Shown here: piece after piece, positions 1 through 64,000 of the stretch
Numbering within the stretch: position 1 is the stretch's first letter
How the letters are laid out: each line of letters starts with the position of its first letter
Source: Alphaproteobacteria bacterium
Lineage (GTDB): Bacteria > Pseudomonadota > Alphaproteobacteria > RF32 > CAG-239
DNA length: 64,000 nt
NCBI GenBank assembly: GCA_015062235.1
Contig: SUUZ01000006.1
Location: 11,258-75,257 of the forward strand
Reading direction: 5' to 3'
Notes under the pieces: generated by a model
What the model saw: the letters and a program-made list of their open reading frames with translations, nothing else
The model's database searches: none
Told to the model about the DNA's origin: nothing
Program-made: the position numbers and the translations under genes

Positions 1-2
1 TT

Positions 3-422
3 TTGTTGTGCGCTAGATCAGACCATGAAGATTTACACTGGCAATTTCCTCAAGGAGGGGTTGAGGAAGGTGAAGACATAATAGAAGCAGCCAGAAGAGA
101 GCTGTGGGAAGAAACAGGAATAAAGAATGTAAAGTTTGTGTCGAAAATTCCTTTCCTTTTACGATATGATTTTCCAATGGGAGATAAAAAACACTGTTAT
201 TATCCTTATGTAGGACAAGAACAAAGTTGGCTTTTGTTTGAATTTTTTGGCAGTGACAGTGATATTAATTTTGAAGTTGACCCTAAGTGTGTAGAGTTCA
301 AAAAATTTGAATGGGTTGACATAAGTGAGGCTCCAAAAAGAATTGTTGCATTCAAAAAAGATGTATATACACAAGTTGCAAACTATTTTGCTCCAATTAT
401 AAGGAGTTTAAAAAATGAATAA
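3..422 (+). CDS. rppH: NUDIX hydrolase (RNA pyrophosphohydrolase RppH-like), probably 5'-truncated by window edge
   Basis: Nudix box GGVEEGEDIIEAARRELWEETGI near the N-terminus of the ORF. The ORF runs from the window edge. Confidence 0.7.
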   Translation: MLCARSDHEDLHWQFPQGGVEEGEDIIEAARRELWEETGIKNVKFVSKIPFLLRYDFPMGDKKHCYYPYVGQEQSWLLFEFFGSDSDINFEVDPKCVEFKKFEWVDISEAPKRIVAFKKDVYTQVANYFAPIIRSLKNE

Positions 423-954
423 TGATTTTATAAAAGAAAGAGAGTTTGTTTTAGATCTTGCTAAAAAAGGTATAGAAGGAAATATAAAACTTAGTAGACA
501 GCAGAAAAAATATATAAAAAATCTTTTGTTGTTTGCTCTTATGAATGCTTCTGCAAATAGTAGCGTTACTAATAAAAACTTTCTAAAACTAGTAAATAAA
601 CTATTTAAAGGTTTTTTGGTTAAAATAATAAAAGAAAGTCTTGATGATGATGACGACGATATAGAAGAAGCTTTAGATGTTGAATTGAATAAAATTATTG
701 CTAGTGAAAGTTTGTTAAAAATGACAGATTTGCAAGATATTTTTGCACCGAAAAAAATTTTTAGTTTTCTAAAAAATAATACAACAGGTCTATCTCAAAA
801 AGATTTAATAAATCGTTTAACTGCTTTAAGGGATGCTAAGACAAACTATCGTGAAACACCTGAAGAAAGAGAGAAAAGAAAAAACAATCAACGAGAGTTT
901 GAGCTATCTAAAGCAAGGCAAAGAATAATGGTTCGTGATGTAAAAACAAGGTAA
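415..954 (+). CDS. hypothetical protein with poly-Asp tract (DDDDDDIEE)
   Basis: 179-aa ORF overlapping the rppH stop by 8 bp. No recognisable motifs. Lys-rich C-terminus. Confidence 0.4.
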   Translation: MNNDFIKEREFVLDLAKKGIEGNIKLSRQQKKYIKNLLLFALMNASANSSVTNKNFLKLVNKLFKGFLVKIIKESLDDDDDDIEEALDVELNKIIASESLLKMTDLQDIFAPKKIFSFLKNNTTGLSQKDLINRLTALRDAKTNYRETPEEREKRKNNQREFELSKARQRIMVRDVKTR

Positions 955-963
955 CAACATTCG

Positions 964-1662
964 TTATTTAACCGTATCAATAAGGCGATTTAAGTTTTCT
1001 CTCTCAGACTCTTTATATCCTTGAATATTTTCCTCTTTTTCTCCACTCTTTTGGATTGTTTTTTTTATTTTCGGTTGAGCTAGTTTCTCAAATAATTCTA
1101 TAGTTTCGTCATTTTTTTCTTCAGATAGCTCTTTATCGCCATTATCTATATTTGTTGTTCGTTCTTTTATAAGTTTTATTGTTTCTTCAGGAATTAAATC
1201 TTCTATGGGTTTAGCAAAAGATCCTGCTAATTTAAAGTATTTTGATTCTGTTAATATTTCAGATTGTTTATCTTCAGGAATTATCCAATTAACCATTATA
1301 TTAAAAAGAACAACTAGTAAAAAAGCCCTCATAATACCAAAAAACAACCCAAGCAATCTATCCAATCCATTTAGTTTGCTTGTTCGTATTTTACCGATTA
1401 CAGCACTTGTTGAATAAATCCAAATAATAAAAAATAAAATAAATATACATAATGCGGTTAGTATTCCTGCAACAATTCCACTAGATACAAACTTTTTGGT
1501 GAATGGTAAGCAAATAGGAAGTAAATAAATAATAGACATTGTTGCTAAAACCCAACCAACAATAGATAACACTTCTTTTATTAGGCCTCGATTTAGAGCT
1601 ATTAAGGATGAAATAGCAATAACAAACAAAATGATAATATCAAGATTATTTAATTCGTACAT
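964..1662 (-). CDS. cvpA: CvpA family (colicin V production) membrane protein
   Basis: N-terminal multi-TM domain typical of CvpA. Position downstream of radA matches the common radA-cvpA arrangement. Confidence 0.7.
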   Translation of the reverse strand: MYELNNLDIIILFVIAISSLIALNRGLIKEVLSIVGWVLATMSIIYLLPICLPFTKKFVSSGIVAGILTALCIFILFFIIWIYSTSAVIGKIRTSKLNGLDRLLGLFFGIMRAFLLVVLFNIMVNWIIPEDKQSEILTESKYFKLAGSFAKPIEDLIPEETIKLIKERTTNIDNGDKELSEEKNDETIELFEKLAQPKIKKTIQKSGEKEENIQGYKESERENLNRLIDTVK

Positions 1663-1670
1663 TTTTCTTC

Positions 1671-3044
1671 CTAATCAAATAAATTTCTTAATCGTTGAAC
1701 GTTACCAAATTCATAAAGATTTAAATCTATGTTAAATTTTTTATCATTTGATCGCCCTTGAGGTATAATTGCGCTTGAAAATCCTAATTTTTTAGCTTCT
1801 TTTAAGCGTAACGACGGTTGCGAAACAGCTCTAATTTCTCCTGACAAACCTATTTCACCAAAAATTACCATATCTGCAGGTAGGGGCTTATTATTTAATG
1901 AAGAAATCACAGCTAAAGCAACAGCCAAATCCGCAGCGGGTTCTGATATACGTAAACCGCCAGCAATATTAAGATAAACATCTTGAGAACTTAAGTTTAT
2001 ACCACAACGAGCCTCTAAAACAGCTAAAACCATTGATAGTCGATTAGAATCCCACCCAACAACAGCTCTTTTTGGGCTAGCATAACCTGTTGGGCTCACA
2101 AGAGCTTGTATTTCTACCAAAACAGGTCTAGACCCTTCTACACCAGCAAAAACACAAGATCCTGATATATTCCCTTGTCTTTCGGCTAAAAATAATGCTG
2201 ACGGGTTTGCTACTTCCACTAACCCTTTATCTTGCATTTCAAAAACACCTATTTCGTCAGTAGCTCCATATCGGTTTTTAACAGCTCTTAATATTCTGAA
2301 GTGGTGCCCTCTTTCTCCTTCAAAATACAAAACTGTATCAACCATATGCTCTAATACTCGAGGTCCTGCTATTTCACCTTGTTTGGTTACATGACCAACC
2401 AAAAACAAGGTAAAGCCCTTACGTTTAGCCAATTTTATTAGTTCATAACTGCAAGCACGAACTTGAGATACACTGCCTGGAGTTGATTCTATCTCTTCTA
2501 AATACATTGTTTGAATAGAATCTATGACCACAACAGAGGCATTAGCTTTTTCTAATGTTGCAATAATGTCTTTTGTATCTGTGCATGAGGCTAAATTTAC
2601 TGGAGATTTTTCTAAACCAAGTCTTTGAGCTCGTATTCTTACTTGATCAATAGCTTCTTCGCCCGATATATAATAAACATTAGGTTTTTGAGGTAAATCA
2701 GCAACTTTTGAACACGCTTGAAGTAATAGTGTTGATTTTCCTATACCAGGGTCTCCACCAACCAAAATTACCGAACCAGAAACAAGTCCTCCTCCACAAA
2801 CTCGATCTAATTCATTTATTTGTGTTGATAATCTATCGAGCTTTTCTTGAACTCCACTTAAAGAAACAAATTCAATTTCTTTACCTTTTCTTTTATGATA
2901 ATTCATATTTGAAAAACCACCGCCACCTGATATTTCCTCGTTTATGGTATTCCATTCACCACAAGAATCGCATTTACCCTGCCATTTAGGATAAACACTA
3001 CCGCAGTTTTGGCAAACAAACTGTTTAAGTTCTTTTTTAGACAA
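1671..3044 (-). CDS. radA: DNA repair protein RadA/Sms
   Basis: N-terminal C4 zinc finger CQNCGSVYPKWQGKCDSCGEWN. RecA-like Walker A GDPGIGKST. KNRYG motif. Lon-protease-like C-terminal domain. Confidence 0.95.
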   Translation of the reverse strand: MSKKELKQFVCQNCGSVYPKWQGKCDSCGEWNTINEEISGGGGFSNMNYHKRKGKEIEFVSLSGVQEKLDRLSTQINELDRVCGGGLVSGSVILVGGDPGIGKSTLLLQACSKVADLPQKPNVYYISGEEAIDQVRIRAQRLGLEKSPVNLASCTDTKDIIATLEKANASVVVIDSIQTMYLEEIESTPGSVSQVRACSYELIKLAKRKGFTLFLVGHVTKQGEIAGPRVLEHMVDTVLYFEGERGHHFRILRAVKNRYGATDEIGVFEMQDKGLVEVANPSALFLAERQGNISGSCVFAGVEGSRPVLVEIQALVSPTGYASPKRAVVGWDSNRLSMVLAVLEARCGINLSSQDVYLNIAGGLRISEPAADLAVALAVISSLNNKPLPADMVIFGEIGLSGEIRAVSQPSLRLKEAKKLGFSSAIIPQGRSNDKKFNIDLNLYEFGNVQRLRNLFD

Positions 3045-3046
3045 GA

Positions 3047-3811
3047 TTATACTCCTGTTTTTATTGGCCCTTGTGACTGTCCGTTTATAAACTGAACAAC
3101 ATACGGATTTTCCGTTTCATCCATTTCTTTTACGGTTCCTTGCCAAATAATTTCACCTTTATAAAGCATTGCAACTTTATCGGCGATTTTACGAGCTGAT
3201 GCCATATCATGAGTTATTGTTAGAGCTGTGGCGCCAAGCCCTTTGACAGATTCTATAATAAGATCGTTGATAACATCGGCCATAATAGGATCTAAACCTG
3301 TTGTTGGTTCATCAAAAAATATTATTTCTGGTTTTGATATAACAGCTCTTGCTAGACCAACTCTTTTTTGCATGCCGCCAGAAAGTTCTGCTGGAGATAA
3401 ATCAGCGACTTCAGGATCTAAACCGACAGACCTTAACACTCTTATCGCTTCATTTTTAGCATCTTTTTTGCTATATCCCTTGTTTTCAATAAGATCAAAA
3501 GCAACATTCTCCCAAACGCTTAAACTGTCAAAAAGAGCTCCTCCTTGGAATAACATACCCATTTTAGAATGAAGAGCCTCTTTATCATCTTCATCAATAC
3601 CCACAACTTCTTGATCGTCTACAAGTATAGATCCTTCTTCTGGGGTAAGAAGCCCCTGAATACATTTGATTAGAACAGATTTTCCTGTACCAGACCCTCC
3701 TATAACAACCAACGACTCTCCTTTAGCTATATCAAGATTAACTCCTCTAAGAACGTTTTTTTTACCAAAAGACTTATAAACATTTCTCAATTTTATTTTT
3801 GCGCTACTCAT
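3047..3811 (-). CDS. mlaF: ABC transporter ATP-binding protein, MlaF/Ttg2A-like
   Basis: Walker A GGSGTGKS, ABC signature LSGGMQKR, Walker B IIFFDEPTTGLD. 254 aa. Confidence 0.8.
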   Translation of the reverse strand: MSSAKIKLRNVYKSFGKKNVLRGVNLDIAKGESLVVIGGSGTGKSVLIKCIQGLLTPEEGSILVDDQEVVGIDEDDKEALHSKMGMLFQGGALFDSLSVWENVAFDLIENKGYSKKDAKNEAIRVLRSVGLDPEVADLSPAELSGGMQKRVGLARAVISKPEIIFFDEPTTGLDPIMADVINDLIIESVKGLGATALTITHDMASARKIADKVAMLYKGEIIWQGTVKEMDETENPYVVQFINGQSQGPIKTGV

Positions 3812-3822
3812 TTATCATATCC

Positions 3823-4617
3823 TTACCTTGAGAAAAATAGTTCTGTAACTATATAGTTAAATATAAGAATTAAAATAGAAGAAGAAACAACGGCATTTGT
3901 TGTTGCTGTACCAACCCCTTGAGCTCCACCCTTTGATTTGTAACCATTGTAACATCCCATTAAAGCAATTATAAAGCCAAAAACAGCTGCTTTGACAACG
4001 CCTGTTGTAATATCAAGAGCCTGCAAATCATCTAAAGTCGCATTGATGTAATTTGCGGGATTAAAACCTAACTTATAAACACCAACAACATAACCGCCGA
4101 AGATTCCTATAACATCACCAATTAAAACCAATATAGGCATAACAATTAACCCCGCCCAAATACGCGGAGCTACTAAATATTTGAAAGGATTTGTGGATAG
4201 GGTTGTTAGAGCATCTATTTGTTCTGTAACTCTCATGGTTCCTATTTCTGCGGCCATAGCGGCGCCTATTCTACCCGCAACCATTAATGCAGATAGAACT
4301 GGAGCAAGCTCTCTTGTAACAGAAATTAGAACCACACTAGCAACCATACTTTCTGCTCCAACAGATGCAAATCCTGAATAGCTTTGCAATGCTATAACCA
4401 TACCCGCAAAAATAGTTGTTAAACCGACTACTGGTAAAGAATAAAACCCCATATCTATAATTTGACGTATTAAATTTCGCCCATAAAAAGGTGGTGTTAC
4501 ACAGTTGTATATAGATTGAACTATAAATATAAACAATTCCCCAACTTTAAAAATAAAGTTAACTAAGGGCACTCCTTGTCTGCGTAAGAATTTTTCTATT
4601 TTGCGTAAAAAAAACAT
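3823..4617 (-). CDS. mlaE: ABC transporter permease MlaE/Ttg2B-like
   Basis: 264-aa polytopic membrane protein immediately upstream of the mlaF-like gene. Typical MlaE length and hydrophobicity. Confidence 0.75.
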   Translation of the reverse strand: MFFLRKIEKFLRRQGVPLVNFIFKVGELFIFIVQSIYNCVTPPFYGRNLIRQIIDMGFYSLPVVGLTTIFAGMVIALQSYSGFASVGAESMVASVVLISVTRELAPVLSALMVAGRIGAAMAAEIGTMRVTEQIDALTTLSTNPFKYLVAPRIWAGLIVMPILVLIGDVIGIFGGYVVGVYKLGFNPANYINATLDDLQALDITTGVVKAAVFGFIIALMGCYNGYKSKGGAQGVGTATTNAVVSSSILILIFNYIVTELFFSR

Positions 4618-4699
4618 TTTAATATCCTGATATAAAGTTTAATTTTTGTTTTATTCTAATATTTGGAACATAAATAATCAATCGTGATTTTAGAAATCC

Positions 4700-5113
4700 T
4701 CACAGCAAACTTATTGCTGTCAAGAGTTTTGCTGATGCAGAAGCTTCAAAAGGATTTAACTCTATAAAAGGTAATTTTAAATTTTCTATGCTATAATATT
4801 TGTTTTCTGGAAGCCTTTCTATTTTGTCAAGCGTTAAACCAACAACTAAATCTATTTGAGCCTCTGAAATAAAATCTAAGTTTACTATACCTATCCCTCT
4901 AACCTCCATTAATCCCCTTAAATTTATAGGAGCCGAAGCAATTAATTTTTCTCTTATATTTCTTACAATAACCCTATCATCTGCAATTATTTTTGCCTTA
5001 TTCTCAACAATCAATCTTAAGGATAAATCAGATTTACCTGAACCTGATTTTCCGATAAAAAGAACTCCCTTGTTTTTAATTTTTATGGCTGTGGCGTGAA
5101 TATTGGAACTCAT
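4700..5113 (-). CDS. hprK: HPr kinase/phosphorylase C-terminal-domain-like protein (truncated alphaproteobacterial HprK)
   Basis: P-loop GKSGSGKSDLSLRLI and EVRGIGI motif typical of the HprK C-terminal kinase domain. 137 aa. Confidence 0.6.
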   Translation of the reverse strand: MSSNIHATAIKIKNKGVLFIGKSGSGKSDLSLRLIVENKAKIIADDRVIVRNIREKLIASAPINLRGLMEVRGIGIVNLDFISEAQIDLVVGLTLDKIERLPENKYYSIENLKLPFIELNPFEASASAKLLTAISLL

Positions 5114-5574
5114 TTTATTTTTTCTAACCTTTTTATTTTTTCTTCAGACAAAACGTCTACTGTAAAATAACGCCCACTTTCATCAGATGATATTGTTATA
5201 TTAAAAATATCTTTTGGCAACCACTTCCCCGCCTTTTCAGGCCACTCCACCAAAGATATATTTCCATAAATAGCATCTTCAAAGCCTAACTCAAAAACTT
5301 CATCAGAGTGTTTCAATCTATACAAATCAAAATGATAGATATCACAAAAATCAGTTGAATATGTCTGAACAAGAGTAAAAGTAGGGCTGGGTACTTCTTT
5401 TTCGTTTGTTTTTTTCTTTATAAATGCTCGAGCAAAAACACTCTTTCCAACACCCAAAGTACCTTTAAGTGCAAATACATCTCCTGCTTTTGCTATATCA
5501 GCAAACTTTTCCGCTAAAATCGTGGTTTCTTGTTCTGTAACACATTTATATTTTTTTTGCATTTTAACCACCAA
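5110..5574 (-). CDS. tsaE: tRNA threonylcarbamoyladenosine biosynthesis ATPase TsaE (YjeE)
   Basis: Walker-A-like LKGTLGVGKSVFARAFI. Size about 154 aa. 4-bp overlap with the downstream gene. Confidence 0.7.
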   Translation of the reverse strand: MVVKMQKKYKCVTEQETTILAEKFADIAKAGDVFALKGTLGVGKSVFARAFIKKKTNEKEVPSPTFTLVQTYSTDFCDIYHFDLYRLKHSDEVFELGFEDAIYGNISLVEWPEKAGKWLPKDIFNITISSDESGRYFTVDVLSEEKIKRLEKIK

Positions 5575-6529
5575 AAGGATTAAACAAAACCCTACGACGG
5601 GAAGTTGTATCTTTTTTCTTAATTACCTTGATATTTGCTTTGCGATTTTTTATTTTTTGCCAATCCCATGGCATATAAAACTCTCCTTGCCATAATCCTC
5701 TTTTGTTGTTTAATGCTTGATTTTGATAAGGAATGTAGGTTTGTGTTTGACGAATATCGGCCACTGCCCATCCTGAGTTTATTAAAGCTGCTCCAATATC
5801 ATATGGTCCAAGCATGCAGACACCTGTTAATACGCCCCTACTATCTTCTGCTAATATATGGCATTTTATCTGATTATCCGCCAACCAACTATTTAACCAA
5901 GAAATTGATTGCTGTCCACAACGATACCCTCTTCCTGAGGAATCAGCGCATGTTTGCGATATATCTGGCGCGGCAACACCAAAAAATTTAATTATTTTAC
6001 CATTTATCGTTATGGTATCTCCACTAACAATCTTGGAAACACCTATTATTGATGGATATTGTAAGGGATTGAATTTGGATGGTTGTTTTTCTTCTTTTTT
6101 TGAAACAAAACCATCTACAATATTTTCTGATAGAATCGGGTGCTTATCCTCTCCAACTAAATTTACAGTGCCCTCCGTTAAATCCTTTTGATGACCACCT
6201 TCTGTATTTGCAACAACTTCTGATGATGTTTTTATCCCTTGCCCAAGAAATGTTTTTATGTTTTGTTCTATATTATTGATTCCCCCTGAAAAAGCTCCTA
6301 TAGCGTATAAAATAAACAACGTAACAGCAAAAATGATTATCAAAGAAGGAAGACACCCCATAGCTCTCCAAGCCATTTTAGCAAAAATATAAAGCACAAT
6401 AAGCCCTATTATTAAGCCTATAAAACCACCTCCCTGCAACAAAGTGCTATCACTTTGTGTTCCTGCACCTCCAATCAATATGAAAAATAAAGCAGTAATA
6501 CCGAAAATGACTTTTTTAATAAACCCCAT
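5564..6529 (-). CDS. membrane-anchored staphylococcal-nuclease (SNase)-like domain protein
   Basis: N-terminal TM helices. C-terminal region VSGDTITINGKIIKFFGVAAPD...GR.YRCG...GWAVAD resembles the thermonuclease fold pattern. Confidence 0.45.
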   Translation of the reverse strand: MGFIKKVIFGITALFFILIGGAGTQSDSTLLQGGGFIGLIIGLIVLYIFAKMAWRAMGCLPSLIIIFAVTLFILYAIGAFSGGINNIEQNIKTFLGQGIKTSSEVVANTEGGHQKDLTEGTVNLVGEDKHPILSENIVDGFVSKKEEKQPSKFNPLQYPSIIGVSKIVSGDTITINGKIIKFFGVAAPDISQTCADSSGRGYRCGQQSISWLNSWLADNQIKCHILAEDSRGVLTGVCMLGPYDIGAALINSGWAVADIRQTQTYIPYQNQALNNKRGLWQGEFYMPWDWQKIKNRKANIKVIKKKDTTSRRRVLFNPFGG

Positions 6530-6631
6530 TTTAAAACTTCCTTATCGTTTAATTATGCAAAGTAGCATAACATTATCTGTTTTTATAATGCAATTAGATT
6601 AAGTTATTTAGGTAAATATATTATTAAATAA

Positions 6632-6654
6632 AACCCCGTCATCAAACGGGGTTT
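6632..6654. terminator. rho-independent terminator hairpin (AAACCCCGT/ACGGGGTTT) with flanking A/T runs; bidirectional
   Basis: Perfect 9-bp stem with 6-nt loop followed by a T-run. Lies immediately downstream of the 6660-6893 minus-strand gene. Confidence 0.6.
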
Positions 6655-6659
6655 TAAAA

Positions 6660-6893
6660 TTATCCAACTTTTTTACAATAACAATGACAATGACATTCTC
6701 CATCTCTTTCAATATCTGATCGACAAAGTTCTGAAATACAATATCTTTCAGGGTTTTGTCCATCACAAGGACAACGATGCCATTCACTTTCTCCAAACAT
6801 CATTTGTTTTGCATTTGCTATTTTCTGAACATTTTTTGTTGTTGAGTAGCCTGCTTTTTCACAATTTTCTAGCATTTTTTCTAAAATAGTCAT
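6660..6893 (-). CDS. small Cys-rich protein, ferredoxin-thioredoxin-reductase catalytic-subunit-like (CPC...CHC motif)
   Basis: HRCPCDGQNPERYCISELCRSDIERDGECHCHCY matches the CPC-x-C-x-CHC spacing of the FTR catalytic chain. 77 aa. Confidence 0.4.
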   Translation of the reverse strand: MTILEKMLENCEKAGYSTTKNVQKIANAKQMMFGESEWHRCPCDGQNPERYCISELCRSDIERDGECHCHCYCKKVG

Positions 6894-6906
6894 TTTTTAT
6901 CCTTTC

Positions 6907-7881
6907 TTATTCTATAAACTTGATTGAAAACTTTTCTTTTTCATCACCACCCGATTTAAATACAGTGTTTTGTGACATTTTTTCTAACTGTTTCCTTTGG
7001 TTTAATATCTCCACAATCATATCTAATTCTGCTGCTGAAGCATATTGTAAAACCACTTTTCCGCCTCCTTGTTTACTTGGTGAAATTTTTATTCGTAAAC
7101 CTAGCTTTTGTTTTAAAGATTCTTCTATATCCATTAAATCAGTATTTTTAAATAATGATCTGTCATTATCTTTAACTTCCTTATTAGGCGAACTTTTGTT
7201 TCGTTGTTTGGCAACCAATGATTCTACTTGACGAACATTTAAATCCTCTTTTATTATTTTATCAGCCAAAACTTTGGCATTGTCAAGTCCCACCAAACAT
7301 CTAGCATGACCAGCAGATAACTTTCCTGAAGAAACAAGCTCTTTGATATCATCGGGTAGAGACAAGAGACGAAGAGTGTTTGCTACATAACTCCGAGACT
7401 TACCCATTACTCCTGCAATATACTCCTGTGTATGAGAAAAATTATCTATCAATTTTTGATAAGCAATAGCCTCCTCTATTGCCGAAAGATTTTCTCTTAA
7501 AACGTTTTCAATTAAAGCTATTTCTAAAACTTCACCATCTGTTAAATCTTTAATTACAACAGGAACCTCTGTAAGACCAGCCATTTTAGAAGCTCTTAAT
7601 CTTCGCTCTCCAGCAATTAATTCAAAGCCTTTTTCTTTTTTGCGGACAATGAGCGGTTGTAAAACCCCTTTTTCTTTAATAGATTCCGCTAATGATTTTA
7701 TAGCATTATCATCAAATTCTTGACGAGGTTGGTAATTTCCAATAAAAATTTCGTTTATTTTTACTGTATCTCCAAACCTCACAGAAGACAACTCATTATC
7801 TAGAATATCTTCATTCATTTCACCAAGTAAAGCCTCTAAACCCCTTCCGAGACTTTTTTTCTTTTTGTTTTCTTCTAACAT
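6907..7881 (-). CDS. parB: chromosome partitioning protein ParB
   Basis: SLGRGLEALLG N-terminal box. ParB-box region GERRLRAS. HTH. Start chosen at MLEEN, 1 bp after the parA stop; the track ORF extends further upstream. Confidence 0.9.
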   Translation of the reverse strand: MLEENKKKKSLGRGLEALLGEMNEDILDNELSSVRFGDTVKINEIFIGNYQPRQEFDDNAIKSLAESIKEKGVLQPLIVRKKEKGFELIAGERRLRASKMAGLTEVPVVIKDLTDGEVLEIALIENVLRENLSAIEEAIAYQKLIDNFSHTQEYIAGVMGKSRSYVANTLRLLSLPDDIKELVSSGKLSAGHARCLVGLDNAKVLADKIIKEDLNVRQVESLVAKQRNKSSPNKEVKDNDRSLFKNTDLMDIEESLKQKLGLRIKISPSKQGGGKVVLQYASAAELDMIVEILNQRKQLEKMSQNTVFKSGGDEKEKFSIKFIE

Positions 7882-8654
7882 GCTATTAACTCTCTTTCTC
7901 TTTTTAATAGTTCTTTTGTTAACCCTATATATGCCTGAGAACCAGAACATTTAAAATCGTACAATAAAACAGGTTTTCCGTGCGATGGAGCTTCTGAAAT
8001 TTTTACATTTCTAGGAATTACTGTATCATAAACCTTTTTACCAAAAAAACTTCTTACATCATCCTCAACCATTTGAGTTAGATTGTTACGCTTATCGTAC
8101 ATCGTTAACACAACACCATGCAAGGAAAGCTTTGGATTGAAATTTTTCTTTATTATATTAATGTTTCTAATTAAATCAGATATTCCTTCAAGAGCAAGAA
8201 ACTCACACTGTAGAGGAACAATAACGGCATCTGCTGCAACAAGAGCGTTTATGGTAACAAGACTTAAAGAAGGAGGACAATCTATTAAAATATAGTCATA
8301 ATTAACAGCTTCTTTTGATAAGGCGTTTTTTAAAGCAAATTCTCTTTTACTTATATTAACAAGCTCTATTTCTGCAGCAGCCAAATCAGCAGATGAAGGA
8401 ATTATTGAAAAGCCAGGAATTTCTGTCCAAACAATAGCATCTGTCAAACGACATTCTCCAAGTAAAACTTCATATGATGACTTCATAGCCCCTTTTTTAT
8501 TTATTCCCATAGATGTTGATGCGTTACCTTGAGGATCTAAATCAATAACCATAACTTTTTTTCCTGCGGCAGCCATAGCTGTAGCTACATTTATGGTTGT
8601 GGTTGTTTTACCAACACCGCCCTTACGATTCGCAATAGCTAAAATTCTTGGCAT
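7875..8654 (-). CDS. parA: chromosome partitioning ATPase ParA
   Basis: Deviant Walker A NRKGGVGKTTTT. 259 aa. Immediately upstream of parB. Confidence 0.92.
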   Translation of the reverse strand: MPRILAIANRKGGVGKTTTTINVATAMAAAGKKVMVIDLDPQGNASTSMGINKKGAMKSSYEVLLGECRLTDAIVWTEIPGFSIIPSSADLAAAEIELVNISKREFALKNALSKEAVNYDYILIDCPPSLSLVTINALVAADAVIVPLQCEFLALEGISDLIRNINIIKKNFNPKLSLHGVVLTMYDKRNNLTQMVEDDVRSFFGKKVYDTVIPRNVKISEAPSHGKPVLLYDFKCSGSQAYIGLTKELLKRERELIAC

Positions 8655-9278
8655 CTATTTTCTCCCCTTTTTTGAAATATTGTTAATTATTAATATTTTT
8701 CCTTCTTCCGAAACTATGCTTTGAACCACACGACATTTAAAGCGCCAAAATTTATGAGCCTCTGACAGCTCTGACGCGTATTTTTTACCTTTAGGAAAAA
8801 TACAAACCGTATTCTTGTGGCAGAATTTATATGCATATTCAAGCAATTCCTTTAAGGATGCCATTGCACGAGATGTTATAACATCAAAATTCTGCAACGG
8901 AATATTTTCTATTCTATCATTTATTATTGTAACTGGTGTTTTTGTAACATTTGCAACAGCATTTAAAAACAGTGTCTTTTTACGTATACTTTCAACCATA
9001 ACAACATTTAAATACGGCGTTTTTTCACCTGCTATAATAGCTATAACCATAGCAGGGAACCCAGCTCCAGAGCCAAAATCAATTAAACTTTTAGCATTTT
9101 CAGGGATGTACTCAAACAGCTGAGCAGAGTCCTCAAAATGTCTACTCCAAGCATTTTCCATACTTGACTTACTAACCAAATTAAACTTCTTTTGCCACTC
9201 AGCCAGTGTTTGGTTGTAGCTTTTAAGTTTTTCGAAAGTTTCACGTGAAACATTATATTTTTTTATAAAATTCATCAT
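8655..9278 (-). CDS. rsmG: 16S rRNA (guanine527-N7)-methyltransferase RsmG (GidB)
   Basis: SAM-binding DFGSGAGFP motif. 207 aa. Sits in the conserved mnmG-rsmG-parA-parB context. Confidence 0.9.
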   Translation of the reverse strand: MMNFIKKYNVSRETFEKLKSYNQTLAEWQKKFNLVSKSSMENAWSRHFEDSAQLFEYIPENAKSLIDFGSGAGFPAMVIAIIAGEKTPYLNVVMVESIRKKTLFLNAVANVTKTPVTIINDRIENIPLQNFDVITSRAMASLKELLEYAYKFCHKNTVCIFPKGKKYASELSEAHKFWRFKCRVVQSIVSEEGKILIINNISKKGRK

Positions 9279-9409
9279 AAATTATTTTTATATTCTTTAT
9301 AAAAAATTTAAAACACAAAAAAGAGAGTTATAAACACATAAAAACAAAAAAACTAAATTATTTTTTAAATTCAACAAGTTAAACACCATAAATTAATTTC
9401 AACAATTAA

Positions 9410-10240
9410 TTATTTACACAATCTAAAACGATATTTACAGTTGTTTTCTAATAGAAAGTTTTCTACCTCTGAAAAATGGCGCCCTATTTGGGAAACATGA
9501 TGTGAGTCGCAACTAATTATAACAGGTACCTCTCGTAGAATAAGCTCTTTTACTATATTCCAATCAGGAAAAGGTCGCCCTATGCGCTCTATTCCTCCCG
9601 TATTGATTTCAAAGGGTTGTTTTCTAAAAGAGAAAGCATCAATAATTCTATTTTTTACATCATCCCATTCTGGCGTTGTACACAAATTAAACTGGGTGCA
9701 GTAGTCAAAATGAGCTATAAAATCAAAATAACCGCTTTCTATAGCGCCTAGTATATTATCCCAATAACCATTCAAAAGTTCTTGCATGGTGTCTTTGTTA
9801 ATATTTACTGGTAGTTGATTAAGATGATAAATATTACATAAAAAAGATTCGTTAGCAGATCTTATAAAGTGCGATGCGCCAATCAGGTAATCGTAATCTA
9901 AATTTTTTATGATGTTTTCAAACCAATTACGCCATGTTGCTGAAGGAAAAAAGTCGACCTCAAACCCTTTGAAAACTTTAATTTTATGACGCGAAGCAGC
10001 TTCATCAAGCTCATTATACATTTTTTTGTAAATTTCTATTGCTTTTTGAGGGTTGTTAAAAAACATTTTACTAGTGTTTAACGGCACATTAGGATGTACA
10101 CAAAGATGATTACTCACCCCAATTTCTTCAAAACCTAAAGCTTCCGCTTGTGCAATCATTTCTTCGGCGGAACTCTTGCCATCAAAAAAGCCCTGAGAAT
10201 TATTGTGGGTGTGATAACTATATTTTTGAATATTAATCAT
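9410..10240 (-). CDS. PHP-domain phosphoesterase (histidinol-phosphatase HisJ/HisK-like)
   Basis: N-terminal YSYHTHNNSQGFFDG and later GVSNH His-rich metal-binding motifs of the PHP family. Confidence 0.55.
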   Translation of the reverse strand: MINIQKYSYHTHNNSQGFFDGKSSAEEMIAQAEALGFEEIGVSNHLCVHPNVPLNTSKMFFNNPQKAIEIYKKMYNELDEAASRHKIKVFKGFEVDFFPSATWRNWFENIIKNLDYDYLIGASHFIRSANESFLCNIYHLNQLPVNINKDTMQELLNGYWDNILGAIESGYFDFIAHFDYCTQFNLCTTPEWDDVKNRIIDAFSFRKQPFEINTGGIERIGRPFPDWNIVKELILREVPVIISCDSHHVSQIGRHFSEVENFLLENNCKYRFRLCK

Positions 10241-10859
10241 TTTTCAGTCCTAAAATGTGATAAACATCTTCGCCACATAGTTTATCAAAATAACTTTTTA
10301 GTTTGTGTGCTTGTTCTCTTTTATAAGAAATGATTTCTGCAGAAATATGGTATTTTTGGGCAATAAAATCTAATCTTTTATCAATATCTGTTGCGCTCCA
10401 TCCAGCAACGCTTAAATCGCTTATTTGAATCAGCCTATCATAATCATCAAAGGGGTTTTTTGCTATAATCTTAGCTGCACGTAGTATACAGTCAGCATCA
10501 TAAGAACAATAATTTTCTGGTGTAATCTGCTCATCAAAAAAGCTATGACTTAGACACGTGCGGGCAACCTCATCAAACCCCAAATACATCATCTCATCAT
10601 AACCAGCAGTTCCATGAAATAAGCGCCTATCTTTTTGCTCTTGATATTCCCCATAATCATGAAGCAACCCAAGTATATATGCTTTTTCAGAGTTAAGTAT
10701 TTTTGTTTTCTTGGCAATAAGTTTGGCGTGTTTTGCCACCTGCAAATAATGCTTGCGCGAAGCACCTTCTGGCAAACCATTTTTAACATTGTAATAATCT
10801 GTTTTTTGACAAACGTATTCGAAAAGTTCTTGTGCTTCCGCTTTTGTAGGTAATGTCAT
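10233..10859 (-). CDS. HD-domain phosphohydrolase (paralog 1)
   Basis: [12 protein letters not shown] motif. 208 aa. Confidence 0.6.
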   Translation of the reverse strand: MTLPTKAEAQELFEYVCQKTDYYNVKNGLPEGASRKHYLQVAKHAKLIAKKTKILNSEKAYILGLLHDYGEYQEQKDRRLFHGTAGYDEMMYLGFDEVARTCLSHSFFDEQITPENYCSYDADCILRAAKIIAKNPFDDYDRLIQISDLSVAGWSATDIDKRLDFIAQKYHISAEIISYKREQAHKLKSYFDKLCGEDVYHILGLKND

Positions 10860-10880
10860 ATTTCCCCCTCAAAGAAAGGA

Positions 10881-11501
10881 TTATAATGCTCGGATATTTA
10901 ATAATTGGTAAATATCTTGACCAGTTTTATCTTCAAAATAACCTCGCAAGCACAAAGCGTTTTCCATAAGAACGCCCAACAAACGCTTCGGTAAATTGTA
11001 TCGTCGAACAATACCTTTGAAGCGATTCTCAAAATCAACCTTTTGCATACCTTCAAAAAACATATCACAAAGCTGGATTAATCTATCGTAGTCGTCATAT
11101 ATTATTCCAGAAAGTTCTTTGCGTGCCCATTCGAGCCATTCTTGCGGATAAGACAGATAATCCTCATTATCAAAATCTTGTTTTGGGAAGGTGTGTGTTA
11201 GACAAATACGGGCAGCAACAGAATAACCAAGTTTATTTAACTCTTCATAGCCGCTTCGTCCATGGAATTTATTAACCGCTCGTTCATCATACTTTTTTCC
11301 ATAATCGTGAAGCAACCCAAGTATATATGCCTTTTCAGGATCCATGTCGGTTGTTGCCGAAGCAATAATACGTGATGCTTCTGCCACACCGTGAGTATGA
11401 AAAACATATTCTTCTCTTGTTTCAAAGGGTGTTGTTGCACAACGATATTCATACCCATCACGCCAAATTTTATACGCTTCTTCTCGTTTAGGATATGTCA
11501 T
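10881..11501 (-). CDS. HD-domain phosphohydrolase (paralog 2, tandem duplicate)
   Basis: [12 protein letters not shown] motif. 206 aa. Clear paralogy with the adjacent gene ([20 protein letters not shown] shared). Confidence 0.6.
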
Positions 11502-13348
11502 TTTTTGACATATCCTAAAATTGCGGTAATGGCAGCTGGAGTAACACCAGGAATACGAGAAGCTTCCCCGATTGTAGAGGGTTTGACTTTTGACAATTTG
11601 GCAACCATTTCTCGTGAAAGTCCTCCAATTTGAGAATAATCAACATCATCACGCAAACGCAAATTTTCATCTTTTTTGAAGACCTCTATGTCTGCCAATT
11701 GACGTTTGATATAACCAGAGTAACGTGCCTCAATTTCTATTTGTTCAAATATATCTTCCGGCATAGAAGATAATTGAGGCCAAATTTGATTTACTGTTTC
11801 ACGTGAAACATCAATATATGACATAGCATTAAAAACCGTCCGTTTGGTACCGTCTATTTTTATATTGACACCAGCAGCTTCAAGCTCACGCGGCGTGGTA
11901 TAGAGTTCATCACACAGAGAACGATATTTTTCTAAAGCCTCTTTTTTGGCTTTAAATACACTGTATCTATATTCTCCAACACAACCTGTTTGCCACCCCT
12001 TTTCTGTCAGACGCATATCTGCATTATCTGAGCGTAAAAACAGGCGATATTCAGAACGAGAGGTAAACATACGGTAAGGCTCATCAACACCCTTGGTTAT
12101 CAGGTCGTCTATCATGACTCCAATATACCCCTCAGAACGATCAACCAAAAATTCTTTTCCGTCATCAAGGGCTTTATGAGCAGCATTTACTCCGGCCAAA
12201 AGCCCTTGCGCGGCTGCTTCTTCATACCCAGTCGTTCCATTTATTTGTCCCGCCAAAAACAATCCAGAAACCTTTTTGCATTCAAGCTTATTGTTTAATT
12301 CTTGAGGATCAACATAATCATATTCTATAGCGTATGCGGGGCGTAAAATCCTAACATTTTCTAACCCCTCCATAGTGTGAACAAATTGCTCTTGAACATC
12401 TGCTGGTAAAGATGTGGATATTCCATTAGGATAAACAACATCGCAATTTAATCCTTCTGGCTCCAAAAATATCTGATGACTTGTACGATCAGCAAATTTA
12501 ACAAGTTTATCCTCAATACTCGGGCAATAACGCGGACCTATTCCAGTTATCAATCCAGAAAACAAGGCACATTTTGAAAAATTATTACGAATTATTTGAT
12601 GCGTATGCTCGTTAGTATGAGTTATGTAACACTTAATTTGCGGATTAGTTATTTCCTTGGTCAAGTAAGAAAAAGGTTGCGGCTTAGCATCTCCTTCTTG
12701 CTCTGACAATATATTCCAATTTATTGTTTTGCCATCTAAGCGGGCAGGGGTTCCAGTTTTCAAACGGCCTATTTTGAGTCCGCAAGACTTTAAATACGGT
12801 GTTATTCCTTCGCAAGTAACATCATTAACACGCCCTCCTATTGATGTTTCGTGACCAATAAACATAACCCCATTTAAAAAGGTACCTGAAGTTAAAACTA
12901 CGGATTTGGCTTTAATTATTGTTTCGTCAGACAGTTTAATACCGCAAATTTTATTATTATCAAAAACAAACCCTTCAACAGATGCTTCTATTAAATCAAG
13001 GTTTGTCTGTTCGCGTAAATATTGTAACATATATTTTTTATATAGCTCTCTATCTGCTTGAGCGCGAGGCCCTCTGACAGCAGGACCTTTTGAAGCGTTA
13101 AGCATACGAAATTGAATGCCTGCTTTGTCAATAACACGCCCCATTAATCCGTCAAGAGCATCTATTTCTCTTACTAAATGCCCTTTACCTAAACCCCCAA
13201 TTGCTGGATTACAAGACATTTCACCAATTGTTGATATTTTATGTGTTATTAATGCGGTTTTTGCTCCAATACGCGCAGAAGCAGAACATGCTTCACATCC
13301 TGCGTGTCCGCCACCAACCACAATAACGTCATAGTTTTGATTATTCAT
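11498..13348 (-). CDS. mnmG: tRNA uridine 5-carboxymethylaminomethyl modification enzyme MnmG (GidA)
   Basis: FAD-binding [15 protein letters not shown]. Full-length about 616 aa. Start taken at the internal MNNQNYD (ATG at 13348); the track ORF extends 19 codons further. Confidence 0.95.
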
Positions 13349-13420
13349 TATTTTTACCCAAATTTCTTTTAATTGGGTTATAATATAACTAATAAAAGTT
13401 TGCAATAGTTTAAATCAATA

Positions 13421-14764
13421 CTATTTTCCAATACAAAAAGAACCGAATATTTTATCTAAAACCTCATCAATCTCTATTCTTCCTGTAATTTTACCTATTT
13501 CACGAGCTGCTAAACGAATATCTTCTGTTGTTAACTCTATTTCCTTGTTAAAATCGAAGGATTTAAGATATTCTAGAGTATTATACAAAGCTTCACGATA
13601 ACGACGACGACTAATTAACAATCCTGAATTTGATGTAAAACGATTGCTTATATGTTCTTTTATTGCATTAAGCAATATATCTGTACCAATATTTTGTTTT
13701 GCAGAAACAACAAAACAACCACTTTTTTGTAATTCAACTATTTGAGAAGGATTAAGTTTATCTTGTTTATTGGCAACAACAAACACTTTATTTTCAAACT
13801 CTTTTTTATATTTTTCAATACATTGAACAGAGTCTATTGAAGCATCAAATAAAAAAATTACTAAATCAGCCTGTTTAGCCTTATCATAAGCAATCTTAAT
13901 CCCTTTTTGTTCTATTTCTTCAGTTGTTTCACGTAAACCTGCTGTGTCTGTAAACACAACAGGATAACCACCTAAATCAATGTATATATCTATCGAGTCA
14001 CGAGTAGTTCCTGCAATATCAGATACAATCACAGCTTCACGACGGGCTATTTGATTTAATAAACTGGATTTACCAGCATTTGGAGCTCCTATAATAGCAA
14101 CTCGAAAACCTTCTCTTAATCGTTCACCTATACTATCGCTTTGTAAGTGTTCTGTTATATCTTCACAAAGTTTAAATACAGTGTTTTGCTTTTCATATAT
14201 AATATTTTCAGGAATATCTTCTTCTGGAAAATCAATATAAGCCTCTAAATGGGATAATATTTTTAAAAGCTGTTCACGCCAACCATCATATAAACCTTTT
14301 AATTTACCATCCATTTGACGAATAGCATATTTTTGCTGCTCAATTGTTTCTGCATCAATTAAATCAGCTAAGCCCTCAGCTTCAGTGAGATCCATTTTAT
14401 TATTATAAAAAGCTCTTTTTGAAAATTCCCCAGCTTCTGCTAAACGAAAACCCTTTATTTGCGATAAACTATCCATAACAGCGGCTACAACAGCTCGTGA
14501 TCCGTGAGTGTGTATTTCTACAATATCTTCTCCTGTAAAAGAATTTGGAGACTTAAAATATAAAAGTAAACACTTATCTAATAAATCTTTAGATTGAATA
14601 TGATAAAGTTTAGTAAAATACGCATAACGAGATTTTAAAGATGATATATCTATATTTGTCATACAAGAAACACTCTTTAGAGCCTCTTTACCAGAAATAC
14701 GAATAACAGCCACGCCAGATTTTCCAAAAACTGTCGATAAAGCATAAATTGTTTGATTATCCAT
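13421..14764 (-). CDS. mnmE: tRNA modification GTPase MnmE (TrmE)
   Basis: G-domain motifs GAPNAGKSSLLN, DTAG, NKQD. C-terminal CIGK tetrapeptide characteristic of MnmE. Confidence 0.95.
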   Translation of the reverse strand: MDNQTIYALSTVFGKSGVAVIRISGKEALKSVSCMTNIDISSLKSRYAYFTKLYHIQSKDLLDKCLLLYFKSPNSFTGEDIVEIHTHGSRAVVAAVMDSLSQIKGFRLAEAGEFSKRAFYNNKMDLTEAEGLADLIDAETIEQQKYAIRQMDGKLKGLYDGWREQLLKILSHLEAYIDFPEEDIPENIIYEKQNTVFKLCEDITEHLQSDSIGERLREGFRVAIIGAPNAGKSSLLNQIARREAVIVSDIAGTTRDSIDIYIDLGGYPVVFTDTAGLRETTEEIEQKGIKIAYDKAKQADLVIFLFDASIDSVQCIEKYKKEFENKVFVVANKQDKLNPSQIVELQKSGCFVVSAKQNIGTDILLNAIKEHISNRFTSNSGLLISRRRYREALYNTLEYLKSFDFNKEIELTTEDIRLAAREIGKITGRIEIDEVLDKIFGSFCIGK

Positions 14765-14933
14765 TTTTCACCTCTATTCTTCTTATAGAATTATTGTAAA
14801 AATGTTGCAAGTCTAAAAAAGGGTGTTTTTTTAAGTCTACATAACTTTTTTTTGATTTTATTAATAATGTATTATATAAATGTCAAAATACGCTTGTATA
14901 AGCTTCTTACGAACTTGTTTTTTTGAGGTTAAA

Positions 14934-15590
14934 ATGAAAAAACTTATAATTTGGGATTTTGATGGTGTTATATCTAATACAGAATCTTTATGGATATTAT
15001 CCAGAATGGATTTATTAAATAAACACCTAAATTTAAATTGGGATTATCTTACTGCTGAAAAACACTTAGGAGGAAGAAGTGATAAAGATAAAAAACAAAT
15101 ATTGAGAAATTTAGGTATAAGTGTTGATGATTTTATTTGGGATGAAATAAAAAAATTAGATTTAAAAAAAATGGAACAAGGATTAACCCTAACAGAAGGT
15201 ATTGAAAATATATTCAAATTAACTCAATTTGATCAATGTATTGCTACAGGTGGAATATACGAAAAAACAAAAATAAAAATAGAAAAAGTTGGTATAAAAC
15301 AATATTTTTCTTCGAATAAAATATTTACAGTTGATTTGGTAAAAAGAGGAAAACCAGAACCTGATTTATTTTTGCTTGCTGCCGAAAAAATGGGATATAA
15401 ACCTCATGATTGTATAGTAATAGAAGATTCTGTTGTTGGTATAAAAGCTGCAATACAGGCAGGCATGAATCCTGTCGCCTTTGTAAAATATAATACAAAT
15501 GAGAGAATTAAGGAAATAAAAAATATGGGATTAAAAAATATCTTTTATGATATGAAAGATATAAGAAATTTTTTAATAAATATTGTATAA
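14934..15590 (+). CDS. HAD-superfamily hydrolase (beta-phosphoglucomutase-like)
   Basis: HAD motif I IIWDFDGVISNTE. Start placed at ATG 14934 after RBS GAGGTT. Motif IV region IVIEDSVVGIKAA. Confidence 0.7.
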   Translation: MKKLIIWDFDGVISNTESLWILSRMDLLNKHLNLNWDYLTAEKHLGGRSDKDKKQILRNLGISVDDFIWDEIKKLDLKKMEQGLTLTEGIENIFKLTQFDQCIATGGIYEKTKIKIEKVGIKQYFSSNKIFTVDLVKRGKPEPDLFLLAAEKMGYKPHDCIVIEDSVVGIKAAIQAGMNPVAFVKYNTNERIKEIKNMGLKNIFYDMKDIRNFLINIV

Positions 15591-15628
15591 ATAAAACCCG
15601 CTATAATTTTTAATAGCGGGTTTTATTT
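15591..15628. terminator. bidirectional rho-independent terminator between HAD gene and rho
   Basis: AAAACCCGCTAT / ATAGCGGGTTTT 12-bp perfect stem with 10-nt loop, flanked by T/A runs. Confidence 0.65.
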
Positions 15629-16880
15629 AAGAGTTCATGTTAGAGAAAAAATCTTTATTATCTTTACTTATTTTTAATTTATCTAACAAAAATTCCATAC
15701 CATCTGTCATCCCCATTTGCATTAGTACACGGCGAAGTACCCACATCTTTGTTAAAGTGTCTTTATCAACAAGTAATTCTTCTTTACGAGTTCCTGAGCG
15801 TGTAATGTCTATAGTAGGAAATAAACGTTTATCTGTTAATTTTCTATCAAGAATTATTTCTGAATTACCAGTTCCTTTAAATTCTTCAAAAATAACCTCA
15901 TCCATACGGGAACCAGTATCAATAAGAGCAGTTGCAATGATAGTTAAAGATCCTCCTTCTTCAACATTTCTTGCAGCTCCAAGTAAACGTTTTGGTCTTT
16001 GTAAAGCATTTGCATCAACACCACCTGTTAAAACCTTACCTGATGAAGGTATAACAGTATTATAAGCCCTACCAAGACGTGTTATAGAATCTAATAAAAT
16101 TACAACATCTTTTTTGTTTTCCACTAATCGTTTTGCTTTTTCTATAACCATCTCAGCAACTTGAACGTGACGAGTTGCTGGTTCATCAAAAGTTGAAGAT
16201 ATAACTTCTCCTTTAACAGATCTAGTCATATCAGTAACTTCTTCAGGTCTTTCATCAATAAGTAAAACCATAAGATAACATTCAGGGTGATTTGTTGCTA
16301 TAGCATGAGCAATGTTTTGCAACATAACTGTTTTACCTGTACGAGGAGGTGCTACAATAAGACCGCGTTGTCCTTTTCCTTGTGGAGATATTAAATCAAT
16401 AACCCTAGTTGTATAATCTTTCTCACCACAAATAATATCAAAATTTAATTTTTCAGTAGGATATAATGGCGTAAGGTTATCAAAATTTACTCTTAATTTT
16501 GATTTTTCAGGTTCATCAAAGTTAATTTTATTAATATCAACTAGAGCAAAATATTTTTCATTTTCTTTAGGAGCTCTAATTTCACCTTCAACTGTATCAC
16601 CAGTTCTTAAACCATATTTTTTTACTTGAATTGGAGAAACATAAATATCATCTGGTCCTGCTAAATAGTTTGATTCTGATGATCTTAAAAATCCAAAACC
16701 ATCTTGCATAACCTCTATAGTTCCTTCACCTGTAATGGCTTCGTCTTCTCCGACAGTTTTTTTTAATATCGCAAACATTAAGTCTTGTTTACGCATGGAA
16801 GAAGCATCTTCAATACTTAATTCTTCAGCTTTAGCTAATAGCTCAGCAGGAGATTTTTGCTTTAGATCTTTTAAATTCAT
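15627..16880 (-). CDS. rho: transcription termination factor Rho
   Basis: N-terminal RNA-binding domain. Walker [12 protein letters not shown]. RecA-like core. 417 aa. Confidence 0.95.
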
Positions 16881-17350
16881 TTTTACCTTTATGGGATATT
16901 ATGTAGAAAGAAAAACAATTATAAGAGTTGTATATTGTGTTTATATGAAAATGTCAATTATTTTTATTAACATCCGAGAAAACCATAAGTATATTTAAAA
17001 AAGTTGTTGTTATTTGTATATTATTGTGAATGTTGTGAATTAAATTGTAATTAAGTGTTTTTACACAGAAAGAGTTGTTGTTAATAATTTTTTACGAATC
17101 CTAAAAAATATATATAGAATTATGTGTATTTTCAGAATGCTATATATTGAAAATGATTTTTTTATAAATTGTTAGTATATTATGTTATTAACAAGGTGTG
17201 TATATAAAAAACTCTTGTTTATAAGTTTGAAATTTAAATTTTAGACTTTGGTTATAGTTTAAAGTACTGTATCAATATATAGTTGTTTATACACAGATTT
17301 AAAGTGGTTTGTGGAAAAAATATGTAACTTTTTGAAATTTGAGAAAAAAT

Positions 17351-17935
17351 ATGAAATTAGTAGGTATAACAGGTTCTATTGGTTGTGGTAAAACAACATT
17401 AGCTAAAATATTAAAAAAACTAGGATATACTGTTTTTGATATAGATGCTTGGGTTAGAAGGATATATCATAATAAAGATTTCTTGCATAAATTAGAAAAG
17501 GAATTTTGTGGTAGTGTTAAAAATGGTATAGCAGATAAGAAATATTTACGAGGAATAGTTTTTAAAGATTTTGAAAAATTAAAATTATTAGAAGGATTGA
17601 TACACCCTTTTTTAAATGCAAAAATAAGAAATGTTGTTACAAAATATGCTAAAAATGATATTATTTGCTTTTTAGATGCAGCTTTATTATTTGAAAAAGG
17701 GTGGAATAAATATTGTGATATTATAATTTTAGCAGATGTTGATTATGAAATACAAAAAAATAGAGTTATGAAAAGAGATAATATAACAGCTGATGATTTT
17801 GATAGAATTAACAATGTTCAAATAAAAAATAGTGATAAAAAGTTGTTATCTGATATAGTGATTAATACTGATAAGTCTATTAATTTATTAAAAGTTGAAT
17901 TGATTGAAATATTAAAAAAACTGGAACAAATATAA
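17351..17935 (+). CDS. coaE: dephospho-CoA kinase
   Basis: MKLVGITGSIGCGKTT P-loop at the N-terminus. Stop overlaps the dnaQ start. Confidence 0.85.
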   Translation: MKLVGITGSIGCGKTTLAKILKKLGYTVFDIDAWVRRIYHNKDFLHKLEKEFCGSVKNGIADKKYLRGIVFKDFEKLKLLEGLIHPFLNAKIRNVVTKYAKNDIICFLDAALLFEKGWNKYCDIIILADVDYEIQKNRVMKRDNITADDFDRINNVQIKNSDKKLLSDIVINTDKSINLLKVELIEILKKLEQI

Positions 17936-18621
17936 TGGTAAGAGAAATAGTGTTTGATACAGAAACTACAGGTTTTGATTATGTAAAAGGTGATAGATTG
18001 ATAGAAATAGGAGCTGTTGAATTGATTAATCATATGCCAACAGGTCGTACATATCATCAGTACATAAATCCAGAGAGAGAAGTTCCTGATGATGCTGTAA
18101 AAGTTCATGGTCTTACGTATGAGATATTGAAAGAGTATCCTACTTTTGATAAAATAGCTGATAGTTGGATTGATTTTATAGGTGATGCTAAATTAGTGGC
18201 TCATAATGCTTCGTTTGATATGAATTTTGTAAATTATGAATTAAAACAACTTAGTAAACAGGAAATGAATTGGGATAGATGTATAGATACTTTAGAAATT
18301 GCGCGATCAATGTTTCCTGGAGCAAGATGTAGTTTAGATGCTCTTTGTAAAAGATTTAATATAGATAATAGTGCTAGAACATTTCATGGAGCTTTACTTG
18401 ATGCTGAACTTTTAGCAGAAGTTTATTTGGAACTTCTGGGAGGAAAAGAACCAAGTTTATTATTAGATAGTAAAAGTGTTAGTGTAAGTAATTCTGTAAA
18501 AGTTTCTGATGAGAAAAAAAATTATAGAAATCCTAGAACTTTTTATTTAGAAGAAAATTTTGAGGAAATTCATAAACAGTTTTTAGAACAAAAAATAAAA
18601 AATCCTATTTGGAATAATTGA
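17935..18621 (+). CDS. dnaQ: DNA polymerase III epsilon subunit (3'-5' exonuclease)
   Basis: Exo I VFDTETTG. Exo II HNASFDMNFV. Exo III FHGALLDAELLAEVY. Confidence 0.9.
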   Translation: MVREIVFDTETTGFDYVKGDRLIEIGAVELINHMPTGRTYHQYINPEREVPDDAVKVHGLTYEILKEYPTFDKIADSWIDFIGDAKLVAHNASFDMNFVNYELKQLSKQEMNWDRCIDTLEIARSMFPGARCSLDALCKRFNIDNSARTFHGALLDAELLAEVYLELLGGKEPSLLLDSKSVSVSNSVKVSDEKKNYRNPRTFYLEENFEEIHKQFLEQKIKNPIWNN

Positions 18622-18689
18622 TTTTAATTGATTTAATTTTTTTGTTTGGTAAATTTGACTCGTTTGTGAAAATATAAGGAGCTTTTGAT

Positions 18690-19352
18690 GTGGTTTTAGG
18701 TAAAAACATAATTATTTATGATTTAGATGATACTTTATATAATAAAACTCAAGAATTTGCAAATATTTTAGATACAACAATGGCAGAGGCTTTAGTTTAT
18801 GATTTGGGTCTAAAAATGGATATATCTAAAGCGAAAGAGTTGGTTACAGAATCTTATAGAATATACAGGGATGGTGGAGAAATATTTTATAGAGACTATA
18901 ATATAAAACCACAGGATTTATTTATAGCTTATCATAAACGTAAACCTGTTGAAAAAATAGTACCTTACAATAATTTAATTGATAAGATAAAAAAAGTTCC
19001 AGCTAATCAATATATATTTACAGCTAGTGATAGGTATGCATCCGAAAAAATATTAAAACATCTTGGTTTGTTTGAGTTTTTTAAGGATAGATATTTTTCG
19101 GTTGAGGATTTTGGTGTTTTTAAGAAAAATGAAAATGCTGATGTTTATTATAAATTTTGTGAAAAAATAAAAGTTTCTCCAAGAGATTGTGTTTTTGTTG
19201 ACGATAGTTATTCTAATTTAGAATTTGCTAAAGAGGCAGGGATGACAACTGTTAGAATTTATTATGGAAATAATTCAGCTAAAGATAAGAAATATATAGA
19301 TTATGCTTATAAAGGAATATTGAGTTTTTTAGATGATATTTTAGAAAACTAA
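18690..19352 (+). CDS. HAD-like hydrolase (pyrimidine 5'-nucleotidase-like)
   Basis: IIYDLDDTLY HAD motif I. C-terminal VFVDDS motif. GTG start with AAGGAG RBS. Confidence 0.55.
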   Translation: MVLGKNIIIYDLDDTLYNKTQEFANILDTTMAEALVYDLGLKMDISKAKELVTESYRIYRDGGEIFYRDYNIKPQDLFIAYHKRKPVEKIVPYNNLIDKIKKVPANQYIFTASDRYASEKILKHLGLFEFFKDRYFSVEDFGVFKKNENADVYYKFCEKIKVSPRDCVFVDDSYSNLEFAKEAGMTTVRIYYGNNSAKDKKYIDYAYKGILSFLDDILEN

Positions 19353-19358
19353 AAAACA

Positions 19359-20018
19359 CTAAAGACAAAGAGAATTTTCATAATGGTAATTGTTTGGATT
19401 ATCAAGTTTTTGTTGTTCTGTTAACATTTCTTTTTTTATATAATTAACTAAGGGTGTTAGTTTTTTATTATATATCTTTGTCAACTCAGCTGTTGCATTT
19501 TTTATATTATTTATATCTGATACATGGATAGGTCTTATCTTTTTTATGATAGATGTTACTGATTTTTTGAATAAAGGTAAATAATATTCTAAAGTTGATT
19601 TATTAATCTGTTGATGTACTTTTTCATGTCTTAAAACAACGTTATATTGGCAGGAATTTTGGGATAATTCTTTTGACAGATATATTGTAGGATTTTCTAA
19701 GCCTAAAAATATGATAACCTCTGTTGGTGTTACACAAAATTCAGAATTTCCCATGATATTACTAAAAGTGTTAATTGTTATATCGAAATTAACATTAACG
19801 GTTGATAATCCTGATGCAAATAAACCTGTTTCTACGAGATTAAATTTTTTTGCTATATTTGTTATTTCTTTAGTGGTTTTAGAGGTATCATAGTTTAATT
19901 TTCCATAAGATGATTTTATAGTTATTTTAGGATCAACATTTAAAAAGCTACAATCAGCTGCTAAAGAACTAGAGCTAATGAAAAAAAATGTTGTTAATAT
20001 AAAAAAAAGATTTTTCAT
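19359..20018 (-). CDS. secreted hypothetical protein
   Basis: N-terminal signal peptide MKNLFFILTTFFFISSSSLAADCS. No conserved motifs. Confidence 0.4.
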   Translation of the reverse strand: MKNLFFILTTFFFISSSSLAADCSFLNVDPKITIKSSYGKLNYDTSKTTKEITNIAKKFNLVETGLFASGLSTVNVNFDITINTFSNIMGNSEFCVTPTEVIIFLGLENPTIYLSKELSQNSCQYNVVLRHEKVHQQINKSTLEYYLPLFKKSVTSIIKKIRPIHVSDINNIKNATAELTKIYNKKLTPLVNYIKKEMLTEQQKLDNPNNYHYENSLCL

Positions 20019-20065
20019 AATATAATCATTTTAGAGGTTATTAGTTAAATTATGGTTGATGAAGT

Positions 20066-20485
20066 ATGAAAAAAGGAATAGTTGTTGTTTTATTTTTTGT
20101 TGTGTTTTCTTTTTTAGCAGATGCTCATTATGTTAGAAAAGTAAGAGAGCCTGATTTTTTTATTCCAGAGGCTGATAGAATGCATAAACCAGAAGTTATA
20201 CCGAAAATAAGATATGTTCAAGAAAACAAAAAAGAAATAAAAACCGAAGAGAACAAGGTTAAAATGTCTATACCTGAATATAAAAATAAATATAGTCGAT
20301 ATATAGAAGATATGGTTGTTTTTGCTAAGAGTAAAGTTATGCCAGAGAATGAAGAATTAAAAAAAGATCTAAATTATATGTTGACAGGAGAGGTTTTTGA
20401 GGTAACAGAAAACGTTCCTGAGGCTATAACATCTTTACAACAAGAAGAGTTTTATAGGATAACAAATAAAATATTAGAAAATTAA
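20066..20485 (+). CDS. secreted hypothetical protein
   Basis: Signal peptide MKKGIVVVLFFVVFSFLADA. Lys/Glu-rich mature part. Confidence 0.4.
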   Translation: MKKGIVVVLFFVVFSFLADAHYVRKVREPDFFIPEADRMHKPEVIPKIRYVQENKKEIKTEENKVKMSIPEYKNKYSRYIEDMVVFAKSKVMPENEELKKDLNYMLTGEVFEVTENVPEAITSLQQEEFYRITNKILEN

Positions 20486-20952
20486 AATTCTATGGCATAT
20501 ATATCTGTGATAATCCATTTTGAATTTATATTTTTCATAATGTATACAATATTTCCATTGCATAATCCAAACCAATTACCATTACAAGAGCTTTGAGTAT
20601 ATACTTCTACAGTTCCATCGTTTCTAGGTGATAGTTTTGTTATTTTGTATGATTGAAAAGTAGGTCTTTTAAGACTATCATCTTGCATAAAAATAAAGGC
20701 TGGTAAACTATTTTTTATTTTATTACATTCTGAAAATGAAGGATTTAAAGTACATTTTACAGCGGTGTTTATTGTACAAATCATATCAGAATTACTAGAA
20801 CAACCTTCTTGTAAGTTGTTGACATCAAATGAAAAAACAGTGTTTTTATTGATGTTTTTTTCAGCTTCTTTGGTTTTTTCTGCTGTGTTGTTGCTATCGT
20901 GGCAAGAAGTTACAAGTACAGCAATTAATATGATAGATAAAAGTTTTTTCAT
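20482..20952 (-). CDS. putative lipoprotein
   Basis: Signal peptide plus lipobox-like LVTSC. Cys-rich mature domain. Confidence 0.4.
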   Translation of the reverse strand: MKKLLSIILIAVLVTSCHDSNNTAEKTKEAEKNINKNTVFSFDVNNLQEGCSSNSDMICTINTAVKCTLNPSFSECNKIKNSLPAFIFMQDDSLKRPTFQSYKITKLSPRNDGTVEVYTQSSCNGNWFGLCNGNIVYIMKNINSKWIITDIYAIEF

Positions 20953-21055
20953 TTTGTTATATCTTTACATGAAAAGGATTTGTTTTTATTAATATAGTTT
21001 GGATAAAAGAAAAAGGAAGAGTTAATCTTCCTTTTTCTTTTATTTTTTTATTATA

Positions 21056-21583
21056 CTAGAAAGCGTATTTTACACCCAAAGAGAATTCTGTAAAAGAATC
21101 AACGCCTTCTAATTTATCCATCCAAACATAACGACCGAGAGCACGAACAGCAATATCGTTTGTAATACTGTATTGAACACCAGCACCCAAACGATAACCT
21201 AAACCATTATCTTCGCCTTTACCATCGTCTTTTTTAATATCTAGATCGTAATTAGCAATACCTGCTGTTGCAAAAGCAGACCAAACCCTATCACAACCAA
21301 GAGGAAGATAAGCATAAGCATCTAAACCATATGTTTCAAAATCAGATTCAACACCACCATCTTCGTCTTCATCGGATAGTTGGTAAAAAACTTCTGTTCC
21401 AAAGAATCTGTTGTATTCTGTTCCTATTATAACAGAACCAGAATTAAATTTAGGTTCAACTTCAGCATCAACAGTTGTATAGTTATATTGCATGCCAACG
21501 TATGGTCTAAATTCTAAAGCGTTTGCGTTAGAAGTTAATGCTAAAGTAGATACAGCAGCTAATAAAGCGATTTTTTTATTCAT
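21056..21583 (-). CDS. outer-membrane beta-barrel protein (OmpA-like/Omp25-family small porin)
   Basis: Signal peptide. Alternating hydrophobic beta-strand pattern. C-terminal aromatic residue (…KYAF). Strong terminator hairpin downstream at about 21001-21050. Confidence 0.55.
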   Translation of the reverse strand: MNKKIALLAAVSTLALTSNANALEFRPYVGMQYNYTTVDAEVEPKFNSGSVIIGTEYNRFFGTEVFYQLSDEDEDGGVESDFETYGLDAYAYLPLGCDRVWSAFATAGIANYDLDIKKDDGKGEDNGLGYRLGAGVQYSITNDIAVRALGRYVWMDKLEGVDSFTEFSLGVKYAF

Positions 21584-21721
21584 TAAAGGATCCTCACTAT
21601 AGTATTAAGTTTTAATTACAGCTATACTATAGACTTATAAAAGAAAAAAGAAAAGTAAAAAATAATTTATTGTTTATCTAATATTTTAATGTTATTGTTA
21701 ATTATGATGTTGGAGGATGAT

Positions 21722-22345
21722 ATGTTTAGGTATAAAAATAATCAGGATGGAGCAACAATGTTGGAGACGTTGGGTGTATTAACGATTGTTATTATGCTTG
21801 GAATATCTTCTATAAAACTAATTGGCAATATCATGGCAATGTTTAAGCAGAGTATGGTGGTAAGTGAAATTCAAGATTTACAAAAAGCTATAACTGATAG
21901 ATATAAGTTTGAAGGAAGTTACAAGTCTTTATTTGAAGGAAGATCAGATGAAGATATTGTGCAATATCTTTGTGAGAATAAAATAGCTCCTTTTCAGATG
22001 TGTTCTGGAGATAGAATGTATCACAGAATGGGAGGTGCTGTATGGGTTGTACCTAGCGGATATTATGAAGACGATGTGTTTGTTGCTGATTATAATAAAT
22101 ATGCTATGACTTTTTATAAATTAACAGATAAAACATGTTTACTTGCAGCTCAAATAAATTGGAACAAGCAAAAAACATCTAGTATTTTTAAAATGATAAT
22201 AAATTCAGACAAAGTAAATAAATTAGTTGTTGATGTTCCATATAACATGCAAACAGGTTCTAAAACTTTTCCTGCGGATGTTTCAGATATTACTAAAGCT
22301 TGTAGTTATGATGATAATAATACAATTGAATGGGTGTTTTTTTAG
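21722..22345 (+). CDS. type IV pilin/pseudopilin-like protein
   Basis: Prepilin-like N-terminus QDG/ATMLETLGVLTIVIMLG with Glu at +5 after the predicted cleavage-site Gly. Start set at ATG 21722 with GGAGGA RBS. Confidence 0.4.
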   Translation: MFRYKNNQDGATMLETLGVLTIVIMLGISSIKLIGNIMAMFKQSMVVSEIQDLQKAITDRYKFEGSYKSLFEGRSDEDIVQYLCENKIAPFQMCSGDRMYHRMGGAVWVVPSGYYEDDVFVADYNKYAMTFYKLTDKTCLLAAQINWNKQKTSSIFKMIINSDKVNKLVVDVPYNMQTGSKTFPADVSDITKACSYDDNNTIEWVFF

Positions 22346-22776
22346 AGGGCAAATTGTTTAAGATTAATGAAATAAAAAAATCTGTGGATGTATCAAAAAC
22401 TAAATCTACTAAAAAAGCGGATTTAACAGAAAGTTTTGCAGACTATTTACGAACAAATGTAGAAAAAAATATAGAAAGTGTTCAATCTACTTCAGCGATG
22501 ACGTCTGCTGATGCTATTTTTGCGGCACAAATGGTTGATGGAGAAGAAGAAAAGTTGATTCGTAAGAAATTGGTAAAAAAAGGTAATACATTACTAGATA
22601 GTTTAGAAGAAATACGTCAAGGTTTGTTATTTGGAGAGATATCTAAAGATAAACTAATAGAAATATCTCGAATAGTTAAACAAAAAAACATTAATAGCAG
22701 AGATGAAAAATTGTTAGAAATTATGCAAGAGATAGAGTTAAGAGTTGAGGTTGAACTTACAAAGTTAATGGGGTAA
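22330..22776 (+). CDS. hypothetical protein (coupled to pilin-like gene)
   Basis: ORF overlapping the end of the upstream gene. Charged, helical composition. No motifs. Confidence 0.35.
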   Translation: MGVFLEGKLFKINEIKKSVDVSKTKSTKKADLTESFADYLRTNVEKNIESVQSTSAMTSADAIFAAQMVDGEEEKLIRKKLVKKGNTLLDSLEEIRQGLLFGEISKDKLIEISRIVKQKNINSRDEKLLEIMQEIELRVEVELTKLMG

Positions 22777-22871
22777 AAAACTTAAAGGAAAAAGTAAGGT
22801 TTTTTATTGAAATTTTATTTGAATAATATATTTTTAGTAAAAAATATGTTGGATGTTTAAGGAGTTAAAAA

Positions 22872-23297
22872 ATGGATAGTGCTGTTATTCTTCCACCAGA
22901 CTATAAACCCTCTGTAAAAGAGGAATATATGAACGAAATGCAATTGGAATATTTTCGTCAAAAGCTATTATATTGGAAAAAATCGTTAATAGGTCAATCA
23001 AAAGATACTTTGGATGATTTAAAACAGGGTGGTTTGAATCAGCCAGATCAAATAGATAGAGCGTCTTTAGAATCTGATAAAGCTTTGGAGTTAAGAACTA
23101 GAGATAGAGCAAGAAAGCTTATTTCGAAGATAGATGAGGCTTTAAAGAGAATAGAAGATGGATCATATGGTTATTGTGAAGAAACAGGTGATCCTATAGG
23201 TTTAGATAGATTGGAGGCTCGTCCTGTTACAACCCTTTCTATTGAAGCTCAAGAACGCCATGAAAGAATGGAAAAAACATATGACGATGAAGCGTAG
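22872..23297 (+). CDS. dksA: RNA polymerase-binding transcription factor DksA (lacks canonical 4-Cys finger)
   Basis: Coiled-coil with the DksA-family acidic tip region. C-terminal GYCEETGDPIGLDRLEARP region. 141 aa. Confidence 0.8.
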   Translation: MDSAVILPPDYKPSVKEEYMNEMQLEYFRQKLLYWKKSLIGQSKDTLDDLKQGGLNQPDQIDRASLESDKALELRTRDRARKLISKIDEALKRIEDGSYGYCEETGDPIGLDRLEARPVTTLSIEAQERHERMEKTYDDEA

Positions 23298-23355
23298 TTT
23301 TTGTTTTTAGTTGTTTGGGGTTTTTAGACATTTATGCTAAAACCCCCTTTTTTAT

Positions 23356-23937
23356 ATGGATGAAATAATGAATAAAAATTTTATATTAGCATCACAGTCA
23401 CAACAACGTAAGGAATTACTCAAGCAAATAAATTTTAATCCTTATAAAGTTGAGCCTGCTGATATAGATGAAAAACCACATATTAATGAAAAACCAAGCC
23501 AATATGTTAAAAGAATGGCTTTGGAAAAAGCAGAGTGTGTTGCAAAAAAACACATAGGAGAGATTGTTTTAGCTTCAGATACTGTTATAGTGTGTGGAAC
23601 TAAAATAATCCAAAAGTCAAAGTCTCATTGTGAGCAAAAAAAAATAATGAATTTGTTATCTGGTAGAACCCATAAAGTTTTAACAGCTGTTTGTGTCATT
23701 AATAGTTTTGGTAAAGCTTCTTTACGCTTAAATACAACAAAAATTAAAATGAAAAAACTTTCACAGAAAGAAATCTTAGATTATGTAGAATCTGAAGAAT
23801 GGATTGGGTGCGCAGGGTATAGAATAGAAGGAATTTTAGGTGGTTTTGTTCAACAGATAATGGGTTCTTATAGTGGTGTTGTTGGATTACCCCTTTATGA
23901 GACGCGTTGTTTACTTGTAGGAGCAGGAGTGCATTAA
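23356..23937 (+). CDS. maf: Maf-like nucleoside triphosphate pyrophosphatase
   Basis: FILASQSQQRKELL N-terminal Maf signature. 193 aa. Confidence 0.85.
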   Translation: MDEIMNKNFILASQSQQRKELLKQINFNPYKVEPADIDEKPHINEKPSQYVKRMALEKAECVAKKHIGEIVLASDTVIVCGTKIIQKSKSHCEQKKIMNLLSGRTHKVLTAVCVINSFGKASLRLNTTKIKMKKLSQKEILDYVESEEWIGCAGYRIEGILGGFVQQIMGSYSGVVGLPLYETRCLLVGAGVH

Positions 23938-23939
23938 AA

Positions 23940-25091
23940 ATGTTTGATAAAATATTAGTTAGAGAAGAAGGAAGTATAAAACAAATTGCAGGAATGAAAG
24001 ATGGTGATTTAAGGGAGTTTGTAGTTATTGATAGCAATAAGGCTAATGAAGGGAATATTTACTTAGGAAAAATTGTTAAAAAAATTCAAACAGCAAATGG
24101 ATATTCTGGATATTTTGTAAACATTGGAGGAGATAAAGAAGCGTTTATAAATGCGGAGGAAAGAAAACTAGAAAACTTAAACGCTTGTGAGGGGCAAAGT
24201 ATTATTGTTCAAGTGTTGCAAGAACAAAGAGCGGAAAAAGGGGCTCGTGTAACAAGGTTTTTACAGATTGTGGGTACTTTTTTAGTTTATAGTCCATATG
24301 GAGAAGATATATTAGTATCCGCTAAGATTGATGATGAAGAAAAAAGGGAAGAACTAGGTAATTTAATAGCTGATAATGTTGATCAAGGCGGGTGGATGGT
24401 TAGAACACAAGCTCTGGATGCCCAAAAAGAAGACATATTAAAAGAGTTGAAAATTTTACAAAGTGTTTTTAACAATATATTAATAAGAGTTAAAAACTTA
24501 AAAGCTCCAGCATTATTATTTACAAATGATAATTATTTAGATGAAATGATTAAAAGAAGCCAAAGCTGTTCGCTTAAAATAGAGGTTAATAGTCACATTC
24601 TGGAAAAAGAATTGTCAGATAAAGCGGTCGTTTTGTTTAATGCTAAAGCTTTTGAGGAAGCGGGTATTGAAGAAAAAATTAATAACGCTCTAAGTAAGAA
24701 TGTAAAATTAAATTGTGGTGGTAGAGTTATTATTGAAGAAACTAAAGCTTTTGTAGCTATAGATGTTGACAGCGGAGAAGGCTTTACGCAAGGGGGTATT
24801 AATCGTTTGAATCAAGAGGCAGCTCATGAAATTGTTAGACAAATTTTATTGAGGAATTTATCGGGGAAAATTATAATTGATTTTGCAGGAAATAATGAAT
24901 TTAAATTTTTAAAATCAGTTATTGATATTTTGGTTAAAGGCTTGGCTCAAGATGTTTCGAAAGCTAAAGTTTTAGGGGTAAGTAGAGCGGGCAATGTTGA
25001 AATAGTTCGCAGTCGTAAGCGCCCAAGTTTGAGAGATTTATTTTCTGAGGAATGTGTAACTTGTCAGGGAACAGGGAGGGTTGAAAAATGA
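23940..25091 (+). CDS. rng: RNase E/G family ribonuclease (Rng/CafA-like)
   Basis: S1 domain GNIYLGKIVKK. Conserved DNase-I-like catalytic core. Start placed at ATG 23940, directly after the maf stop. Confidence 0.8.
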   Translation: MFDKILVREEGSIKQIAGMKDGDLREFVVIDSNKANEGNIYLGKIVKKIQTANGYSGYFVNIGGDKEAFINAEERKLENLNACEGQSIIVQVLQEQRAEKGARVTRFLQIVGTFLVYSPYGEDILVSAKIDDEEKREELGNLIADNVDQGGWMVRTQALDAQKEDILKELKILQSVFNNILIRVKNLKAPALLFTNDNYLDEMIKRSQSCSLKIEVNSHILEKELSDKAVVLFNAKAFEEAGIEEKINNALSKNVKLNCGGRVIIEETKAFVAIDVDSGEGFTQGGINRLNQEAAHEIVRQILLRNLSGKIIIDFAGNNEFKFLKSVIDILVKGLAQDVSKAKVLGVSRAGNVEIVRSRKRPSLRDLFSEECVTCQGTGRVEK

Positions 25092-25270
25092 AATGCCCAA
25101 TTTGTAACAAAGAGTTTGATGATGCAAAATATAAACCTTTTTGTTGTAAAAGATGTGCAGATATAGATTTGGGTAATTGGTTTAGTGAAAAATATACAAT
25201 AGCCGCAGAAAACCTGAATGAAAAAGATTTAGAAGAACTGAATAAAGCATTATTATCTAGCGAAAAATAA
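25088..25270 (+). CDS. yacG: DNA gyrase inhibitor YacG (zinc finger)
   Basis: CPICNKEF...CCKRCADIDLGNWF zinc-ribbon. 60 aa. 4-bp overlap with rng. Confidence 0.8.
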   Translation: MKCPICNKEFDDAKYKPFCCKRCADIDLGNWFSEKYTIAAENLNEKDLEELNKALLSSEK

Positions 25271-25299
25271 CAAAGACCTCAAAACATGGTCTTTGTTAT
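25271..25299. terminator. bidirectional terminator hairpin between yacG and virD4-like gene
   Basis: CAAAGACC ... GGTCTTTG 8-bp stem followed by TTATTT. Confidence 0.5.
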
Positions 25300-27519
25300 T
25301 TAATCGTTTTGTTCTTCTTCGTTTTCAAATTCTTCAGCATACTGATCAAAATCTTCGTTAGGATCATAGTCTATACCAAGTTTTGCAAGCATATCATCGT
25401 TTATATCCTCACGTTGAGCAACAATCCAATCAGGAACATTTGGTGCAGGAGGTATTTTTGCTAAAGCTTTCATTTTTGGGTCAAGATACCAACGAGGAGA
25501 ATCGGCCATAATAGGTCTATCGATGAAACTTTGCATTAGAACCACTTGTTTTGACGTCGGTAAACTTAGTAGTTGAGTGGTTGATATAACATTAACTCCT
25601 TGTAGAGAGTAAGATACATTTTTTGCAAAAGGATTGGCTCCTTTTGCAAAGCCTTCATTTTTAGAGTATGACGTTGTTTGAACTGTTTTTTTACCTATCA
25701 TTTTTGAGAATCGATCCGCAGTTACCTCATTGTTTTGTGATAAGATAACTTTACATGCGGTGGTAGATATAACCGTTTCAAGATCGTCTTTACCATATTT
25801 ACCAGAAATTTGTCCTAAATCTTGACCGATAAGCAAGTAAGAAACTTTTTGACCTCGACCAACAGCTGGACCATCAATAACAGCTTTTAATTTTGGTAGT
25901 GTTGGGAACTCGTCTATAGCAAATAAACAAGGGAAAGGTCCCATTTTACCGTCTGTAGGATTAACAAAATTAGGAGGGTTAGCTATTAAATATGAAGACA
26001 TTAAGTCAAAAAAAGTACCAGAAATGACGCTTAAAGCTCGAGCATCAACCTGATTTACTGACAAATAAACAGATATAGGTTTAAATTCTCCAGTAATAGG
26101 ATCTTTTAATCCACGTAAATCCTTGAATTGAATATCTGAGAAGCTTGTTCTTGCAACTACAGCAGAGTTTTTAAATATACCTATGCCAGCGAAAGCTGTA
26201 GACATTACGGAACCACGTTCTTTGTCAGGCATAGAGCTTAATTGACTTAATTCAACAATACAGCGTGCAGAGTATCCAAATTTACGAGCCTCTTCAATAG
26301 CAGCCTCTAAAAGATCACGCATAGGGTCTGCCATAGCAGCCATTTGATCGCCCTCATCCATACGGCGTTTTATTTCTTGAGATTGTTTGATTTGAGCTTC
26401 GGTAATCCACTCAAGAATCATTGCAAGACACGATTCGTGACCAATCCATTTGTCTGGTAGTAATGCCCAAGTTCCAATAGGAAGGTAGTTATCAATGTTT
26501 AAAGTTCCTGCTCTTAAGTTTTGGAGAGCCCTAGGAGCCATAGGGTCGTTCATTTCAAGGTAATATCCTTCAAGAACTTTTTTATCCTCTTCGTCTATTT
26601 TTCCTTCGTATACACGGCCTATAAAATAATCGTTAGCACGGGCTTTTTCGCATTTTGAAACAATAAAATGGATAAAACCATTTAATGCGGCGCGACCTGT
26701 TTTAGACCAGTGAGGATCTGCACCACCTTTAGGGTCTTCTACAAGGGTGTTGCACATAGAATCAACATACATGTCTCGACCAGGACCAGGAGATGGCACA
26801 GCGCCAGGTGATAACGGATTCCAGCTTGGATAATATATGCCTTCTTCAGGATTATCCTCCATACCCCAGTTAATAATGAAAACAGGTCCTACTTTGGCTC
26901 GGGCTCCAGATGTTGAATAGCATAATTCTGGTTTAGGATCATTTACAACAATACTCATGCCTGGTGAATTAAAAATTGTTGGAATAACAACACCAACTGT
27001 TTTACCAGTACCTGGAGGAGCACAACAGAGAACAGATAGAGTTTCATTCATTCTTAAAAGACGACCTTTGAACTTTCCAACAACGATACAGAATCCATCA
27101 AAAAGTCCCATTTTTTTTATGTCTTTTTCTGTAGCAAGTCTAGCTGACCCATGAATATTTGATTGAAATCTATAAGGGTTGGTTAATATACCAAAAATTA
27201 TGCCAATTGGTAGGCTTATAAAAGGTAATATAGGAACCCAAAGACTAACTGAGAAGGGACCATTATAGTTGAACAATTGTTTTAACCACACCCAATAACG
27301 ATGATACAAGAATCCGCTTTTGTTGAAGGTTAAAGAGAAAAATTTTGCAACATCACTCATGCTTTCTTTTGATATACCGTTTCCGATAATATAAGCTAAA
27401 GGCATAGATATAAGAGCAAGAAAAAGCGTTATAACTACAGACAAAGTTACAGTAATTACCATCCAACGTACAGCGCTGTTATATTCTTTCCACTCTTCGC
27501 CTTCTTTTTCTAATGCCAT
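25300..27519 (-). CDS. virD4: type IV secretion coupling protein (VirD4/TraG family ATPase) with acidic C-terminal tail
   Basis: Two N-terminal TM helices. Walker A CCAPPGTGKTVGVVIPT. Walker B FAIDEFPTLPKL. Acidic C-terminus EDFDQYAEEFENEEEQND. 739 aa. Confidence 0.85.
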   Translation of the reverse strand: MALEKEGEEWKEYNSAVRWMVITVTLSVVITLFLALISMPLAYIIGNGISKESMSDVAKFFSLTFNKSGFLYHRYWVWLKQLFNYNGPFSVSLWVPILPFISLPIGIIFGILTNPYRFQSNIHGSARLATEKDIKKMGLFDGFCIVVGKFKGRLLRMNETLSVLCCAPPGTGKTVGVVIPTIFNSPGMSIVVNDPKPELCYSTSGARAKVGPVFIINWGMEDNPEEGIYYPSWNPLSPGAVPSPGPGRDMYVDSMCNTLVEDPKGGADPHWSKTGRAALNGFIHFIVSKCEKARANDYFIGRVYEGKIDEEDKKVLEGYYLEMNDPMAPRALQNLRAGTLNIDNYLPIGTWALLPDKWIGHESCLAMILEWITEAQIKQSQEIKRRMDEGDQMAAMADPMRDLLEAAIEEARKFGYSARCIVELSQLSSMPDKERGSVMSTAFAGIGIFKNSAVVARTSFSDIQFKDLRGLKDPITGEFKPISVYLSVNQVDARALSVISGTFFDLMSSYLIANPPNFVNPTDGKMGPFPCLFAIDEFPTLPKLKAVIDGPAVGRGQKVSYLLIGQDLGQISGKYGKDDLETVISTTACKVILSQNNEVTADRFSKMIGKKTVQTTSYSKNEGFAKGANPFAKNVSYSLQGVNVISTTQLLSLPTSKQVVLMQSFIDRPIMADSPRWYLDPKMKALAKIPPAPNVPDWIVAQREDINDDMLAKLGIDYDPNEDFDQYAEEFENEEEQND

Positions 27520-27530
27520 TTTTTCCTCTT

Positions 27531-28775
27531 TTATGCAATACTACGTAATAGTTTTTTTATTTTTTCGAATATAGCCTTATCCACATTACCATCAGCCTCT
27601 TCTAATGTTTTAGCAAATAAAGGTATTTCTTTTGGTGTTCCTCTGTCAATACGAGTTACTTTAACACCGATATCTTTCCAAATGTCTAACATATCTTCGG
27701 CGTTAATTATATTTCCAATTTGTTCAATAACGAAAGGAACAACATCAAAAGATAAATCTGCGTCTTTTAGGGTTTCTTCTAGTGTTAAACGAGCAAGGTC
27801 CACCTTGCGTACAGGAGAAATACGATGTGAGCTTTCTGAAAACCATAAAGGTTCTTCATCGTTGAAGCGCTCTTCATCAGCTAGCCAATCTCCAGGTTCT
27901 TTATCGTTTAAACACATACATATTTGTGTTTTTGACACACCAATGAAATCTATAAATGTGTTTTTGATTGTTGCGCCAGTTATAATATCGTATCCTTTTT
28001 GTTTTAGTAATTCAAAGGAAGAGTTTGCCCCACCTGATTTTTGCTTAATAGGTTGATTTGGTGTTGTTTTTTCAGGTGTTTTTTTCTTGGATTCGTTTTG
28101 ATTGTTTTCTTTTTTAGCAGATGATTCTTCGTTTTTTATAGAAGTATTTTTTTGAGCTGGAGGAGGTGTTTCAGCAAAAAGATCAAAATCAAGAGGTTCG
28201 GTATCACCCATCTCGAACAGAGAGTGAGTGAATTCCTTGGTTTCTGGTTTATTGGGTAGAGGTAAGGAAGAACGAGGTTTTGACTTCATGGTTACACCAG
28301 ATAAAGCGGCTTTGCGTTCCTCATCAAAAATAGATTTTGGTGTTGAATTATCTTCAATAGGACCTCTAACGCTTTTGGGGCGTATTTCTTTGTATGATTT
28401 TTTCTTTTTAACCACCTTAACAGAGGCAGTGTTTGTAATTTTTTTGACTTGTTTTTCAAAAACACTGTTGAATATTTTGATAGGTAGAAAACTAAGAAAA
28501 GCAAAAACAGATCCCCACTTGATAGTACTTAAAGCAGCCCAAACAGTAATCCATACAGGGATAGATGTTAAAACGATAAGAATAAAAGCCCACTCTTTTG
28601 GTTCGTCTATAACCCAACCAGAAAGCCATAAATTCCACGCATGTAACCAATGAGAAGAACGGAAGATATCAAAGTGCCAATTTGTAAGCATAATAACACG
28701 TATTCCCTCAATGAAGAATATGCTCCAAAAAAGGCCTACAAGTACTATTCTTAGCAATATCAGCAATGGTTTCAA
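27531..28775 (-). CDS. membrane protein with cytoplasmic C-terminal domain (paralogous N-terminus to 28841-29323 product)
   Basis: N-terminal polytopic domain shares motifs with the adjacent 160-aa protein (TNWHFDIFRSSHW vs TWNFNFLSIKSW; LPIKIFNSVFEK vs SPIKLFYKIFDGK). 414 aa. Confidence 0.4.
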   Translation of the reverse strand: MKPLLILLRIVLVGLFWSIFFIEGIRVIMLTNWHFDIFRSSHWLHAWNLWLSGWVIDEPKEWAFILIVLTSIPVWITVWAALSTIKWGSVFAFLSFLPIKIFNSVFEKQVKKITNTASVKVVKKKKSYKEIRPKSVRGPIEDNSTPKSIFDEERKAALSGVTMKSKPRSSLPLPNKPETKEFTHSLFEMGDTEPLDFDLFAETPPPAQKNTSIKNEESSAKKENNQNESKKKTPEKTTPNQPIKQKSGGANSSFELLKQKGYDIITGATIKNTFIDFIGVSKTQICMCLNDKEPGDWLADEERFNDEEPLWFSESSHRISPVRKVDLARLTLEETLKDADLSFDVVPFVIEQIGNIINAEDMLDIWKDIGVKVTRIDRGTPKEIPLFAKTLEEADGNVDKAIFEKIKKLLRSIA

Positions 28776-28840
28776 AAAAAATCTCCTGAAAATTTTCTTT
28801 TATTATACTAATATAAAATAGGTTAACAATAGTTTATTTT

Positions 28841-29323
28841 TTAGTTTTTTATCTCTTCGGAGATTTTTTTGGTGATTTCAGATCTGATATTTCCAGCCTC
28901 TTTAGATTTCTCAGGTTTTAAAGATTCTATTTCTGCCTTGATATCATCGATCATTTGTTGGCTTGATTTGATATTTTTTATAACGATACGCTCTGGTTCA
29001 GCATCTATTTTTCCGTCAAATATTTTATAAAATAATTTTATAGGACTTAGTAAAATGTTTATGTATTTTATTTTTAGTGCAAAATAAAAACCAATTAGCC
29101 ACCAAAGAGGAAGGGATAACAAAGATGTTATTAACAAAATATCTGATGATGTTTTTAGAATACCTCCATTATTCCAAAAGGTATAAAGAATTTTCCATGA
29201 CTTAATTGATAGAAAATTGAAGTTCCAAGTTAAAGATATAGCAATATTAGAAATAGAAATAAATACAAAAGTCCAGCTAACAAAGATTAGTATTAAACGA
29301 AATAGTCGTAATATTTTTTTCAT
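28841..29323 (-). CDS. small polytopic membrane protein (paralog of N-terminal domain of 27531-28775 product)
   Basis: See the paralogy motifs listed for 27531-28775. 160 aa. Abuts the upstream gene (1-bp spacing). Confidence 0.4.
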   Translation of the reverse strand: MKKILRLFRLILIFVSWTFVFISISNIAISLTWNFNFLSIKSWKILYTFWNNGGILKTSSDILLITSLLSLPLWWLIGFYFALKIKYINILLSPIKLFYKIFDGKIDAEPERIVIKNIKSSQQMIDDIKAEIESLKPEKSKEAGNIRSEITKKISEEIKN

Positions 29324-31333
29324 TTAGTTAGCCCTTTCGGTGTTTTTAGTTCTAATATCACCAACTTTGAATTGTTTTAATTCTTCTTTGTTGGGAGCGT
29401 TTAGTTGACTTCTTATTTGATTAATTCTACTTCTAACATTGTCTGTTGTTTGCTGTTGAGCTGTCAATTCGGCTTCTCTTTGGCTAAGGTTTGTTAGTTG
29501 TCTTGTATACATTTCTTCAAGAGTCATATCGTTGAAAGCATCGGCAAAAGCAACAGGACCGCGATTTTGTTTTGGGGAGTAGGTTGCTTCAATGGTGTTT
29601 TCTATGGTTTTCCCATCTTTAGATTTTTCCACAAGAGAAGCCACTTCGGCCACTAATGCTTCGCAAGATATTTTTTTTGGGTTGTTATTACCAGTATATA
29701 CACCAGCAAATATTTTAGCGGCTTCTTCGTAATTTTTTTCTGAAAACTCTTTAATAGACTTAGGATCATCAAGAATCGAAGGATTTTTGATAATCTCTTG
29801 AGACAACATAAATTGGTTGTAGTGAGCTGCAAATAAACCCTGTAGGGCAAAAGTTTTTTCGATTTCTGGGCGGTGTTCAATCTTATGAGTGCTTTTAGTT
29901 TGAGCGTATTTGAAAGCTTCAGCAAAACCCTTAACTTCTCCATCTGTTATAGTACGTTTTTTTCCATCGCGAACACTTTGATATATTGTGTTAACAGCGT
30001 TTTTGTATTGCTCCTCGATCTTTTTTCGTGTTTCAGTATTGTTTTGAGGGTTTAAGCGTGCGTTGATGGTTTCTATTTGTTCTGCGTCAAGATCTTTTTG
30101 TATTTTGGTTAGATTTTCTTTGTTGTAGGGATCTTTGTAGGGAATAGTTCTTGAACCACCATCTTTTTCATAAATAAGAATACCTGTATCTGCGAGAATA
30201 TTTCGGTGATTTGCTAGTTCTTTCTCTCTGTGGGATAGTGTTTTCCAATCCTCACCATCGAACGCACTTATATGATCGTTTATCTCTTTAATTCTTTTTT
30301 CATATTCACCACTAAGTAAGAGAAAACCATCTTTTCGTTTGTTTTCGACTTCTTTTTCTTCAGCTGTTTGTTCTTTATCTTTATTTTTAAATACACCATT
30401 CCAACCAGCTTTTGCGCCACGAACCGTAGCATCTTTAACACCACCAAGGAATTGCGATGCTTTTTCCCAAGCGGGTTTGGTTACGCCGTAGTGAACACCA
30501 TGAAGACTTTCATATAAAATCACACCCGCAGGAGCCGCAACAAATTTGTCAAGAGTCCAAGAAGCGCCTTTAAGGATTACTTCTTTCATAAGATAATCAA
30601 TAATATCACCCTGTTCAATTTTTATTTCTTCATCTTCTTTACGCCCCCAATTAGGATCATCCATAAAGTTGAATTCACCTGCATTTTTGGTTTTATCATC
30701 TTTTTCAGAAGATTTGGATTTACTATTTTTTTCTAATTCTTTAGTAAGTCGGTCTCGCTCGAAGTCTCCAACGGAAGCAAGATAATTCTTTTGTTCTTCT
30801 TCATTTAGAGAAAAGAAATCACTATCTGTTTTTAAAGTAATGTTTCCAAGGTTTAATAATTCTTGAGGAATTTCTTTAGCGGTATCTTCATTGTTTTCGC
30901 TATCAGTATATGCACTTTGAATAGCTGGCTTTACAAGGGTTTCAAAAGCTTGTTCCCCATGACTATGAGCCATACTTCCAGCATAGGCTTTTAGGATGTT
31001 TTCTGGACTTAATTCATTTTTGTATTGTTCGTCACTAAAATTGCCACTACTGTCTGGTTTTATTCCTCGTAGTTCAGCAATATGTGCTGCTGCAGCGTAG
31101 TAGTCTTTTACCAAATTGTCAGCTGGTTTAAAGGTCGCATCTTTAGTTGCTCTATACATTGCTGATGCGGCGGCTATTGCTTTACTATCTCTGGCTGTTT
31201 TGTCTGATGCTGAGCGAAAGTCAGAGGAATTTTGCATGACCTGATCTTTGTTTTGCTGCAGAATATTATGAACACTATTTCTTACAGAGTTTGAAATAGA
31301 TGTTTTTGGGGTTGGGTTTTTAGGATCGGCCAT
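29324..31333 (-). CDS. large hydrophilic hypothetical protein (669 aa)
   Basis: Long ORF in an operon with the virD4-like gene. Charged/Lys-Glu rich. No recognisable catalytic motif. Confidence 0.4.
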   Translation of the reverse strand: MADPKNPTPKTSISNSVRNSVHNILQQNKDQVMQNSSDFRSASDKTARDSKAIAAASAMYRATKDATFKPADNLVKDYYAAAAHIAELRGIKPDSSGNFSDEQYKNELSPENILKAYAGSMAHSHGEQAFETLVKPAIQSAYTDSENNEDTAKEIPQELLNLGNITLKTDSDFFSLNEEEQKNYLASVGDFERDRLTKELEKNSKSKSSEKDDKTKNAGEFNFMDDPNWGRKEDEEIKIEQGDIIDYLMKEVILKGASWTLDKFVAAPAGVILYESLHGVHYGVTKPAWEKASQFLGGVKDATVRGAKAGWNGVFKNKDKEQTAEEKEVENKRKDGFLLLSGEYEKRIKEINDHISAFDGEDWKTLSHREKELANHRNILADTGILIYEKDGGSRTIPYKDPYNKENLTKIQKDLDAEQIETINARLNPQNNTETRKKIEEQYKNAVNTIYQSVRDGKKRTITDGEVKGFAEAFKYAQTKSTHKIEHRPEIEKTFALQGLFAAHYNQFMLSQEIIKNPSILDDPKSIKEFSEKNYEEAAKIFAGVYTGNNNPKKISCEALVAEVASLVEKSKDGKTIENTIEATYSPKQNRGPVAFADAFNDMTLEEMYTRQLTNLSQREAELTAQQQTTDNVRSRINQIRSQLNAPNKEELKQFKVGDIRTKNTERAN

Positions 31334-31412
31334 GGTTTTTATCCTTATTAATGAGGTTTATTAGTTTATTATAACAACACTTTTGTTTTTTGTCTATATT
31401 TTTGTACTAAAA

Positions 31413-32297
31413 CTAAGCTTTTAAATTTTTCAAAAATTTACCGAGTCGTTTGTTTATTTTTATTCCGTCCTCAGGTTTTGCTTTTATCATACCAAAAAAG
31501 CGAGATGGTATTTTGTCTATTTGAATAGGGGCAAAAGTTGCAGGATTATTTTCAAGCATTTTTTTTGCTCCCTCAGGATCTTTGCGGACGGTTTTGAAAA
31601 AATTGTTTACTAACATCTCAGCATCAACAGGAAAATTACGCTCTTTGATTGCTGCAATATAATTACGCATTTGATCTCGGCGATGTTGTTGTTCTTCATA
31701 GAGTTTTTTTTCTATTTTGTGTTTTTCATATTTGACGCGACGCAAATTGTATGCTATTTCACAAGCGTCTAACTCAATTAAAGATTCAACGTAAGATATT
31801 AAAGCCATTTGAAGATTTTTATCTGTTGTTTTTTCAGCAAAATTTAAAATTTGTTCGTCAGATGCGTTGGGTGGCAATGAGGATAAACGAACTGGTTGTG
31901 CGGCAATAAGAATTTCCCATGCATTAATTATATCTCTGTTTATAATATTCATTTGTGAGGGGCGGAAGCGGGGAAGCAGGTGTTGAGCTTGTAAGATAAA
32001 ATCACTGTATTCTATTCCTGCTTCATCACCACAAGCTTTAGCGGATTTTGTTAGTTCACAAATAGCCCCATATAAACGTTTTTCTTCTAAGGGAAGTTTT
32101 TCTGCATCAATATCAACAACATCAGCAATAATATTCGATAGAGAAGCAGCTTCATTTTCTGTTGTTGGGTTTGTGTTACTTTCTGTTGTTGGTTTACTTG
32201 TTTCTGTAAAAAATCTTTCAGTATCTTCTAGTTGAGAAGCTATGAAATCATCTAACAATTTATCAAAATCATCTGAAGAAAAATCATTATCAGCCAT
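31413..32297 (-). CDS. acidic hypothetical protein (294 aa)
   Basis: ORF in the same operon. Acidic N-terminus MADNDFSSDDFDKLLDDF. Confidence 0.4.
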   Translation of the reverse strand: MADNDFSSDDFDKLLDDFIASQLEDTERFFTETSKPTTESNTNPTTENEAASLSNIIADVVDIDAEKLPLEEKRLYGAICELTKSAKACGDEAGIEYSDFILQAQHLLPRFRPSQMNIINRDIINAWEILIAAQPVRLSSLPPNASDEQILNFAEKTTDKNLQMALISYVESLIELDACEIAYNLRRVKYEKHKIEKKLYEEQQHRRDQMRNYIAAIKERNFPVDAEMLVNNFFKTVRKDPEGAKKMLENNPATFAPIQIDKIPSRFFGMIKAKPEDGIKINKRLGKFLKNLKA

Positions 32298-32308
32298 GAA
32301 AATAACTC

Positions 32309-32590
32309 CTAATTTATTTTTATTGTTGCAACAGGTTGCTTATTATCGGAAATATTAGTAATTAATATTCTGTCAGAATCACCGCCCCCTTTAACAAGTA
32401 TAAAAATAGAGTCTTGTTCTATTTTGTAGTCAGCAATGAAACTTCCTTTGGGTTGGTTTAACTTGATGTTTGGAATGGGGGTTGTATTGTTTATTTTTTT
32501 ATAGATAGTGCCAAGAGCTGTTAGAGCACCAAAAAAGAGTAAGAATGTTAAAAAAAATACGATAATTTTAACAAATTTTAGCCTATTCAT
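32309..32590 (-). CDS. small exported/membrane-anchored protein (93 aa)
   Basis: N-terminal hydrophobic segment IIVFFLTFLLFFGALTALG. First gene of the minus-strand operon. Confidence 0.35.
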   Translation of the reverse strand: MNRLKFVKIIVFFLTFLLFFGALTALGTIYKKINNTTPIPNIKLNQPKGSFIADYKIEQDSIFILVKGGGDSDRILITNISDNKQPVATIKIN

Positions 32591-32665
32591 GAAAGCCTCT
32601 CTTGAAAGTTTCTTTTTTTATTTTTATTATATTCGCAATTGTTGTTTTAGGTAAAAAACAAATAG

Positions 32666-33637
32666 ATGCTTGATGATAATATTTTTAACACGCCAATAGT
32701 TAATAAAGATTTTAAGGGACAAAGAATAGATAAGTTTTTATCTTTTTGTTTTCCTGATATTTCTCGTTCACAAATCCAAAGGCTTATAGCTTCGGGAAGG
32801 GTTATTTGTGATGATATTACAATTGGCGATAATGCTTATAAAATAAAAGAGGGGGAATCGTTTGTTCTTGAGCTTCCTGAAGCGATAGATGCCGTTCCTC
32901 AACCCCAAAAATTAGATTTGCCAATATTATATCAAGATGATGATATTGTGGTGGTAAATAAACCTGCAGGAATGGTTGTTCATCCAGCACCAGGGGCGTG
33001 GGACAATACAATGGTAAATGCTTTGCTATTTTATTGTAAAGATTTATCGGGTATAGGAGGAGTGAAAAGACCAGGCATTGTTCATAGAATAGATAAAGAA
33101 ACGTCGGGTGTTTTAGTTGTAGCTAAAAATGATATGGCGCATAAATTTTTGTGTGAACAATTTGCCGAACACTCAATAGAAAGAACATATTACGCTGTTG
33201 TTTTTGGTGTTCCAACCCCAACAAAAGGAACAATAACGGGTAATATTGGGCGGAGTTCTTATGATCGTAAAAAAATGACTGTGGTAGAAAAAGGGGGAAA
33301 ACCAGCTATAACGCACTACGAGGTGGTACAGAATTTTAAAGGGGTAGCGAGTCTGGTAAAGTGTAATTTAGAAACGGGACGTACGCACCAAATTAGAGTT
33401 CATTTATCTAAGCTAGGTAATAATTTATTAGGTGATAAACTTTACGTAAAATCAAAAAAAATAAACGAAAAAAGCATTGACGAAGAGAAAAGAAGATTTT
33501 TCAACAATTTTACAAGACAAGCCTTACACGCCCAAAGTCTTGGTTTTGTTCATCCAACGACAAAAGAAAAAATATTTTTTGAAACAGATATGCCAGAAGA
33601 TATGAAGCATTTAATAGATCTTTTGCAACAAATTTAA
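32666..33637 (+). CDS. rluD: 23S rRNA pseudouridine synthase RluD
   Basis: S4 domain. Catalytic HRIDKETSGVLVVAK motif. 323 aa. Confidence 0.9.
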   Translation: MLDDNIFNTPIVNKDFKGQRIDKFLSFCFPDISRSQIQRLIASGRVICDDITIGDNAYKIKEGESFVLELPEAIDAVPQPQKLDLPILYQDDDIVVVNKPAGMVVHPAPGAWDNTMVNALLFYCKDLSGIGGVKRPGIVHRIDKETSGVLVVAKNDMAHKFLCEQFAEHSIERTYYAVVFGVPTPTKGTITGNIGRSSYDRKKMTVVEKGGKPAITHYEVVQNFKGVASLVKCNLETGRTHQIRVHLSKLGNNLLGDKLYVKSKKINEKSIDEEKRRFFNNFTRQALHAQSLGFVHPTTKEKIFFETDMPEDMKHLIDLLQQI

Positions 33638-33774
33638 ATTTTAAATACAGTGTTTTTTTAAACTAAAAGTTATATTGTGATTTTAAACTTTGATTGTAAA
33701 TCAGCCATAAAGGTTACTATTTTAGGATTCTAACGATATTGAACTAAAGTTTTTTATAGTTTAGGAGTTTTAAA

Positions 33775-34650
33775 ATGCAGAAGAATTCAACACTGAAAGG
33801 TATAGATTTTTCGCCAGAAATTAATATGGCAAGATATTTACAAAAAATAAGGTCGTATCCTATTCTTTCTCAAGAAGATGAATATAATTTAGCTGTTAAA
33901 TATCAACAAACAAAAAATCAAGAAATTGCAAAAATTTTAATAACCTCGCATTTGCGTTTGGTGGTTAAAGTTGTATCTAAATATAAAGGATACGGGCTGT
34001 CTACAGCAGAGATGATATCAGAGGGAAATATTGGTTTATTGTATGCTGTTGAAAAATTTGAGCCAGAAAAAGGTTTTAGATTCTCTACTTATGCATTGTG
34101 GTGGATTAGAGCAACAGTACAAAAATATATACTTAATTCGTGGTCTTTGGTTAAAATTGGTACAACAGCAGCTCAAAAAAAATTGTTTTTTAATTTAAGA
34201 AAGATAAAAAATAGGCTAAATCTCGGTGATGATAGAGAGCTTTCGTTAGATGTTTTAAACAAAATAGCTGGAACATTGGATGTTAGTGTGCAAGATGTTA
34301 CAGATATGAATATGAGATTGAAAGCTCACGATGGATCTCTTAACACAATAGTAGATGTTTCGGGAGATGGCGGGGCAGAATGGATGGATTTTATTGCTGA
34401 TTCTAAACCAAATCAAGAAGAAACAACTGCATATAGAGAAATAATGATTTATAGAAAGCATTTGTTCAACAAAGCGTTAGTGGTGTTAAATAAGAGAGAA
34501 AAAGATATTTTGTTTAAGAGGCGCTTAATGGATAAGGCTGTTACTCTTGATGATCTTAGTAGGGTATATGGTATCTCAAAAGAAAGAGTTAGGCAAATTG
34601 AACTAAACTCTATAAAGAAAATTAGTAGGGCAATAGAAACTGTTTCTTAG
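33775..34650 (+). CDS. rpoH: RNA polymerase sigma-32 factor RpoH
   Basis: Sigma-70 regions 2 and 4. RpoH box QKKLFFNLRK. 291 aa. Confidence 0.9.
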   Translation: MQKNSTLKGIDFSPEINMARYLQKIRSYPILSQEDEYNLAVKYQQTKNQEIAKILITSHLRLVVKVVSKYKGYGLSTAEMISEGNIGLLYAVEKFEPEKGFRFSTYALWWIRATVQKYILNSWSLVKIGTTAAQKKLFFNLRKIKNRLNLGDDRELSLDVLNKIAGTLDVSVQDVTDMNMRLKAHDGSLNTIVDVSGDGGAEWMDFIADSKPNQEETTAYREIMIYRKHLFNKALVVLNKREKDILFKRRLMDKAVTLDDLSRVYGISKERVRQIELNSIKKISRAIETVS

Positions 34651-35129
34651 CGATCTTCAGGCATAATATTTGCCCAGTTTTCTTTTAATTTTTCAAGTTT
34701 TGAGTTTATTATTTTTAGGCGATGCTGAGCAGAATTTTTGAAGATATAAGCAAATATATCTGGTAAGATATGATACAAAACCATGCCCAAAGCAGCTGCT
34801 GCTAACATAATAATTATGTTATAAATGTTATCAGTTATAGAAAAAACATTTGGAGATTGAAATTGATTAAAAATGCTATTCAAACATATCATAACACCAG
34901 AAATATTAAAACATCCAATAGTTGTTATTTTATTGATGTTTTTAGTGTCTGTGACAACGATTGTTAGAGTTGGTAAGAGGCCTAAAAACAAGACAACAAC
35001 TGCGGGCAAGACAGTAAAAGAAATAATTAAAAAAGCTATAAATATTAACACTTTTTGGAAAAGGTTAAGATGAATCTTACTTTTTTTTGGGTTTTTTTTA
35101 GAAGTTAAATTGTTTATAGGTTTTGTCAT
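34647..35129 (-). CDS. small polytopic membrane protein, translationally coupled to upstream kinase-like gene
   Basis: 4-bp ATGA overlap with the 35126-37126 gene. 3-4 predicted TM helices. Confidence 0.4.
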   Translation of the reverse strand: MTKPINNLTSKKNPKKSKIHLNLFQKVLIFIAFLIISFTVLPAVVVLFLGLLPTLTIVVTDTKNINKITTIGCFNISGVMICLNSIFNQFQSPNVFSITDNIYNIIIMLAAAALGMVLYHILPDIFAYIFKNSAQHRLKIINSKLEKLKENWANIMPEDR

Positions 35130-37126
35130 TTCATTATCCAGTATATTAAGCTAAAAACGAAAGCACTTAGCATTGTTAAAACGGCTAAAATAGAAGTAAA
35201 ACGTTTAGCAAGGTCGCGAGCTTCTTCCTCAATTTTTGAATCGCCTGACAATATTTTGTTTTTTTCTGTGAGTAAGATATTAGTGAGCTTTAACGCTTCA
35301 GAAAATTCAGATTTATCTCTGACCCTAGCTTCTTCATTTTCTAGTATTTCAACAATTTCTATTATTTTTCCATTTTTTGAGATTTGTAAAAGCTCTTGTT
35401 CGAGATATTTTTGATATTTTATATTGTGATAGCTTTGAATCAATGGTTTTGCCATGTTTACGAGCCATTGGGTTAGGCTTGGTAATTGTGCAGGACCATG
35501 TTTATTCTGGATGTTAGCGTATAGACGAATTATAGCTCCAAGCTTTAAAGAGTCTTGATTGGCGTTAATATCAAGAATAATGCCATCAATCTTCTTACCC
35601 ATTTTGCAACGTAAATAAGCGATTATATTTTTATCAAAAGGAAGGGTTTGGTAGTCACCCTTAAAACTATCTAAAGCTTTTAGTAGTCTAGATAGTGAGT
35701 TAACGAACCACCCTTTAAGTAGAGGGCTTATACAAGGTAAATCCTCATCAAAATCATACATAATACGATCAAAACCATAGCCATAATCATTACGGGAAAT
35801 ATAAAGCTTGAATTCTCCTGCGTTGGTAGGAGCTCGTAATGAAGGCTGTTCTTGATACCAAAGTTTAATTATGTCTGTAGCTATTAAGGTTTGTAGAGGG
35901 TTTAGAGAAGTAGCATTTTTTTTATTATAAAAGATAGTTTTGGCTATTCCATTTGGGAAAAGATATCCCTCAGAAGTTTTTAAAGGAAGTGTGTGATCCA
36001 AATATATACAAATACGAGTTAGTAACAAGCTCTTATCAGGTTGGTCTTTTTCTGCTGATATTTGTTTTTCTATTTTGGCATATAGCTTCTCATCTTCTAA
36101 TCCTGTTTTTACCCATTCTAAAAGTTTGCCACTTTGGATTACTTCTATTCCAAAATCAGGATTAGAAAGCATTGTTAAGGCAGCACTCTTTCGTGTGTAG
36201 CATTTTTCACCATTTACGATGAGGGCTCTATTTGAGCGGTCAAAGCTGTCGCTAGAAGTAAATGATGTTGTCTTACCCTCGTAATAATTAATCAAATGAG
36301 TATAATCACAACGATTTTCTGAATTATCATCAAGGAGAGAGCGTAGAATCATGCTTATTTGATTATGAATTTTTTCATTGTTAGACAAGAAAGTAAAAGA
36401 AGAATTTTTTAATTTCTGGCGAATTTGTTCTCCAGAAGATAAGTCTGAGTGTATATTTTTTCCTAAAGATAAACCCAAAAGAGCAACACCTGATGAATAA
36501 AGGTCATGCTCAAAAAAACCATTTCCTCTAGATTGTGGTTCGCATAGAGCGTTTTCAATAGTTTCATATGGTAATGGTTGGAAAAAGCTAGGAAAAGAGG
36601 CTAAACAATCTCCAAGAACAAGCTCTGATCGAGAAGAGTCTTTGAAAAAAAGATTGTCTAAGCGAATGGCTCGGTGTGTCAATCCAAAAGTTTTTAATAC
36701 ATCACAAGCAGATAAAAGAGAAAGCGCTAAAGATTTGAATATTTCTGGAGTTAGCTTTTGAGTCATTTCATCAAAAGTGTTTGCTTTAGGTCCTGTTGGT
36801 TTGTTGTAAATTAGAGCCATACTTTCAATGTTGTTATCATCATTCACTATTCCATATTCTACAAGCTTTAGAATGTTTGGAGCGTCTATGGATTTCATGT
36901 ATGGCAAATAAGACAAACGAGGAGAAAGCTCTTTTCCGCATATCAAAGCAAAAAGGTTTCTGTTTGGGTTAACATTATCTTTAACCTCAAAAGCTTTAGC
37001 TCCATTAGAATCTAGTTCTGGCAAGGGGGTATCAAAGCATATTTCAAAGCGTTCTTTTAACAAGAAGCTACTAGCGGTATTATCAGTTGTTGTTTCTAAG
37101 ATTTCTTCTGTTGTTTGCTTTTCCAT
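35126..37126 (-). CDS. protein-kinase-like (probable pseudokinase) protein with C-terminal membrane anchor
   Basis: Catalytic-loop-like HRAIRLDNLFF (HRD→HRA) and DFG-like VLGDCLASF. C-terminal TM LAVLTMLSAFVFSLIYWIM. 666 aa. Confidence 0.45.
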   Translation of the reverse strand: MEKQTTEEILETTTDNTASSFLLKERFEICFDTPLPELDSNGAKAFEVKDNVNPNRNLFALICGKELSPRLSYLPYMKSIDAPNILKLVEYGIVNDDNNIESMALIYNKPTGPKANTFDEMTQKLTPEIFKSLALSLLSACDVLKTFGLTHRAIRLDNLFFKDSSRSELVLGDCLASFPSFFQPLPYETIENALCEPQSRGNGFFEHDLYSSGVALLGLSLGKNIHSDLSSGEQIRQKLKNSSFTFLSNNEKIHNQISMILRSLLDDNSENRCDYTHLINYYEGKTTSFTSSDSFDRSNRALIVNGEKCYTRKSAALTMLSNPDFGIEVIQSGKLLEWVKTGLEDEKLYAKIEKQISAEKDQPDKSLLLTRICIYLDHTLPLKTSEGYLFPNGIAKTIFYNKKNATSLNPLQTLIATDIIKLWYQEQPSLRAPTNAGEFKLYISRNDYGYGFDRIMYDFDEDLPCISPLLKGWFVNSLSRLLKALDSFKGDYQTLPFDKNIIAYLRCKMGKKIDGIILDINANQDSLKLGAIIRLYANIQNKHGPAQLPSLTQWLVNMAKPLIQSYHNIKYQKYLEQELLQISKNGKIIEIVEILENEEARVRDKSEFSEALKLTNILLTEKNKILSGDSKIEEEARDLAKRFTSILAVLTMLSAFVFSLIYWIMK

Positions 37127-37264
37127 TTTTTGGATTCTTTCTTTTAGATTTTTCTAAATAATAGGTATTATAACAGTAGATTCTTAAAAAAATACAAATA
37201 TTTTTGCATTGTATTTTTGTAAAATAGATTATAGTATTGCAGAGAAGATAAAAGGCGGTATGGT

Positions 37265-38335
37265 ATGGAGCAACAAGAAAAAATAGAGGATTTTTTGGAA
37301 GGTGATAAAAACCTTGAACTAGCAGGAAATGTAGACAAGAGCATTTTGCAAGAAGCAAAAATATATGGTGTTGATTTAGATAAACTAGAGCAATTTCATT
37401 TTGAAGTTGGTTCGGAAAAATTTGAGCACAAAAAAAGATTAGAAAGTTGGAAAAGTTTAGATATAGGTTTGGCCGATGTTATAAAAATGATTGTTGAAAC
37501 ATCGGAAAGACCAACATTTTTGGTAAGGGATGATATATTAGAATATATTAATCCTGCGGCTATTAGTATTCTTAGTTTGAAAGCAGATACAAATATTGTT
37601 GGAAGTAATTTTTTTAAATTGGTTGTAAAAGAGGATAGAAATCTTTTAGCTGAAAATATTGGGGAAATGATTACCAATGTTAAAACCGTGCGAATTAGAC
37701 TTAAGTCTTTGGATGGTAAAATTGTTCCCATAAATTTTCAGGCTATTTATTTGTCTGATATTGAGCATTTTTCTTTTATTTTGTTAGGAGATCACGTAAG
37801 AAAGGAAGCTCGCTCCTCCTTTAATAATTTATATGATGATGTTACGGGATTACCTAATTTTTTTCTTTTTGAAGATAGACTTCAGGTTGCAATTTCTTTG
37901 GAAGGAGCCAAAGAAAACTCTCAGAGAGCATCAACAGTAGTAGTTGCCGCAATAAGTATTGATAATATTGAGGTTTTTCGTAAAATGCACATAGAAGAAA
38001 TGATTATAAAAAAGGTAGCTAATAATCTGGTGTTAAATTTACCAAAAAATTCGACAGTAGCTAGAGGGTTAAAATATAATTTTTGGATTTTACTTTCAGG
38101 GATTGGAAGTAAAAATGATACAAATCAATATGTGAAAAGAGTTTTTGATGTATTAAAAGAAGGTGTTAGCGATAATTTTACACAGCATGAATTATTGTTT
38201 TCTATTGGTGTTTCATCTTTTCCATATCCAGCGCGTTCTGCAAAAAGGACTATTGAACAAGCTATTGAAGCTATTAAAGAAGCTCAAGCAAATCCTAAAA
38301 GTTCAATAAAATTTTATACAGGAAAAGACGTTTAA
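37265..38335 (+). CDS. PAS-like sensor with degenerate GGDEF domain
   Basis: VTGLPNFFLFEDRL resembles the GGDEF-domain start. The GG(D/E)EF position is replaced by GLKYNFW, implying an inactive cyclase. Confidence 0.4.
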   Translation: MEQQEKIEDFLEGDKNLELAGNVDKSILQEAKIYGVDLDKLEQFHFEVGSEKFEHKKRLESWKSLDIGLADVIKMIVETSERPTFLVRDDILEYINPAAISILSLKADTNIVGSNFFKLVVKEDRNLLAENIGEMITNVKTVRIRLKSLDGKIVPINFQAIYLSDIEHFSFILLGDHVRKEARSSFNNLYDDVTGLPNFFLFEDRLQVAISLEGAKENSQRASTVVVAAISIDNIEVFRKMHIEEMIIKKVANNLVLNLPKNSTVARGLKYNFWILLSGIGSKNDTNQYVKRVFDVLKEGVSDNFTQHELLFSIGVSSFPYPARSAKRTIEQAIEAIKEAQANPKSSIKFYTGKDV

Positions 38336-38853
38336 TTTTGAGCTTTTATTGTATAGATATATTCGATAATGTCCTCTTTGTCCCAATCTACAGCACCTCT
38401 GATACGCCCTATTTCCATAGAGGAATCGTTAACTAGAACAGTGTGTGGGGATGTGAATATTCCAAAATCCGTGGCAAGAGCTGATTTTTTATCGGTATAA
38501 AAATCAAGATTGACTCCTCCATATTTTTTTAAAAAAGATAATTGTTCCCCTTCAGTTTGCCAATCTTCATGCGGAGATACTAAAATGACTTTAATGTTGT
38601 TATCTTGGGTTTTTTTTACAAAAGCGTTTAAATCATCAAGTTCTCGTATGCAAGGAATACAAGTTTTTGACCAAAAAACAATAATTAAAAAATCACCAGC
38701 AAAATCTTTGAGTTGAAAAGCCTGTCCGTATTGGTTAAATATCTTGGATTCTGGGACGGGTCTTGGGTAGGCAAAAATATTTGCACCACGATAAGCCAAT
38801 GCGGTGTTTGAAAAACAAAAAAGAAATAAAACTAATAGAAATTTTCTAAACAT
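38332..38853 (-). CDS. thioredoxin-fold thiol:disulfide oxidoreductase (TlpA/ResA-like), exported
   Basis: Signal peptide. CxxC active site WSKTCIPCIREL. 173 aa. Confidence 0.65.
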   Translation of the reverse strand: MFRKFLLVLFLFCFSNTALAYRGANIFAYPRPVPESKIFNQYGQAFQLKDFAGDFLIIVFWSKTCIPCIRELDDLNAFVKKTQDNNIKVILVSPHEDWQTEGEQLSFLKKYGGVNLDFYTDKKSALATDFGIFTSPHTVLVNDSSMEIGRIRGAVDWDKEDIIEYIYTIKAQN

Positions 38854-38936
38854 TTATTTTGTATAACTTAAATTTTGTTTAACCCTTACGTAAATATGTG
38901 TGTATTATATAAGTAAATAGGTAAAGGAATTGTATA

Positions 38937-39066
38937 TGAAAAAAATATTTATGTTTCTTTTTTTTAGTGTGGCTTTTTTAACTTTAGTATCTTGTGGTAA
39001 GGCGGCTAAACCCATTCCTTATCCAGATAGTGGGTATCCACATACATATCCGTATGATAAGTAAGA
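38937..39066 (+). CDS. small putative lipoprotein (43 aa; below ORF-track threshold)
   Basis: MKKIFMFLFFSVAFLTLVSCGK lipobox followed by a Pro/Tyr-rich tail. Weak support. Confidence 0.3.
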
Positions 39067-39073
39067 TGAAGGA

Positions 39074-39766
39074 TTGAAAATGGTTTTAAGTAATGTTGAT
39101 GATGAAATGATACCATACGTTGAGTTTGCTGATAACGCAAACGAGCGCACCCCTTGTGTTTTGGTTTTGGATTGTTCTGGATCAATGAGGGGAGAACCAA
39201 TAAAGCAGCTTAATATTGGGTTGAAGGCGTTAGAACAAGAATTAAAAGATGATATTGATGCGTCATCGAGAGTTCAGTTGCTTATAATTAAGGCTTTTGG
39301 AAAAGATGAGGCGGTTATTTCTTCAGACTGGATTGATGCTATGAATTTTGAGGCGCCAGAAATGGAAGCAGGGGGATTGACGCCTTTGGGCAAGGCTATG
39401 GAGCTTGCTTTGAAAAAAATAGAAGAACAAAAATGTCTTTATGATAGTTGCGGAATAACATCTAAGCGACCATGGATATTTTTAATAAGCGATGGTGAAC
39501 CAACAGATTATGATTGGGAAATTATTGCGAAAAAATGTAGGATAGCACAGCAAAATAAAAAAGTTGTTATTCATGCTGTGGGAACGCAAGGTGCAAATTT
39601 AGATAAACTAGCTTTATTTTCAACGAATCCTCCAAAAAGATTGAGTGGTTTGAGGTTTACTGAATTTTTCTTATGGCTTAGTCGAAGTGTTTCTTGTGTT
39701 TCAAGAGCCGCTCCAAATGCTTTGGGTTTGCTTGAAGATACAGGCGATTGGAATGAAGAAGAATAG
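39074..39766 (+). CDS. von Willebrand factor A domain protein (TerY-like)
   Basis: MIDAS motif VLDCSGSMRGEPI. First gene of a three-gene vWA / PP2C / kinase operon. Confidence 0.7.
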   Translation: MKMVLSNVDDEMIPYVEFADNANERTPCVLVLDCSGSMRGEPIKQLNIGLKALEQELKDDIDASSRVQLLIIKAFGKDEAVISSDWIDAMNFEAPEMEAGGLTPLGKAMELALKKIEEQKCLYDSCGITSKRPWIFLISDGEPTDYDWEIIAKKCRIAQQNKKVVIHAVGTQGANLDKLALFSTNPPKRLSGLRFTEFFLWLSRSVSCVSRAAPNALGLLEDTGDWNEEE

Positions 39767-40499
39767 TTGTAAAAAACCTAAGTTTATTGCCGCTAGTGTT
39801 GCAGGGCAACTTCATGTTAGTAAAAAAATACCTTGTCAGGATTTTTATCAGTATGCTGTAGGACGTAATATTGTTGCTGTAGTTTCAGATGGAGCAGGAT
39901 CTGCAAAGCATGGTAGAATAGGAGCAAGGATTTTATGTTCTACTATTTGTGATTTGCTGAAAAATAGTAGTTTTGATAAAATAGAAGATAAAGTTATTCA
40001 AGCAATCAGGGTTATTAGACAAAAGCTGTTATTTCATAGGTTTAATAAAACCAAAGATGAATTAGGTCTTTCATCGTTTGCGGCAACATTAGTTGGAGTT
40101 GTCTACAACAGAGGACGGGGTGTTTTTTTTCATATTGGGGATGGAGCAGCAATATCGTTAGGCAAAGCGTATGATTTTGTGGCATCAAGGCCTGAAAATG
40201 GAAATTTTTCTTGTGAAACTTTCTTTTTTACGCAATTAGCATGGAGAGAAAACTTAAGATTTACAAAATTTTCAAAAGCATCAAGTATTTTGTTAATGTC
40301 TGATGGTTTAACTTCATTTGCTTTTCAACCAGATTTTTTAGATGTTGAATACAAGTTTATTAAACCTATAAATGATTTTCTGTTATCAGAGAAAAGTGTT
40401 GTTAGAGCTCGTAGGGCACTAGTTAATACACTTAATACTCCTAAAGCTCAAAAATTAAACCCTGATGATAAAACGCTTGTTTGGATTGGAGCGTTATAG
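39753..40499 (+). CDS. PP2C-family Ser/Thr protein phosphatase
   Basis: AVVSDGAGSAKHGRIGA, HIGDGAAI and LLMSDGL motifs. Start set at ATG 39753, overlapping the upstream gene end. Confidence 0.7.
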   Translation: MKKNSCKKPKFIAASVAGQLHVSKKIPCQDFYQYAVGRNIVAVVSDGAGSAKHGRIGARILCSTICDLLKNSSFDKIEDKVIQAIRVIRQKLLFHRFNKTKDELGLSSFAATLVGVVYNRGRGVFFHIGDGAAISLGKAYDFVASRPENGNFSCETFFFTQLAWRENLRFTKFSKASSILLMSDGLTSFAFQPDFLDVEYKFIKPINDFLLSEKSVVRARRALVNTLNTPKAQKLNPDDKTLVWIGAL

Positions 40500-41954
40500 A
40501 TGGAGGAAAAAAGACAGACATTTAACGCTGTTTATCCTGATGGTTCTTTTGGAAAGATAACGCTCGGTAAAATGGTGAACAAAGGGGGAGCTTCAGGTAA
40601 AATTTATTTGGTTGAGGGGCGTCCAGAAAGTGTAGTTAAAATTTTTCATAATATTGAGAAATCAGCTACAAATAGAAAGAAACTTCAAGCAATGCTATTA
40701 AATAAACCTAATTTTCAGCCTGTAGAAGCAAAAGGTATAGAATATATTCAAATAGCGTGGCCTGAAGCATTGTTGGATGATGAAAAGGGGTTTTGTGTTG
40801 GATATATGATGCCGCTTATAAATATGGATAAAGCTGTGTCACTGGATCATCTTATGCAAAAAGCTGTTAGAAAAAAATTAGGACTTTCAGAAAAATATGC
40901 TTATAGGATTTTTGCAGCATATAATGTTGCTTCGATGGTTGCTGCGTTACATAAATGTGGGCATTATATTATAGATTTAAAGCCTTCTAACTTATCAGTA
41001 TATAAAGAGAATATGCTGGTTGCTATGGTTGATTGCGATGGTTTTTCGATTAAAGGTGAAAAAAATAGGTACCCTGCAGAGTTTGTTTCAGAAGAATATA
41101 TTTATCCTGAAGGGATGACACAATCTTGTGAAGAAATGGGAGAAGAACAGGATAGATTTGCGCTAGCTGTGATTGTTTTTCGATTGCTTAACAATGGTAT
41201 TCACCCTTTTTCTGGGGTACCTAAAAGTGTTAACGCAGATATGTTGACCATACAAGGAAGAATTGAGCAATATCACTATGCTTATGGGTTGTGGCCAGAT
41301 AGGTATCAAAGCCCCCATCCATATAGTATACATGAGTATTTTAGTAAAGAAACGTTGGAGCTTTTTGAAAGGGCTTTTACTAAAGGATGTCAAAGGCCAT
41401 CTGCTTATGAGTGGCAAGAACATTTATGGAAATTGATGCATAGTTTGAAATCGTGTAAAGAAAATAGTAATCATGTTTTTTTTACATCAAAAGGATGTGG
41501 TTTATGTTCTGTAGAGAGTAAATTTAATAAAAAATTGAGTGTTATAAAAAAACAACGGATAGAACCAGAAAAAATTAGAGGAATAGAAGTAACACGATTG
41601 TTACCAGAAAACGTTAAAGAGGAAAAGAAAAGAAAATATGCTTATAATGTAAAAATGCAGAAAATTTTTTGGTCTTTTATTTTTGTATATATGCTATTTT
41701 TTGCTTTGCTTTTTAAATTATTGATGCCCTTTAAGGTTTTTTTTAGTAAAATAGGCATAGGTGTTCAGTTTTTGGTTATGGTGTTTTTTTTAATTTTTCT
41801 AGACAGTATGTTAAGAAAATATTCCAAACACTTCAGTTTGCTACAAAACAAAATTATTCGTGATATGTTGCGGGTATACGCCTTTATTTGGATGTTGGTA
41901 ACAATAGTGTTGATAAATGATTTACCAAAAAATTTGTTTGAACTAGCTCCTTAG
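40500..41954 (+). CDS. Hanks-type Ser/Thr protein kinase with C-terminal transmembrane segments
   Basis: Gly-rich loop NKGGASGKIYL. Beta-3 Lys VVKIF. Catalytic loop IIDLKPSNL. DFG-like DCDGF. C-terminal TM helices. Start codon abuts the PP2C stop. Confidence 0.8.
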   Translation: MEEKRQTFNAVYPDGSFGKITLGKMVNKGGASGKIYLVEGRPESVVKIFHNIEKSATNRKKLQAMLLNKPNFQPVEAKGIEYIQIAWPEALLDDEKGFCVGYMMPLINMDKAVSLDHLMQKAVRKKLGLSEKYAYRIFAAYNVASMVAALHKCGHYIIDLKPSNLSVYKENMLVAMVDCDGFSIKGEKNRYPAEFVSEEYIYPEGMTQSCEEMGEEQDRFALAVIVFRLLNNGIHPFSGVPKSVNADMLTIQGRIEQYHYAYGLWPDRYQSPHPYSIHEYFSKETLELFERAFTKGCQRPSAYEWQEHLWKLMHSLKSCKENSNHVFFTSKGCGLCSVESKFNKKLSVIKKQRIEPEKIRGIEVTRLLPENVKEEKKRKYAYNVKMQKIFWSFIFVYMLFFALLFKLLMPFKVFFSKIGIGVQFLVMVFFLIFLDSMLRKYSKHFSLLQNKIIRDMLRVYAFIWMLVTIVLINDLPKNLFELAP

Positions 41955-42460
41955 TCTATTATTTCTTCAAGATATATTCCATAAATACTTTGTTTAGGAA
42001 TCCATCCTTCAATATGTTCAAAAGACATTAAACAGAAGTCGTTGTTTGTAGGGCATTTTTTTATTTCTCCAACAACTCCGTCTTCTATTTTTGCTATGAT
42101 TTGAGAACTGTGGTTGCTTCTTTTATATAAATTGTTTTCGCCAGGGGTAATAATTTTGCCAAATCTTTTGGATGTCAGCATTTGTGCTTTTACCCAACTT
42201 TCGGATCCCTGCCAATCTCGTACTCTACGCCAACCTTCAAATTCTGCTATTATTTCTACAGGGGCATGTTTTTGCATATATATCCACTCTATCGGATATT
42301 TTGTACCAGGTCCAGAGCGGGCGTTAATAGGTTGCGTGCGAAGAGATACAAAACGAGGTAAAGCTACAGTTTTCTTAGTTGCTTGAGGAATAACAGCTTG
42401 GGCTACAGCGGCTAAAACAACAATAATACAAATGAAGAAAACAAGTAAGATTCTTTTCAT
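41951..42460 (-). CDS. secreted hypothetical protein (possible SH3b-like repeats)
   Basis: Signal peptide MKRILLVFFICIIVVLAAVAQA. 169 aa. Confidence 0.35.
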   Translation of the reverse strand: MKRILLVFFICIIVVLAAVAQAVIPQATKKTVALPRFVSLRTQPINARSGPGTKYPIEWIYMQKHAPVEIIAEFEGWRRVRDWQGSESWVKAQMLTSKRFGKIITPGENNLYKRSNHSSQIIAKIEDGVVGEIKKCPTNNDFCLMSFEHIEGWIPKQSIYGIYLEEIID

Positions 42461-42546
42461 TATATAAATCCTTTAAATCTTTTTTTATTACTTAAAGGCT
42501 ATTATCTCACTATTAAGTGAATAAAAAGTAAAAGGAGATTAAAAAA

Positions 42547-43665
42547 ATGAAAGTAATAGAAATTGCTCAAGAGTTAATGAAATTTAGAACAGAGACAGGT
42601 AATGAGCAAGAAATTAACAGTGCAATGGCATATATTAAAAATATGATGTCTTTGATAGGTGCAAGAGTTGATATTTTTCAAAAAAAAGATACTGCACCCG
42701 TAATATTTATTCGTAATAGTAATTCCTATGATTTAGATATTTTAGTTTTAGGACATATAGATGTTGTTCCTGCGGATGACAAAATGTTTATTCCAGAGAT
42801 AAAAGATGGTAAACTTTTTGGTAGAGGTTCTCTTGATATGAAATCCTTTGCGGCGGTTGCTCTTAATACGATGCAATATGTTGTTGAAAATAAGCTGCCC
42901 TTGAATTTTGGGGTTATTTTTTCTTCTGATGAGGAAAAAGGATCTAAAGGTACGAAAGCTTTTTTAGAAAAATATACAAAAATTAAGGCCAATATTGTTT
43001 TAGATAACGATGTTGGAGGAGATATAACAAAGATTATTGCAAAATGTAAAAATCCTGTATTTGTGAAAATAGAAGCCAACGGAAAAGAGGCTCATGGGTC
43101 AAGACCTTGGGAGGGTATTGACGCCAATGAATTAATGTTTAAGGTTATTTCTAACATCAGAAAAATATACCCAGCTTATGATTTGGAAGGGAAAAAACCG
43201 AGAAATAAATGGGTGGATACACTGCATTTTGCAAAAATTCAAGGGGGTAAGGTGTCTAATATTATATCAGATAAATGTGAAGTTTTATGTGATTTTAGAC
43301 TAACAGAAACGAGTTATGTTGATGATTTGATTAAAAACTTGAAAAAATCTATGATAAAGGGCGTTACTTTTGAAGTTGTATCATCCAGTGTTCCTGTTGT
43401 TATGGATGAAAAAAATCATTATATTTTACAGTATAAAAATTTAGCGGAATCTTGTTTAGGGGATAAAATTAAATTTGAATATGAAGGGGGAGCTACAGAT
43501 GCAAGGGAATTTGCTGTCAGAGGGTCTACAGTTATTATGCACTCGGGGTCTGGCGGTGGTATGCATGCTTCGGATGAATATGTTGAAATAGATTCTGTTG
43601 AAAAACTGGCGCAAATTCAAATTGAGTTTTTGAAAAAAATAGCCCTTGCAAAAGGTAAAGAATGA
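42547..43665 (+). CDS. M20-family metallopeptidase (ArgE/DapE-like)
   Basis: VLGHIDVVP metal-binding motif. Dimerisation domain. 372 aa. Confidence 0.75.
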   Translation: MKVIEIAQELMKFRTETGNEQEINSAMAYIKNMMSLIGARVDIFQKKDTAPVIFIRNSNSYDLDILVLGHIDVVPADDKMFIPEIKDGKLFGRGSLDMKSFAAVALNTMQYVVENKLPLNFGVIFSSDEEKGSKGTKAFLEKYTKIKANIVLDNDVGGDITKIIAKCKNPVFVKIEANGKEAHGSRPWEGIDANELMFKVISNIRKIYPAYDLEGKKPRNKWVDTLHFAKIQGGKVSNIISDKCEVLCDFRLTETSYVDDLIKNLKKSMIKGVTFEVVSSSVPVVMDEKNHYILQYKNLAESCLGDKIKFEYEGGATDAREFAVRGSTVIMHSGSGGGMHASDEYVEIDSVEKLAQIQIEFLKKIALAKGKE

Positions 43666-43687
43666 ATATATAAACAATTGTGCGGTG

Positions 43688-43734
<47 letters not shown>

Positions 43735-43809
43735 ATATTTAGAAAAATAGCACATAACATATTGTAATTAGGTAATTTTTTAACAGATTAAAGATTTTAT
43801 AAAAAATGT

Positions 43810-43835
43810 GGTGCCTCAATGGTGCCTCATTTTTT
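43810..43835. repeat. tandem GGTGCCTCA x2 + T-run motif (candidate integrase arm-type/accessory site, left end)
   Basis: GGTGCCTCAATGGTGCCTCATTTTTT. 24/26 match to the copy at 57059-57084, in the same orientation. Confidence 0.5.
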
Positions 43836-44087
43836 AGAAAAAACACCATTTTTTAGATATTAAATTATGGATGAAAATATTTATTTTTTCTCATACCAAG
43901 CACCCTTGGTAGAACCATTTTTAACCAAGAATCCACCATCAACCAATTCTGCTAATGCTTTTTTGTAAAATAAAAATATTTTAAAATTTTTTCATTTTAT
44001 TTTTGCTTTTTCCTAATCAAGTTTGGTAATATACAAATAAAGCAAATAATACTTATTAAACTTAACTATAATTTTATGGGGGTAATT

Positions 44088-44240
44088 ATGAAAGAAAGCA
44101 AACAATTTTTAGAAGAATGGGTAAAGAATTATTCAACAGATAACCAAACAAAAGAATGGTTAAATGAATGGGTTAAAAAAGCATCAGTTGAATCTCAAAC
44201 TAAACAATGGTTAGAAAGTTGGGTTAATTCTTCTAAATAG
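44088..44240 (+). CDS. small repeat peptide (50 aa; below ORF-track threshold) with iterated EWV/EWL motif
   Basis: MKESKQFLEEWVKNYSTDNQTKEWLNEWVKKASVESQTKQWLESWVNSSK. RBS-like GGGGGTAATT upstream. Followed by a terminator hairpin. Confidence 0.3.
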   Translation: MKESKQFLEEWVKNYSTDNQTKEWLNEWVKKASVESQTKQWLESWVNSSK

Positions 44241-44257
44241 CAAATAGTTTCATCATA

Positions 44258-44292
44258 AAAAAGCACAGAATCTCCCACTTCTGTGCTTTTTT
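44258..44292. terminator. bidirectional rho-independent terminator
   Basis: AAAAAAGCACAGA ... TCTGTGCTTTTTT between the convergent small ORF and the 317-aa gene. Confidence 0.55.
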
Positions 44293-45244
44293 ATAATGGA
44301 AATAATCCATAATATTTTAAATTATCTATCAAATCACTAAAAAGTTCATCATTATTTTCAAAATGAAAACCAATACTACTATTAGAATCATAACAAATGA
44401 TTTTACTATTCTGCCTATCAAATGTTATATGTATATTAACAATATCTTCTTTACCTTGTTTAATTACAGCCTCTTGAAGTTTATCCTTGCAAGATGAAAT
44501 GGCATATGCAAGATTATACAATATTTTATCAATAGCAATTGCATATAACATTCTTTTAGTTTCTTGGAATATTTGTGGAGTGCAACTTTTATTATTAACA
44601 ACAATAGGATATATAATCTTGGATTTTCTCATACTTATAATGTCTTGTTTTGCAATTTCTTCTGATAAAGGTATGCCTTTTAAAGAGCAGCCATCTAGTA
44701 GTCCTTGCCAATTTCTATCTAATATATCTAATAAGTCTTTATCTGCAAAATTACTATGATTTCTTACATCTAAAAAAAATACATTATTTCCCCACACATA
44801 TGTAAACAGTAAAAAATTATCATTATATTTTGTTCTTTTATCAAGAGGATGAATATGCAAATGAATTATTCCCCAATCATTTAACATATAGTCATTATAA
44901 GTTAAATGATTAGAATGTGTGCTTAAATATGGTAAAATAGATGAACCTTTTTCAAAGCATTTTTGTATATTATCTATTTTTTTCTTAAATGCTTTATATA
45001 GTTTGGATTTTAATATTTCTTTGGAGTAATATACAGCCTTTTTTCCACAAGGAAGCCTTTGCATATTGTAAATATAACATTTTAACAAGTCTTTATAATC
45101 AGCATCTTTGAGATATTCTTTAGAATGTTTTGTGATTTCTATATTTTGTGTTTTTATAAAATCATTAAATAGTTCAATTAGAAAATCTCTGCAATCTTGC
45201 TTAAAATTATTAAAAATGCTTGTTATATTTACATCATCACTCAT
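44291..45244 (-). CDS. hypothetical protein translationally coupled (ATGA overlap) to Type ISP RM gene
   Basis: 317-aa ORF whose start codon overlaps the stop of the 1613-aa RM gene. No recognisable motifs. Confidence 0.4.
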   Translation of the reverse strand: MSDDVNITSIFNNFKQDCRDFLIELFNDFIKTQNIEITKHSKEYLKDADYKDLLKCYIYNMQRLPCGKKAVYYSKEILKSKLYKAFKKKIDNIQKCFEKGSSILPYLSTHSNHLTYNDYMLNDWGIIHLHIHPLDKRTKYNDNFLLFTYVWGNNVFFLDVRNHSNFADKDLLDILDRNWQGLLDGCSLKGIPLSEEIAKQDIISMRKSKIIYPIVVNNKSCTPQIFQETKRMLYAIAIDKILYNLAYAISSCKDKLQEAVIKQGKEDIVNIHITFDRQNSKIICYDSNSSIGFHFENNDELFSDLIDNLKYYGLFPL

Positions 45245-48200
45245 TTCAAATCCAATTTTGGCAATCTCTTAACAATCTCATTAGTTGCCATACTAACTGT
45301 TATAATGGATAAAATCAAGTCAAGGATATATCTTGGGTTATTGTGTTCCAATCCCCAATCATTAGGGTCATTCTTAATTCCACTATCTTTATCAATCTTA
45401 ACTTGGTATCTATCCATAATCCACTCTATTGCTGATTTACCATTAATAACATAATCATATGCTTCTAATGGAATATTCTCTATTCTGATATATGAATTGT
45501 AAATTAAGGTTGATTTATCAACATCTTTGCCATTTTTGCCAAATGATAGCTTCTCAACATAATATTTTTCACTATCTTCCCCAATAACCTTAACATCTGG
45601 ATATGCTGGAACTGCCTCATAATTTAAGTGAAGTTCTGCTAATTCTCTACCAGCTTTACTAAATGCCCAGAAATCATTAGGAACATCTACAAGAGGTATT
45701 TTTGGCAACATTTTCTTCAAATCTGCTGCAAATTGCTCTCTATAATCTTTGGAATGCAATAAACCATAAACATAATAGAATATATCTTCTTTAACTACTT
45801 TATGACCATATCTTGTTTTGCATTGTTCCAATATAAAATCAGTAATACCATCTCTTCTGATATAATTCTCTTTACCTTGGTCAAATAATGTTCCTATATT
45901 TCCCTTATTTTCTTCATAGTAATATAGTGGGAAACATTGTGAATCACCATTTAAGTGCAAATCAGGTATATGATTTACTATAATTGGAACTCCATTTTTC
46001 ATTGCAGGAAAGCAAATACACACATTTTTATGCTCTGATGTTGGGAATAATTTAGGTATCTGATACATCATTTCATTCAATGGTTTGTATAAAAACAAAT
46101 ATTGTTTATAAAATGGTCTATATACAGCATAAACAATATTACCATCTGAATAATTATATACTTTATTCTTATTTACATCATTTTGAGTTGCTCTTGTCCA
46201 AACTATTTTTGATGGCTCATAAGTAATTTGTAAGGATTTATTATCATTTAACTTATTTCTTTGTTCATTATAAAAATCAATAGTTGTTTTTATATTATTT
46301 TCTAAATCTTTTTTTGATGAATTATAACACCAAGGGTCTCTTTGGGTTTTTAATCCATTTGAATAATATGGAACAAATACAGTTCTAGTATTAGTTTTAT
46401 CATCTTTATCACCAAGAGGTATAAATGAACTAAATAAATCACTTCTTTGATTTAACCAATCATTATGCTCATTAGGTCTTAATGCCTTCCACTCTATTTT
46501 AGAATTATTTATACCCTTAAAATGCTTTAATATCTCTAATTTTTCTGTTCTTTTTAGATAATCACCAATATCATGGTAATAAATTGTTGCTTTTTCATCT
46601 GGATTTTTATTAGGTTTCTTAACAAGAATAGTGATAGCAACACCTGTCATAATATCAAATACATTTTGACCTTCTTTTTGGGCAGCATCTTTGGATTTTC
46701 CTCTAATAGCACCTCTTAAATTAAATATATGAATAGAACTAAACTCTTGTTCTAAACATTGTCTAAACCCATCCATAGAGTTAGATTCAAGCCATCCACC
46801 ATTAGTAATAAAGGCAACTATACCACCATTTTTGTTATCTAATCTATCTGATGACCATCTAAATGCCTTTATATAACTATCATATAAAGCATTTTTATTA
46901 GTGGCTGTTCCCAATTTAGCATAGGTTTCTTCAACTCTACTATCTAATTTAGGATATTTTTGGTTTTGTGCATTATCATTGGCATTTTTCTGACCAACTG
47001 AATATGGTGGATTACCAATAATAATTCTTACTGGTGCTTTCTTTTGTTCAATAACTCTTTCAGAGTTTTGTGGCAACATATCAGAGAATAATTCATCTGC
47101 TTCATCAGATTCTCCTAATTGGAATGTATCTGTTAAGCAAATACCATCAAATGGTTGGTATTCATCTTTAAGTTCCATAATATCATGGTATGCATTTTCT
47201 ATGTTAATAGAGGCAATATAGTAAGCCAATAATACAATCTCATTACAATGTAATTCTTTTGCATACTTATGTGGCAATGCCTTTTTATCAATAAGACCTT
47301 GCTGAATCATTCTTGTAATAAATGTTCCAGTGCCTGTAAATGGGTCTAAAATATGGACATTTTCATCAGATAAACTTCTGTTAAACTCTTTTTTCAATAC
47401 TTGTGCTACTGAATTATTAATAAAATCAACCACTTCAATAGGTGTATATACAATACCTAATTGTTCAACAACTTTTGGGAATGCTGTTTTGAAGAACTTA
47501 TCATATAATTCAACTATAATCTTTTGCTTACCTTCTGCATTATCAATGCCTTCAACCCTTTCTTTTACTGATTCATAGAACTTATTTAAGGTTTCAGCAT
47601 CTTTATCCATTGCTTGTTCTTCAAGTAAATCAATCATTTTCTGTAATGATTTAGATACTGCATTGTTTTGAACAAATGAATAATTCTCAAATAATGCCTC
47701 AAATACTGGTTGTGTTATAAGATGTTGTGCTAACATCTGTATAACTTCATCTTTGGATACAGATGGGTTAATATTCTTTTGTAAACCCTTTAATAAGCTA
47801 TCAAATGCTTTTTTATGCTTACCTTCTGTTGCAATAAGTAAGTTAATTCTCTCAATATATCTTTGTGCAATCTGTGCAACATCTTGTGCCCATTGGACCC
47901 AATATCTCTTATTTCCAACCTTTTGCACCATTTTAGCATAAATTGCATTTTGCAACTGGTCTATTTCAGGTAGTGGTAATGCTAATTGGGTGCTTTCTGT
48001 TGATGATGTTGTTGTATCACCATCAGAATCTGTTGCTTTACTGCCAATTCCACCAACAATAATCTTGTTATTCTTCTTTTTATTCAAATCAATCTTATTG
48101 ATTTCAGCATTAAATCTATCATCATGGGCTCTTAAAGCATTAAGGACTGTCCAAACAACCTTATATCTCTCATTATCATCCAATGCTTCTTCTGGCTTTA

Positions 48201-50082
48201 CACCTGATGGAACAACAATAGGAATAATTATATAGCCATATTTCTTATTAGGTGCTGTTCTCATAACTCTACCAACTGATTGCACCACATCAACTTGGCT
48301 ATTCTTGGCAGATAAGAACATAACAGCATCAAGTGATGGAACATCAACACCTTCTGATAAACACTTAACATTGGTCAATATATGACATTCATTGCTATCT
48401 TTTGGTGCATTTTTTAACCAAGATAACAATTCATCTCTTTGGCTTGCACCCATTGTTCCATCAATATGCTTTGATTCAACACCAACTAATTGGCTTCTTT
48501 CTTCTTGGGTTAAACTATCATAATAAGCATCTTTATGGTTATTAAACATTCCACTTATTTTTTGTGAAACTTTAATATTTTGGCAGAATGCAACTGCTTT
48601 TGTCATAGGTGATTTATCATCATTGAATGCTTCATCTGTTGATAAAACCCTTTTAGACAAAGCATTTATACAACCAATTAACTTACTAATATCATCTGTA
48701 TTGATTTCATTGCTCTTGTCTGAAATAACATTTTGTAATGCTGTTGGAATCTGTTCTTCTTTTAAGGTTAAAATCAATACCTTATAATCTGCTAATAGAT
48801 TTTTTGATACTGCTTCACCAAATCCAATTCTATACATTTCTTGTCCATAGATGCTTTCATCATCCATTGAACACAATATTGCATCATTTTCTTGGGCTTT
48901 TTGCTTACTTGCATCTGTATATAATCTTGGGGTTGCAGTCATATACATTCTTTTTTTAGCAACAATACAGTCATTATTATGGACCTTTGTAAATGATGCT
49001 TCTTCTTTATCTTTTAATACAACACCAGTAGTTCTATGGGCTTCATCACAAATTACCAAATCAAATATACAAGAATCCTTTTGTCTTTTATTGATGGCTT
49101 CTTGGGCTTTGGATATAACATCAATTGATTGATATGTAGAGAATACAACAATCATTCTATCTTTATGTTGCTGTTTTGCTAACTCATATTGATGAATAAT
49201 ATTAGGAACATTGGTTGATGCAGGTAATGCCAAATCAACCACACTCATATCATCATTGTCTGTTTTTTTGGTAATTGCTGGGTCAGAACAAATACAAATA
49301 GGATAAATTGGCTTTTCTGATTCAGCACACCATTCTCTTAATGTCTGCCCTAATAATGCTATTGATGGAACTAAAAATAGCACCAATCCACTTCCATTGG
49401 TTTCTTTTTCAGCAATTTTTAAGGATGTATAGGTCTTACCACAACCACAAGCCATTATTAACTTGCCTCTATCATTGCCTTTAAAATGCTCATTTACATT
49501 AGAAATTGCTTTATTTTGGTGGTCTCTTGGTGTTTTTTTCTGTTTTCTTGCTGATTTTCCTTCTTCTCCATTTACCAATTTATCCCAATCAACATTAGAG
49601 TTCTCTAAATCTGTTAAACTAATTCTGATAAGTGGTGGATTCTGATTTTTTATTGTATTTTCTGCTTCACCATTCCAATGGTTAGTAGTTGAAATCCATA
49701 ATCTTTGGCTAAATTGGACTGTCTCCATATTTTCATTATAAAAACTCTTGCTTGATGTAGATAAAAAACTATCAACACCAGCTTTATCAATGTAAGCATT
49801 TTCCTCATAGCATTTACATTGAACTGCCCAATAATCACCCTCAACTGTCTGTGCAACTAAATCAATTCCAGTATCTTTACCACTGAAATCTTTTCTATAT
49901 GGAAACTCATTCCATAGCCATATCTGCTTGAATCTTCCTTCATATGTTGGTTCTGACAACATATACTTCTTCATTAAGAGCTCAAATCTTGCACCCTTAT
50001 CTCTTTCAGAGAATGCTTCTCTTCTAAACTTTTTTAATACATCACTGAATGATAATATTGGTGTGGTCATATTGCTCTCCAT
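45241..50082 (-). CDS. Type ISP restriction-modification enzyme (Mrr-like nuclease + SF2 helicase-like ATPase + gamma-class N6-adenine methyltransferase + TRD, single polypeptide; LlaGI/LlaBIII-like)
   Basis: N-terminal PD-(D/E)xK-like IDLVAQTVEGDYWAVQCK. Helicase motif I ACGCGKT, motif II ICDEAHRTTG, motif VI QSVGRVMR. MTase motif I DPFTGTGTF and motif IV NPPY. Long C-terminal specificity region. 1613 aa. Confidence 0.85.
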   Translation of the reverse strand: MESNMTTPILSFSDVLKKFRREAFSERDKGARFELLMKKYMLSEPTYEGRFKQIWLWNEFPYRKDFSGKDTGIDLVAQTVEGDYWAVQCKCYEENAYIDKAGVDSFLSTSSKSFYNENMETVQFSQRLWISTTNHWNGEAENTIKNQNPPLIRISLTDLENSNVDWDKLVNGEEGKSARKQKKTPRDHQNKAISNVNEHFKGNDRGKLIMACGCGKTYTSLKIAEKETNGSGLVLFLVPSIALLGQTLREWCAESEKPIYPICICSDPAITKKTDNDDMSVVDLALPASTNVPNIIHQYELAKQQHKDRMIVVFSTYQSIDVISKAQEAINKRQKDSCIFDLVICDEAHRTTGVVLKDKEEASFTKVHNNDCIVAKKRMYMTATPRLYTDASKQKAQENDAILCSMDDESIYGQEMYRIGFGEAVSKNLLADYKVLILTLKEEQIPTALQNVISDKSNEINTDDISKLIGCINALSKRVLSTDEAFNDDKSPMTKAVAFCQNIKVSQKISGMFNNHKDAYYDSLTQEERSQLVGVESKHIDGTMGASQRDELLSWLKNAPKDSNECHILTNVKCLSEGVDVPSLDAVMFLSAKNSQVDVVQSVGRVMRTAPNKKYGYIIIPIVVPSGVKPEEALDDNERYKVVWTVLNALRAHDDRFNAEINKIDLNKKKNNKIIVGGIGSKATDSDGDTTTSSTESTQLALPLPEIDQLQNAIYAKMVQKVGNKRYWVQWAQDVAQIAQRYIERINLLIATEGKHKKAFDSLLKGLQKNINPSVSKDEVIQMLAQHLITQPVFEALFENYSFVQNNAVSKSLQKMIDLLEEQAMDKDAETLNKFYESVKERVEGIDNAEGKQKIIVELYDKFFKTAFPKVVEQLGIVYTPIEVVDFINNSVAQVLKKEFNRSLSDENVHILDPFTGTGTFITRMIQQGLIDKKALPHKYAKELHCNEIVLLAYYIASINIENAYHDIMELKDEYQPFDGICLTDTFQLGESDEADELFSDMLPQNSERVIEQKKAPVRIIIGNPPYSVGQKNANDNAQNQKYPKLDSRVEETYAKLGTATNKNALYDSYIKAFRWSSDRLDNKNGGIVAFITNGGWLESNSMDGFRQCLEQEFSSIHIFNLRGAIRGKSKDAAQKEGQNVFDIMTGVAITILVKKPNKNPDEKATIYYHDIGDYLKRTEKLEILKHFKGINNSKIEWKALRPNEHNDWLNQRSDLFSSFIPLGDKDDKTNTRTVFVPYYSNGLKTQRDPWCYNSSKKDLENNIKTTIDFYNEQRNKLNDNKSLQITYEPSKIVWTRATQNDVNKNKVYNYSDGNIVYAVYRPFYKQYLFLYKPLNEMMYQIPKLFPTSEHKNVCICFPAMKNGVPIIVNHIPDLHLNGDSQCFPLYYYEENKGNIGTLFDQGKENYIRRDGITDFILEQCKTRYGHKVVKEDIFYYVYGLLHSKDYREQFAADLKKMLPKIPLVDVPNDFWAFSKAGRELAELHLNYEAVPAYPDVKVIGEDSEKYYVEKLSFGKNGKDVDKSTLIYNSYIRIENIPLEAYDYVINGKSAIEWIMDRYQVKIDKDSGIKNDPNDWGLEHNNPRYILDLILSIITVSMATNEIVKRLPKLDLK

Positions 50083-50257
50083 AATTGCCCATTTATGGAG
50101 AGCTAAAAATACTAATCAGTTTTTATTTTATTATAACCTATTGCAGCCCTTCTATCTCCAACAATTCTGTGAGTTTAGAGTCCTTTTTTATTTAAATTTT
50201 AATATTTTATCCTTATTCTCAACCTATATAATCTAAATGGGCATCTATTTTATATAT

Positions 50258-50288
50258 CTTTGATAAATAAATATACTATTTATCAAAG
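50258..50288. promoter_or_regulatory. 12-bp perfect inverted repeat CTTTGATAAATA-N7-TATTTATCAAAG immediately upstream of serine recombinase start
   Basis: Palindrome ends 9 bp before the ATG at 50298 and overlaps the RBS. Candidate operator or recombinase site. Confidence 0.4.
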
Positions 50289-50297
50289 GATTATATA

Positions 50298-50900
50298 ATG
50301 ATTTATGGATACATTAGGGTCAGTTCAGACCAGCAAAATTGTGCTAACCAAAGATTTGAATTGGACAATTATGCTGCTAAAAATAAAATAAAAATCAATG
50401 AATATATAGAAGAGACCATATCTTCAAGAAAACATCTAAAAGATAGGAAATTAGGTAAATTACTGGATAAAATTGGTAAAGATGATGTTGTAATTACTAC
50501 TGAAATATCAAGATTAGGTAGGAATATGCTTGAAGTAATGGGTATTCTTCAACAATGTTTAGAGAAAGAATGTGAAATAATCACAATTAAAGAAAATTAC
50601 CATCTTGGTGCTGATATTCAGTCAAAAGTGCTTGCTTTTGCTTTCAGTTTAGCAGCAGAAATTGAAAGACAACTTATCTCCCAAAGAACCAAAGAATGCC
50701 TAAAAAGATTAAAAAATGAAGGTAAACATTTAGGAAGACCATATGGATTTACTTATAAAAAATTAAAAAAGAAGCATAATAAAATAAAAGAACTATTGGA
50801 TAAAAATGTATCAAAAGCAGAAATAGCAAGACTTATGGGATGCACTTGGACCACACTTCATAGATACATAAATGAATATATAAAAAATAAAGAACCATAG
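50298..50900 (+). CDS. serine recombinase (resolvase/invertase family) with C-terminal HTH
   Basis: N-terminal catalytic MIYGYIRVSSDQQ (Ser nucleophile) and SRLGRN. C-terminal HTH MGCTWTTLHRYI. 200 aa. Confidence 0.85.
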   Translation: MIYGYIRVSSDQQNCANQRFELDNYAAKNKIKINEYIEETISSRKHLKDRKLGKLLDKIGKDDVVITTEISRLGRNMLEVMGILQQCLEKECEIITIKENYHLGADIQSKVLAFAFSLAAEIERQLISQRTKECLKRLKNEGKHLGRPYGFTYKKLKKKHNKIKELLDKNVSKAEIARLMGCTWTTLHRYINEYIKNKEP

Positions 50901-50937
50901 ATTTCTCTATGATTCTTCTTATGAAATTAAATGATTT
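50868..50937. repeat. 70-bp direct repeat copy A (includes last 11 codons + stop of recombinase gene and an internal CATAGA-N4-TCTATG palindrome)
   Basis: Identical 70-mer at 52343-52412. Together they bracket the Fic gene and its upstream repeat array. Confidence 0.75.
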
Positions 50938-50957
50938 GTTCTATATATTTCTCTTTT

Positions 50958-52061
50958 TTAAAAATTATTATTACCCTCAACAATATTCAGCAAATTAGCA
51001 AAAACATATGTTGTTGGTCTTTGTCCTGCACCTTTTTTATGAACCTTCAAAATATCAGCATCAACCAACTTAGATAAAATGTTATTACAGGTAGCCTTGT
51101 TATTAATTTTAACATCTTTTAATAATTTTGTTGTGGTTATAAATGGACTTTCAAATAAAGAATCACAAATAGCAGTTGAATGATATGAATGGGTAATAGA
51201 TGGAATTTTTTCTTTAACCAAATCATATAGTTCTAATATTTTCTTTGCTCTTTGTGTATTAGTCTCTGACTGAATAATCACAGCATTCAAAAAGAACTCA
51301 ACCCAAGACTGCCAATCTCCTTCAACTGATATTTTATTGAGTTTATTATAATATTCCCCTCTATTATTTTCTAAATATTCACTTAAGTAAAAAACAGGAG
51401 ACCTCAAATAATTTTTGGAATATAAGAATAAAGGAATAAGGATTCTTCCCATTCTTCCATTTCCATCATTAAAAGGGTGAATAATTTCAAACTGAGAATG
51501 CAAAATGGCTAATTGAACCAATGTTTCCTCATCTTCTTTATGCATATATTTTTCAAAATTATCCAAAGCAGGAAGCATATCAACATATTGAGGAGGAACA
51601 TATCTAGCATTTTCTATTGTATCACCTGCTGCACCAATAAAAACATCTGTTGTTCTAAATTCTCCTCTATTTTTATTATGACCTCTAACACCAGCCAATA
51701 ATCTAAAATGAATATCCTTCAACATATTTAAGCAAAGAGGTCTTTGAGTTAAATCCTCAGTAGCAAAGGCTAAAGCATTTCTATAATTGTTAATTTCCTC
51801 AATATCATTTTCTTTTTCTTGGTCATATTTTTCACCCAAATCTTTTTGATAAATATCTGATAAAGATGCCCTTGTTCCTTCAATTTTAGAAGACAAAACA
51901 GCCTCTTGTTTGGTTAAGGGGGATAAAAGAATTTTAGGATTTACCATATTATGTAAAATTCCATTATAATTAGATAGTTTGGCATTTGCTTTGCCAATTA
52001 GTGGTGCTAATGCTTGCCAATCTAGACCACTAATGGGTAATTTATCTGGAATAAAATACAT
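50958..52061 (-). CDS. Fic-domain protein (AMPylator/Fic-DOC family), class II with N-terminal inhibitory motif
   Basis: Fic motif HPFNDGNGRMGRIL. N-terminal inhibitory-helix motif SSKIEG ([ST]xxxE[GN]). 367 aa. Confidence 0.9.
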   Translation of the reverse strand: MYFIPDKLPISGLDWQALAPLIGKANAKLSNYNGILHNMVNPKILLSPLTKQEAVLSSKIEGTRASLSDIYQKDLGEKYDQEKENDIEEINNYRNALAFATEDLTQRPLCLNMLKDIHFRLLAGVRGHNKNRGEFRTTDVFIGAAGDTIENARYVPPQYVDMLPALDNFEKYMHKEDEETLVQLAILHSQFEIIHPFNDGNGRMGRILIPLFLYSKNYLRSPVFYLSEYLENNRGEYYNKLNKISVEGDWQSWVEFFLNAVIIQSETNTQRAKKILELYDLVKEKIPSITHSYHSTAICDSLFESPFITTTKLLKDVKINNKATCNNILSKLVDADILKVHKKGAGQRPTTYVFANLLNIVEGNNNF

Positions 52062-52342
52062 CTTAACCTCTTTGTTTGAAATTTATACACACTTTATTTT
52101 ACATAATATACATTGTGTAAAATTTAAAAGCAATATATTTTACACAAATTTATTTGTATAAAACCTGTTATTCACAAAACAATTTGTGTAAAATATTTAA
52201 GAGGTAAGTTATACACAAAACATTTTGTGTATAATAAAATTGACACTAAATTATTTGTGTATAAAAAAATCAAAAAATTTTTACACAAATACAAGTGTGC
52301 AGAATTCTCATTTCTGTTTATTTCTATAAAATTCAACAAGAT
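52062..52342. repeat. iteron-like array: at least 7 copies of TTTGTGTA(A/T)AA / TTTTACACAAA in both orientations incl. palindrome TATACACAAAA-CA-TTTTGTGTATA
   Basis: Copies read directly at about 52113, 52138, 52158, 52178, 52190, 52220, 52232, 52255 and 52285. AT-rich. Lies upstream of Fic and inside the 70-bp-DR-bounded cassette. Confidence 0.6.
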
Positions 52343-52412
52343 ATAAATGAATATATAAAAAATAAAGAACCATAGATTTCTCTATGATTCTTCTTATGAA
52401 ATTAAATGATTT
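52343..52412. repeat. 70-bp direct repeat copy B
   Basis: Identical to 50868-50937. Confidence 0.75.
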
Positions 52413-52466
52413 ATTATACATAATAATAAAAAGGGCTCATAATTGCCCTAAATTGCTTTATTTTAA

Positions 52467-53189
52467 TTACAATTCCATCATTTCCTTATGTGTAACATAT
52501 TTGTTTTCTATTTCATCTAATAGTAAAATCATTGCATTACTATCAACAATTCTTGCTAAATCTTGACAATCTAAATTAACAATAGGTATTGGACATACTG
52601 TGCTTCCATTATAGTAATTTAACAAACTTGTTAAATACTGCCATTTGTTGAACACTGTAATGTGGGTAGCAAGAATGCCATAATTATCTGGCAGACTATT
52701 TATATTTGCTCCTTTTTCTAATAGATATTCAACTAAATAGGTATCATTCTTTCTCAATGCTAATATTAGGGCACTTTCACCTAAATCATTAGTAGCATCA
52801 ATATCTTCCCCCTTATCTAATAGGACATCTATAACAATTTTTTTATCAAACTTACATATTTTTGGATTTGCTACCACTGCCATCAATAATGTGTAGTTAT
52901 TCTTATGTTTCTTTTGGATATTTAAAATATCAATCTCTGGCAGAAGTCTTGTATAATTTTCTTCTTCTAAAAATAATCTAAATAAATCATCATTACCCAT
53001 AATTGGGTAGAATTGTTGCAATAATTGCTCTTCTGTTATGAAGGACAATCTATTAATTAATTTTTGAATATATTTGGCATTAGGGGACATAAGGAATGAA
53101 GGTATTGTCTCCTTATAAACTGATTTGAATAAATCAATTATTTCTTTTTTTGTAATACCACTAAAATCAACTTTATTACTATTATCCAT
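52467..53189 (-). CDS. ankyrin-repeat protein
   Basis: At least 2-3 ANK repeats: DATNDLGESALILALRKNDTYLVEYLLEKGANINS. 240 aa. Confidence 0.7.
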   Translation of the reverse strand: MDNSNKVDFSGITKKEIIDLFKSVYKETIPSFLMSPNAKYIQKLINRLSFITEEQLLQQFYPIMGNDDLFRLFLEEENYTRLLPEIDILNIQKKHKNNYTLLMAVVANPKICKFDKKIVIDVLLDKGEDIDATNDLGESALILALRKNDTYLVEYLLEKGANINSLPDNYGILATHITVFNKWQYLTSLLNYYNGSTVCPIPIVNLDCQDLARIVDSNAMILLLDEIENKYVTHKEMMEL

Positions 53190-53226
53190 TGTAGTTCCTT
53201 TTATTATAATAATATTTATTCAATTC

Positions 53227-54165
53227 CTAATATGAATTGGCAAATAATACATCTTGTTTATTGTAGATTTTGGATATCTTATTGTAAAAATCCATTCCTA
53301 ATAACTGCTTTTTCTCATCTGTTATGTCTTCTTTTATTGAATATGAATAAATGCCATCATTTTTAACTTTACCTAATTCAATATCTAATTTGGGATATTT
53401 GGGATTTAGATAGGTAAGGGAATAAAATATTATTTCACCTGTTTTTTTATCTATATGTTCCTTCTTTTTTGCCAAATTATGTTGGGGGAACTTACATATT
53501 TCTTTATCTATTCCTTTATTTTTACAATATATGATGCCATCAACATTTTCTAAATCATTACATTCTATTGTATCATAATGATTTTTATGAAGATTTAAAA
53601 GATTATAAAATATAAAATCTTTTAGTTCTTTTGCTTCATCATCTGTTACATCAATTAGTAGATGATAATGGGTATGTTCTTCTACATCCCTAACTTTCCC
53701 ATTTTCTTCAAATAAGAAGAATTTAGGTATTTTATCTAATTTCTTATACCATCTTTTACCTAATTTATTGCTGTAATAGAATCTCAATATATTATGTAAT
53801 TCATTGAATAATTGATTTTCTTCATTCCAAGTTTTAGGATTTATTGATATAAATTGGGGATTTGTCATCAATTGATGTATTGTATCAGTTGTTGTTTCCA
53901 ATTTTGGAAGTGATTTATCTTGCTCTCTTATTTTAAAATTTATTTCATTCACTAATGAATTAAAATTATATTCATCAATTGCTTTTAATTCAGTTATGTA
54001 ATTTGAATCAATAAATTGATATTTCTTTAATTGTTCAATATTTCTATCTTTAATTGCTTTAAATGACAGATTTAATTTGTTTAATCTTTTGATTTTATTA
54101 TAAAAATCAATTTGTTTTAATTCTCTTGCTGTATATTTTGTTCCTACAATATTACTCATAATCAC
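53227..54165 (-). CDS. hypothetical protein with possible HUH-endonuclease-like motifs (HTHYHLLI ... IIYCKNK)
   Basis: His-hydrophobic-His motif at about residue 165 and a Tyr/Lys motif about 40 aa downstream, as in rolling-circle Rep/relaxase proteins. Otherwise unassignable. Confidence 0.3.
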   Translation of the reverse strand: MIMSNIVGTKYTARELKQIDFYNKIKRLNKLNLSFKAIKDRNIEQLKKYQFIDSNYITELKAIDEYNFNSLVNEINFKIREQDKSLPKLETTTDTIHQLMTNPQFISINPKTWNEENQLFNELHNILRFYYSNKLGKRWYKKLDKIPKFFLFEENGKVRDVEEHTHYHLLIDVTDDEAKELKDFIFYNLLNLHKNHYDTIECNDLENVDGIIYCKNKGIDKEICKFPQHNLAKKKEHIDKKTGEIIFYSLTYLNPKYPKLDIELGKVKNDGIYSYSIKEDITDEKKQLLGMDFYNKISKIYNKQDVLFANSY

Positions 54166-54415
54166 TCCTAATAATTAAGTATAAAAAGAACAACAGAAGG
54201 TTTTACCTCTGTTTTTTCACTCTCAATAATGTGGATTTACCTACATTATCTTACTGATTTTGAAATCAAATGGGTGTGTCCTAAATCTATTTATTAGAAT
54301 ACCATTCCATCTTGGAATTTTTAAAAATTAAAATTTTAAAATCTAAAAATAATTATTTTGACTTTTGCTTAACTTGTTGGAAATCAATAAAAAGTGATAA
54401 ATAGATATAATTACT

Positions 54416-54793
54416 ATGGGGAATTATATGAATATAATAGAAAGCATCCAACAACAGAACCAATTAAGGAAGATAAAAAAAGAAGTTAATAGAATTGCAC
54501 TGCCTAATAAGGCAATTGCTTTTTTAAAAAAATGTTATGGATTAGTTGCTGATGAATTGAAACTAATTGAATCTCAATATGAGTTTAGCAGGCAGATAAT
54601 GAATACTAATCAATTTTATTATGCTAAAATGATTTGTGAAGGCAAATCACCTTCTATATCTTGTATCTCCACAATTGTTGAGAATATTAAGACATTAAAA
54701 GAATTACCTAACCTAAATAAAAGTATATTGAAGCAAATTGATGCTTTATATGATGAAGGGCAACAAATTATATATCAGAAATTGTTGAAGTGA
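54416..54793 (+). CDS. hypothetical protein (125 aa)
   Basis: ORF with RBS-like sequence. No motifs. Confidence 0.3.
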   Translation: MGNYMNIIESIQQQNQLRKIKKEVNRIALPNKAIAFLKKCYGLVADELKLIESQYEFSRQIMNTNQFYYAKMICEGKSPSISCISTIVENIKTLKELPNLNKSILKQIDALYDEGQQIIYQKLLK

Positions 54794-54883
54794 TAAAAAT
54801 TGATGAACTCAATATCTTTTTTATAATAAAATAAGTTTTATCTTGCCTTTTTTATTTTTGAACTATAAACATAGTTAAGGTAT

Positions 54884-54960
54884 ACTGGTGTAGCTCATCT
54901 GGATAGAGCACAGGTTTCCTAAACCTGGGGTAGGGGGTTCAAGTCCCCCCACTAGTGCCA
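54884..54960 (+). tRNA. tRNA-Arg (anticodon CCT), intact, island-borne
   Basis: Manual cloverleaf: acceptor ACTGGTG/CACTAGT. D-arm GCTC-ATCTGGATA-GAGC. Anticodon arm CAGGT-TTCCTAA-ACCTG. T-arm GGGGG-TTCAAGT-CCCCC. Encoded CCA. 77 nt. Confidence 0.88.
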
Positions 54961-55899
54961 GTTTCTGTGTTTTATCTGATGTGTTGCCTCATATTCTTCT
55001 ATATCTTTTAACTTATAAAATACTTTGCTACCTATTTTAATATAGTTAGGACCTTCCCTTCTGACTCTCCATCCCATTAGGGTATTTTCTTTCATATTCC
55101 AGTAATCTGCCAATTCTTTGGTGGTCAGCATATCTTTTTCAATTTTTTGAGAATCTGATTGTTTTACCTTTACATCATTGGTAATAATTTTAATTCCATT
55201 GCTGTCCTTATGTTGTAATTGTAGTTTTTCAATTTCATTAGCATATAGGTCAAATTTTGAGTTTTTTAGTGAATTTTTGAATATTTCCAAGCATTTTATG
55301 AAATCTTGCTTGTGTTTTCCTTTGAAATCAATATTCAACATTTCAAACTTTTCACCAAATATTGTCTTTGTCATCCAGAATAAATTATGGAAAATAGAAT
55401 CCTTAATACAACTGTTCATATTCCAATCTCTTCCATAGAAAGATACTTCATCTTTGAACTCTGTGTTATAGAATTGGAGTCCCTTATCATCATTGTGGTG
55501 TTTTGTTTCTTCTATATCACATCTAAATGTTGCTTCTTTATAAAAGATAACTCTATCAAATACTGTGTTTTTATTAAAAATAGAATCCTTGAAAAAGACA
55601 GAATCCTTAAACTTTATGTCTTTAAATTTTAAATATGTTTTGAATGATGTATTACTAAAATTGACAATATCATTAAAATCACAGTTATTAAATGATAGGG
55701 ATGAGGTGATTTTTAATTCATTTCCTTCAATTTTACCAAACTTACAGTTATCAAACTTTGTATTTTTTGTTTCTAATAATAGAATCTCTACCAATTCACT
55801 ATTATCTGCTTGTGTAAAGTCAATATCCTTAAAATTAGCAATTTTTTGCTGAATAAACTTCTCTTGATTAAAGTGTGTCTCTCTTTTGTATTTTCTCAT
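54952..55899 (-). CDS. Xis/AlpA-like HTH (excisionase-family) protein with N-terminal Phe-rich 5-6-residue tandem repeat domain
   Basis: C-terminal LTTKELADYWNMKENTLMGWRVRREGPNYIKIGSKVFY matches the excisionase/MerR-like HTH. N-terminal region has F at 5/6-residue intervals (beta-solenoid-like). Stop overlaps the tRNA 3' end. Confidence 0.5.
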   Translation of the reverse strand: MRKYKRETHFNQEKFIQQKIANFKDIDFTQADNSELVEILLLETKNTKFDNCKFGKIEGNELKITSSLSFNNCDFNDIVNFSNTSFKTYLKFKDIKFKDSVFFKDSIFNKNTVFDRVIFYKEATFRCDIEETKHHNDDKGLQFYNTEFKDEVSFYGRDWNMNSCIKDSIFHNLFWMTKTIFGEKFEMLNIDFKGKHKQDFIKCLEIFKNSLKNSKFDLYANEIEKLQLQHKDSNGIKIITNDVKVKQSDSQKIEKDMLTTKELADYWNMKENTLMGWRVRREGPNYIKIGSKVFYKLKDIEEYEATHQIKHRNWH

Positions 55900-55903
55900 A
55901 TTA

Positions 55904-57046
55904 CTATCCTATCATCTTCTTAACTGTGTCATTTAGTGTTTCTCTTAGTTGCTCAACATCAAGGTTCACATAAATCTGTGTGCTTTGAATATTAGAATGA
56001 GTTAGTGCTTTTTTCACTTGGAAAGCATTGGCACCATATGAGACCATATATGTTGCCAATGTATGTCTTAAATCATGGAGGTGTAAATTAGTAATTTCTG
56101 CTTGGGTTAATATAGATTTCCAAGTTCCTCTAACCTCTGTGATATGCCCTGTTTTAGATTCAGTTGAGAAGAATACATATTCATTGTATTTTGTTTCTGC
56201 TAATCTTTTTAATATTTTAACAGCACTATCTACCAAGGCAACAGACATATTTTTGCCTGTTTTTGTTTCTGGGATTACCCAAGTTTTACTTTCCAAATCC
56301 ACATCTTGCCATCTCATAGAAAATACATTGCTTCTCCTTGCTCCTGTCATCAATAGCAACCAAATAGCATCTTTGGATATAGAATCTGGATAATTATTGA
56401 TGACCTCAACAAACTTTTCCATTTCTTTTTTGGTTAAATACCTAATTCTTGGGGATTCTTTATTCAACTGAACTGGAACTACTGGGTTTCTGCCATCATA
56501 AAGGTTTCCTTTAATGAAATAATTAAAGATGGTTTTGGAAAATACAATAGAATGATTGGCACACCTTTTACCATTATTAGTGGTGATTTTTTTATGTAAT
56601 TTTTTGAAATCATCAGTGGTTAATTGAGATATTTTCTTGTTTCCAAGAACATTTAAATAGTTTTTCCATAGTCCTTTATAACCATCAATAGTTCTTGGTT
56701 TTAGGTGTTGTTCTTTTTCCTCTATGAATTTTTCATACATAACTTTAAAAGAATCCTCTTGATTTAATTTCTTCTTTTCAGCAATAGGATTCTTGCCTGA
56801 ATTCAACATAATTTTAGTTTTTCTTGCCTCATTTCTTGCTTCATCAACACTCATAAATGATGGTTCACCAAGTTTTACTCTTATCTGATTACCAAGAACT
56901 CTACCTCTTAAATAATAACTTTTATTACCACTTGGAGTTAATAGAAGGGATAAACCTTTCTCTTCTGTGTCATAAACATAGACCCTTTTATTTTGAGGTT
57001 TCAGATTCTTAATATTAGCATTAGTAAACTTGAACTTGTTGCTCAT
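55904..57046 (-). CDS. int: tyrosine recombinase, P4-type integrase
   Basis: N-terminal arm-binding domain (FTNANIKNLKPQNKRVYVYDTEEKGLSLLLTPSGNKSYYLR). C-terminal catalytic HDLRHT...Y motifs. 380 aa. Confidence 0.9.
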   Translation of the reverse strand: MSNKFKFTNANIKNLKPQNKRVYVYDTEEKGLSLLLTPSGNKSYYLRGRVLGNQIRVKLGEPSFMSVDEARNEARKTKIMLNSGKNPIAEKKKLNQEDSFKVMYEKFIEEKEQHLKPRTIDGYKGLWKNYLNVLGNKKISQLTTDDFKKLHKKITTNNGKRCANHSIVFSKTIFNYFIKGNLYDGRNPVVPVQLNKESPRIRYLTKKEMEKFVEVINNYPDSISKDAIWLLLMTGARRSNVFSMRWQDVDLESKTWVIPETKTGKNMSVALVDSAVKILKRLAETKYNEYVFFSTESKTGHITEVRGTWKSILTQAEITNLHLHDLRHTLATYMVSYGANAFQVKKALTHSNIQSTQIYVNLDVEQLRETLNDTVKKMIG

Positions 57047-57058
57047 CTATACCCCCTT

Positions 57059-57084
57059 GGTGCCTCATTGGTGCCTCACTTTTT
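57059..57084. repeat. tandem GGTGCCTCA x2 + T-run motif (right-end copy, 13 bp upstream of int start codon)
   Basis: GGTGCCTCATTGGTGCCTCACTTTTT. Matches 43810-43835. Confidence 0.5.
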
Positions 57085-57205
57085 ATCAATTTTGATAAAT
57101 TTAAATCAATACACAAGAAAAATAAAATGCTTGATTTTTATTGAAATACAGTATATTAAGAAGAATATTGGGTGTCAATGAAAAAGATAAAAAACCTTGC
57201 TTCCA

Positions 57206-57255
57206 CAGTTTCCTAAACTGTGGGTAGGAGGTTCGAGTCCTCTCACTGGCGCCAT
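57206..57255 (+). pseudogene. 3' portion (anticodon arm to CCA) of the disrupted host tRNA-Arg(CCT); includes right 20-bp direct repeat (57206-57225)
   Basis: ACAGT-TTCCTAA-ACTGT-GGGTA-GGAGG-TTCGAGT-CCTCT-CACTGGC-G-CCA. Followed by a strong terminator. Confidence 0.7.
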
Positions 57256-57256
57256 A

Positions 57257-57296
57257 AAAAACTCCCCTCAACTATTTAATTAAGGGGAGTTTTTGA
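57257..57296. terminator. rho-independent terminator (CTCCCCT ... AGGGGAG + T-run), bidirectional
   Basis: 7-bp GC-rich stem with 14-nt loop and TTTTT. Lies downstream of the tRNA remnant and of the convergent BI-1 gene. Confidence 0.6.
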
Positions 57297-57313
57297 TTTG
57301 TTATTTGTTAAAA

Positions 57314-58033
57314 TTAGCGCCTATCTCCTAAAAAACGTAGTAAGTATAGAAATAGATTTATAAAATCAAGGTATAGTTTTAATGCGCCAGTTAAAGCTTT
57401 TTTTGTAGCGATATCACTACTATCAGCAAAACTATAAAAAGAACGAATCATTTGAGAGTCATAAGCTGTAAAAGCGCTGAATAAACCTACGCCAATGATA
57501 GATAGGGCCCAATCAAAACCAGAGCTTTTTAAAAAAATATTAACAATTGAGGCGATGATTAAACCAAACAAACCCATAATTAGAAATGACCCCATTCCTG
57601 ACAAGTCTTTTTTTGTTGTGTAGCCATAAAGACTTAGGGCGCCAAATGCACCTGCAGTAATTAGGAATACTCGGACAAGGCTAGCCTGGGTGTACAACAA
57701 AAATATAGGAGCAAATCCTATGCCGTTTAAAGCAGCATAAGACCAGAAAAGAAGTTTTACTTGCGATGGAGTTCCTGAGTTTACCACCCATCCAAACGCA
57801 AAAACCAAAACTATAGGAGCAATCAAAGCTAGCCAGCCGAATCCTGATAAAGTCATCCCTTGAGGTGTAATAGAATAAAAAGCGTTTAGTAAGGGTGTGT
57901 TTAATACTATCCAAGCGGCTAAAGCTGTTAAACAAAGACCTCCTGCCATAAAGTTATATACTTTTAGCATATAACTGCGTAAACCCTCATCAATAGTTGT
58001 TGATTTTATGGATGAAAAAGTATCGTTTTGCAT
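57314..58033 (-). CDS. Bax-inhibitor-1/YccA family membrane protein
   Basis: 7-TM protein with the characteristic N-terminal LRSYMLKVYNFMAGGL motif. 239 aa. Confidence 0.7.
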   Translation of the reverse strand: MQNDTFSSIKSTTIDEGLRSYMLKVYNFMAGGLCLTALAAWIVLNTPLLNAFYSITPQGMTLSGFGWLALIAPIVLVFAFGWVVNSGTPSQVKLLFWSYAALNGIGFAPIFLLYTQASLVRVFLITAGAFGALSLYGYTTKKDLSGMGSFLIMGLFGLIIASIVNIFLKSSGFDWALSIIGVGLFSAFTAYDSQMIRSFYSFADSSDIATKKALTGALKLYLDFINLFLYLLRFLGDRR

Positions 58034-58110
58034 ATAATTTTCCTTTGTTTTAAGTTGTCATTACTATAAATATAGGAAAATAGTTTTAAAAAATCAATAA
58101 AGATAAAAAC

Positions 58111-58818
58111 TTAAATGTAGTTATATAGAGTTTTTCCTTTGATTTTTAACCACTGTTTACCTTCTTTATAGTTTGGACAAATACTTTCAAGAGTGTGCCA
58201 AAAGTTAGTAGAATGATCGGGGTGCTTTAAATGGCTTACTTCGTGGCAAACAAGGTATTCTATAACATATAGTGGCGCCATAGAGATTCGCCAATTATAA
58301 TTAATATTACCACGAGTTGAACAACTTCCCCAACGAGATTTTGTGTCTTTTACTGATATTGTGTTTACTTTTACATCAAGTTGTTTTGCTTTTTCAATAG
58401 TTAGTTGTGATAAGAGTTTCAGTGCTTGTTGTTTCAGAAAATCGGTGGTTCTTCGATGGAGAAACTCTATATTCCCTCCAATTTTCAATAGATTGTTTTC
58501 AAAACAACTACCTCGTAATAGAGGGTTGTGTTGAATTGTATATTTTTTATTCCAAAAAGATAACTCTGCACCATCGAAAAAATGGGTGTTTTGAGGAAGG
58601 TGAGCCATCATATTTGTTATCCAATCTTTATTAGAATCTAAAAATAATAAAGCTTGTTTTTGGCTACATGTTTTAGGAATAGTTAAAACAGCACAATGTA
58701 ATTTTTCATCAATTCGTAAAATTAGTTTTTTTGCTTTTAAAGATTTAATGATTTTAATTTTAAAAGGGAATTTATTAGAAAAATTAAAGATCTGGCCAGT
58801 CAACAATGTAATCTTCAT
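58111..58818 (-). CDS. YgjP/DUF45-family zinc metallohydrolase
   Basis: HEXXH motif VCHEVSHLKHPDH near the C-terminus, typical of the YgjP/WLM family. 235 aa. Confidence 0.65.
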   Translation of the reverse strand: MKITLLTGQIFNFSNKFPFKIKIIKSLKAKKLILRIDEKLHCAVLTIPKTCSQKQALLFLDSNKDWITNMMAHLPQNTHFFDGAELSFWNKKYTIQHNPLLRGSCFENNLLKIGGNIEFLHRRTTDFLKQQALKLLSQLTIEKAKQLDVKVNTISVKDTKSRWGSCSTRGNINYNWRISMAPLYVIEYLVCHEVSHLKHPDHSTNFWHTLESICPNYKEGKQWLKIKGKTLYNYI

Positions 58819-59302
58819 AATTTTTGACCTCTGTTTCTGATATTAAAGGGCGATTTTTCAGTGATTGGTTTGCCTGGTGAACAGAAGAAGCTTCTTTGGT
58901 TATCAAAGGATGCCAAGATGGTAAAGATTTACCCTCGGCCAATAAACGATAAGCACACGTTTTGGGGAGTATTTCTGGTTCTGATATAACCGTATGTAAG
59001 TTTATATCTCGGCAATCACTGACTTTTTCAAAACGGTGTTCATAAATTTGGCAGAGGCAAGTGTTAGGATCTAAAAAACGGCATCGAGCATTAGTAAAAC
59101 AAACTTTTCCTCTTATATCTATTTTGTTTAAACAGCATTTGCCACAACCATCACATAAAAGTTCCCATTCTTCTTTACTCATTTTTTCTAATGGTTTTTT
59201 TTGCCAGAAAAATGGTTCAAAATTATTTATTTTTGCAAAACGATCTTGATTGGTATGTTTTTTTCTAGGCCATTCAAACATTTTAAAATTCCTCATCTTC
59301 AA
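58784..59302 (-). CDS. YcgN/UPF0260-family Cys-rich protein (paralog 2; true start may be internal Met at ~59281)
   Basis: CDGCGKCCLNK...C...C motif. Paralogous to the adjacent upstream gene. Confidence 0.55.
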   Translation of the reverse strand: MKMRNFKMFEWPRKKHTNQDRFAKINNFEPFFWQKKPLEKMSKEEWELLCDGCGKCCLNKIDIRGKVCFTNARCRFLDPNTCLCQIYEHRFEKVSDCRDINLHTVISEPEILPKTCAYRLLAEGKSLPSWHPLITKEASSVHQANQSLKNRPLISETEVKNYEDYIVDWPDL

Positions 59303-59711
59303 TTATATAATCTTCTAGATATTTTTCATCAACCAGATTATTTTTTATTAGATTGTTTGGAAGGGATGGTTTTGGAGTATTTTCTTTCAAAGGATGCCAA
59401 GAGGGTAAGTCTTTGGTTTCCAAAAGTATACGATAAGTACACTTTTTTGGCATCCAAGTTATATTTTGAATGTTTTTTGGGGTAATTTTAATGCATTCTG
59501 GTACTAAAGAACAGCGGTCGGCATATTTTGTGCAAAGGTGTTTTTCTGTGTCAAACAGATGACATATAATATTTGTATAGTAAATATCGTTTGTTTCATC
59601 ATCTTGTAATTTTATTAAACAACACCTTCCACAATGACAACAAATTTGTTCCCATTCGTCTTCAGATAATTCTGATAATTCCTTGTTTTCCCAAAAATTT
59701 TTTTGTTTCAA
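59283..59711 (-). CDS. YcgN/UPF0260-family Cys-rich protein (paralog 1)
   Basis: CCHCGRCCLIK ... SWHPL motif shared with the downstream paralog. 142 aa. Confidence 0.55.
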   Translation of the reverse strand: MKQKNFWENKELSELSEDEWEQICCHCGRCCLIKLQDDETNDIYYTNIICHLFDTEKHLCTKYADRCSLVPECIKITPKNIQNITWMPKKCTYRILLETKDLPSWHPLKENTPKPSLPNNLIKNNLVDEKYLEDYIIEDEEF

Positions 59712-59714
59712 TGG

Positions 59715-61190
59715 TTATACCCCTATGCGTTCTGGTAGATATTCTTCACGTGCAAGATTACCAAATTGAGCATAATCGCCATTCCAAAATAGTTGAACAG
59801 TTCCTGTGGGACCGTGTCGTTGTTTACCAATGATAACTTCACCAATATTTTTTGTAGCTCTTACACGAGCTTCCCATTCATCTATTCTTTTTTGTAAATG
59901 TTCAGGTGTTTCACCTGATTTGGGCTTAGGTTCTTCGTTTTGAATATAATAATTCTCGCGAAAAACAAACATAACAATATCAGCGTCTTGTTCTATAGAT
60001 CCAGATTCTCTTAGATCAGACATTAAAGGTCTTTTGTCATCGCGACTTTCAACGCCGCGATTGAGTTGAGATAAAGCTATTACAGGAACTTGTAGTTCTT
60101 TCGCTAAAATTTTTAATCCTCGCGAAATTTCAGAAAGTTCTTGAACTCTGTTTCCTTCATTTTTTTTATTGCCAGTACCATTAATGAGTTGGATGTAATC
60201 AATAACTATTAATCCTAATCCTTTATTGCGTTTTAAGCGGCGAGCTCGGGTTCGTATTGCATTAATATTAAGCCCTGGTGTGTCGTCTATAAATAAGGGG
60301 ATCTGTTCAAGTTCGCGAACGGCAGCAGCAATACGAGTGAACTCAGCGTTATCAAGTTCCCCTGTACGCATTTTATGTCCATTTGTTTGTGTAACCGTTG
60401 ATAAAATTCGGGATGCAAGTTGGTCCGCAGACATTTCAAGGGAGAAAAATGCAACTCCACGATTTTTTATAGGGGTATTTTTGTTGTGAGCAAAAAAATC
60501 TGCAACATTGTAAGCAATGTTTGTTGCTAATGCTGTTTTTCCCATAGCGGGGCGTCCAGCCAATATTATTAAGTCAGAATCGTTAAGTCCACCAGTTTTT
60601 GCATCAAGAGCATCTAGTCCTGTTGGGACTCCTGATATTTTACCTTCTTTTTGATATGCAGATTCTATACGTTTTACAGAATCGGTTAAAGCTGTTGCAA
60701 AATCTATAAAACCCGTTTGAGTTTCTCCTTGATTAGCAAGATCAAAAAGACGTTTTTCAGCATTTTCGATTTGCTCGGAAGCATCGCTATCAATATCTTC
60801 TTTTGTTGCATTATTTACAATTTCAAATCCTGTGGCTATTAATTCTCGTCGTAAATATTTATCATATATAAATTGTGCATAGTACTCGGCGTTGGTAAGA
60901 GGTGTTGCAGAATCGGCTAATTTGATGAGATATTTATAGCCACCGACTTCTTCGAGAGATCCATCTTGTTCAAAATAGTTTTTAAGAGTTATAGTGTCTG
61001 CAACATGACCTTTTGTTATTAATTTTGATATGATTTCATAGATTTTAGCATGAATTGGGTCTGCAAAATGATCTGATCTTAGAAACTCAGAAACCTTTTC
61101 AAAAGTTTTATTGTTGGCGAGTATTGCGCCAATCAAAGCTTGCTCTGCTTCAATATTTTTAGGTAATTGTTCTGGTTGCAAATTTTCCAT
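59715..61190 (-). CDS. dnaB: replicative DNA helicase DnaB
   Basis: N-terminal IEAEQALIGAIL. Walker A AGRPAMGKTALA. RecA-like C-terminal domain. 491 aa. Confidence 0.95.
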   Translation of the reverse strand: MENLQPEQLPKNIEAEQALIGAILANNKTFEKVSEFLRSDHFADPIHAKIYEIISKLITKGHVADTITLKNYFEQDGSLEEVGGYKYLIKLADSATPLTNAEYYAQFIYDKYLRRELIATGFEIVNNATKEDIDSDASEQIENAEKRLFDLANQGETQTGFIDFATALTDSVKRIESAYQKEGKISGVPTGLDALDAKTGGLNDSDLIILAGRPAMGKTALATNIAYNVADFFAHNKNTPIKNRGVAFFSLEMSADQLASRILSTVTQTNGHKMRTGELDNAEFTRIAAAVRELEQIPLFIDDTPGLNINAIRTRARRLKRNKGLGLIVIDYIQLINGTGNKKNEGNRVQELSEISRGLKILAKELQVPVIALSQLNRGVESRDDKRPLMSDLRESGSIEQDADIVMFVFRENYYIQNEEPKPKSGETPEHLQKRIDEWEARVRATKNIGEVIIGKQRHGPTGTVQLFWNGDYAQFGNLAREEYLPERIGV

Positions 61191-61345
61191 TTGTTGGAGT
61201 CCTTTTGAAGAAAGTTATTTGTCTTTGTATACCAATAAAATATCAAAACTCAAAAGCTTTTTGCTAAATGAAAAACAAGGACTGTGAATATTGGGGATAA
61301 AAAAGCTCCGCTAGGTTGATAGCGGAGCTTAAAGAAACTTAAAAA

Positions 61346-61636
61346 CTATTTAGCAGAAGCTTTTTTCTTTGCGATAGCTTTTTTGATTTTTTTAGCTTCA
61401 TCTGTTAGTTTGTTGCTTGATGTGTTTTCAAGATAAGAATCTAAACCACCATTATGCTCAATAGTACGTAATGTTTTAGAACAAACCTTTAATTTGAAAA
61501 CTTTTCCTAAAACATCACTCAACAAAGAAACGATTTGCAAGTTAGGCAAAAAACGACGACGAGTACGGTTGTTAGCGTGGCTAACATTGTTACCACTCAT
61601 AGCGCCGATGCCTGAAATATCACATTTTCTAGCCAT
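61346..61636 (-). CDS. rpmB: 50S ribosomal protein L28
   Basis: MARKCDISGIGAMSGNNVSHANNRTRRRFLPNLQ is a typical L28 N-terminus. 96 aa. Confidence 0.8.
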   Translation of the reverse strand: MARKCDISGIGAMSGNNVSHANNRTRRRFLPNLQIVSLLSDVLGKVFKLKVCSKTLRTIEHNGGLDSYLENTSSNKLTDEAKKIKKAIAKKKASAK

Positions 61637-61798
61637 TGTTTTAATTCCTTTTTATAAAAACTCGTTGCCCTTTAATACATATTATTGGCTGAATAGTCAA
61701 GAGAAATTTTGCTTTGAAGCTTTTTTTATTAAGGATTTTATAAATTTTACTGGAATTTTCAATAAAAGAGGTGTAGTTAGAAAATGTTTTGGTAAAAT

Positions 61799-61875
61799 GT
61801 ACCCGTAGCTCAGATGGATAGAGTATCAGCTTCCGACGCTGAGGGTCGAGGGTTCGAATCCCCCCGGGTACGCCA
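61799..61875 (+). tRNA. tRNA-Arg (anticodon CCG)
   Basis: Manual cloverleaf: acceptor GTACCCG/CGGGTAC. D-arm GCTC-AGATGGATA-GAGT. Anticodon arm TCAGC-TTCCGAC-GCTGA. T-arm with TTCGAAT loop. Encoded CCA. Confidence 0.85.
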
Positions 61876-61915
61876 AAAAAGCACCTTTAAAAAAAATAAA
61901 GGTGCTTTTTGATTT
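61876..61915. terminator. bidirectional rho-independent terminator after tRNA-Arg(CCG) / dps
   Basis: AAAGCACCTTT ... AAAGGTGCTTT hairpin followed by TTTTTGATTTT. Confidence 0.6.
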
Positions 61916-61927
61916 TGAGTTGTTAAA

Positions 61928-62398
61928 TTATTCAAAATCTCGAGGTTCTTCTTCTAATATAGCTCTCATCATCCAAGAATTTTTTGCATAATTTTTTAGG
62001 TAGTCTTCCATGAGGTTTACTATTAAAAAATTTCCTTGTGTACTAGCTTCTTCTCGGGCTTTATTAGCTTGATTTATTATTTTGTCATAATCATTATTTA
62101 ATATTTCTAACACCTCATCTGTTTGATAAGGTCTGCTTTCAACTTCTTCTATGTTTGTGTTGTTTTTATAATCGGTGATTCGAGCGAAAGGAAATTGATT
62201 ATGCATTTTCATTATTTCTGCTACTTCATCAAATTGTTCTTGTATCATTTCATAAATTTTTTCCGTCATTTTGTGAATAGATTTAAATTCTGTTCCAACG
62301 ACATTCCAGTGTAAATTGTGTACTTTAATATTCATTACAGCTAAATCAGCCAAGAAAATATTAAGTTCTTTATATTTTGAAACCATTTTTTTCTCCAT
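61928..62398 (-). CDS. dps: Dps (DNA-binding ferritin-like protein)
   Basis: Ferritin-like four-helix motifs HWNVVG...F..H...E...E. 156 aa. Confidence 0.8.
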   Translation of the reverse strand: MEKKMVSKYKELNIFLADLAVMNIKVHNLHWNVVGTEFKSIHKMTEKIYEMIQEQFDEVAEIMKMHNQFPFARITDYKNNTNIEEVESRPYQTDEVLEILNNDYDKIINQANKAREEASTQGNFLIVNLMEDYLKNYAKNSWMMRAILEEEPRDFE

Positions 62399-62497
62399 AT
62401 TAAATAAATTTTATCCATTTATATAAATAATGTTGGGAAAATATTTTTTTAGAACTATAAGTCGAAAAGATAGTGTCTATAATAGAGGGCAAGATAG

Positions 62498-62932
62498 ATG
62501 AGTGATAAAATTTATATTGAATGGTCTGATTTTCATCAAGATGTTAAGTTTTTATGTCAAAAAATAAAAGAGAGCGGAAGTTATAATAGGATTATTGCTG
62601 TGAGTAGAGGGGGGATGATTCCTGCAGGCATTATATCGTATGAATTAAGTATTCGTAATACAAATGTGATAAATATGGTTACATATGTTGGAAATAAACA
62701 TCTTGAGATTAGTGAAGTTGAAGGGGTTGATGTTATTGGTGATGTAGATGAAAAAACGTTGATTATTGACGATTTAACCGATAGCGGTCAAACATTTAGA
62801 GTGTTACGTAAATATTTTTCTAAAGCAAAATTTGTTTCTGTTTATGCCAAGAAAGAAGGAGAGCCAGAGGTGGATATTGTAGCAAGAAAGCTTCCTAATA
62901 ATTGGGTGGTTTTTCCTTGGGATGTTGATTAA
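62498..62932 (+). CDS. gpt: xanthine-guanine phosphoribosyltransferase
   Basis: PRTase motif LIIDDLTDSGQT. N-terminal IEWSDFHQDV typical of Gpt. 144 aa. Confidence 0.8.
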   Translation: MSDKIYIEWSDFHQDVKFLCQKIKESGSYNRIIAVSRGGMIPAGIISYELSIRNTNVINMVTYVGNKHLEISEVEGVDVIGDVDEKTLIIDDLTDSGQTFRVLRKYFSKAKFVSVYAKKEGEPEVDIVARKLPNNWVVFPWDVD

Positions 62933-63020
62933 TTTTTATAATTGACAGAATTTCGTAAAAATGATATATTTGTTTTGATAAAATTATATTTTGTTTTCTA
63001 ATTTAATAAACTATTAAACT

Positions 63021-63590
63021 ATGAAAAAAATTTTGGTTTTACACTGGAGTGCTTTGCAGGAAAGCTCCTTGTCGGTCATCCATGAATGTTATTTAGCTGC
63101 GTTTGCCGCAATTGGATGTGATCGTTCTACAACGTGGGTATTGGAGGATACAGCTGAGCGCATAGGAGTTCCTCCCGAGGTCACTTGGAGTTCAGAGAGG
63201 TTGTGGCATGGTCGTGCTGCGGAAGCTAAAGAGGCTTTTTATGCAAAGTTTAAGGAGTTTTCAACGCTTCCTTTGCGTAAGGGTGCTAAGGAAATGATGC
63301 TTAAGCTCGCTGAAGAAGGTCAGAAGTTCTGTATTGTGTCCATGAAGACACGAGAGCTCATGTTGAAGGAAATCGGCAGGCTCGGCGTTGCGGCTTTGGC
63401 TCAGGCCTATTTTGCTCCAGCAGAGGGCGAGAAACCATTTAAAGAAGAGCTTTTGCTTAAAGCGGAAGACTTTTTTGGTTCAGATAATGAGTTTGTCTTT
63501 GTAGGAGATGCTCGCTATAAAGAGGCTGTAGAGGGACTGAGATGGCGTTTTGTAGAGGCTTCAGAGGAAGTTTTTGCAACAATTAAGTAA
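63021..63590 (+). CDS. hypothetical protein, compositionally atypical (GC-rich) – probable horizontally acquired gene
   Basis: Visibly higher GC and GC3 than all neighbours. Possible HAD-like C-terminal motif FVFVGDARYKE. Hairpin terminator downstream. Confidence 0.4.
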   Translation: MKKILVLHWSALQESSLSVIHECYLAAFAAIGCDRSTTWVLEDTAERIGVPPEVTWSSERLWHGRAAEAKEAFYAKFKEFSTLPLRKGAKEMMLKLAEEGQKFCIVSMKTRELMLKEIGRLGVAALAQAYFAPAEGEKPFKEELLLKAEDFFGSDNEFVFVGDARYKEAVEGLRWRFVEASEEVFATIK

Positions 63591-63624
63591 AAAATGATAA
63601 GTTTTTTGGCCTAGTATGTTAGTA

Positions 63625-64000
63625 CTAGGCTTTTTTTGTTAATTTATTGTCTAAACGATCTTCTTCTATACCAACGGGATCTTGATGAATTATTATTTGA
63701 GAATTTGGATAAACTTTCTTTATTAAAAATTCGATTTCTTCAGTATATTTGTGTGCTGTATATAAGTTTAAATTTCCATCCAATTCTAGATGAAATTCGA
63801 AAAGGTAGCAGCCTCCCAAATCACGAGAACGTAAATCGTGGATTTTTGGGGATAGAGGGTGTGACGCAATGATATCAAAAATTGATAAACGTATATTGTT
63901 ATTAAGTTCTCTATCTAAGAGTAAATTGATAGCTTCAAGTCCAAGTTTGTACGCGTTATATAAGAGATATGTAGATATAGCACCAGCAATTAAAGGGTCT
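63625..64000 (-). CDS. cation diffusion facilitator (CDF) family transporter, C-terminal part (gene continues beyond window)
   Basis: Minus-strand ORF is open to the window edge (…DPLIAGAISTYLL…). C-terminal cytoplasmic domain motifs IHDLRSRDLGG…HLELDG…IIIHQDP are typical of CDF proteins. Confidence 0.55.
   Translation of the reverse strand, partial: DPLIAGAISTYLLYNAYKLGLEAINLLLDRELNNNIRLSIFDIIASHPLSPKIHDLRSRDLGGCYLFEFHLELDGNLNLYTAHKYTEEIEFLIKKVYPNSQIIIHQDPVGIEEDRLDNKLTKKA

Follow-up and report, generated by a model that had tools for sequence, protein, structure and literature searches.

Results

A Fic module inserted between two copies of its target

A segment of 1405 bp, carrying a class II Fic gene and the palindrome array upstream of it, has been inserted into a defence island between two copies of a 70-bp sequence. 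The window, as we use the term, is the whole stretch of DNA analysed, 64,000 nucleotides long. Comparison with related islands establishes that a segment was inserted and where its boundaries lie, that the repeat derives from the target, from what type of source the module came and that no such insertion recurs at this site. As for the event behind it, our leading reading, taken with about even confidence, is that one duplicative insertion of a portable array and Fic module left the region as its scar. We infer that this was not a site-specific reaction of the adjacent serine recombinase; an illegitimate event based on repair or replication, between co-resident related islands, is more likely. 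The elements involved are the following:

50298-50900, plus strand: small serine recombinase of the resolvase/invertase type, a borderline member of the Mpi family, 200 aa
50868-50937: repeat copy A, made up of recombinase codons 191-200 with their stop, the hairpin of the terminator and a further 19 nt
50889-50918, minus strand: terminator-like hairpin of copy A, with a 13-pair stem, a 4-nt loop and a T-run on the minus strand
50938-52342, minus strand: inserted segment of 1405 bp (array and Fic module), missing from relatives with an empty site
50958-52061, minus strand: class II Fic protein, 367 aa, with Fic_N, Fic and SoFic-like winged-helix C domains (Pfam)
52097-52304: array of six 26-bp palindromes, TTwTACACAAA-N4-TTTGTGTAwAA, with centre spacings of 41/30/41/30/40
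52343-52412: repeat copy B, which duplicates the recombinase 3' end and terminator without the rest of the gene and adjoins the ankyrin flank as in the empty sites
52364-52393, minus strand: terminator-like hairpin of copy B, counterpart of that in copy A

An earlier note on this DNA had described a perfect pair of 70-bp repeats, and we confirmed both its positions and its 100% identity (spacing 1475 bp). The note had counted 11 recombinase codons and the stop in copy A; there are 10 (codons 191-200, INEYIKNKEP) and the stop. The match can be extended to 91 nt at 91% identity (50857-50947 against 52332-52422), and the flanks of the perfect repeat, over the next 10-11 nt, resemble each other more than chance would give (7/10 and 6/11), a likeness that the leading reading does not account for. 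The 35-nt core of the repeat has exactly two matches in the window, against none in 100 shuffles. As also noted before, the repeats enclose just the Fic gene and its repeat-rich upstream region: the segment between them holds no other ORF, only Fic and the six palindromes, all of which lie in the 281 bp upstream of the Fic ORF. The repeat is centred at 50902.5 and the hairpin at 50903.5.

The left integrated junction reads TTCATAGATAC-repeat-GTTCTATATA and the right one TTCAACAAGAT-repeat-ATTATACATA, while a hypothetical deletion product would read TTCATAGATAC-repeat-ATTATACATA and a hypothetical circle TTCAACAAGAT-repeat-GTTCTATATA. A degenerate 91-nt pattern covering all four junctions matches the window twice, and gave no hit among metagenome contigs of a collection that lacks this organism. 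One could argue that the structure is an assembly artefact, either a chimeric join of two loci or strains through the shared 70 bp or a free circle of 1475 bp that the assembler placed in the chromosome, and Logan unitigs at k=31 do break exactly at the repeat (L003 and L031). However, k=141 contigs and JGI assemblies from at least 10 samples are continuous and identical across flank-repeat-Fic and Fic-repeat-ankyrin, and the k-mers of the MEGAHIT k=141 contigs cover the whole repeat and both flanks. Since the structure is assembled alike in at least 10 independent samples, we regard an artefact as extremely improbable. Samples with this allele include JGI 3300023371, 3300018430, 3300018494, 3300019376 and 3300022589, ENA ERZ27248377 and related records, and SRR7032241.

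Empty sites identify the repeat as target DNA

The segment lies in an integrative island with the following further features:

43714-57224: integrative defence island, about 13.5 kb, with a 20-bp att core ACAGTTTCCTAAACTGTGGG at 43714-43733 and 57205-57224
45241-50082, minus strand: Type ISP restriction-modification enzyme, 1613 aa (Pfam), divergent from the recombinase and a conserved neighbour in relatives
50075-50288: conserved region upstream of the recombinase (alignment A7), with palindromes P_a and P_b
50075-50102: P_a, containing the start codon of the restriction-modification gene
50258-50288: P_b, at the ribosome-binding site of the recombinase
52467-53189, minus strand: 240-aa protein with ankyrin repeats, whose gene has a terminator of its own (52432-52449)
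54884-54960, plus strand: complete island-borne tRNA-Arg(CCT), replacing the split host gene
54952-55899, minus strand: Xis-like HTH_17/pentapeptide protein
55904-57046, minus strand: tyrosine integrase, adjoining attR

A tRNA-Arg(CCT) of the host is split here, and the att core corresponds to its anticodon stem-loop; joining the two tRNA halves restores an intact tRNA-Arg(CCT) by ARAGORN. The element has the marks of a tRNA-integrating genomic island, namely a terminal integrase gene and a direct att repeat that stems from a tRNA gene.

Related islands with one repeat copy and no cassette, which the earlier note had proposed to look for, do exist (L022, L046 and L047). The repeat region is single-copy in L022 and L023 (recombinase 96% identical), L046 (97%) and L047 (96%). 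In L022 and L047 this single copy leads directly into the same ankyrin gene and flank as copy B does, so the ankyrin gene is the original convergent neighbour of the recombinase. The first 33 nt of the repeat are recombinase coding sequence, conserved in all relatives, and no repeat-like sequence was found beside Fic in any other Fic context compared. Given a single copy in every close relative and none beside Fic elsewhere, the comparison identifies the Fic segment as a genuine insertion and the 70-bp repeat as duplicated target DNA, and not as an att site brought in by the cassette. The duplication is recent, since the two copies have in common substitutions that are derived with respect to the relatives.

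Of the marks of a transposable element, the insert thus shows a target-site duplication with a matching empty site. It lacks a transposase of its own, Fic being its only long ORF, and its ends show no terminal inverted repeats (best end-to-end inverted match of 8, against a shuffle mean of 8.8). The locus had been pictured as an inserted, or excisable and invertible, cassette; the discrete insertion holds, while inversion finds no support, since a search for inverted repeats or invertible segments around the cassette or the island gave nothing convincing. Homologous recombination between the 70-bp repeats could now delete the cassette precisely, and no such loss was observed.

The palindrome in the repeat resembles a terminator

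Both copies contain CATAGA-TTTC-TCTATG, which in copy A overlaps the TAG stop of the recombinase. This CATAGA-N4-TCTATG palindrome had been reported in the earlier note; the full dyad is longer, with 13-nt arms. The hairpin in copy A is a predicted terminator that would end both the Fic and the recombinase transcripts. At the same position, relatives carry covarying or unrelated stems with loops of about 3-8 nt, so that every lineage has a hairpin there, and by its sequence the palindrome appears to behave as an intrinsic terminator. The crossover site of a serine recombinase requires fixed spacing between its half-sites. Conserved half-sites at a fixed spacing, kept wherever the recombinase is kept, are not seen at this position. 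The proposal that the palindrome is a plausible crossover site is therefore not supported, since relatives hold unrelated terminator stems with variable loops where fixed half-site spacing would be needed.

The adjacent recombinase is a fixed gene of the island family

The recombinase has a clear catalytic domain (PF00239, E=1e-32, residues 2-143) with the serine motif YxRVSxxxQ (YIRVSSDQQ, residues 5-13), whereas HTH_7 and other HTH models match its C-terminus (residues 155-194) below their gathering scores. It aligns over its full length to Gin and gamma-delta resolvase, and the closest solved structure is that of the Gin invertase (4M6F, E=4e-10). Its top NCBIfam hit is NF009949, the Mpi family, at 271.8 bits, 0.2 bits short of the cut-off of 272; a 74% identical homolog, P0101, carries the NCBI name Mpi family. 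ARACGTWCGT, which we take to be the consensus of the Mpi inverted repeats, is not enriched in the window (3 matches with at most 1 mismatch, against 5.2 expected), and none of the matches lies in the island.

The conserved palindromes P_a and P_b travel with the recombinase gene, and a search for copies of them at the cassette borders found none. We compared 39 genome and about 20 metagenome loci with recombinases 55-97% identical, and only the lineage of the window has any cassette there, or a repeat that includes the recombinase 3' end. By this comparison, the recombinase is a fixed component in a family of mosaic defence islands, where it always lies beside a restriction-modification gene. 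Neither an att site travelling with the cassette nor different cassettes at the same site were found; the homologous islands with another cassette that the earlier note had envisaged are absent among about 40 related lineages.

These data bear on the view that the repeat is a recombination site, at whose palindrome the Mpi-like recombinase integrated a circular Fic cassette that it could re-excise by resolution. Several features would suit it: the recombinase gene adjoins copy A, the repeat holds a 26-bp dyad (12 + 2 + 12, central TT) of hix-like geometry, resolution uses direct repeats as its substrate geometry, and homology between island variants frequently stops near this terminator. Yet the repeat belongs to the target and is missing from Fic modules elsewhere; the dyad gives way to unrelated stems with loops of about 3-8 nt in relatives with 70-97% identical recombinases; and about 40 lineages have no cassette at the site. 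Moreover, the 70 bp of perfect identity far exceed what an enzyme with a 2-bp crossover needs, and the conserved palindromes beside the recombinase gene are missing from the repeat. Small serine recombinases seldom integrate, which also speaks against this model, and we consider it improbable. The earlier claim that the cassette is served by the adjacent recombinase is likewise unsupported, in view of the variable hairpin, the lack of any cassette or duplication there in about 40 related loci and the fixed place of the recombinase in the island; the adjacent recombinase probably did not put the Fic insert in place.

The same Fic module heads defence operons in other islands

The class II identity proposed for the Fic gene is backed by its Pfam domains and by two motifs: HxFx(D/E)GNGRxxR (HPFNDGNGRMGR, residues 195-206) and the inhibitory (S/T)xxxE(G/N) (SSKIEG, residues 57-62), the latter inside Fic_N, N-terminal to the Fic core and in the same chain. 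With a match to the SoFic structure 3EQX (E=7e-33), the gene is of the class II Fic AMP-transferase type by domains and motifs, and its activity is predicted accordingly from them. The palindrome array occurs once in the window. It is kept with Fic in all five context types, and accompanies Fic even without a recombinase nearby (L088-L091). The array is a putative promoter/operator of Fic, which the winged helix at the C-terminus of Fic itself may bind.

The nearest Fic modules are those of L032-L039, 91.6% identical in nucleotides over 50948-52294, a match that begins 5-10 bp beyond the stop codon and reaches 233 bp into the upstream region. There, the module heads a defence operon at another position in the island, without flanking repeats, and is followed by variable defence genes (OLD-like ATPase, GmrSD/HEPN and RloB) and a 183-aa resolvase. 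Outside the module, the island reaches only about 80-86% identity to any relative. Because the module is closer to L032-L039 than the remaining island is to any relative, the data suggest that the Fic module passed between island lineages. L046 and L048 are a pair of such islands within one MAG. ARAGORN and Rfam matched no tRNA or other known RNA to the conserved stretch that precedes donor-type Fic modules (..GGAGCACCA). A search for Fic relatives in viral contigs returned none, and a second metagenome scan with the Fic protein returned 9 loci only, with no new context types.

Two other solitary contexts of this Fic clade (at least 84% amino acid identity) were found, and both have direct repeats of 36-78 bp, with unrelated sequences. 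In L088-L091, Fic is flanked by perfect or near-perfect repeats of 76-78 bp (106 bp extended), and in L085, L086 and L095 by repeats of about 78 bp (about 85% identical) with a 36-bp core. At the same loci, repeats flank 3/13 Fic ORFs and 3/618 others (Fisher p=1.3e-4, a post hoc comparison). The repeats differ in origin: target DNA in the window, the 3' end of a relic ORF in L085 and the module's own array in L088-L091. We rejected a chromosomal target duplication for the L088 type, since relatives show there a 2.8-kb inserted segment to which the repeat is internal.

That the same clade is repeat-flanked in two further independent contexts is evidence against a one-off scar, and the enrichment argues for a systematic process over an accident. 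The array and Fic module might itself be a mobile cassette, moved by a trans-acting enzyme or through Fic bound to the array; its insertion and excision cycle would leave direct repeats of about 40-80 bp, and the window would hold one of several insertions. All three solitary arrangements of the clade (3/3) are repeat-flanked at similar distances, the enrichment over other ORFs at these loci is strong, and the borders recur, just beyond the array and about 10-50 bp past the stop, where they equal the cargo-exchange junctions of the operon-head forms. Against this, the borders carry no conserved terminal sequence or inverted repeats, the flanking repeats of the window, L085 and L088-L091 differ in origin and no transposase or recombinase accompanies the module. 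We know of no DNA-transfer chemistry for Fic domains. On balance we find such a cassette unlikely. Its bolder form, a new kind of transposase-less cassette that duplicates about 70-80 bp around its entry point, is always repeat-bracketed and can later be excised, we judge distinctly unlikely; its mover would be an island serine recombinase acting in trans, or a nucleoprotein complex on Fic's own operator array.

A Campbell-type integration, in which a circle with the Fic module and a 70-bp copy recombined homologously with the resident sequence, would also place the module between direct repeats. A single homologous crossover predicts perfect identity across the whole repeat, and in L088-L091 the repeat comes from within the module's own array, as if homology had chosen the site. 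But such a route requires an earlier molecule in which Fic already adjoined the recombinase terminator, leaves the primary event unexplained and finds no such donor arrangement among 13 distinct Fic loci, which makes it quite improbable in our view.

Discussion

A proposed single duplicative insertion at a terminator

Under the reading that we prefer, a single duplicative insertion, the moved unit would comprise the six-palindrome promoter/operator array and the Fic ORF, cut about 10 bp past the stop codon. Normally the head of a defence operon in related islands, the module would have been copied or moved here in inverted orientation, entering at the convergent intergenic terminator between the serine recombinase and ankyrin genes. 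The target duplication would span 70 bp, perhaps about 80 bp with ragged ends, with its midpoint within 1 bp of the hairpin centre. Such an event would leave the recombinase ORF intact, let the Fic and ankyrin genes each end at one terminator copy and put a second, dead set of recombinase codons 191-200 upstream of the Fic array. It could have proceeded through staggered breaks on both sides of the hairpin followed by fill-in, or through a template switch that left the target after the repeat and re-entered before it. To our knowledge, no documented repair pathway yields a clean 70-bp duplication centred on a hairpin. A deletion or inversion from a tandem or circular island was rejected by reasoning, as neither could produce the observed orientation together with a duplication in one step.

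Sites with and without the insert are both identified, as is the donor-type arrangement, and the locus offers a clean, dated case of the module-by-module rebuilding of a defence island in uncultured gut Alphaproteobacteria. Should repeats flank this Fic clade systematically, they would point to an undescribed movement of single genes that leaves 40-80-bp duplications, of relevance to the spread of toxin and defence genes. A one-off would instead carry a lesson for annotation, namely that a palindrome-bearing repeat beside a recombinase gene can be a mere duplicated terminator.

Comparison with known systems

Our literature search for Fic genes flanked by direct repeats, or for toxin cassettes of serine recombinases, found nothing relevant. 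Like the Fic insert, insertion sequences of the IS1634/IS1549 type are bracketed by a long direct target duplication, although they encode a DDE transposase and have terminal inverted repeats, and the insert has neither. The target duplications of IS1634 and IS1549 measure 8-514 bp, and at the time of that description no mechanistic model for them had been put forward (PMC2266710).

Chromosomal integron arrays (gene-attC-gene-attC, as in the VCRs of Vibrio) also combine a promoter-proximal gene, near-identical repeats of about 60-130 bp, an imperfect palindrome and an adjoining recombinase. However, the island has no IntI-type integrase (under the integron-integrase model, whose cut-off is 265 bits, its tyrosine integrase reaches 55), the repeat consists of the recombinase gene's own 3' end and not of an attC that came with the cassette, and there is a single cassette, with none in relatives. 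The repeat is followed by GTTCTAT or ATTATAC instead of the attC core GTTRRRY.

In the res x res systems of Tn3, gamma-delta and Sin, a small serine recombinase gene likewise lies beside direct repeats, and their multi-subsite res resembles the six-palindrome array in layout. Unlike res, the repeat of the window has one terminator-like dyad, and the array has no second copy in the window and accompanies Fic.

SoFic (Shewanella oneidensis SO_4266), a class II Fic AMP-transferase, has the same domain order, the HPFxDGNGRxxR motif and the N-terminal (S/T)xxxE(G/N) motif. Nevertheless, the Fic protein of the window reaches 179 bits, against the SoFic equivalog cut-off of 550, and shows an association with defence islands.

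In Bacteroides fragilis, 13 promoter regions are inverted by the master DNA invertase Mpi (PMC4747536). Like the recombinase of the window, whose top hit is the NCBIfam model of its family, it is a small serine recombinase; but no invertible segment was found here, and the gene lies in a mobile island of Alphaproteobacteria, beside a restriction-modification gene.

Finally, as in tRNA-targeting integrative islands with P4-like tyrosine integrases, int and xis stand at one end of the element and a 20-bp att duplication lies in a tRNA-Arg. In contrast to those islands, that of the window interrupts the tRNA at its anticodon stem-loop, leaves it unrestored and brings a whole replacement tRNA-Arg(CCT).

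Structure of the repeat-bracketed Fic segment

As the earlier note had described, the two copies of the direct repeat (copy A, 50868-50937; copy B, 52343-52412) match over 70 bp with zero mismatches at an offset of 1475 bp. The match extends, less identical, for 11 nt to the left and 10 nt to the right, giving 91 nt at 91%. The repeat core hits the window twice and shuffled sequences not at all. Copy A comprises the final 10 codons (INEYIKNKEP), rather than 11 as previously counted, and the stop of a serine recombinase gene. The 1405 bp between the copies hold what had been claimed for them, the Fic gene as the single long ORF and a repeat-rich upstream region, made up of six palindromes:

50298-50900, + strand: serine recombinase, 200 aa
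50958-52061, - strand: Fic protein, 367 aa
52097-52304: six 26-bp palindromes upstream of Fic, consensus TTwTACACAAA-N4-TTTGTGTAwAA

In the recombinase, PF00239 identifies a resolvase catalytic domain (E=1e-32). Among NCBIfam models the "master DNA invertase Mpi family" fits it best, scoring 271.8 bits where the cut-off is 272, and among proteins of solved structure Gin, Sin and gamma-delta resolvase come closest. The Fic protein, whose nearest solved relative is SoFic, presents Fic_N, Fic and SoFic-like C-terminal domains. Because it combines the canonical motif HPFNDGNGRMGR (residues 195-206) with an N-terminal inhibitory motif, SSKIEG (residues 57-62), it is a class II Fic protein. The palindrome centres are spaced in strict alternation (41/30/41/30/40 bp), and the array probably serves as the operator of the Fic winged-helix domain. 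Its palindromes also show a hix-like geometry (12 + 2 + 12) and are kept with Fic in every context.

One could argue that such a structure arose during assembly, and assemblies do break at the repeat, as expected, in k=31 Logan unitigs (L003 and L031) and only there. At least 10 samples yielded the same 2.2 kb, in 22-23 contigs that agree at 99.95-100% identity, and k=141 MEGAHIT contigs among them cross each repeat plus both its flanks. Since the assembly is identical across samples, repeat-spanning contigs included, the repeat-Fic-repeat structure is not an artefact, an explanation to which we give almost no credence. Perfect repeats of 70 bp are long enough for RecA-dependent deletion; among contigs that carry this recombinase allele and extend far enough to cover the region, all retain the cassette.

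Empty sites in related islands

Homologs of the recombinase (55-97% identity) are abundant, and we inspected about 60 of their loci. Their common module consists of an R-M gene (-), the recombinase gene (+) and an ankyrin gene (-), the last two converging on a hairpin, and Fic was absent between recombinase and ankyrin gene in all of the ~60 loci read. Comparison with homologous islands, which the earlier note had proposed, did reveal a single repeat copy with no cassette: the 70-bp region is single-copy, with 5-6 substitutions, in the closest relatives, L022 and L023 (96%), L046 (97%) and L047 (96%), and in L022 and L047 it leads directly into the ankyrin flank found after copy B. Because these relatives continue into the same flank, the window differs from an empty site by the addition of 1475 bp, and what was duplicated is target DNA, which bears out the view of the Fic segment as a cassette-like insertion. 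Copies A and B have common substitutions, derived relative to these four loci, so the duplication is young.

Every locus was screened for duplication of the recombinase 3' end and the downstream 140 bp, and this was found in the window's lineage only. This confinement argues against a cassette site served by the adjacent recombinase, as had been suggested. The same proposal placed the crossover at the palindrome of each repeat. On the minus strand, this dyad has a 13-pair stem, a 4-nt loop and a T-run, and lies just downstream of Fic (copy A) or of the ankyrin gene (copy B). At the same position, other lineages carry AAAACCAGAG-(loop ~3-8 nt)-CTCTGGTTTT or AAAAGCCAGA-TTTATT-TCTGGCTTTT, and still others wholly unrelated G+C-rich stems. 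Serine-recombinase crossover sites require fixed half-site spacing, while stems that covary around loops of variable length characterise intrinsic terminators. The dyad is best read from these comparisons as a terminator-like site and not as a crossover site.

The sequences that do co-vary with the recombinase gene are palindromes P_a and P_b, in a 215-bp upstream region (50075-50288) kept in all relatives, even with a different divergent R-M gene. P_a (CTCTCCATAAtTGCCCaTTTATGGAGAG) embeds the ATG GAG start of whichever R-M gene adjoins, P_b (CTTTGATAAATA-N7-TATTTATCAAAG) overlaps the recombinase RBS, and no copies of either occur at the cassette borders. The conservation of this region and the positions of P_a and P_b suggest that the recombinase's real business may lie with the R-M gene. 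Recombinase-mediated integration and excision would employ an enzyme encoded next to the cassette, but the roles it assigns to that enzyme and to the palindrome are not supported, and we consider it improbable.

The recombinase terminator lies directly against a tRNA gene in some relatives (L056 6088-6336; L048 10703-10779); L056 has a perfect 75-bp direct repeat (tRNA 3' end and terminator), an att-type duplication with almost no spacer between copies. In L070 (4408-5993), three G+C-rich elements of ~180-200 bp (CTCCGACCAATAGG...CTATTGGTGG...GAGCGCGCACCACGAGC) flank an HD-domain gene ~1 kb downstream of the recombinase homolog, with a second small serine recombinase in between; these could represent a further cassette bracketed by repeats, or else a structured RNA.

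Source of the Fic module

The nearest Fic genes (96% aa) are those of L032-L039 and L092-L094. Nucleotide identity between these loci and the window is 91.6% from 5-10 bp past the Fic stop to 233 bp upstream, palindromes included, versus ~80-86% between the rest of the island and any relative. This greater similarity, and the presence of both L046 and L048, two such islands, in one MAG, make it plausible that the module was transferred between co-resident islands. In the nearest loci the module lies away from the Mpi-like recombinase, first in a variable defence operon, and is followed by an OLD-like ATPase, GmrSD with HEPN, AAA_21/RloB or an unknown protein, and then by a 183-aa resolvase, a helicase and an R-M gene. 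The cargo switches within ~10 bp of the Fic stop, the same point where the window insert ends. With respect to the recombinase, Fic has opposite orientations in the window and in these islands.

Beside the operon-head modules of L032-L039 and L092-L094 no repeat-like sequence was found, nor are these modules flanked by repeats. Campbell-type homologous integration of a circle already bearing the repeat would also leave the module between two copies; we consider this route very unlikely. In L032 and L036 (4279-7104), the Fic module is preceded by the end of a large serine recombinase gene, with one hairpin between the two; ankyrin, DUF6626 and other island genes lie upstream of that gene, an arrangement that looks like an island circular-form or tandem junction.

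Direct repeats around the Fic clade

The Fic clade (at least 84% aa identity) occurs in five arrangements. Flanking repeats were present in three out of three solitary arrangements and in neither of the two operon-head types.

Flanking repeats of solitary Fic genes
Window: 70-bp repeat; target DNA (recombinase 3' end and terminator)
L088-L091, 5789-5866 / 7097-7174: 76-78 bp perfect or near-perfect, 106 bp extended; distal three array palindromes, repeated downstream of Fic
L085, L086 and L095, L085 2913-2990 / 4370-4446: ~78 bp at ~85%, 36-bp core; last 22 codons and stop of a relic ORF

The repeats of L088-L091 lie within a 2.8-kb segment inserted between the genes for amidase and ruvX, and relatives lack this insertion. 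Among 631 distinct ORFs from all loci, an exact 20-mer common to the 400 bp upstream and 200 bp downstream was found for 3 of 13 Fic ORFs versus 3 of 618 others (Fisher p=1.3e-4, post hoc). Repeat-flanking of this clade is hard to dismiss as coincidence, and may reflect a specific, undescribed mechanism. The array and Fic could form a genuinely mobile cassette, as this enrichment would fit; we regard this as unlikely. The three repeats have different origins and unrelated sequences, and the module ends show no common sequence or inverted repeats, which rules out a classical transposon.

The host island

The Fic locus sits within a 13.5-kb integrative island (43714-57224) with a 20-bp direct repeat, the att core ACAGTTTCCTAAACTGTGGG, at its ends (43714-43733 and 57205-57224). 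The 5' half of a tRNA-Arg(CCT) lies to the left and the 3' half to the right; ARAGORN finds it intact once the halves are joined. The island splits this host tRNA at the anticodon stem-loop with no restoration, and carries a complete replacement tRNA-Arg(CCT) of different sequence (54884-54960) beside xis and int. Its gene order is: 317-aa unknown protein, Type ISP restriction enzyme, recombinase, Fic, ankyrin protein, two unknown proteins, complete tRNA-Arg(CCT), Xis-like protein and tyrosine integrase. The Xis-like protein (54952-55899, 315 aa) fuses pentapeptide repeats to a C-terminal HTH_17/excisionase domain, and its gene overlaps the island tRNA by 9 nt at the 3' end.

Contigs identical to the window locus come from metagenomes only; those of the relatives belong to MAGs labelled "Alphaproteobacteria bacterium", which derive from the gut of ruminants, humans and mice. 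The Type ISP-recombinase module (window 45243-50904; L012 2935-8611) has the opposite orientation in L012 and L015, within an att frame like the window's: the M20 peptidase gene and the 5' tRNA half border one side, and the island tRNA, xis and int border the other. Either the module was inverted or mosaic islands were put together independently. Elsewhere in the window, its housekeeping part has a 40-bp direct repeat (10651-10690 / 11299-11338; 95% identity, 648 bp apart).

Mechanism and comparison with known systems

The locus shows a single insertion with a 70-bp target duplication. The repeat centre (50902.5) falls within 1 bp of the hairpin centre (50903.5), and the insert lacks a transposase, terminal inverted repeats and a cassette-borne att site. 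The most likely origin, at about even confidence, is that the module came from a related island by illegitimate insertion based on repair or replication. Staggered breaks on either side of the hairpin followed by fill-in could produce it, or template switching could have copied the repeat twice. The description that suits the feature best is that of a portable Fic module which recently entered a terminator within a mosaic defence island by duplicative insertion.

The arrangement resembles integron/VCR arrays and res x res substrates; for each, the features that define it were sought and found to be lacking. Mpi of B. fragilis acts by promoter inversion (PMC4747536). Unlike that system, the window locus has neither an invertible segment nor an Mpi-type repeat. 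Long target duplications (8-514 bp) are known for IS1634 and IS1549, with no mechanistic model proposed at the time of that paper's writing (PMC2266710); in contrast to the window insert, which has neither, these elements possess transposases and inverted ends.

Follow-up and report, generated by a model that had tools for sequence, protein, structure and literature searches.

A phased array of palindromes beside a SoFic-type fic gene: candidate binding sites for the Fic protein

Introduction

Within an integrative island of an alphaproteobacterial genome, a dense cluster of short AT-rich repeats (19% GC) is positioned directly upstream of a full-length, minus-strand fic gene of the SoFic type, and it raises the question of what these repeats are for and what, if anything, binds them. 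SoFic is a widespread single-gene anti-phage system, and the repeats are of interest for how it may be kept inactive before infection and how it may become activated. Here we describe the cluster and its relatives, weigh the explanations that it invites, and propose that it is a set of binding sites for the Fic protein itself. The whole stretch of 64 kb of DNA that was analysed is referred to as the window.

Results

Anatomy of the repeat array

A preliminary description placed repeats upstream of Fic within 52062-52342, and these are confirmed as an array extending from 52083 to 52304 (Table 1). TTTGTGTAWAA has six exact matches in the window, all of them inside 52138-52289; there are no exact copies elsewhere in the 64 kb, which argues against the suggestion that the motif might simply be a common AT-rich word. 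With up to one mismatch there are 24 matches in the window, compared with 12.0 +/- 3.5 in shuffled sequences, where none of 100 shuffles reached 24; nine of the 24 lie inside 52112-52289. The repeat unit is one half of a 26-bp palindrome (12+2+12) of the form TTWTACACAAAW-NN-WTTTGTGTAWAA, and the array comprises six such palindromes (S1-S6) and a single half-site (S0), for a total of 13 half-sites with the consensus TTWTACACAAAW. The palindrome TATACACAAAA-CA-TTTTGTGTATA singled out in the preliminary description corresponds to S4. Centre-to-centre distances between the palindromes are 41, 30, 41, 30 and 40 bp, which constitute three 71-bp units. A 55-aa ORF with a TTG start inside the array (52172-52339) is probably spurious, and no gene is called there in any relative.

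Table 1. Features of the fic locus, in coordinates of the window.
Feature	Coordinates	Strand	Sequence	Remarks
91-bp direct repeat, left copy	50857-50947	+		3' end of the serine-recombinase gene plus terminator hairpin
SoFic-type fic gene	50958-52061	-		Proposed binder of the array
RBS	52067-52071	-	AGAGG	5 nt upstream of the fic ATG
S0, lone half-site	52083-52094		TTATACACACTT	Between the putative -10 and the fic RBS
S1, palindrome	52097-52122		TTTTACATAATA-TA-CATTGTGTAAAA	Promoter-proximal; arms 10/12 complementary
Putative fic promoter	52105-52133	-	-35 TTGCTT (52133-52128), 17-nt spacer, -10 TATATT (52110-52105)	Predicted from sequence
S2, palindrome	52138-52163		TTTTACACAAAT-TT-ATTTGTATAAAA	Arms 11/12 complementary
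S3, palindrome	52168-52193		TTATTCACAAAA-CA-ATTTGTGTAAAA	Arms 9/12 complementary
S4, perfect palindrome	52209-52234		TTATACACAAAA-CA-TTTTGTGTATAA	Arms 12/12 complementary
S5, degenerate palindrome	52239-52264		ATTGACACTAAA-TT-ATTTGTGTATAA	Arms 7/12 complementary
S6, distal palindrome	52279-52304		TTTTACACAAAT-AC-AAGTGTGCAGAA	Arms 8/12 complementary
91-bp direct repeat, right copy	52332-52422	+		91% identical to the left copy, 69-bp perfect core; just outside S6

The putative fic promoter has counterparts at the same position in fic relatives, where TTGATT or TTGACT is followed after 17 nt by TATAAA, TATTAT or TATTCT. The -35 hexamer in the window agrees with TTGACA at just three of six positions, and the score of a generic promoter scan in this AT-rich (20% GC) DNA is not above shuffle level. 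S1 is set between these positionally conserved -35-like and -10-like hexamers, overlaps the putative -10 and the spacer, and is collinear in the fic relatives. The relatives also have a counterpart of S0, a promoter-distal half-site adjoining the RBS or the ATG, and of S6 they keep the inner half alone. Most of the window array is located upstream of the conserved -35 and -10.

The adjacent Fic protein

The product of the fic gene matches the PADLOC SoFic HMM over its full length (E=2e-107, residues 3-362), the PDB chains of SoFic (phmmer, E~1e-33) and the Pfam Fic (E=5e-20) and Fic_N (E=1e-22) families; the match to Pfam SoFic-like_C is weak by itself (20.6 bits against a 27-bit cut-off). Identity to the SoFic of Shewanella oneidensis is just ~24%. 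An AF2 model (pLDDT 89) superimposes on SoFic 3EQX with TM scores of 0.81-0.83 over ~367 columns, wHTH included, with residues 295-353 forming three helices and a two-strand wing, and its fit to the CccR-like chain 7xux is poorer (TM 0.55-0.59, against 0.82 for SoFic). The Fic catalytic motif HxFx(D/E)GNGRxxR is present as HPFNDGNGRMGR (residues 195-206), with H195, P196, F197, D199, G200, N201, G202, R203 and R206 invariant in the Fic alignment, and the class II inhibitory helix (S/T)xxxE(G/N) is represented by S57-S58-K-I60-E61-G62, which is also invariant. Judged by these matches and the modelled structure, the protein is a SoFic-type class II AMPylase with the full-length SoFic fold, and a predicted anti-phage toxin. 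Members of this family form dimers and end in a C-terminal winged helix; published work on SoFic and CccR shows homodimers formed through the N-terminal helix that bind their own flanking DNA sequence-specifically.

The island is a defence island that also carries PD-T4-7 and a Type ISP RM system, and the neighbours of fic relatives include OLD/Gabija-like, GmrSD, HEPN and RM genes. In the window, fic has no evident antitoxin gene as a neighbour, and a search for a small (AS1-like) antitoxin ORF after the downstream arrays of relatives revealed no consistent ORF.

The array is inherited with fic and not with its neighbours

All ten loci encoding a 96%-identical Fic have the same array, even though they diverge beyond it on the upstream side and carry different cargo downstream. 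Where Fic is 84-87% identical the palindromes are collinear and the 41/30/40 spacing is kept, with the motif drifted slightly to TTTTATACWAAT; two of these contexts keep the array with neither a serine recombinase nor an HUH-like gene in the surrounding 5 kb. No array accompanies recombinases of 89-96% identity in elements that lack fic, one of which (L007) is an uninterrupted 'empty site', and the array is absent from related islands with the same recombinase/Ank/DUF6626 backbone. The array is thus co-inherited with fic and not with the neighbouring genes. Together fic and the array form a discrete 1.4-kb insertion relative to the ancestral backbone, bounded by the 91-bp direct repeat. The insertion junctions lie within this repeat and outside the palindromes, and homology with other fic loci ends a few bp from S6 and from the fic stop codon. 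A search of other fic loci for a second recombinase 3' end on the upstream side of the array found none.

Several of these features could be accommodated by recombination sites, either hix- or res-like sites for the adjacent 200-aa serine recombinase, which was among the binders initially suggested, or attC-like sites mobilising a fic cassette. The 12+2+12 geometry is that of hix and gix sites, the recombinase gene is 1.2 kb away, and the repeat flanking the insertion derives from its 3' end; homology is lost abruptly at S6 and the fic stop codon, and the array precedes fic in some loci and follows it in others, which is reminiscent of circular permutations of one cassette. However, close homologues of the recombinase lack both fic and the motif, recombinase-free fic loci keep the array, no recombinase is consistently linked to fic across 77 GTDB loci, and the junctions are in the repeat rather than in the palindromes. 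Sites only 30-41 bp apart are not known to partner in serine-recombinase synapsis. We therefore reject the serine recombinase as binder and consider recombination sites of any kind highly improbable.

The suggestion that the repeats are plasmid-type iterons or an origin for island replication fares no better. A nearby 312-aa ORF (53227-54165) has, by eye, an HUH-like HTHYHLLI motif and a YSYSIKE motif, and the array is a dense AT-rich cluster inside an integrative island. Nonetheless, this ORF has no Pfam or PADLOC match and no linkage to the array elsewhere: the array co-occurs with fic where no HUH-like ORF is present, and does so across phyla, whereas islands sharing the backbone lack it, fic and the array being a later insertion relative to that backbone. 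Moreover, the sites are palindromes alternating in orientation and not same-sense repeats. An iteron function is extremely unlikely, and we reject the HUH-like protein as binder.

A conserved core flanks fic genes across phyla

The core of the palindrome, CACAAAW-NN-WTTTGTG, with the same 30/40-bp phasing, flanks fic genes in many bacterial and some archaeal phyla whose products are 44-55% identical to the window Fic. Among 77 GTDB loci in this identity range, the 300-bp stretches preceding fic contain 8 occurrences of CACAAAWNNWTTTGTG (at most one mismatch) and the 300-bp stretches following it contain 17, with none inside fic or in 450 kb of other flanking DNA. Hexamer density is 2.6/kb upstream and 5.9/kb downstream of fic against a background of 0.53/kb, and at least three boxes are present in 28 of 70 fic loci as compared to 3 of 673 control windows. 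In Bacteria and at two methanogen loci alike, the boxes are no more than ~100 bp from one or the other end of fic. When metagenomes were scanned without bias for pairs of such palindromes separated by 10-30 bp, 32 loci emerged, in 15 of which a SoFic-like fic gene adjoins the palindromes. A half-site spacing of 12/18/12/28-30 recurs in Marinobacter, Thiopseudomonas and Fibrobacter loci, and lone half-sites are common and conserved among fic loci. The core palindrome alone is not fic-specific, as similar ones are present in LacI-type operators, REP/RAYT elements and a ParA locus.

The side of the gene on which the boxes lie varies. In the 70 distant loci they are downstream only in 25, upstream only in 10 and on both sides in three, mostly no more than 100 bp downstream of the fic stop codon; the upstream layout holds in the clade of the window. 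An upstream position, as would be expected of operators, is thus not a family-wide property of the boxes.

The outer bases of the boxes differ by clade (GAGA, TGGA, GATA, CTC and others), and CACAAA(W) and the inner A/T tract are conserved. These outer bases track the recognition helix of the wHTH, with KQTAMP..QI accompanying GGA|CACAA, [EK]KT.PGLLR accompanying CTC|CACAA, and KPTA[LM]GLLRQL accompanying GATA|CACAA, and in a Mantel test the correlation of outer bases with recognition helix is r=0.10, with 29 of 2000 permutations as high. The predicted recognition helix varies greatly, whereas the CACAAA core does not change from phylum to phylum, so the core must be read by conserved parts of the protein (the GxGRRPxxYxF wing, for example) or by another factor.

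Another candidate binder of the array is host DnaA, acting at a DnaA-controlled promoter, at a datA-like sink, or at a DnaA-dependent origin of the excised island. As a half-site, TTWTACACA agrees with the consensus for DnaA boxes, TTWTNCACA, and nine of the 18 matches in the window are inside 52083-52287. The probable host oriC, which spans 16881-17338 at the GC-skew switch and has rho on one side and coaE/dnaQ on the other, contains TTTTACACA, TTATACACA and TTTTCCACA; as oriC carries the same type of box, the array should resemble good DnaA boxes in this host. This resemblance does not extend to the relatives. In arrays beside an 84-87% identical Fic the box has become TTTTATACT, losing the consensus-fixed C6 and A9, and the outer bases in other phyla break the DnaA consensus, homologous arrays of Bacteroidota, Fibrobacterota, Gammaproteobacteria and others keeping CACAAA and not TTWT. 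TTWTNCACA is not meaningfully enriched upstream of 78 distant fic genes, with no locus having two or more. DnaA boxes are not known to have a strict 12-2-12 dyad symmetry or an invariant AAW extension of 3 bp, and it is very unlikely that DnaA is the cognate binder.

Every palindrome is foldable as a hairpin, and it could be supposed that the boxes act as RNA in the 5' or 3' UTR of fic, influencing stability or translation. Positions immediately 5' or 3' of an ORF are typical of UTR elements, and outer-stem changes between clades look compensatory. On the other hand, the conserved 30/40/41-bp spacing approximates whole turns of DNA and has no rationale for RNA, lone half-sites are conserved, a 2-bp centre would leave sterically poor loops, and the bulk of the window array is upstream of the conserved -35 and -10. 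An Rfam search gave no family at threshold and just sub-threshold matches to miRNA-like hairpins. Furthermore, SoFic binds double-stranded promoter DNA (bioRxiv 10.64898/2026.07.09.737422), and RNA hairpins seem a most improbable explanation.

Discussion

Proposed function of the array

We propose, with a probability of roughly three in four, that the array consists of specific binding sites ('SoFic boxes') for the product of the adjoining minus-strand fic gene. In all the contexts examined the array accompanies fic, the core box flanks distant fic homologues, and published Fic proteins with a C-terminal wHTH or HTH bind their own promoters. The anatomy of the array, its exclusive linkage to fic, the family-wide conservation of core and phasing, and the SoFic fold are shown here, and analogy with the CccR and SoFic experiments makes Fic the most likely binder. 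The earlier idea of a multi-operator array for an HTH regulator thus stands with Fic as that regulator, and falls for the recombinase and the HUH-like protein.

In the simplest model, one Fic dimer would bind each 26-bp palindrome, as the dyad symmetry of the sites suggests. Since spacings of 30 and 40-41 bp are ~3 and ~4 helical turns, the dimers would be roughly on one face of the DNA and could bind cooperatively. With S1 over the putative -10 and spacer, and S0 between promoter and RBS, occupancy would be expected to shut off fic transcription, and fic would thereby repress itself steeply, so that the level of a toxic enzyme would be kept low and buffered.

The mostly downstream boxes of the wider family are unexplained by simple promoter repression, and the boxes may do more than mediate autorepression, or autorepression may be specific to clades with upstream arrays like that of the window. 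The occurrence of boxes at either end of fic (more often 3'), the conserved 30/40-bp phasing and the invariant CACAAA core prompt a different view, which we regard as unlikely overall: that the boxes are not primarily promoter operators but a cis-linked 'landing pad' that sequesters SoFic dimers by their own gene, as a DNA antitoxin or buffer. DNA-bound dimers would then be non-toxic, much as CbFic2 is switched by DNA, and if a phage caused them to come off the DNA, by degrading host DNA, by competition or by altering supercoiling, active AMPylase would be released onto EF-Tu. The 13 half-sites in the window would make an unusually high-capacity pad, one that here also mimics nine DnaA boxes.

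Whether the boxes serve as operators or as a pad, assigning them to Fic provides a concrete candidate cis-element for SoFic, CACAAAW-NN-WTTTGTG with clade-specific outer bases, and a defined geometry of up to six palindromes with 30/40-41 bp phasing. Their position close to one or the other end of the gene, for the most part the 3' end, was unexpected. It becomes testable what the wHTH reads, whether DNA occupancy governs transcription, enzyme state or both, and whether loss of the tether is the infection signal. For annotation, the lesson is that a defence island may contain a dense array of palindromes that is neither an origin nor a set of recombination sites.

Comparison with known systems

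The array has partial parallels in two systems with other binders. Clusters of DnaA boxes at oriC and datA share their consensus with it, the window having nine TTWTNCACA 9-mers in 205 bp, but differ in that the window sites have dyad symmetry and an extended conserved AAW, and the DnaA consensus is lost in the arrays of other clades. At autoregulated toxin-antitoxin promoters with several palindromic operators, such as phd/doc, a toxic Fido-family enzyme (Doc, with the Fido fold) is also held low by cooperative binding to multiple promoter-overlapping palindromes; there the binder is a separate antitoxin, Phd, whereas in the window the DNA-binding domain is part of the toxin.

CccR (YPK_0951) of Yersinia pseudotuberculosis is, like the window protein, a Fic AMPylase toxin with a C-terminal HTH-type domain. 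Its dimer binds inverted repeats in its own promoter, the palindromes being essential for binding, and it autorepresses via AGATAATCAT-N26-ATGATAATCT at its own -35 and -10 (PMC9755527). CccR has a single operator whose two 10-bp half-sites are 26 bp apart, matching HTH domains 70 Å apart (PMC9755527), whereas the window has six compact 12-2-12 palindromes and a half-site, which differ in sequence from the CccR operator and repeat with a 71-bp period. The window protein is the product of a SoFic-type defence gene, and CccR is an effector of a T6SS.

SoFic (SO_4266/MloA) of S. oneidensis, like the SoFic anti-phage defence family (EcSofic), shares with the window protein the order and fold of Fic_N helix, Fic domain and wHTH. 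As a dimer, SoFic recognises the 300 bp upstream of its own gene in a sequence-specific manner and binds the proximal 100 bp most strongly, the published DNA-binding data being only co-elution with the 300-bp and 100-bp promoter fragments (bioRxiv 10.64898/2026.07.09.737422). By our own reading of the bound DNA (Table S2 of that preprint), ATCGACAT/ATGTCGAT occurs in it five or six times, in both orientations, including a palindrome and a half-site by the RBS, although the motif is ATCGACAT and not CACAAA as in the window. The published SoFic work defines no operator, stoichiometry or regulatory effect, and no description of a multi-site phased array or a cross-phyla box was found in the literature searched.

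CbFic2 of Coxiella burnetii is also a class II Fic protein with a wHTH, which dimerises on binding DNA and is thereby switched between AMPylase and deAMPylase activity (PMC10628234). It differs in that its DNA binding is reported to be largely non-specific, its target is histone H3, and it has no known array of cognate sites (PMC10628234); its DNA-driven switch is nonetheless a precedent for DNA as an allosteric regulator of a Fic enzyme.

Palindromic array upstream of fic

The repeats upstream of the minus-strand fic gene are real and far beyond chance. In the 64-kb window the 11-mer TTTGTGTAWAA is found exactly six times, always inside 52138-52289, and with up to one mismatch there are 24 matches, a number reached by no shuffle, nine of which fall inside 52112-52289. 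Repeat analysis and a half-site table identify the 11-mer as one half of a 26-bp palindrome (12+2+12; TTWTACACAAAW-NN-WTTTGTGTAWAA), of which there are six copies (S1-S6) and a lone half-site (S0); the near-perfect palindrome quoted in the preliminary description is S4, which is in fact perfect. The array has a GC content of 19% and lies between the fic ATG (52061) and the stop codon of an ankyrin-repeat (Ank) gene, and the centre-to-centre distances of 41, 30, 41, 30 and 40 bp correspond to three 71-bp units. S1 sits between and over the two hexamers of a putative fic promoter, a pair conserved in position among relatives, and S0 lies between this promoter and the RBS.

Features of the array and the island that carries it
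Feature	Coordinates	Strand	Remarks
Split host tRNA-Arg(CCT) gene	43688-43733 and 57205-57254		two pieces
20-bp core repeat	43714-43733 and 57205-57224		ACAGTTTCCTAAACTGTGGG; both island junctions
PD-T4-7-like protein	44291-45244
Type ISP restriction-modification enzyme	45241-50082		1613 aa
Serine recombinase	50298-50900	+	200 aa
91-bp direct repeat	50857-50947 and 52332-52422		69 bp perfect; brackets exactly the array and fic ORF
Fic	50958-52061	-
S0	52083-52094		lone half-site
S1	52097-52122		palindrome
-10-like hexamer	52110-52105	-	TATATT; 17-nt spacer
-35-like hexamer	52133-52128	-	TTGCTT
S2	52138-52163		palindrome
S3	52168-52193		palindrome
S4	52209-52234		palindrome, perfect
S5	52239-52264		palindrome
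S6	52279-52304		palindrome
Ank protein gene	stop at 52467
312-aa ORF	53227-54165		no Pfam or PADLOC match
DUF6626 ORF			weak match
Intact tRNA-Arg(CCT)	54884-54960		island-borne
Pentapeptide/HTH_17 excisionase-like protein	54952-55899
Tyrosine integrase	55904-57046

The island and the ownership of the array

The array is part of a 13.5-kb island that interrupts a host tRNA-Arg(CCT) gene in its anticodon arm. The gene is rebuilt at neither junction, and the island-borne tRNA-Arg(CCT), ~75% identical to the host gene over a 61-nt stretch spanning the 5' part, presumably substitutes for the function lost. The genes at 44291-50082 together with SoFic make this a defence island, and relatives exchange Type III RM, OLD/Gabija-like, GmrSD, HEPN, RloB and reverse-transcriptase genes around a small serine recombinase. 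Pairs of the form GGTGCCTCA-N2-GGTGCCTCA, in like orientation just within both ends (43809-43827 and 57059-57077), are probably arm-type sites bound by the island's tyrosine integrase. The gene immediately 5' of the integrase gene encodes an unusual fusion in which pentapeptide repeats at the N-terminus are followed by an HTH_17/Tn916-Xis-like excisionase domain at the C-terminus; the 3' end of this gene shares 9 nt with the island tRNA. The 312-aa ORF has HUH-like (HTHYHLLI) and YxxK-like (YSYSIKE) motifs by eye, and several fic loci have a 313-aa ORF without a Pfam match close to their small recombinase (such as L009, 8937-9878).

Contexts were fetched for close homologues of two candidate owners of the array, the recombinase and Fic. 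In elements with 89-96% identical recombinases (L001-L007) the recombinase and Ank genes are directly convergent, with neither fic nor any motif copy, and L007 is alignable straight through the junction as an "empty site"; the array and fic (~50938-52340) are therefore a cassette-like 1.4-kb insertion into a recombinase/Ank backbone. Ten loci with a 96% identical Fic (L009-L018) all have the same array directly upstream of fic, with differing housekeeping genes further upstream and variable genes downstream (OLD/Gabija-like ATPase, GmrSD, HEPN, RloB, next a small recombinase, and after it RM or RT genes). Homology between the window and the fic loci begins ~12 bp outside S6 and stops within a few nucleotides of the fic stop codon. 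Where Fic is 84-87% identical, the 26-bp palindromes are collinear with the 41/30/40 spacing kept and the half-site drifted slightly, to TTTTATACWAAT; in two such contexts (L027-L028 and L030-L033) neither a serine recombinase nor an HUH-like ORF is present within 5 kb. Because the array follows fic across contexts and is absent from recombinase relatives, it belongs to fic and to neither of the other two genes. The earlier proposals that the repeats are bound by the recombinase or by the HUH-like protein, or that they are iterons or origin repeats, are disfavoured by these tests.

The 91-bp repeat, which comprises the last 44 nt of the recombinase gene and a terminator hairpin, and the exact array-plus-ORF unit are not accounted for by an operator function, and no recombinase is consistently linked to the unit in the loci compared. 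A further hairpin lies just outside the conserved array in L009-L018 (~4630-4690); its sequence differs by locus while its form (CACC..A-run, stem, loop, stem, T-run..GGTG) is constant, with compensatory changes, and in L010 it is doubled, 155 bp apart (4484-4524 and 4639-4679). This hairpin might mark a target site or a boundary of the variable region.

A box shared by distant fic loci

A one-genome-per-species scan with Fic alignment yielded 80 loci from many phyla (44-55% identity), and a de novo repeat search upstream of fic in distant loci revealed arrays with the core seen here in Marinobacter (CATACACAA, six copies), Thiopseudomonas (CTCCACAAAATCTTTTGTGGAG), Flavobacteria (TGAGACACAAAA), Balneolaceae (TGATACACAA), Fibrobacter (TTGGACACAAAA) and a spirochaete (CTTTACACAAAG). 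The part of the box that is invariant across groups is CACAAA(W)-NN-(W)TTTGTG. Among 77 fic genes this 16-bp palindrome (≤1 mismatch) is found eight times in the 300 bp upstream and 17 times in the 300 bp downstream, and is absent from fic itself and from the remaining 450 kb of flank. CACAAA/TTTGTG densities are 2.6/kb upstream and 5.9/kb downstream against a background of 0.53/kb, and at least three boxes are present in the two flanks of 28 of 70 loci, compared with 3 of 673 control windows. Loci from alpha-, gamma- and non-proteobacteria repeat the half-site spacing 12/18/12/28-30, which places palindromes at distances of 30 and 40-41 bp. Archaeal SoFic-like genes of two methanogen loci also have many boxes in their flanks: L109 (Methanosaeta) has 13 CACAA cores, most commonly with outer bases that make up GAATCACAA, and L110 (Methanolinea) has 8.

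In an unbiased reverse test, JGI metagenomes were scanned for pairs of such palindromes separated by 10-30 bp, and a SoFic-like fic adjoins 15 of the 32 loci recovered. The remainder comprise LacI-type operators, REP/RAYT elements, a ParA locus, eukaryote-like repeats and contigs whose short length does not allow a call, so the core alone is not unique to fic; its association with fic is overwhelming.

The wider comparison also bears on whether the array is a cluster of DnaA boxes. The half-site TTWTACACA agrees with the consensus TTWTNCACA, nine of whose 18 matches in the window are inside the array, and TTTTACACA, TTATACACA and TTTTCCACA boxes are present in the probable chromosomal oriC, a 458-bp AT-rich gap (16881-17338) between rho (15627-16880, minus strand) and coaE/dnaQ (17339 onward, plus strand), downstream of gidA-mnmE at a GC-skew sign change. 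However, at distant fic loci the outer 3-4 bases of the boxes vary from clade to clade and usually do not fit TTWTNCACA, a consensus that is not meaningfully enriched there and is present twice in none of them, and this reading is disfavoured.

The boxes are more often 3' to fic than 5' (downstream only in 25, upstream only in 10 and both in three of 70 GTDB loci) and are concentrated in the first 100 bp past the stop codon. Their position is often in the gap separating fic from hsdR or another defence gene, but in some loci nothing beside them is obviously regulated. Examples of boxes downstream and not upstream are L125, L127, L131, L134 and L140, and from GTDB L040, L078, L095 and L100, with spacing again of 30, 40 or 41 bp. 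L121, a Type I RM locus without fic, has two CACAAAT-type palindromes 40 bp apart (1730-1785) between a HATPase_c_4 (RecG-C-like) gene and hsdM, and a similar box may be used by another wHTH-bearing defence-island protein.

The Fic protein and its predicted role

Over its entire length Fic fits the PADLOC SoFic model (E=2e-107), its sequence also matches SoFic PDB chains (E~1e-33), and the catalytic and inhibitory-helix motifs are present. Its AF2 model (pLDDT 89, pTM 0.88) superimposes on SoFic 3EQX with a TM score of 0.81-0.83 over ~367 columns, including the C-terminal winged helix (helices 295-304, 310-317 and 322-334; wing 339-353). At distant loci the recognition helix is highly variable while the box core is invariant. 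Similar recognition helices go qualitatively with similar outer box bases. A weak, non-random Mantel correlation (r=0.10, reached by 29 of 2000 permutations), confounded by phylogeny, fits the idea that the wHTH may read the variable outer bases.

Given the fic linkage, the family-wide boxes and the SoFic fold with its wHTH, the best explanation of the array is the one offered previously that invokes Fic's own DNA-binding domain, and we put the probability that the adjacent SoFic-type Fic binds these multiple sites at about three in four. The sites are most likely operators, and a role as RNA hairpins is disfavoured. One Fic dimer would occupy each palindrome, and with 30 and 41 bp approximating three and four turns at ~10.1 bp per turn, dimers would lie on one face of the DNA and could assemble cooperatively; occupancy of S1 and S0 would block RNA polymerase and so place a toxic enzyme under steep negative autoregulation. 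Our confidence in pure autorepression is somewhat lower, and promoter occlusion cannot explain the boxes 3' of fic, where most of them lie across the family. With this bias, and with a core that is invariant despite a variable recognition helix, the main function may be another one, a possibility being a cis-linked DNA landing pad that would keep SoFic dimers non-toxic.

Relation to known Fic–DNA systems

CbFic2 undergoes DNA-induced dimerisation that toggles AMPylase and deAMPylase activities (PMC10628234). The anti-phage toxin EcSofic has a small antitoxin, AS1, encoded downstream, and DNA binding is not addressed in that study (PMC12249575). A July 2026 preprint reports sequence-specific binding of the SoFic dimer, and not the monomer, to the 300 bp of DNA upstream of its own gene, strongest for the proximal 100 bp, with the operator not defined (bioRxiv 10.64898/2026.07.09.737422). 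In our own reading, which is not a claim of its authors, the Table S2 sequence of that preprint has five or six copies of ATCGACAT/ATGTCGAT, among them the palindrome ATGTCGATTGAATCGACAT and one copy beside the RBS. We found no description of a conserved box or phased array in the literature searched. The array would represent Fic-wHTH autoregulation of the kind known from CccR, a Fic protein with a C-terminal HTH whose dimer binds AGATAATCAT-N26-ATGATAATCT at its own -35/-10 and represses itself (PMC9755527), and adds to it a defined, phylum-spanning box, conserved phasing and an unexpected 3' bias.
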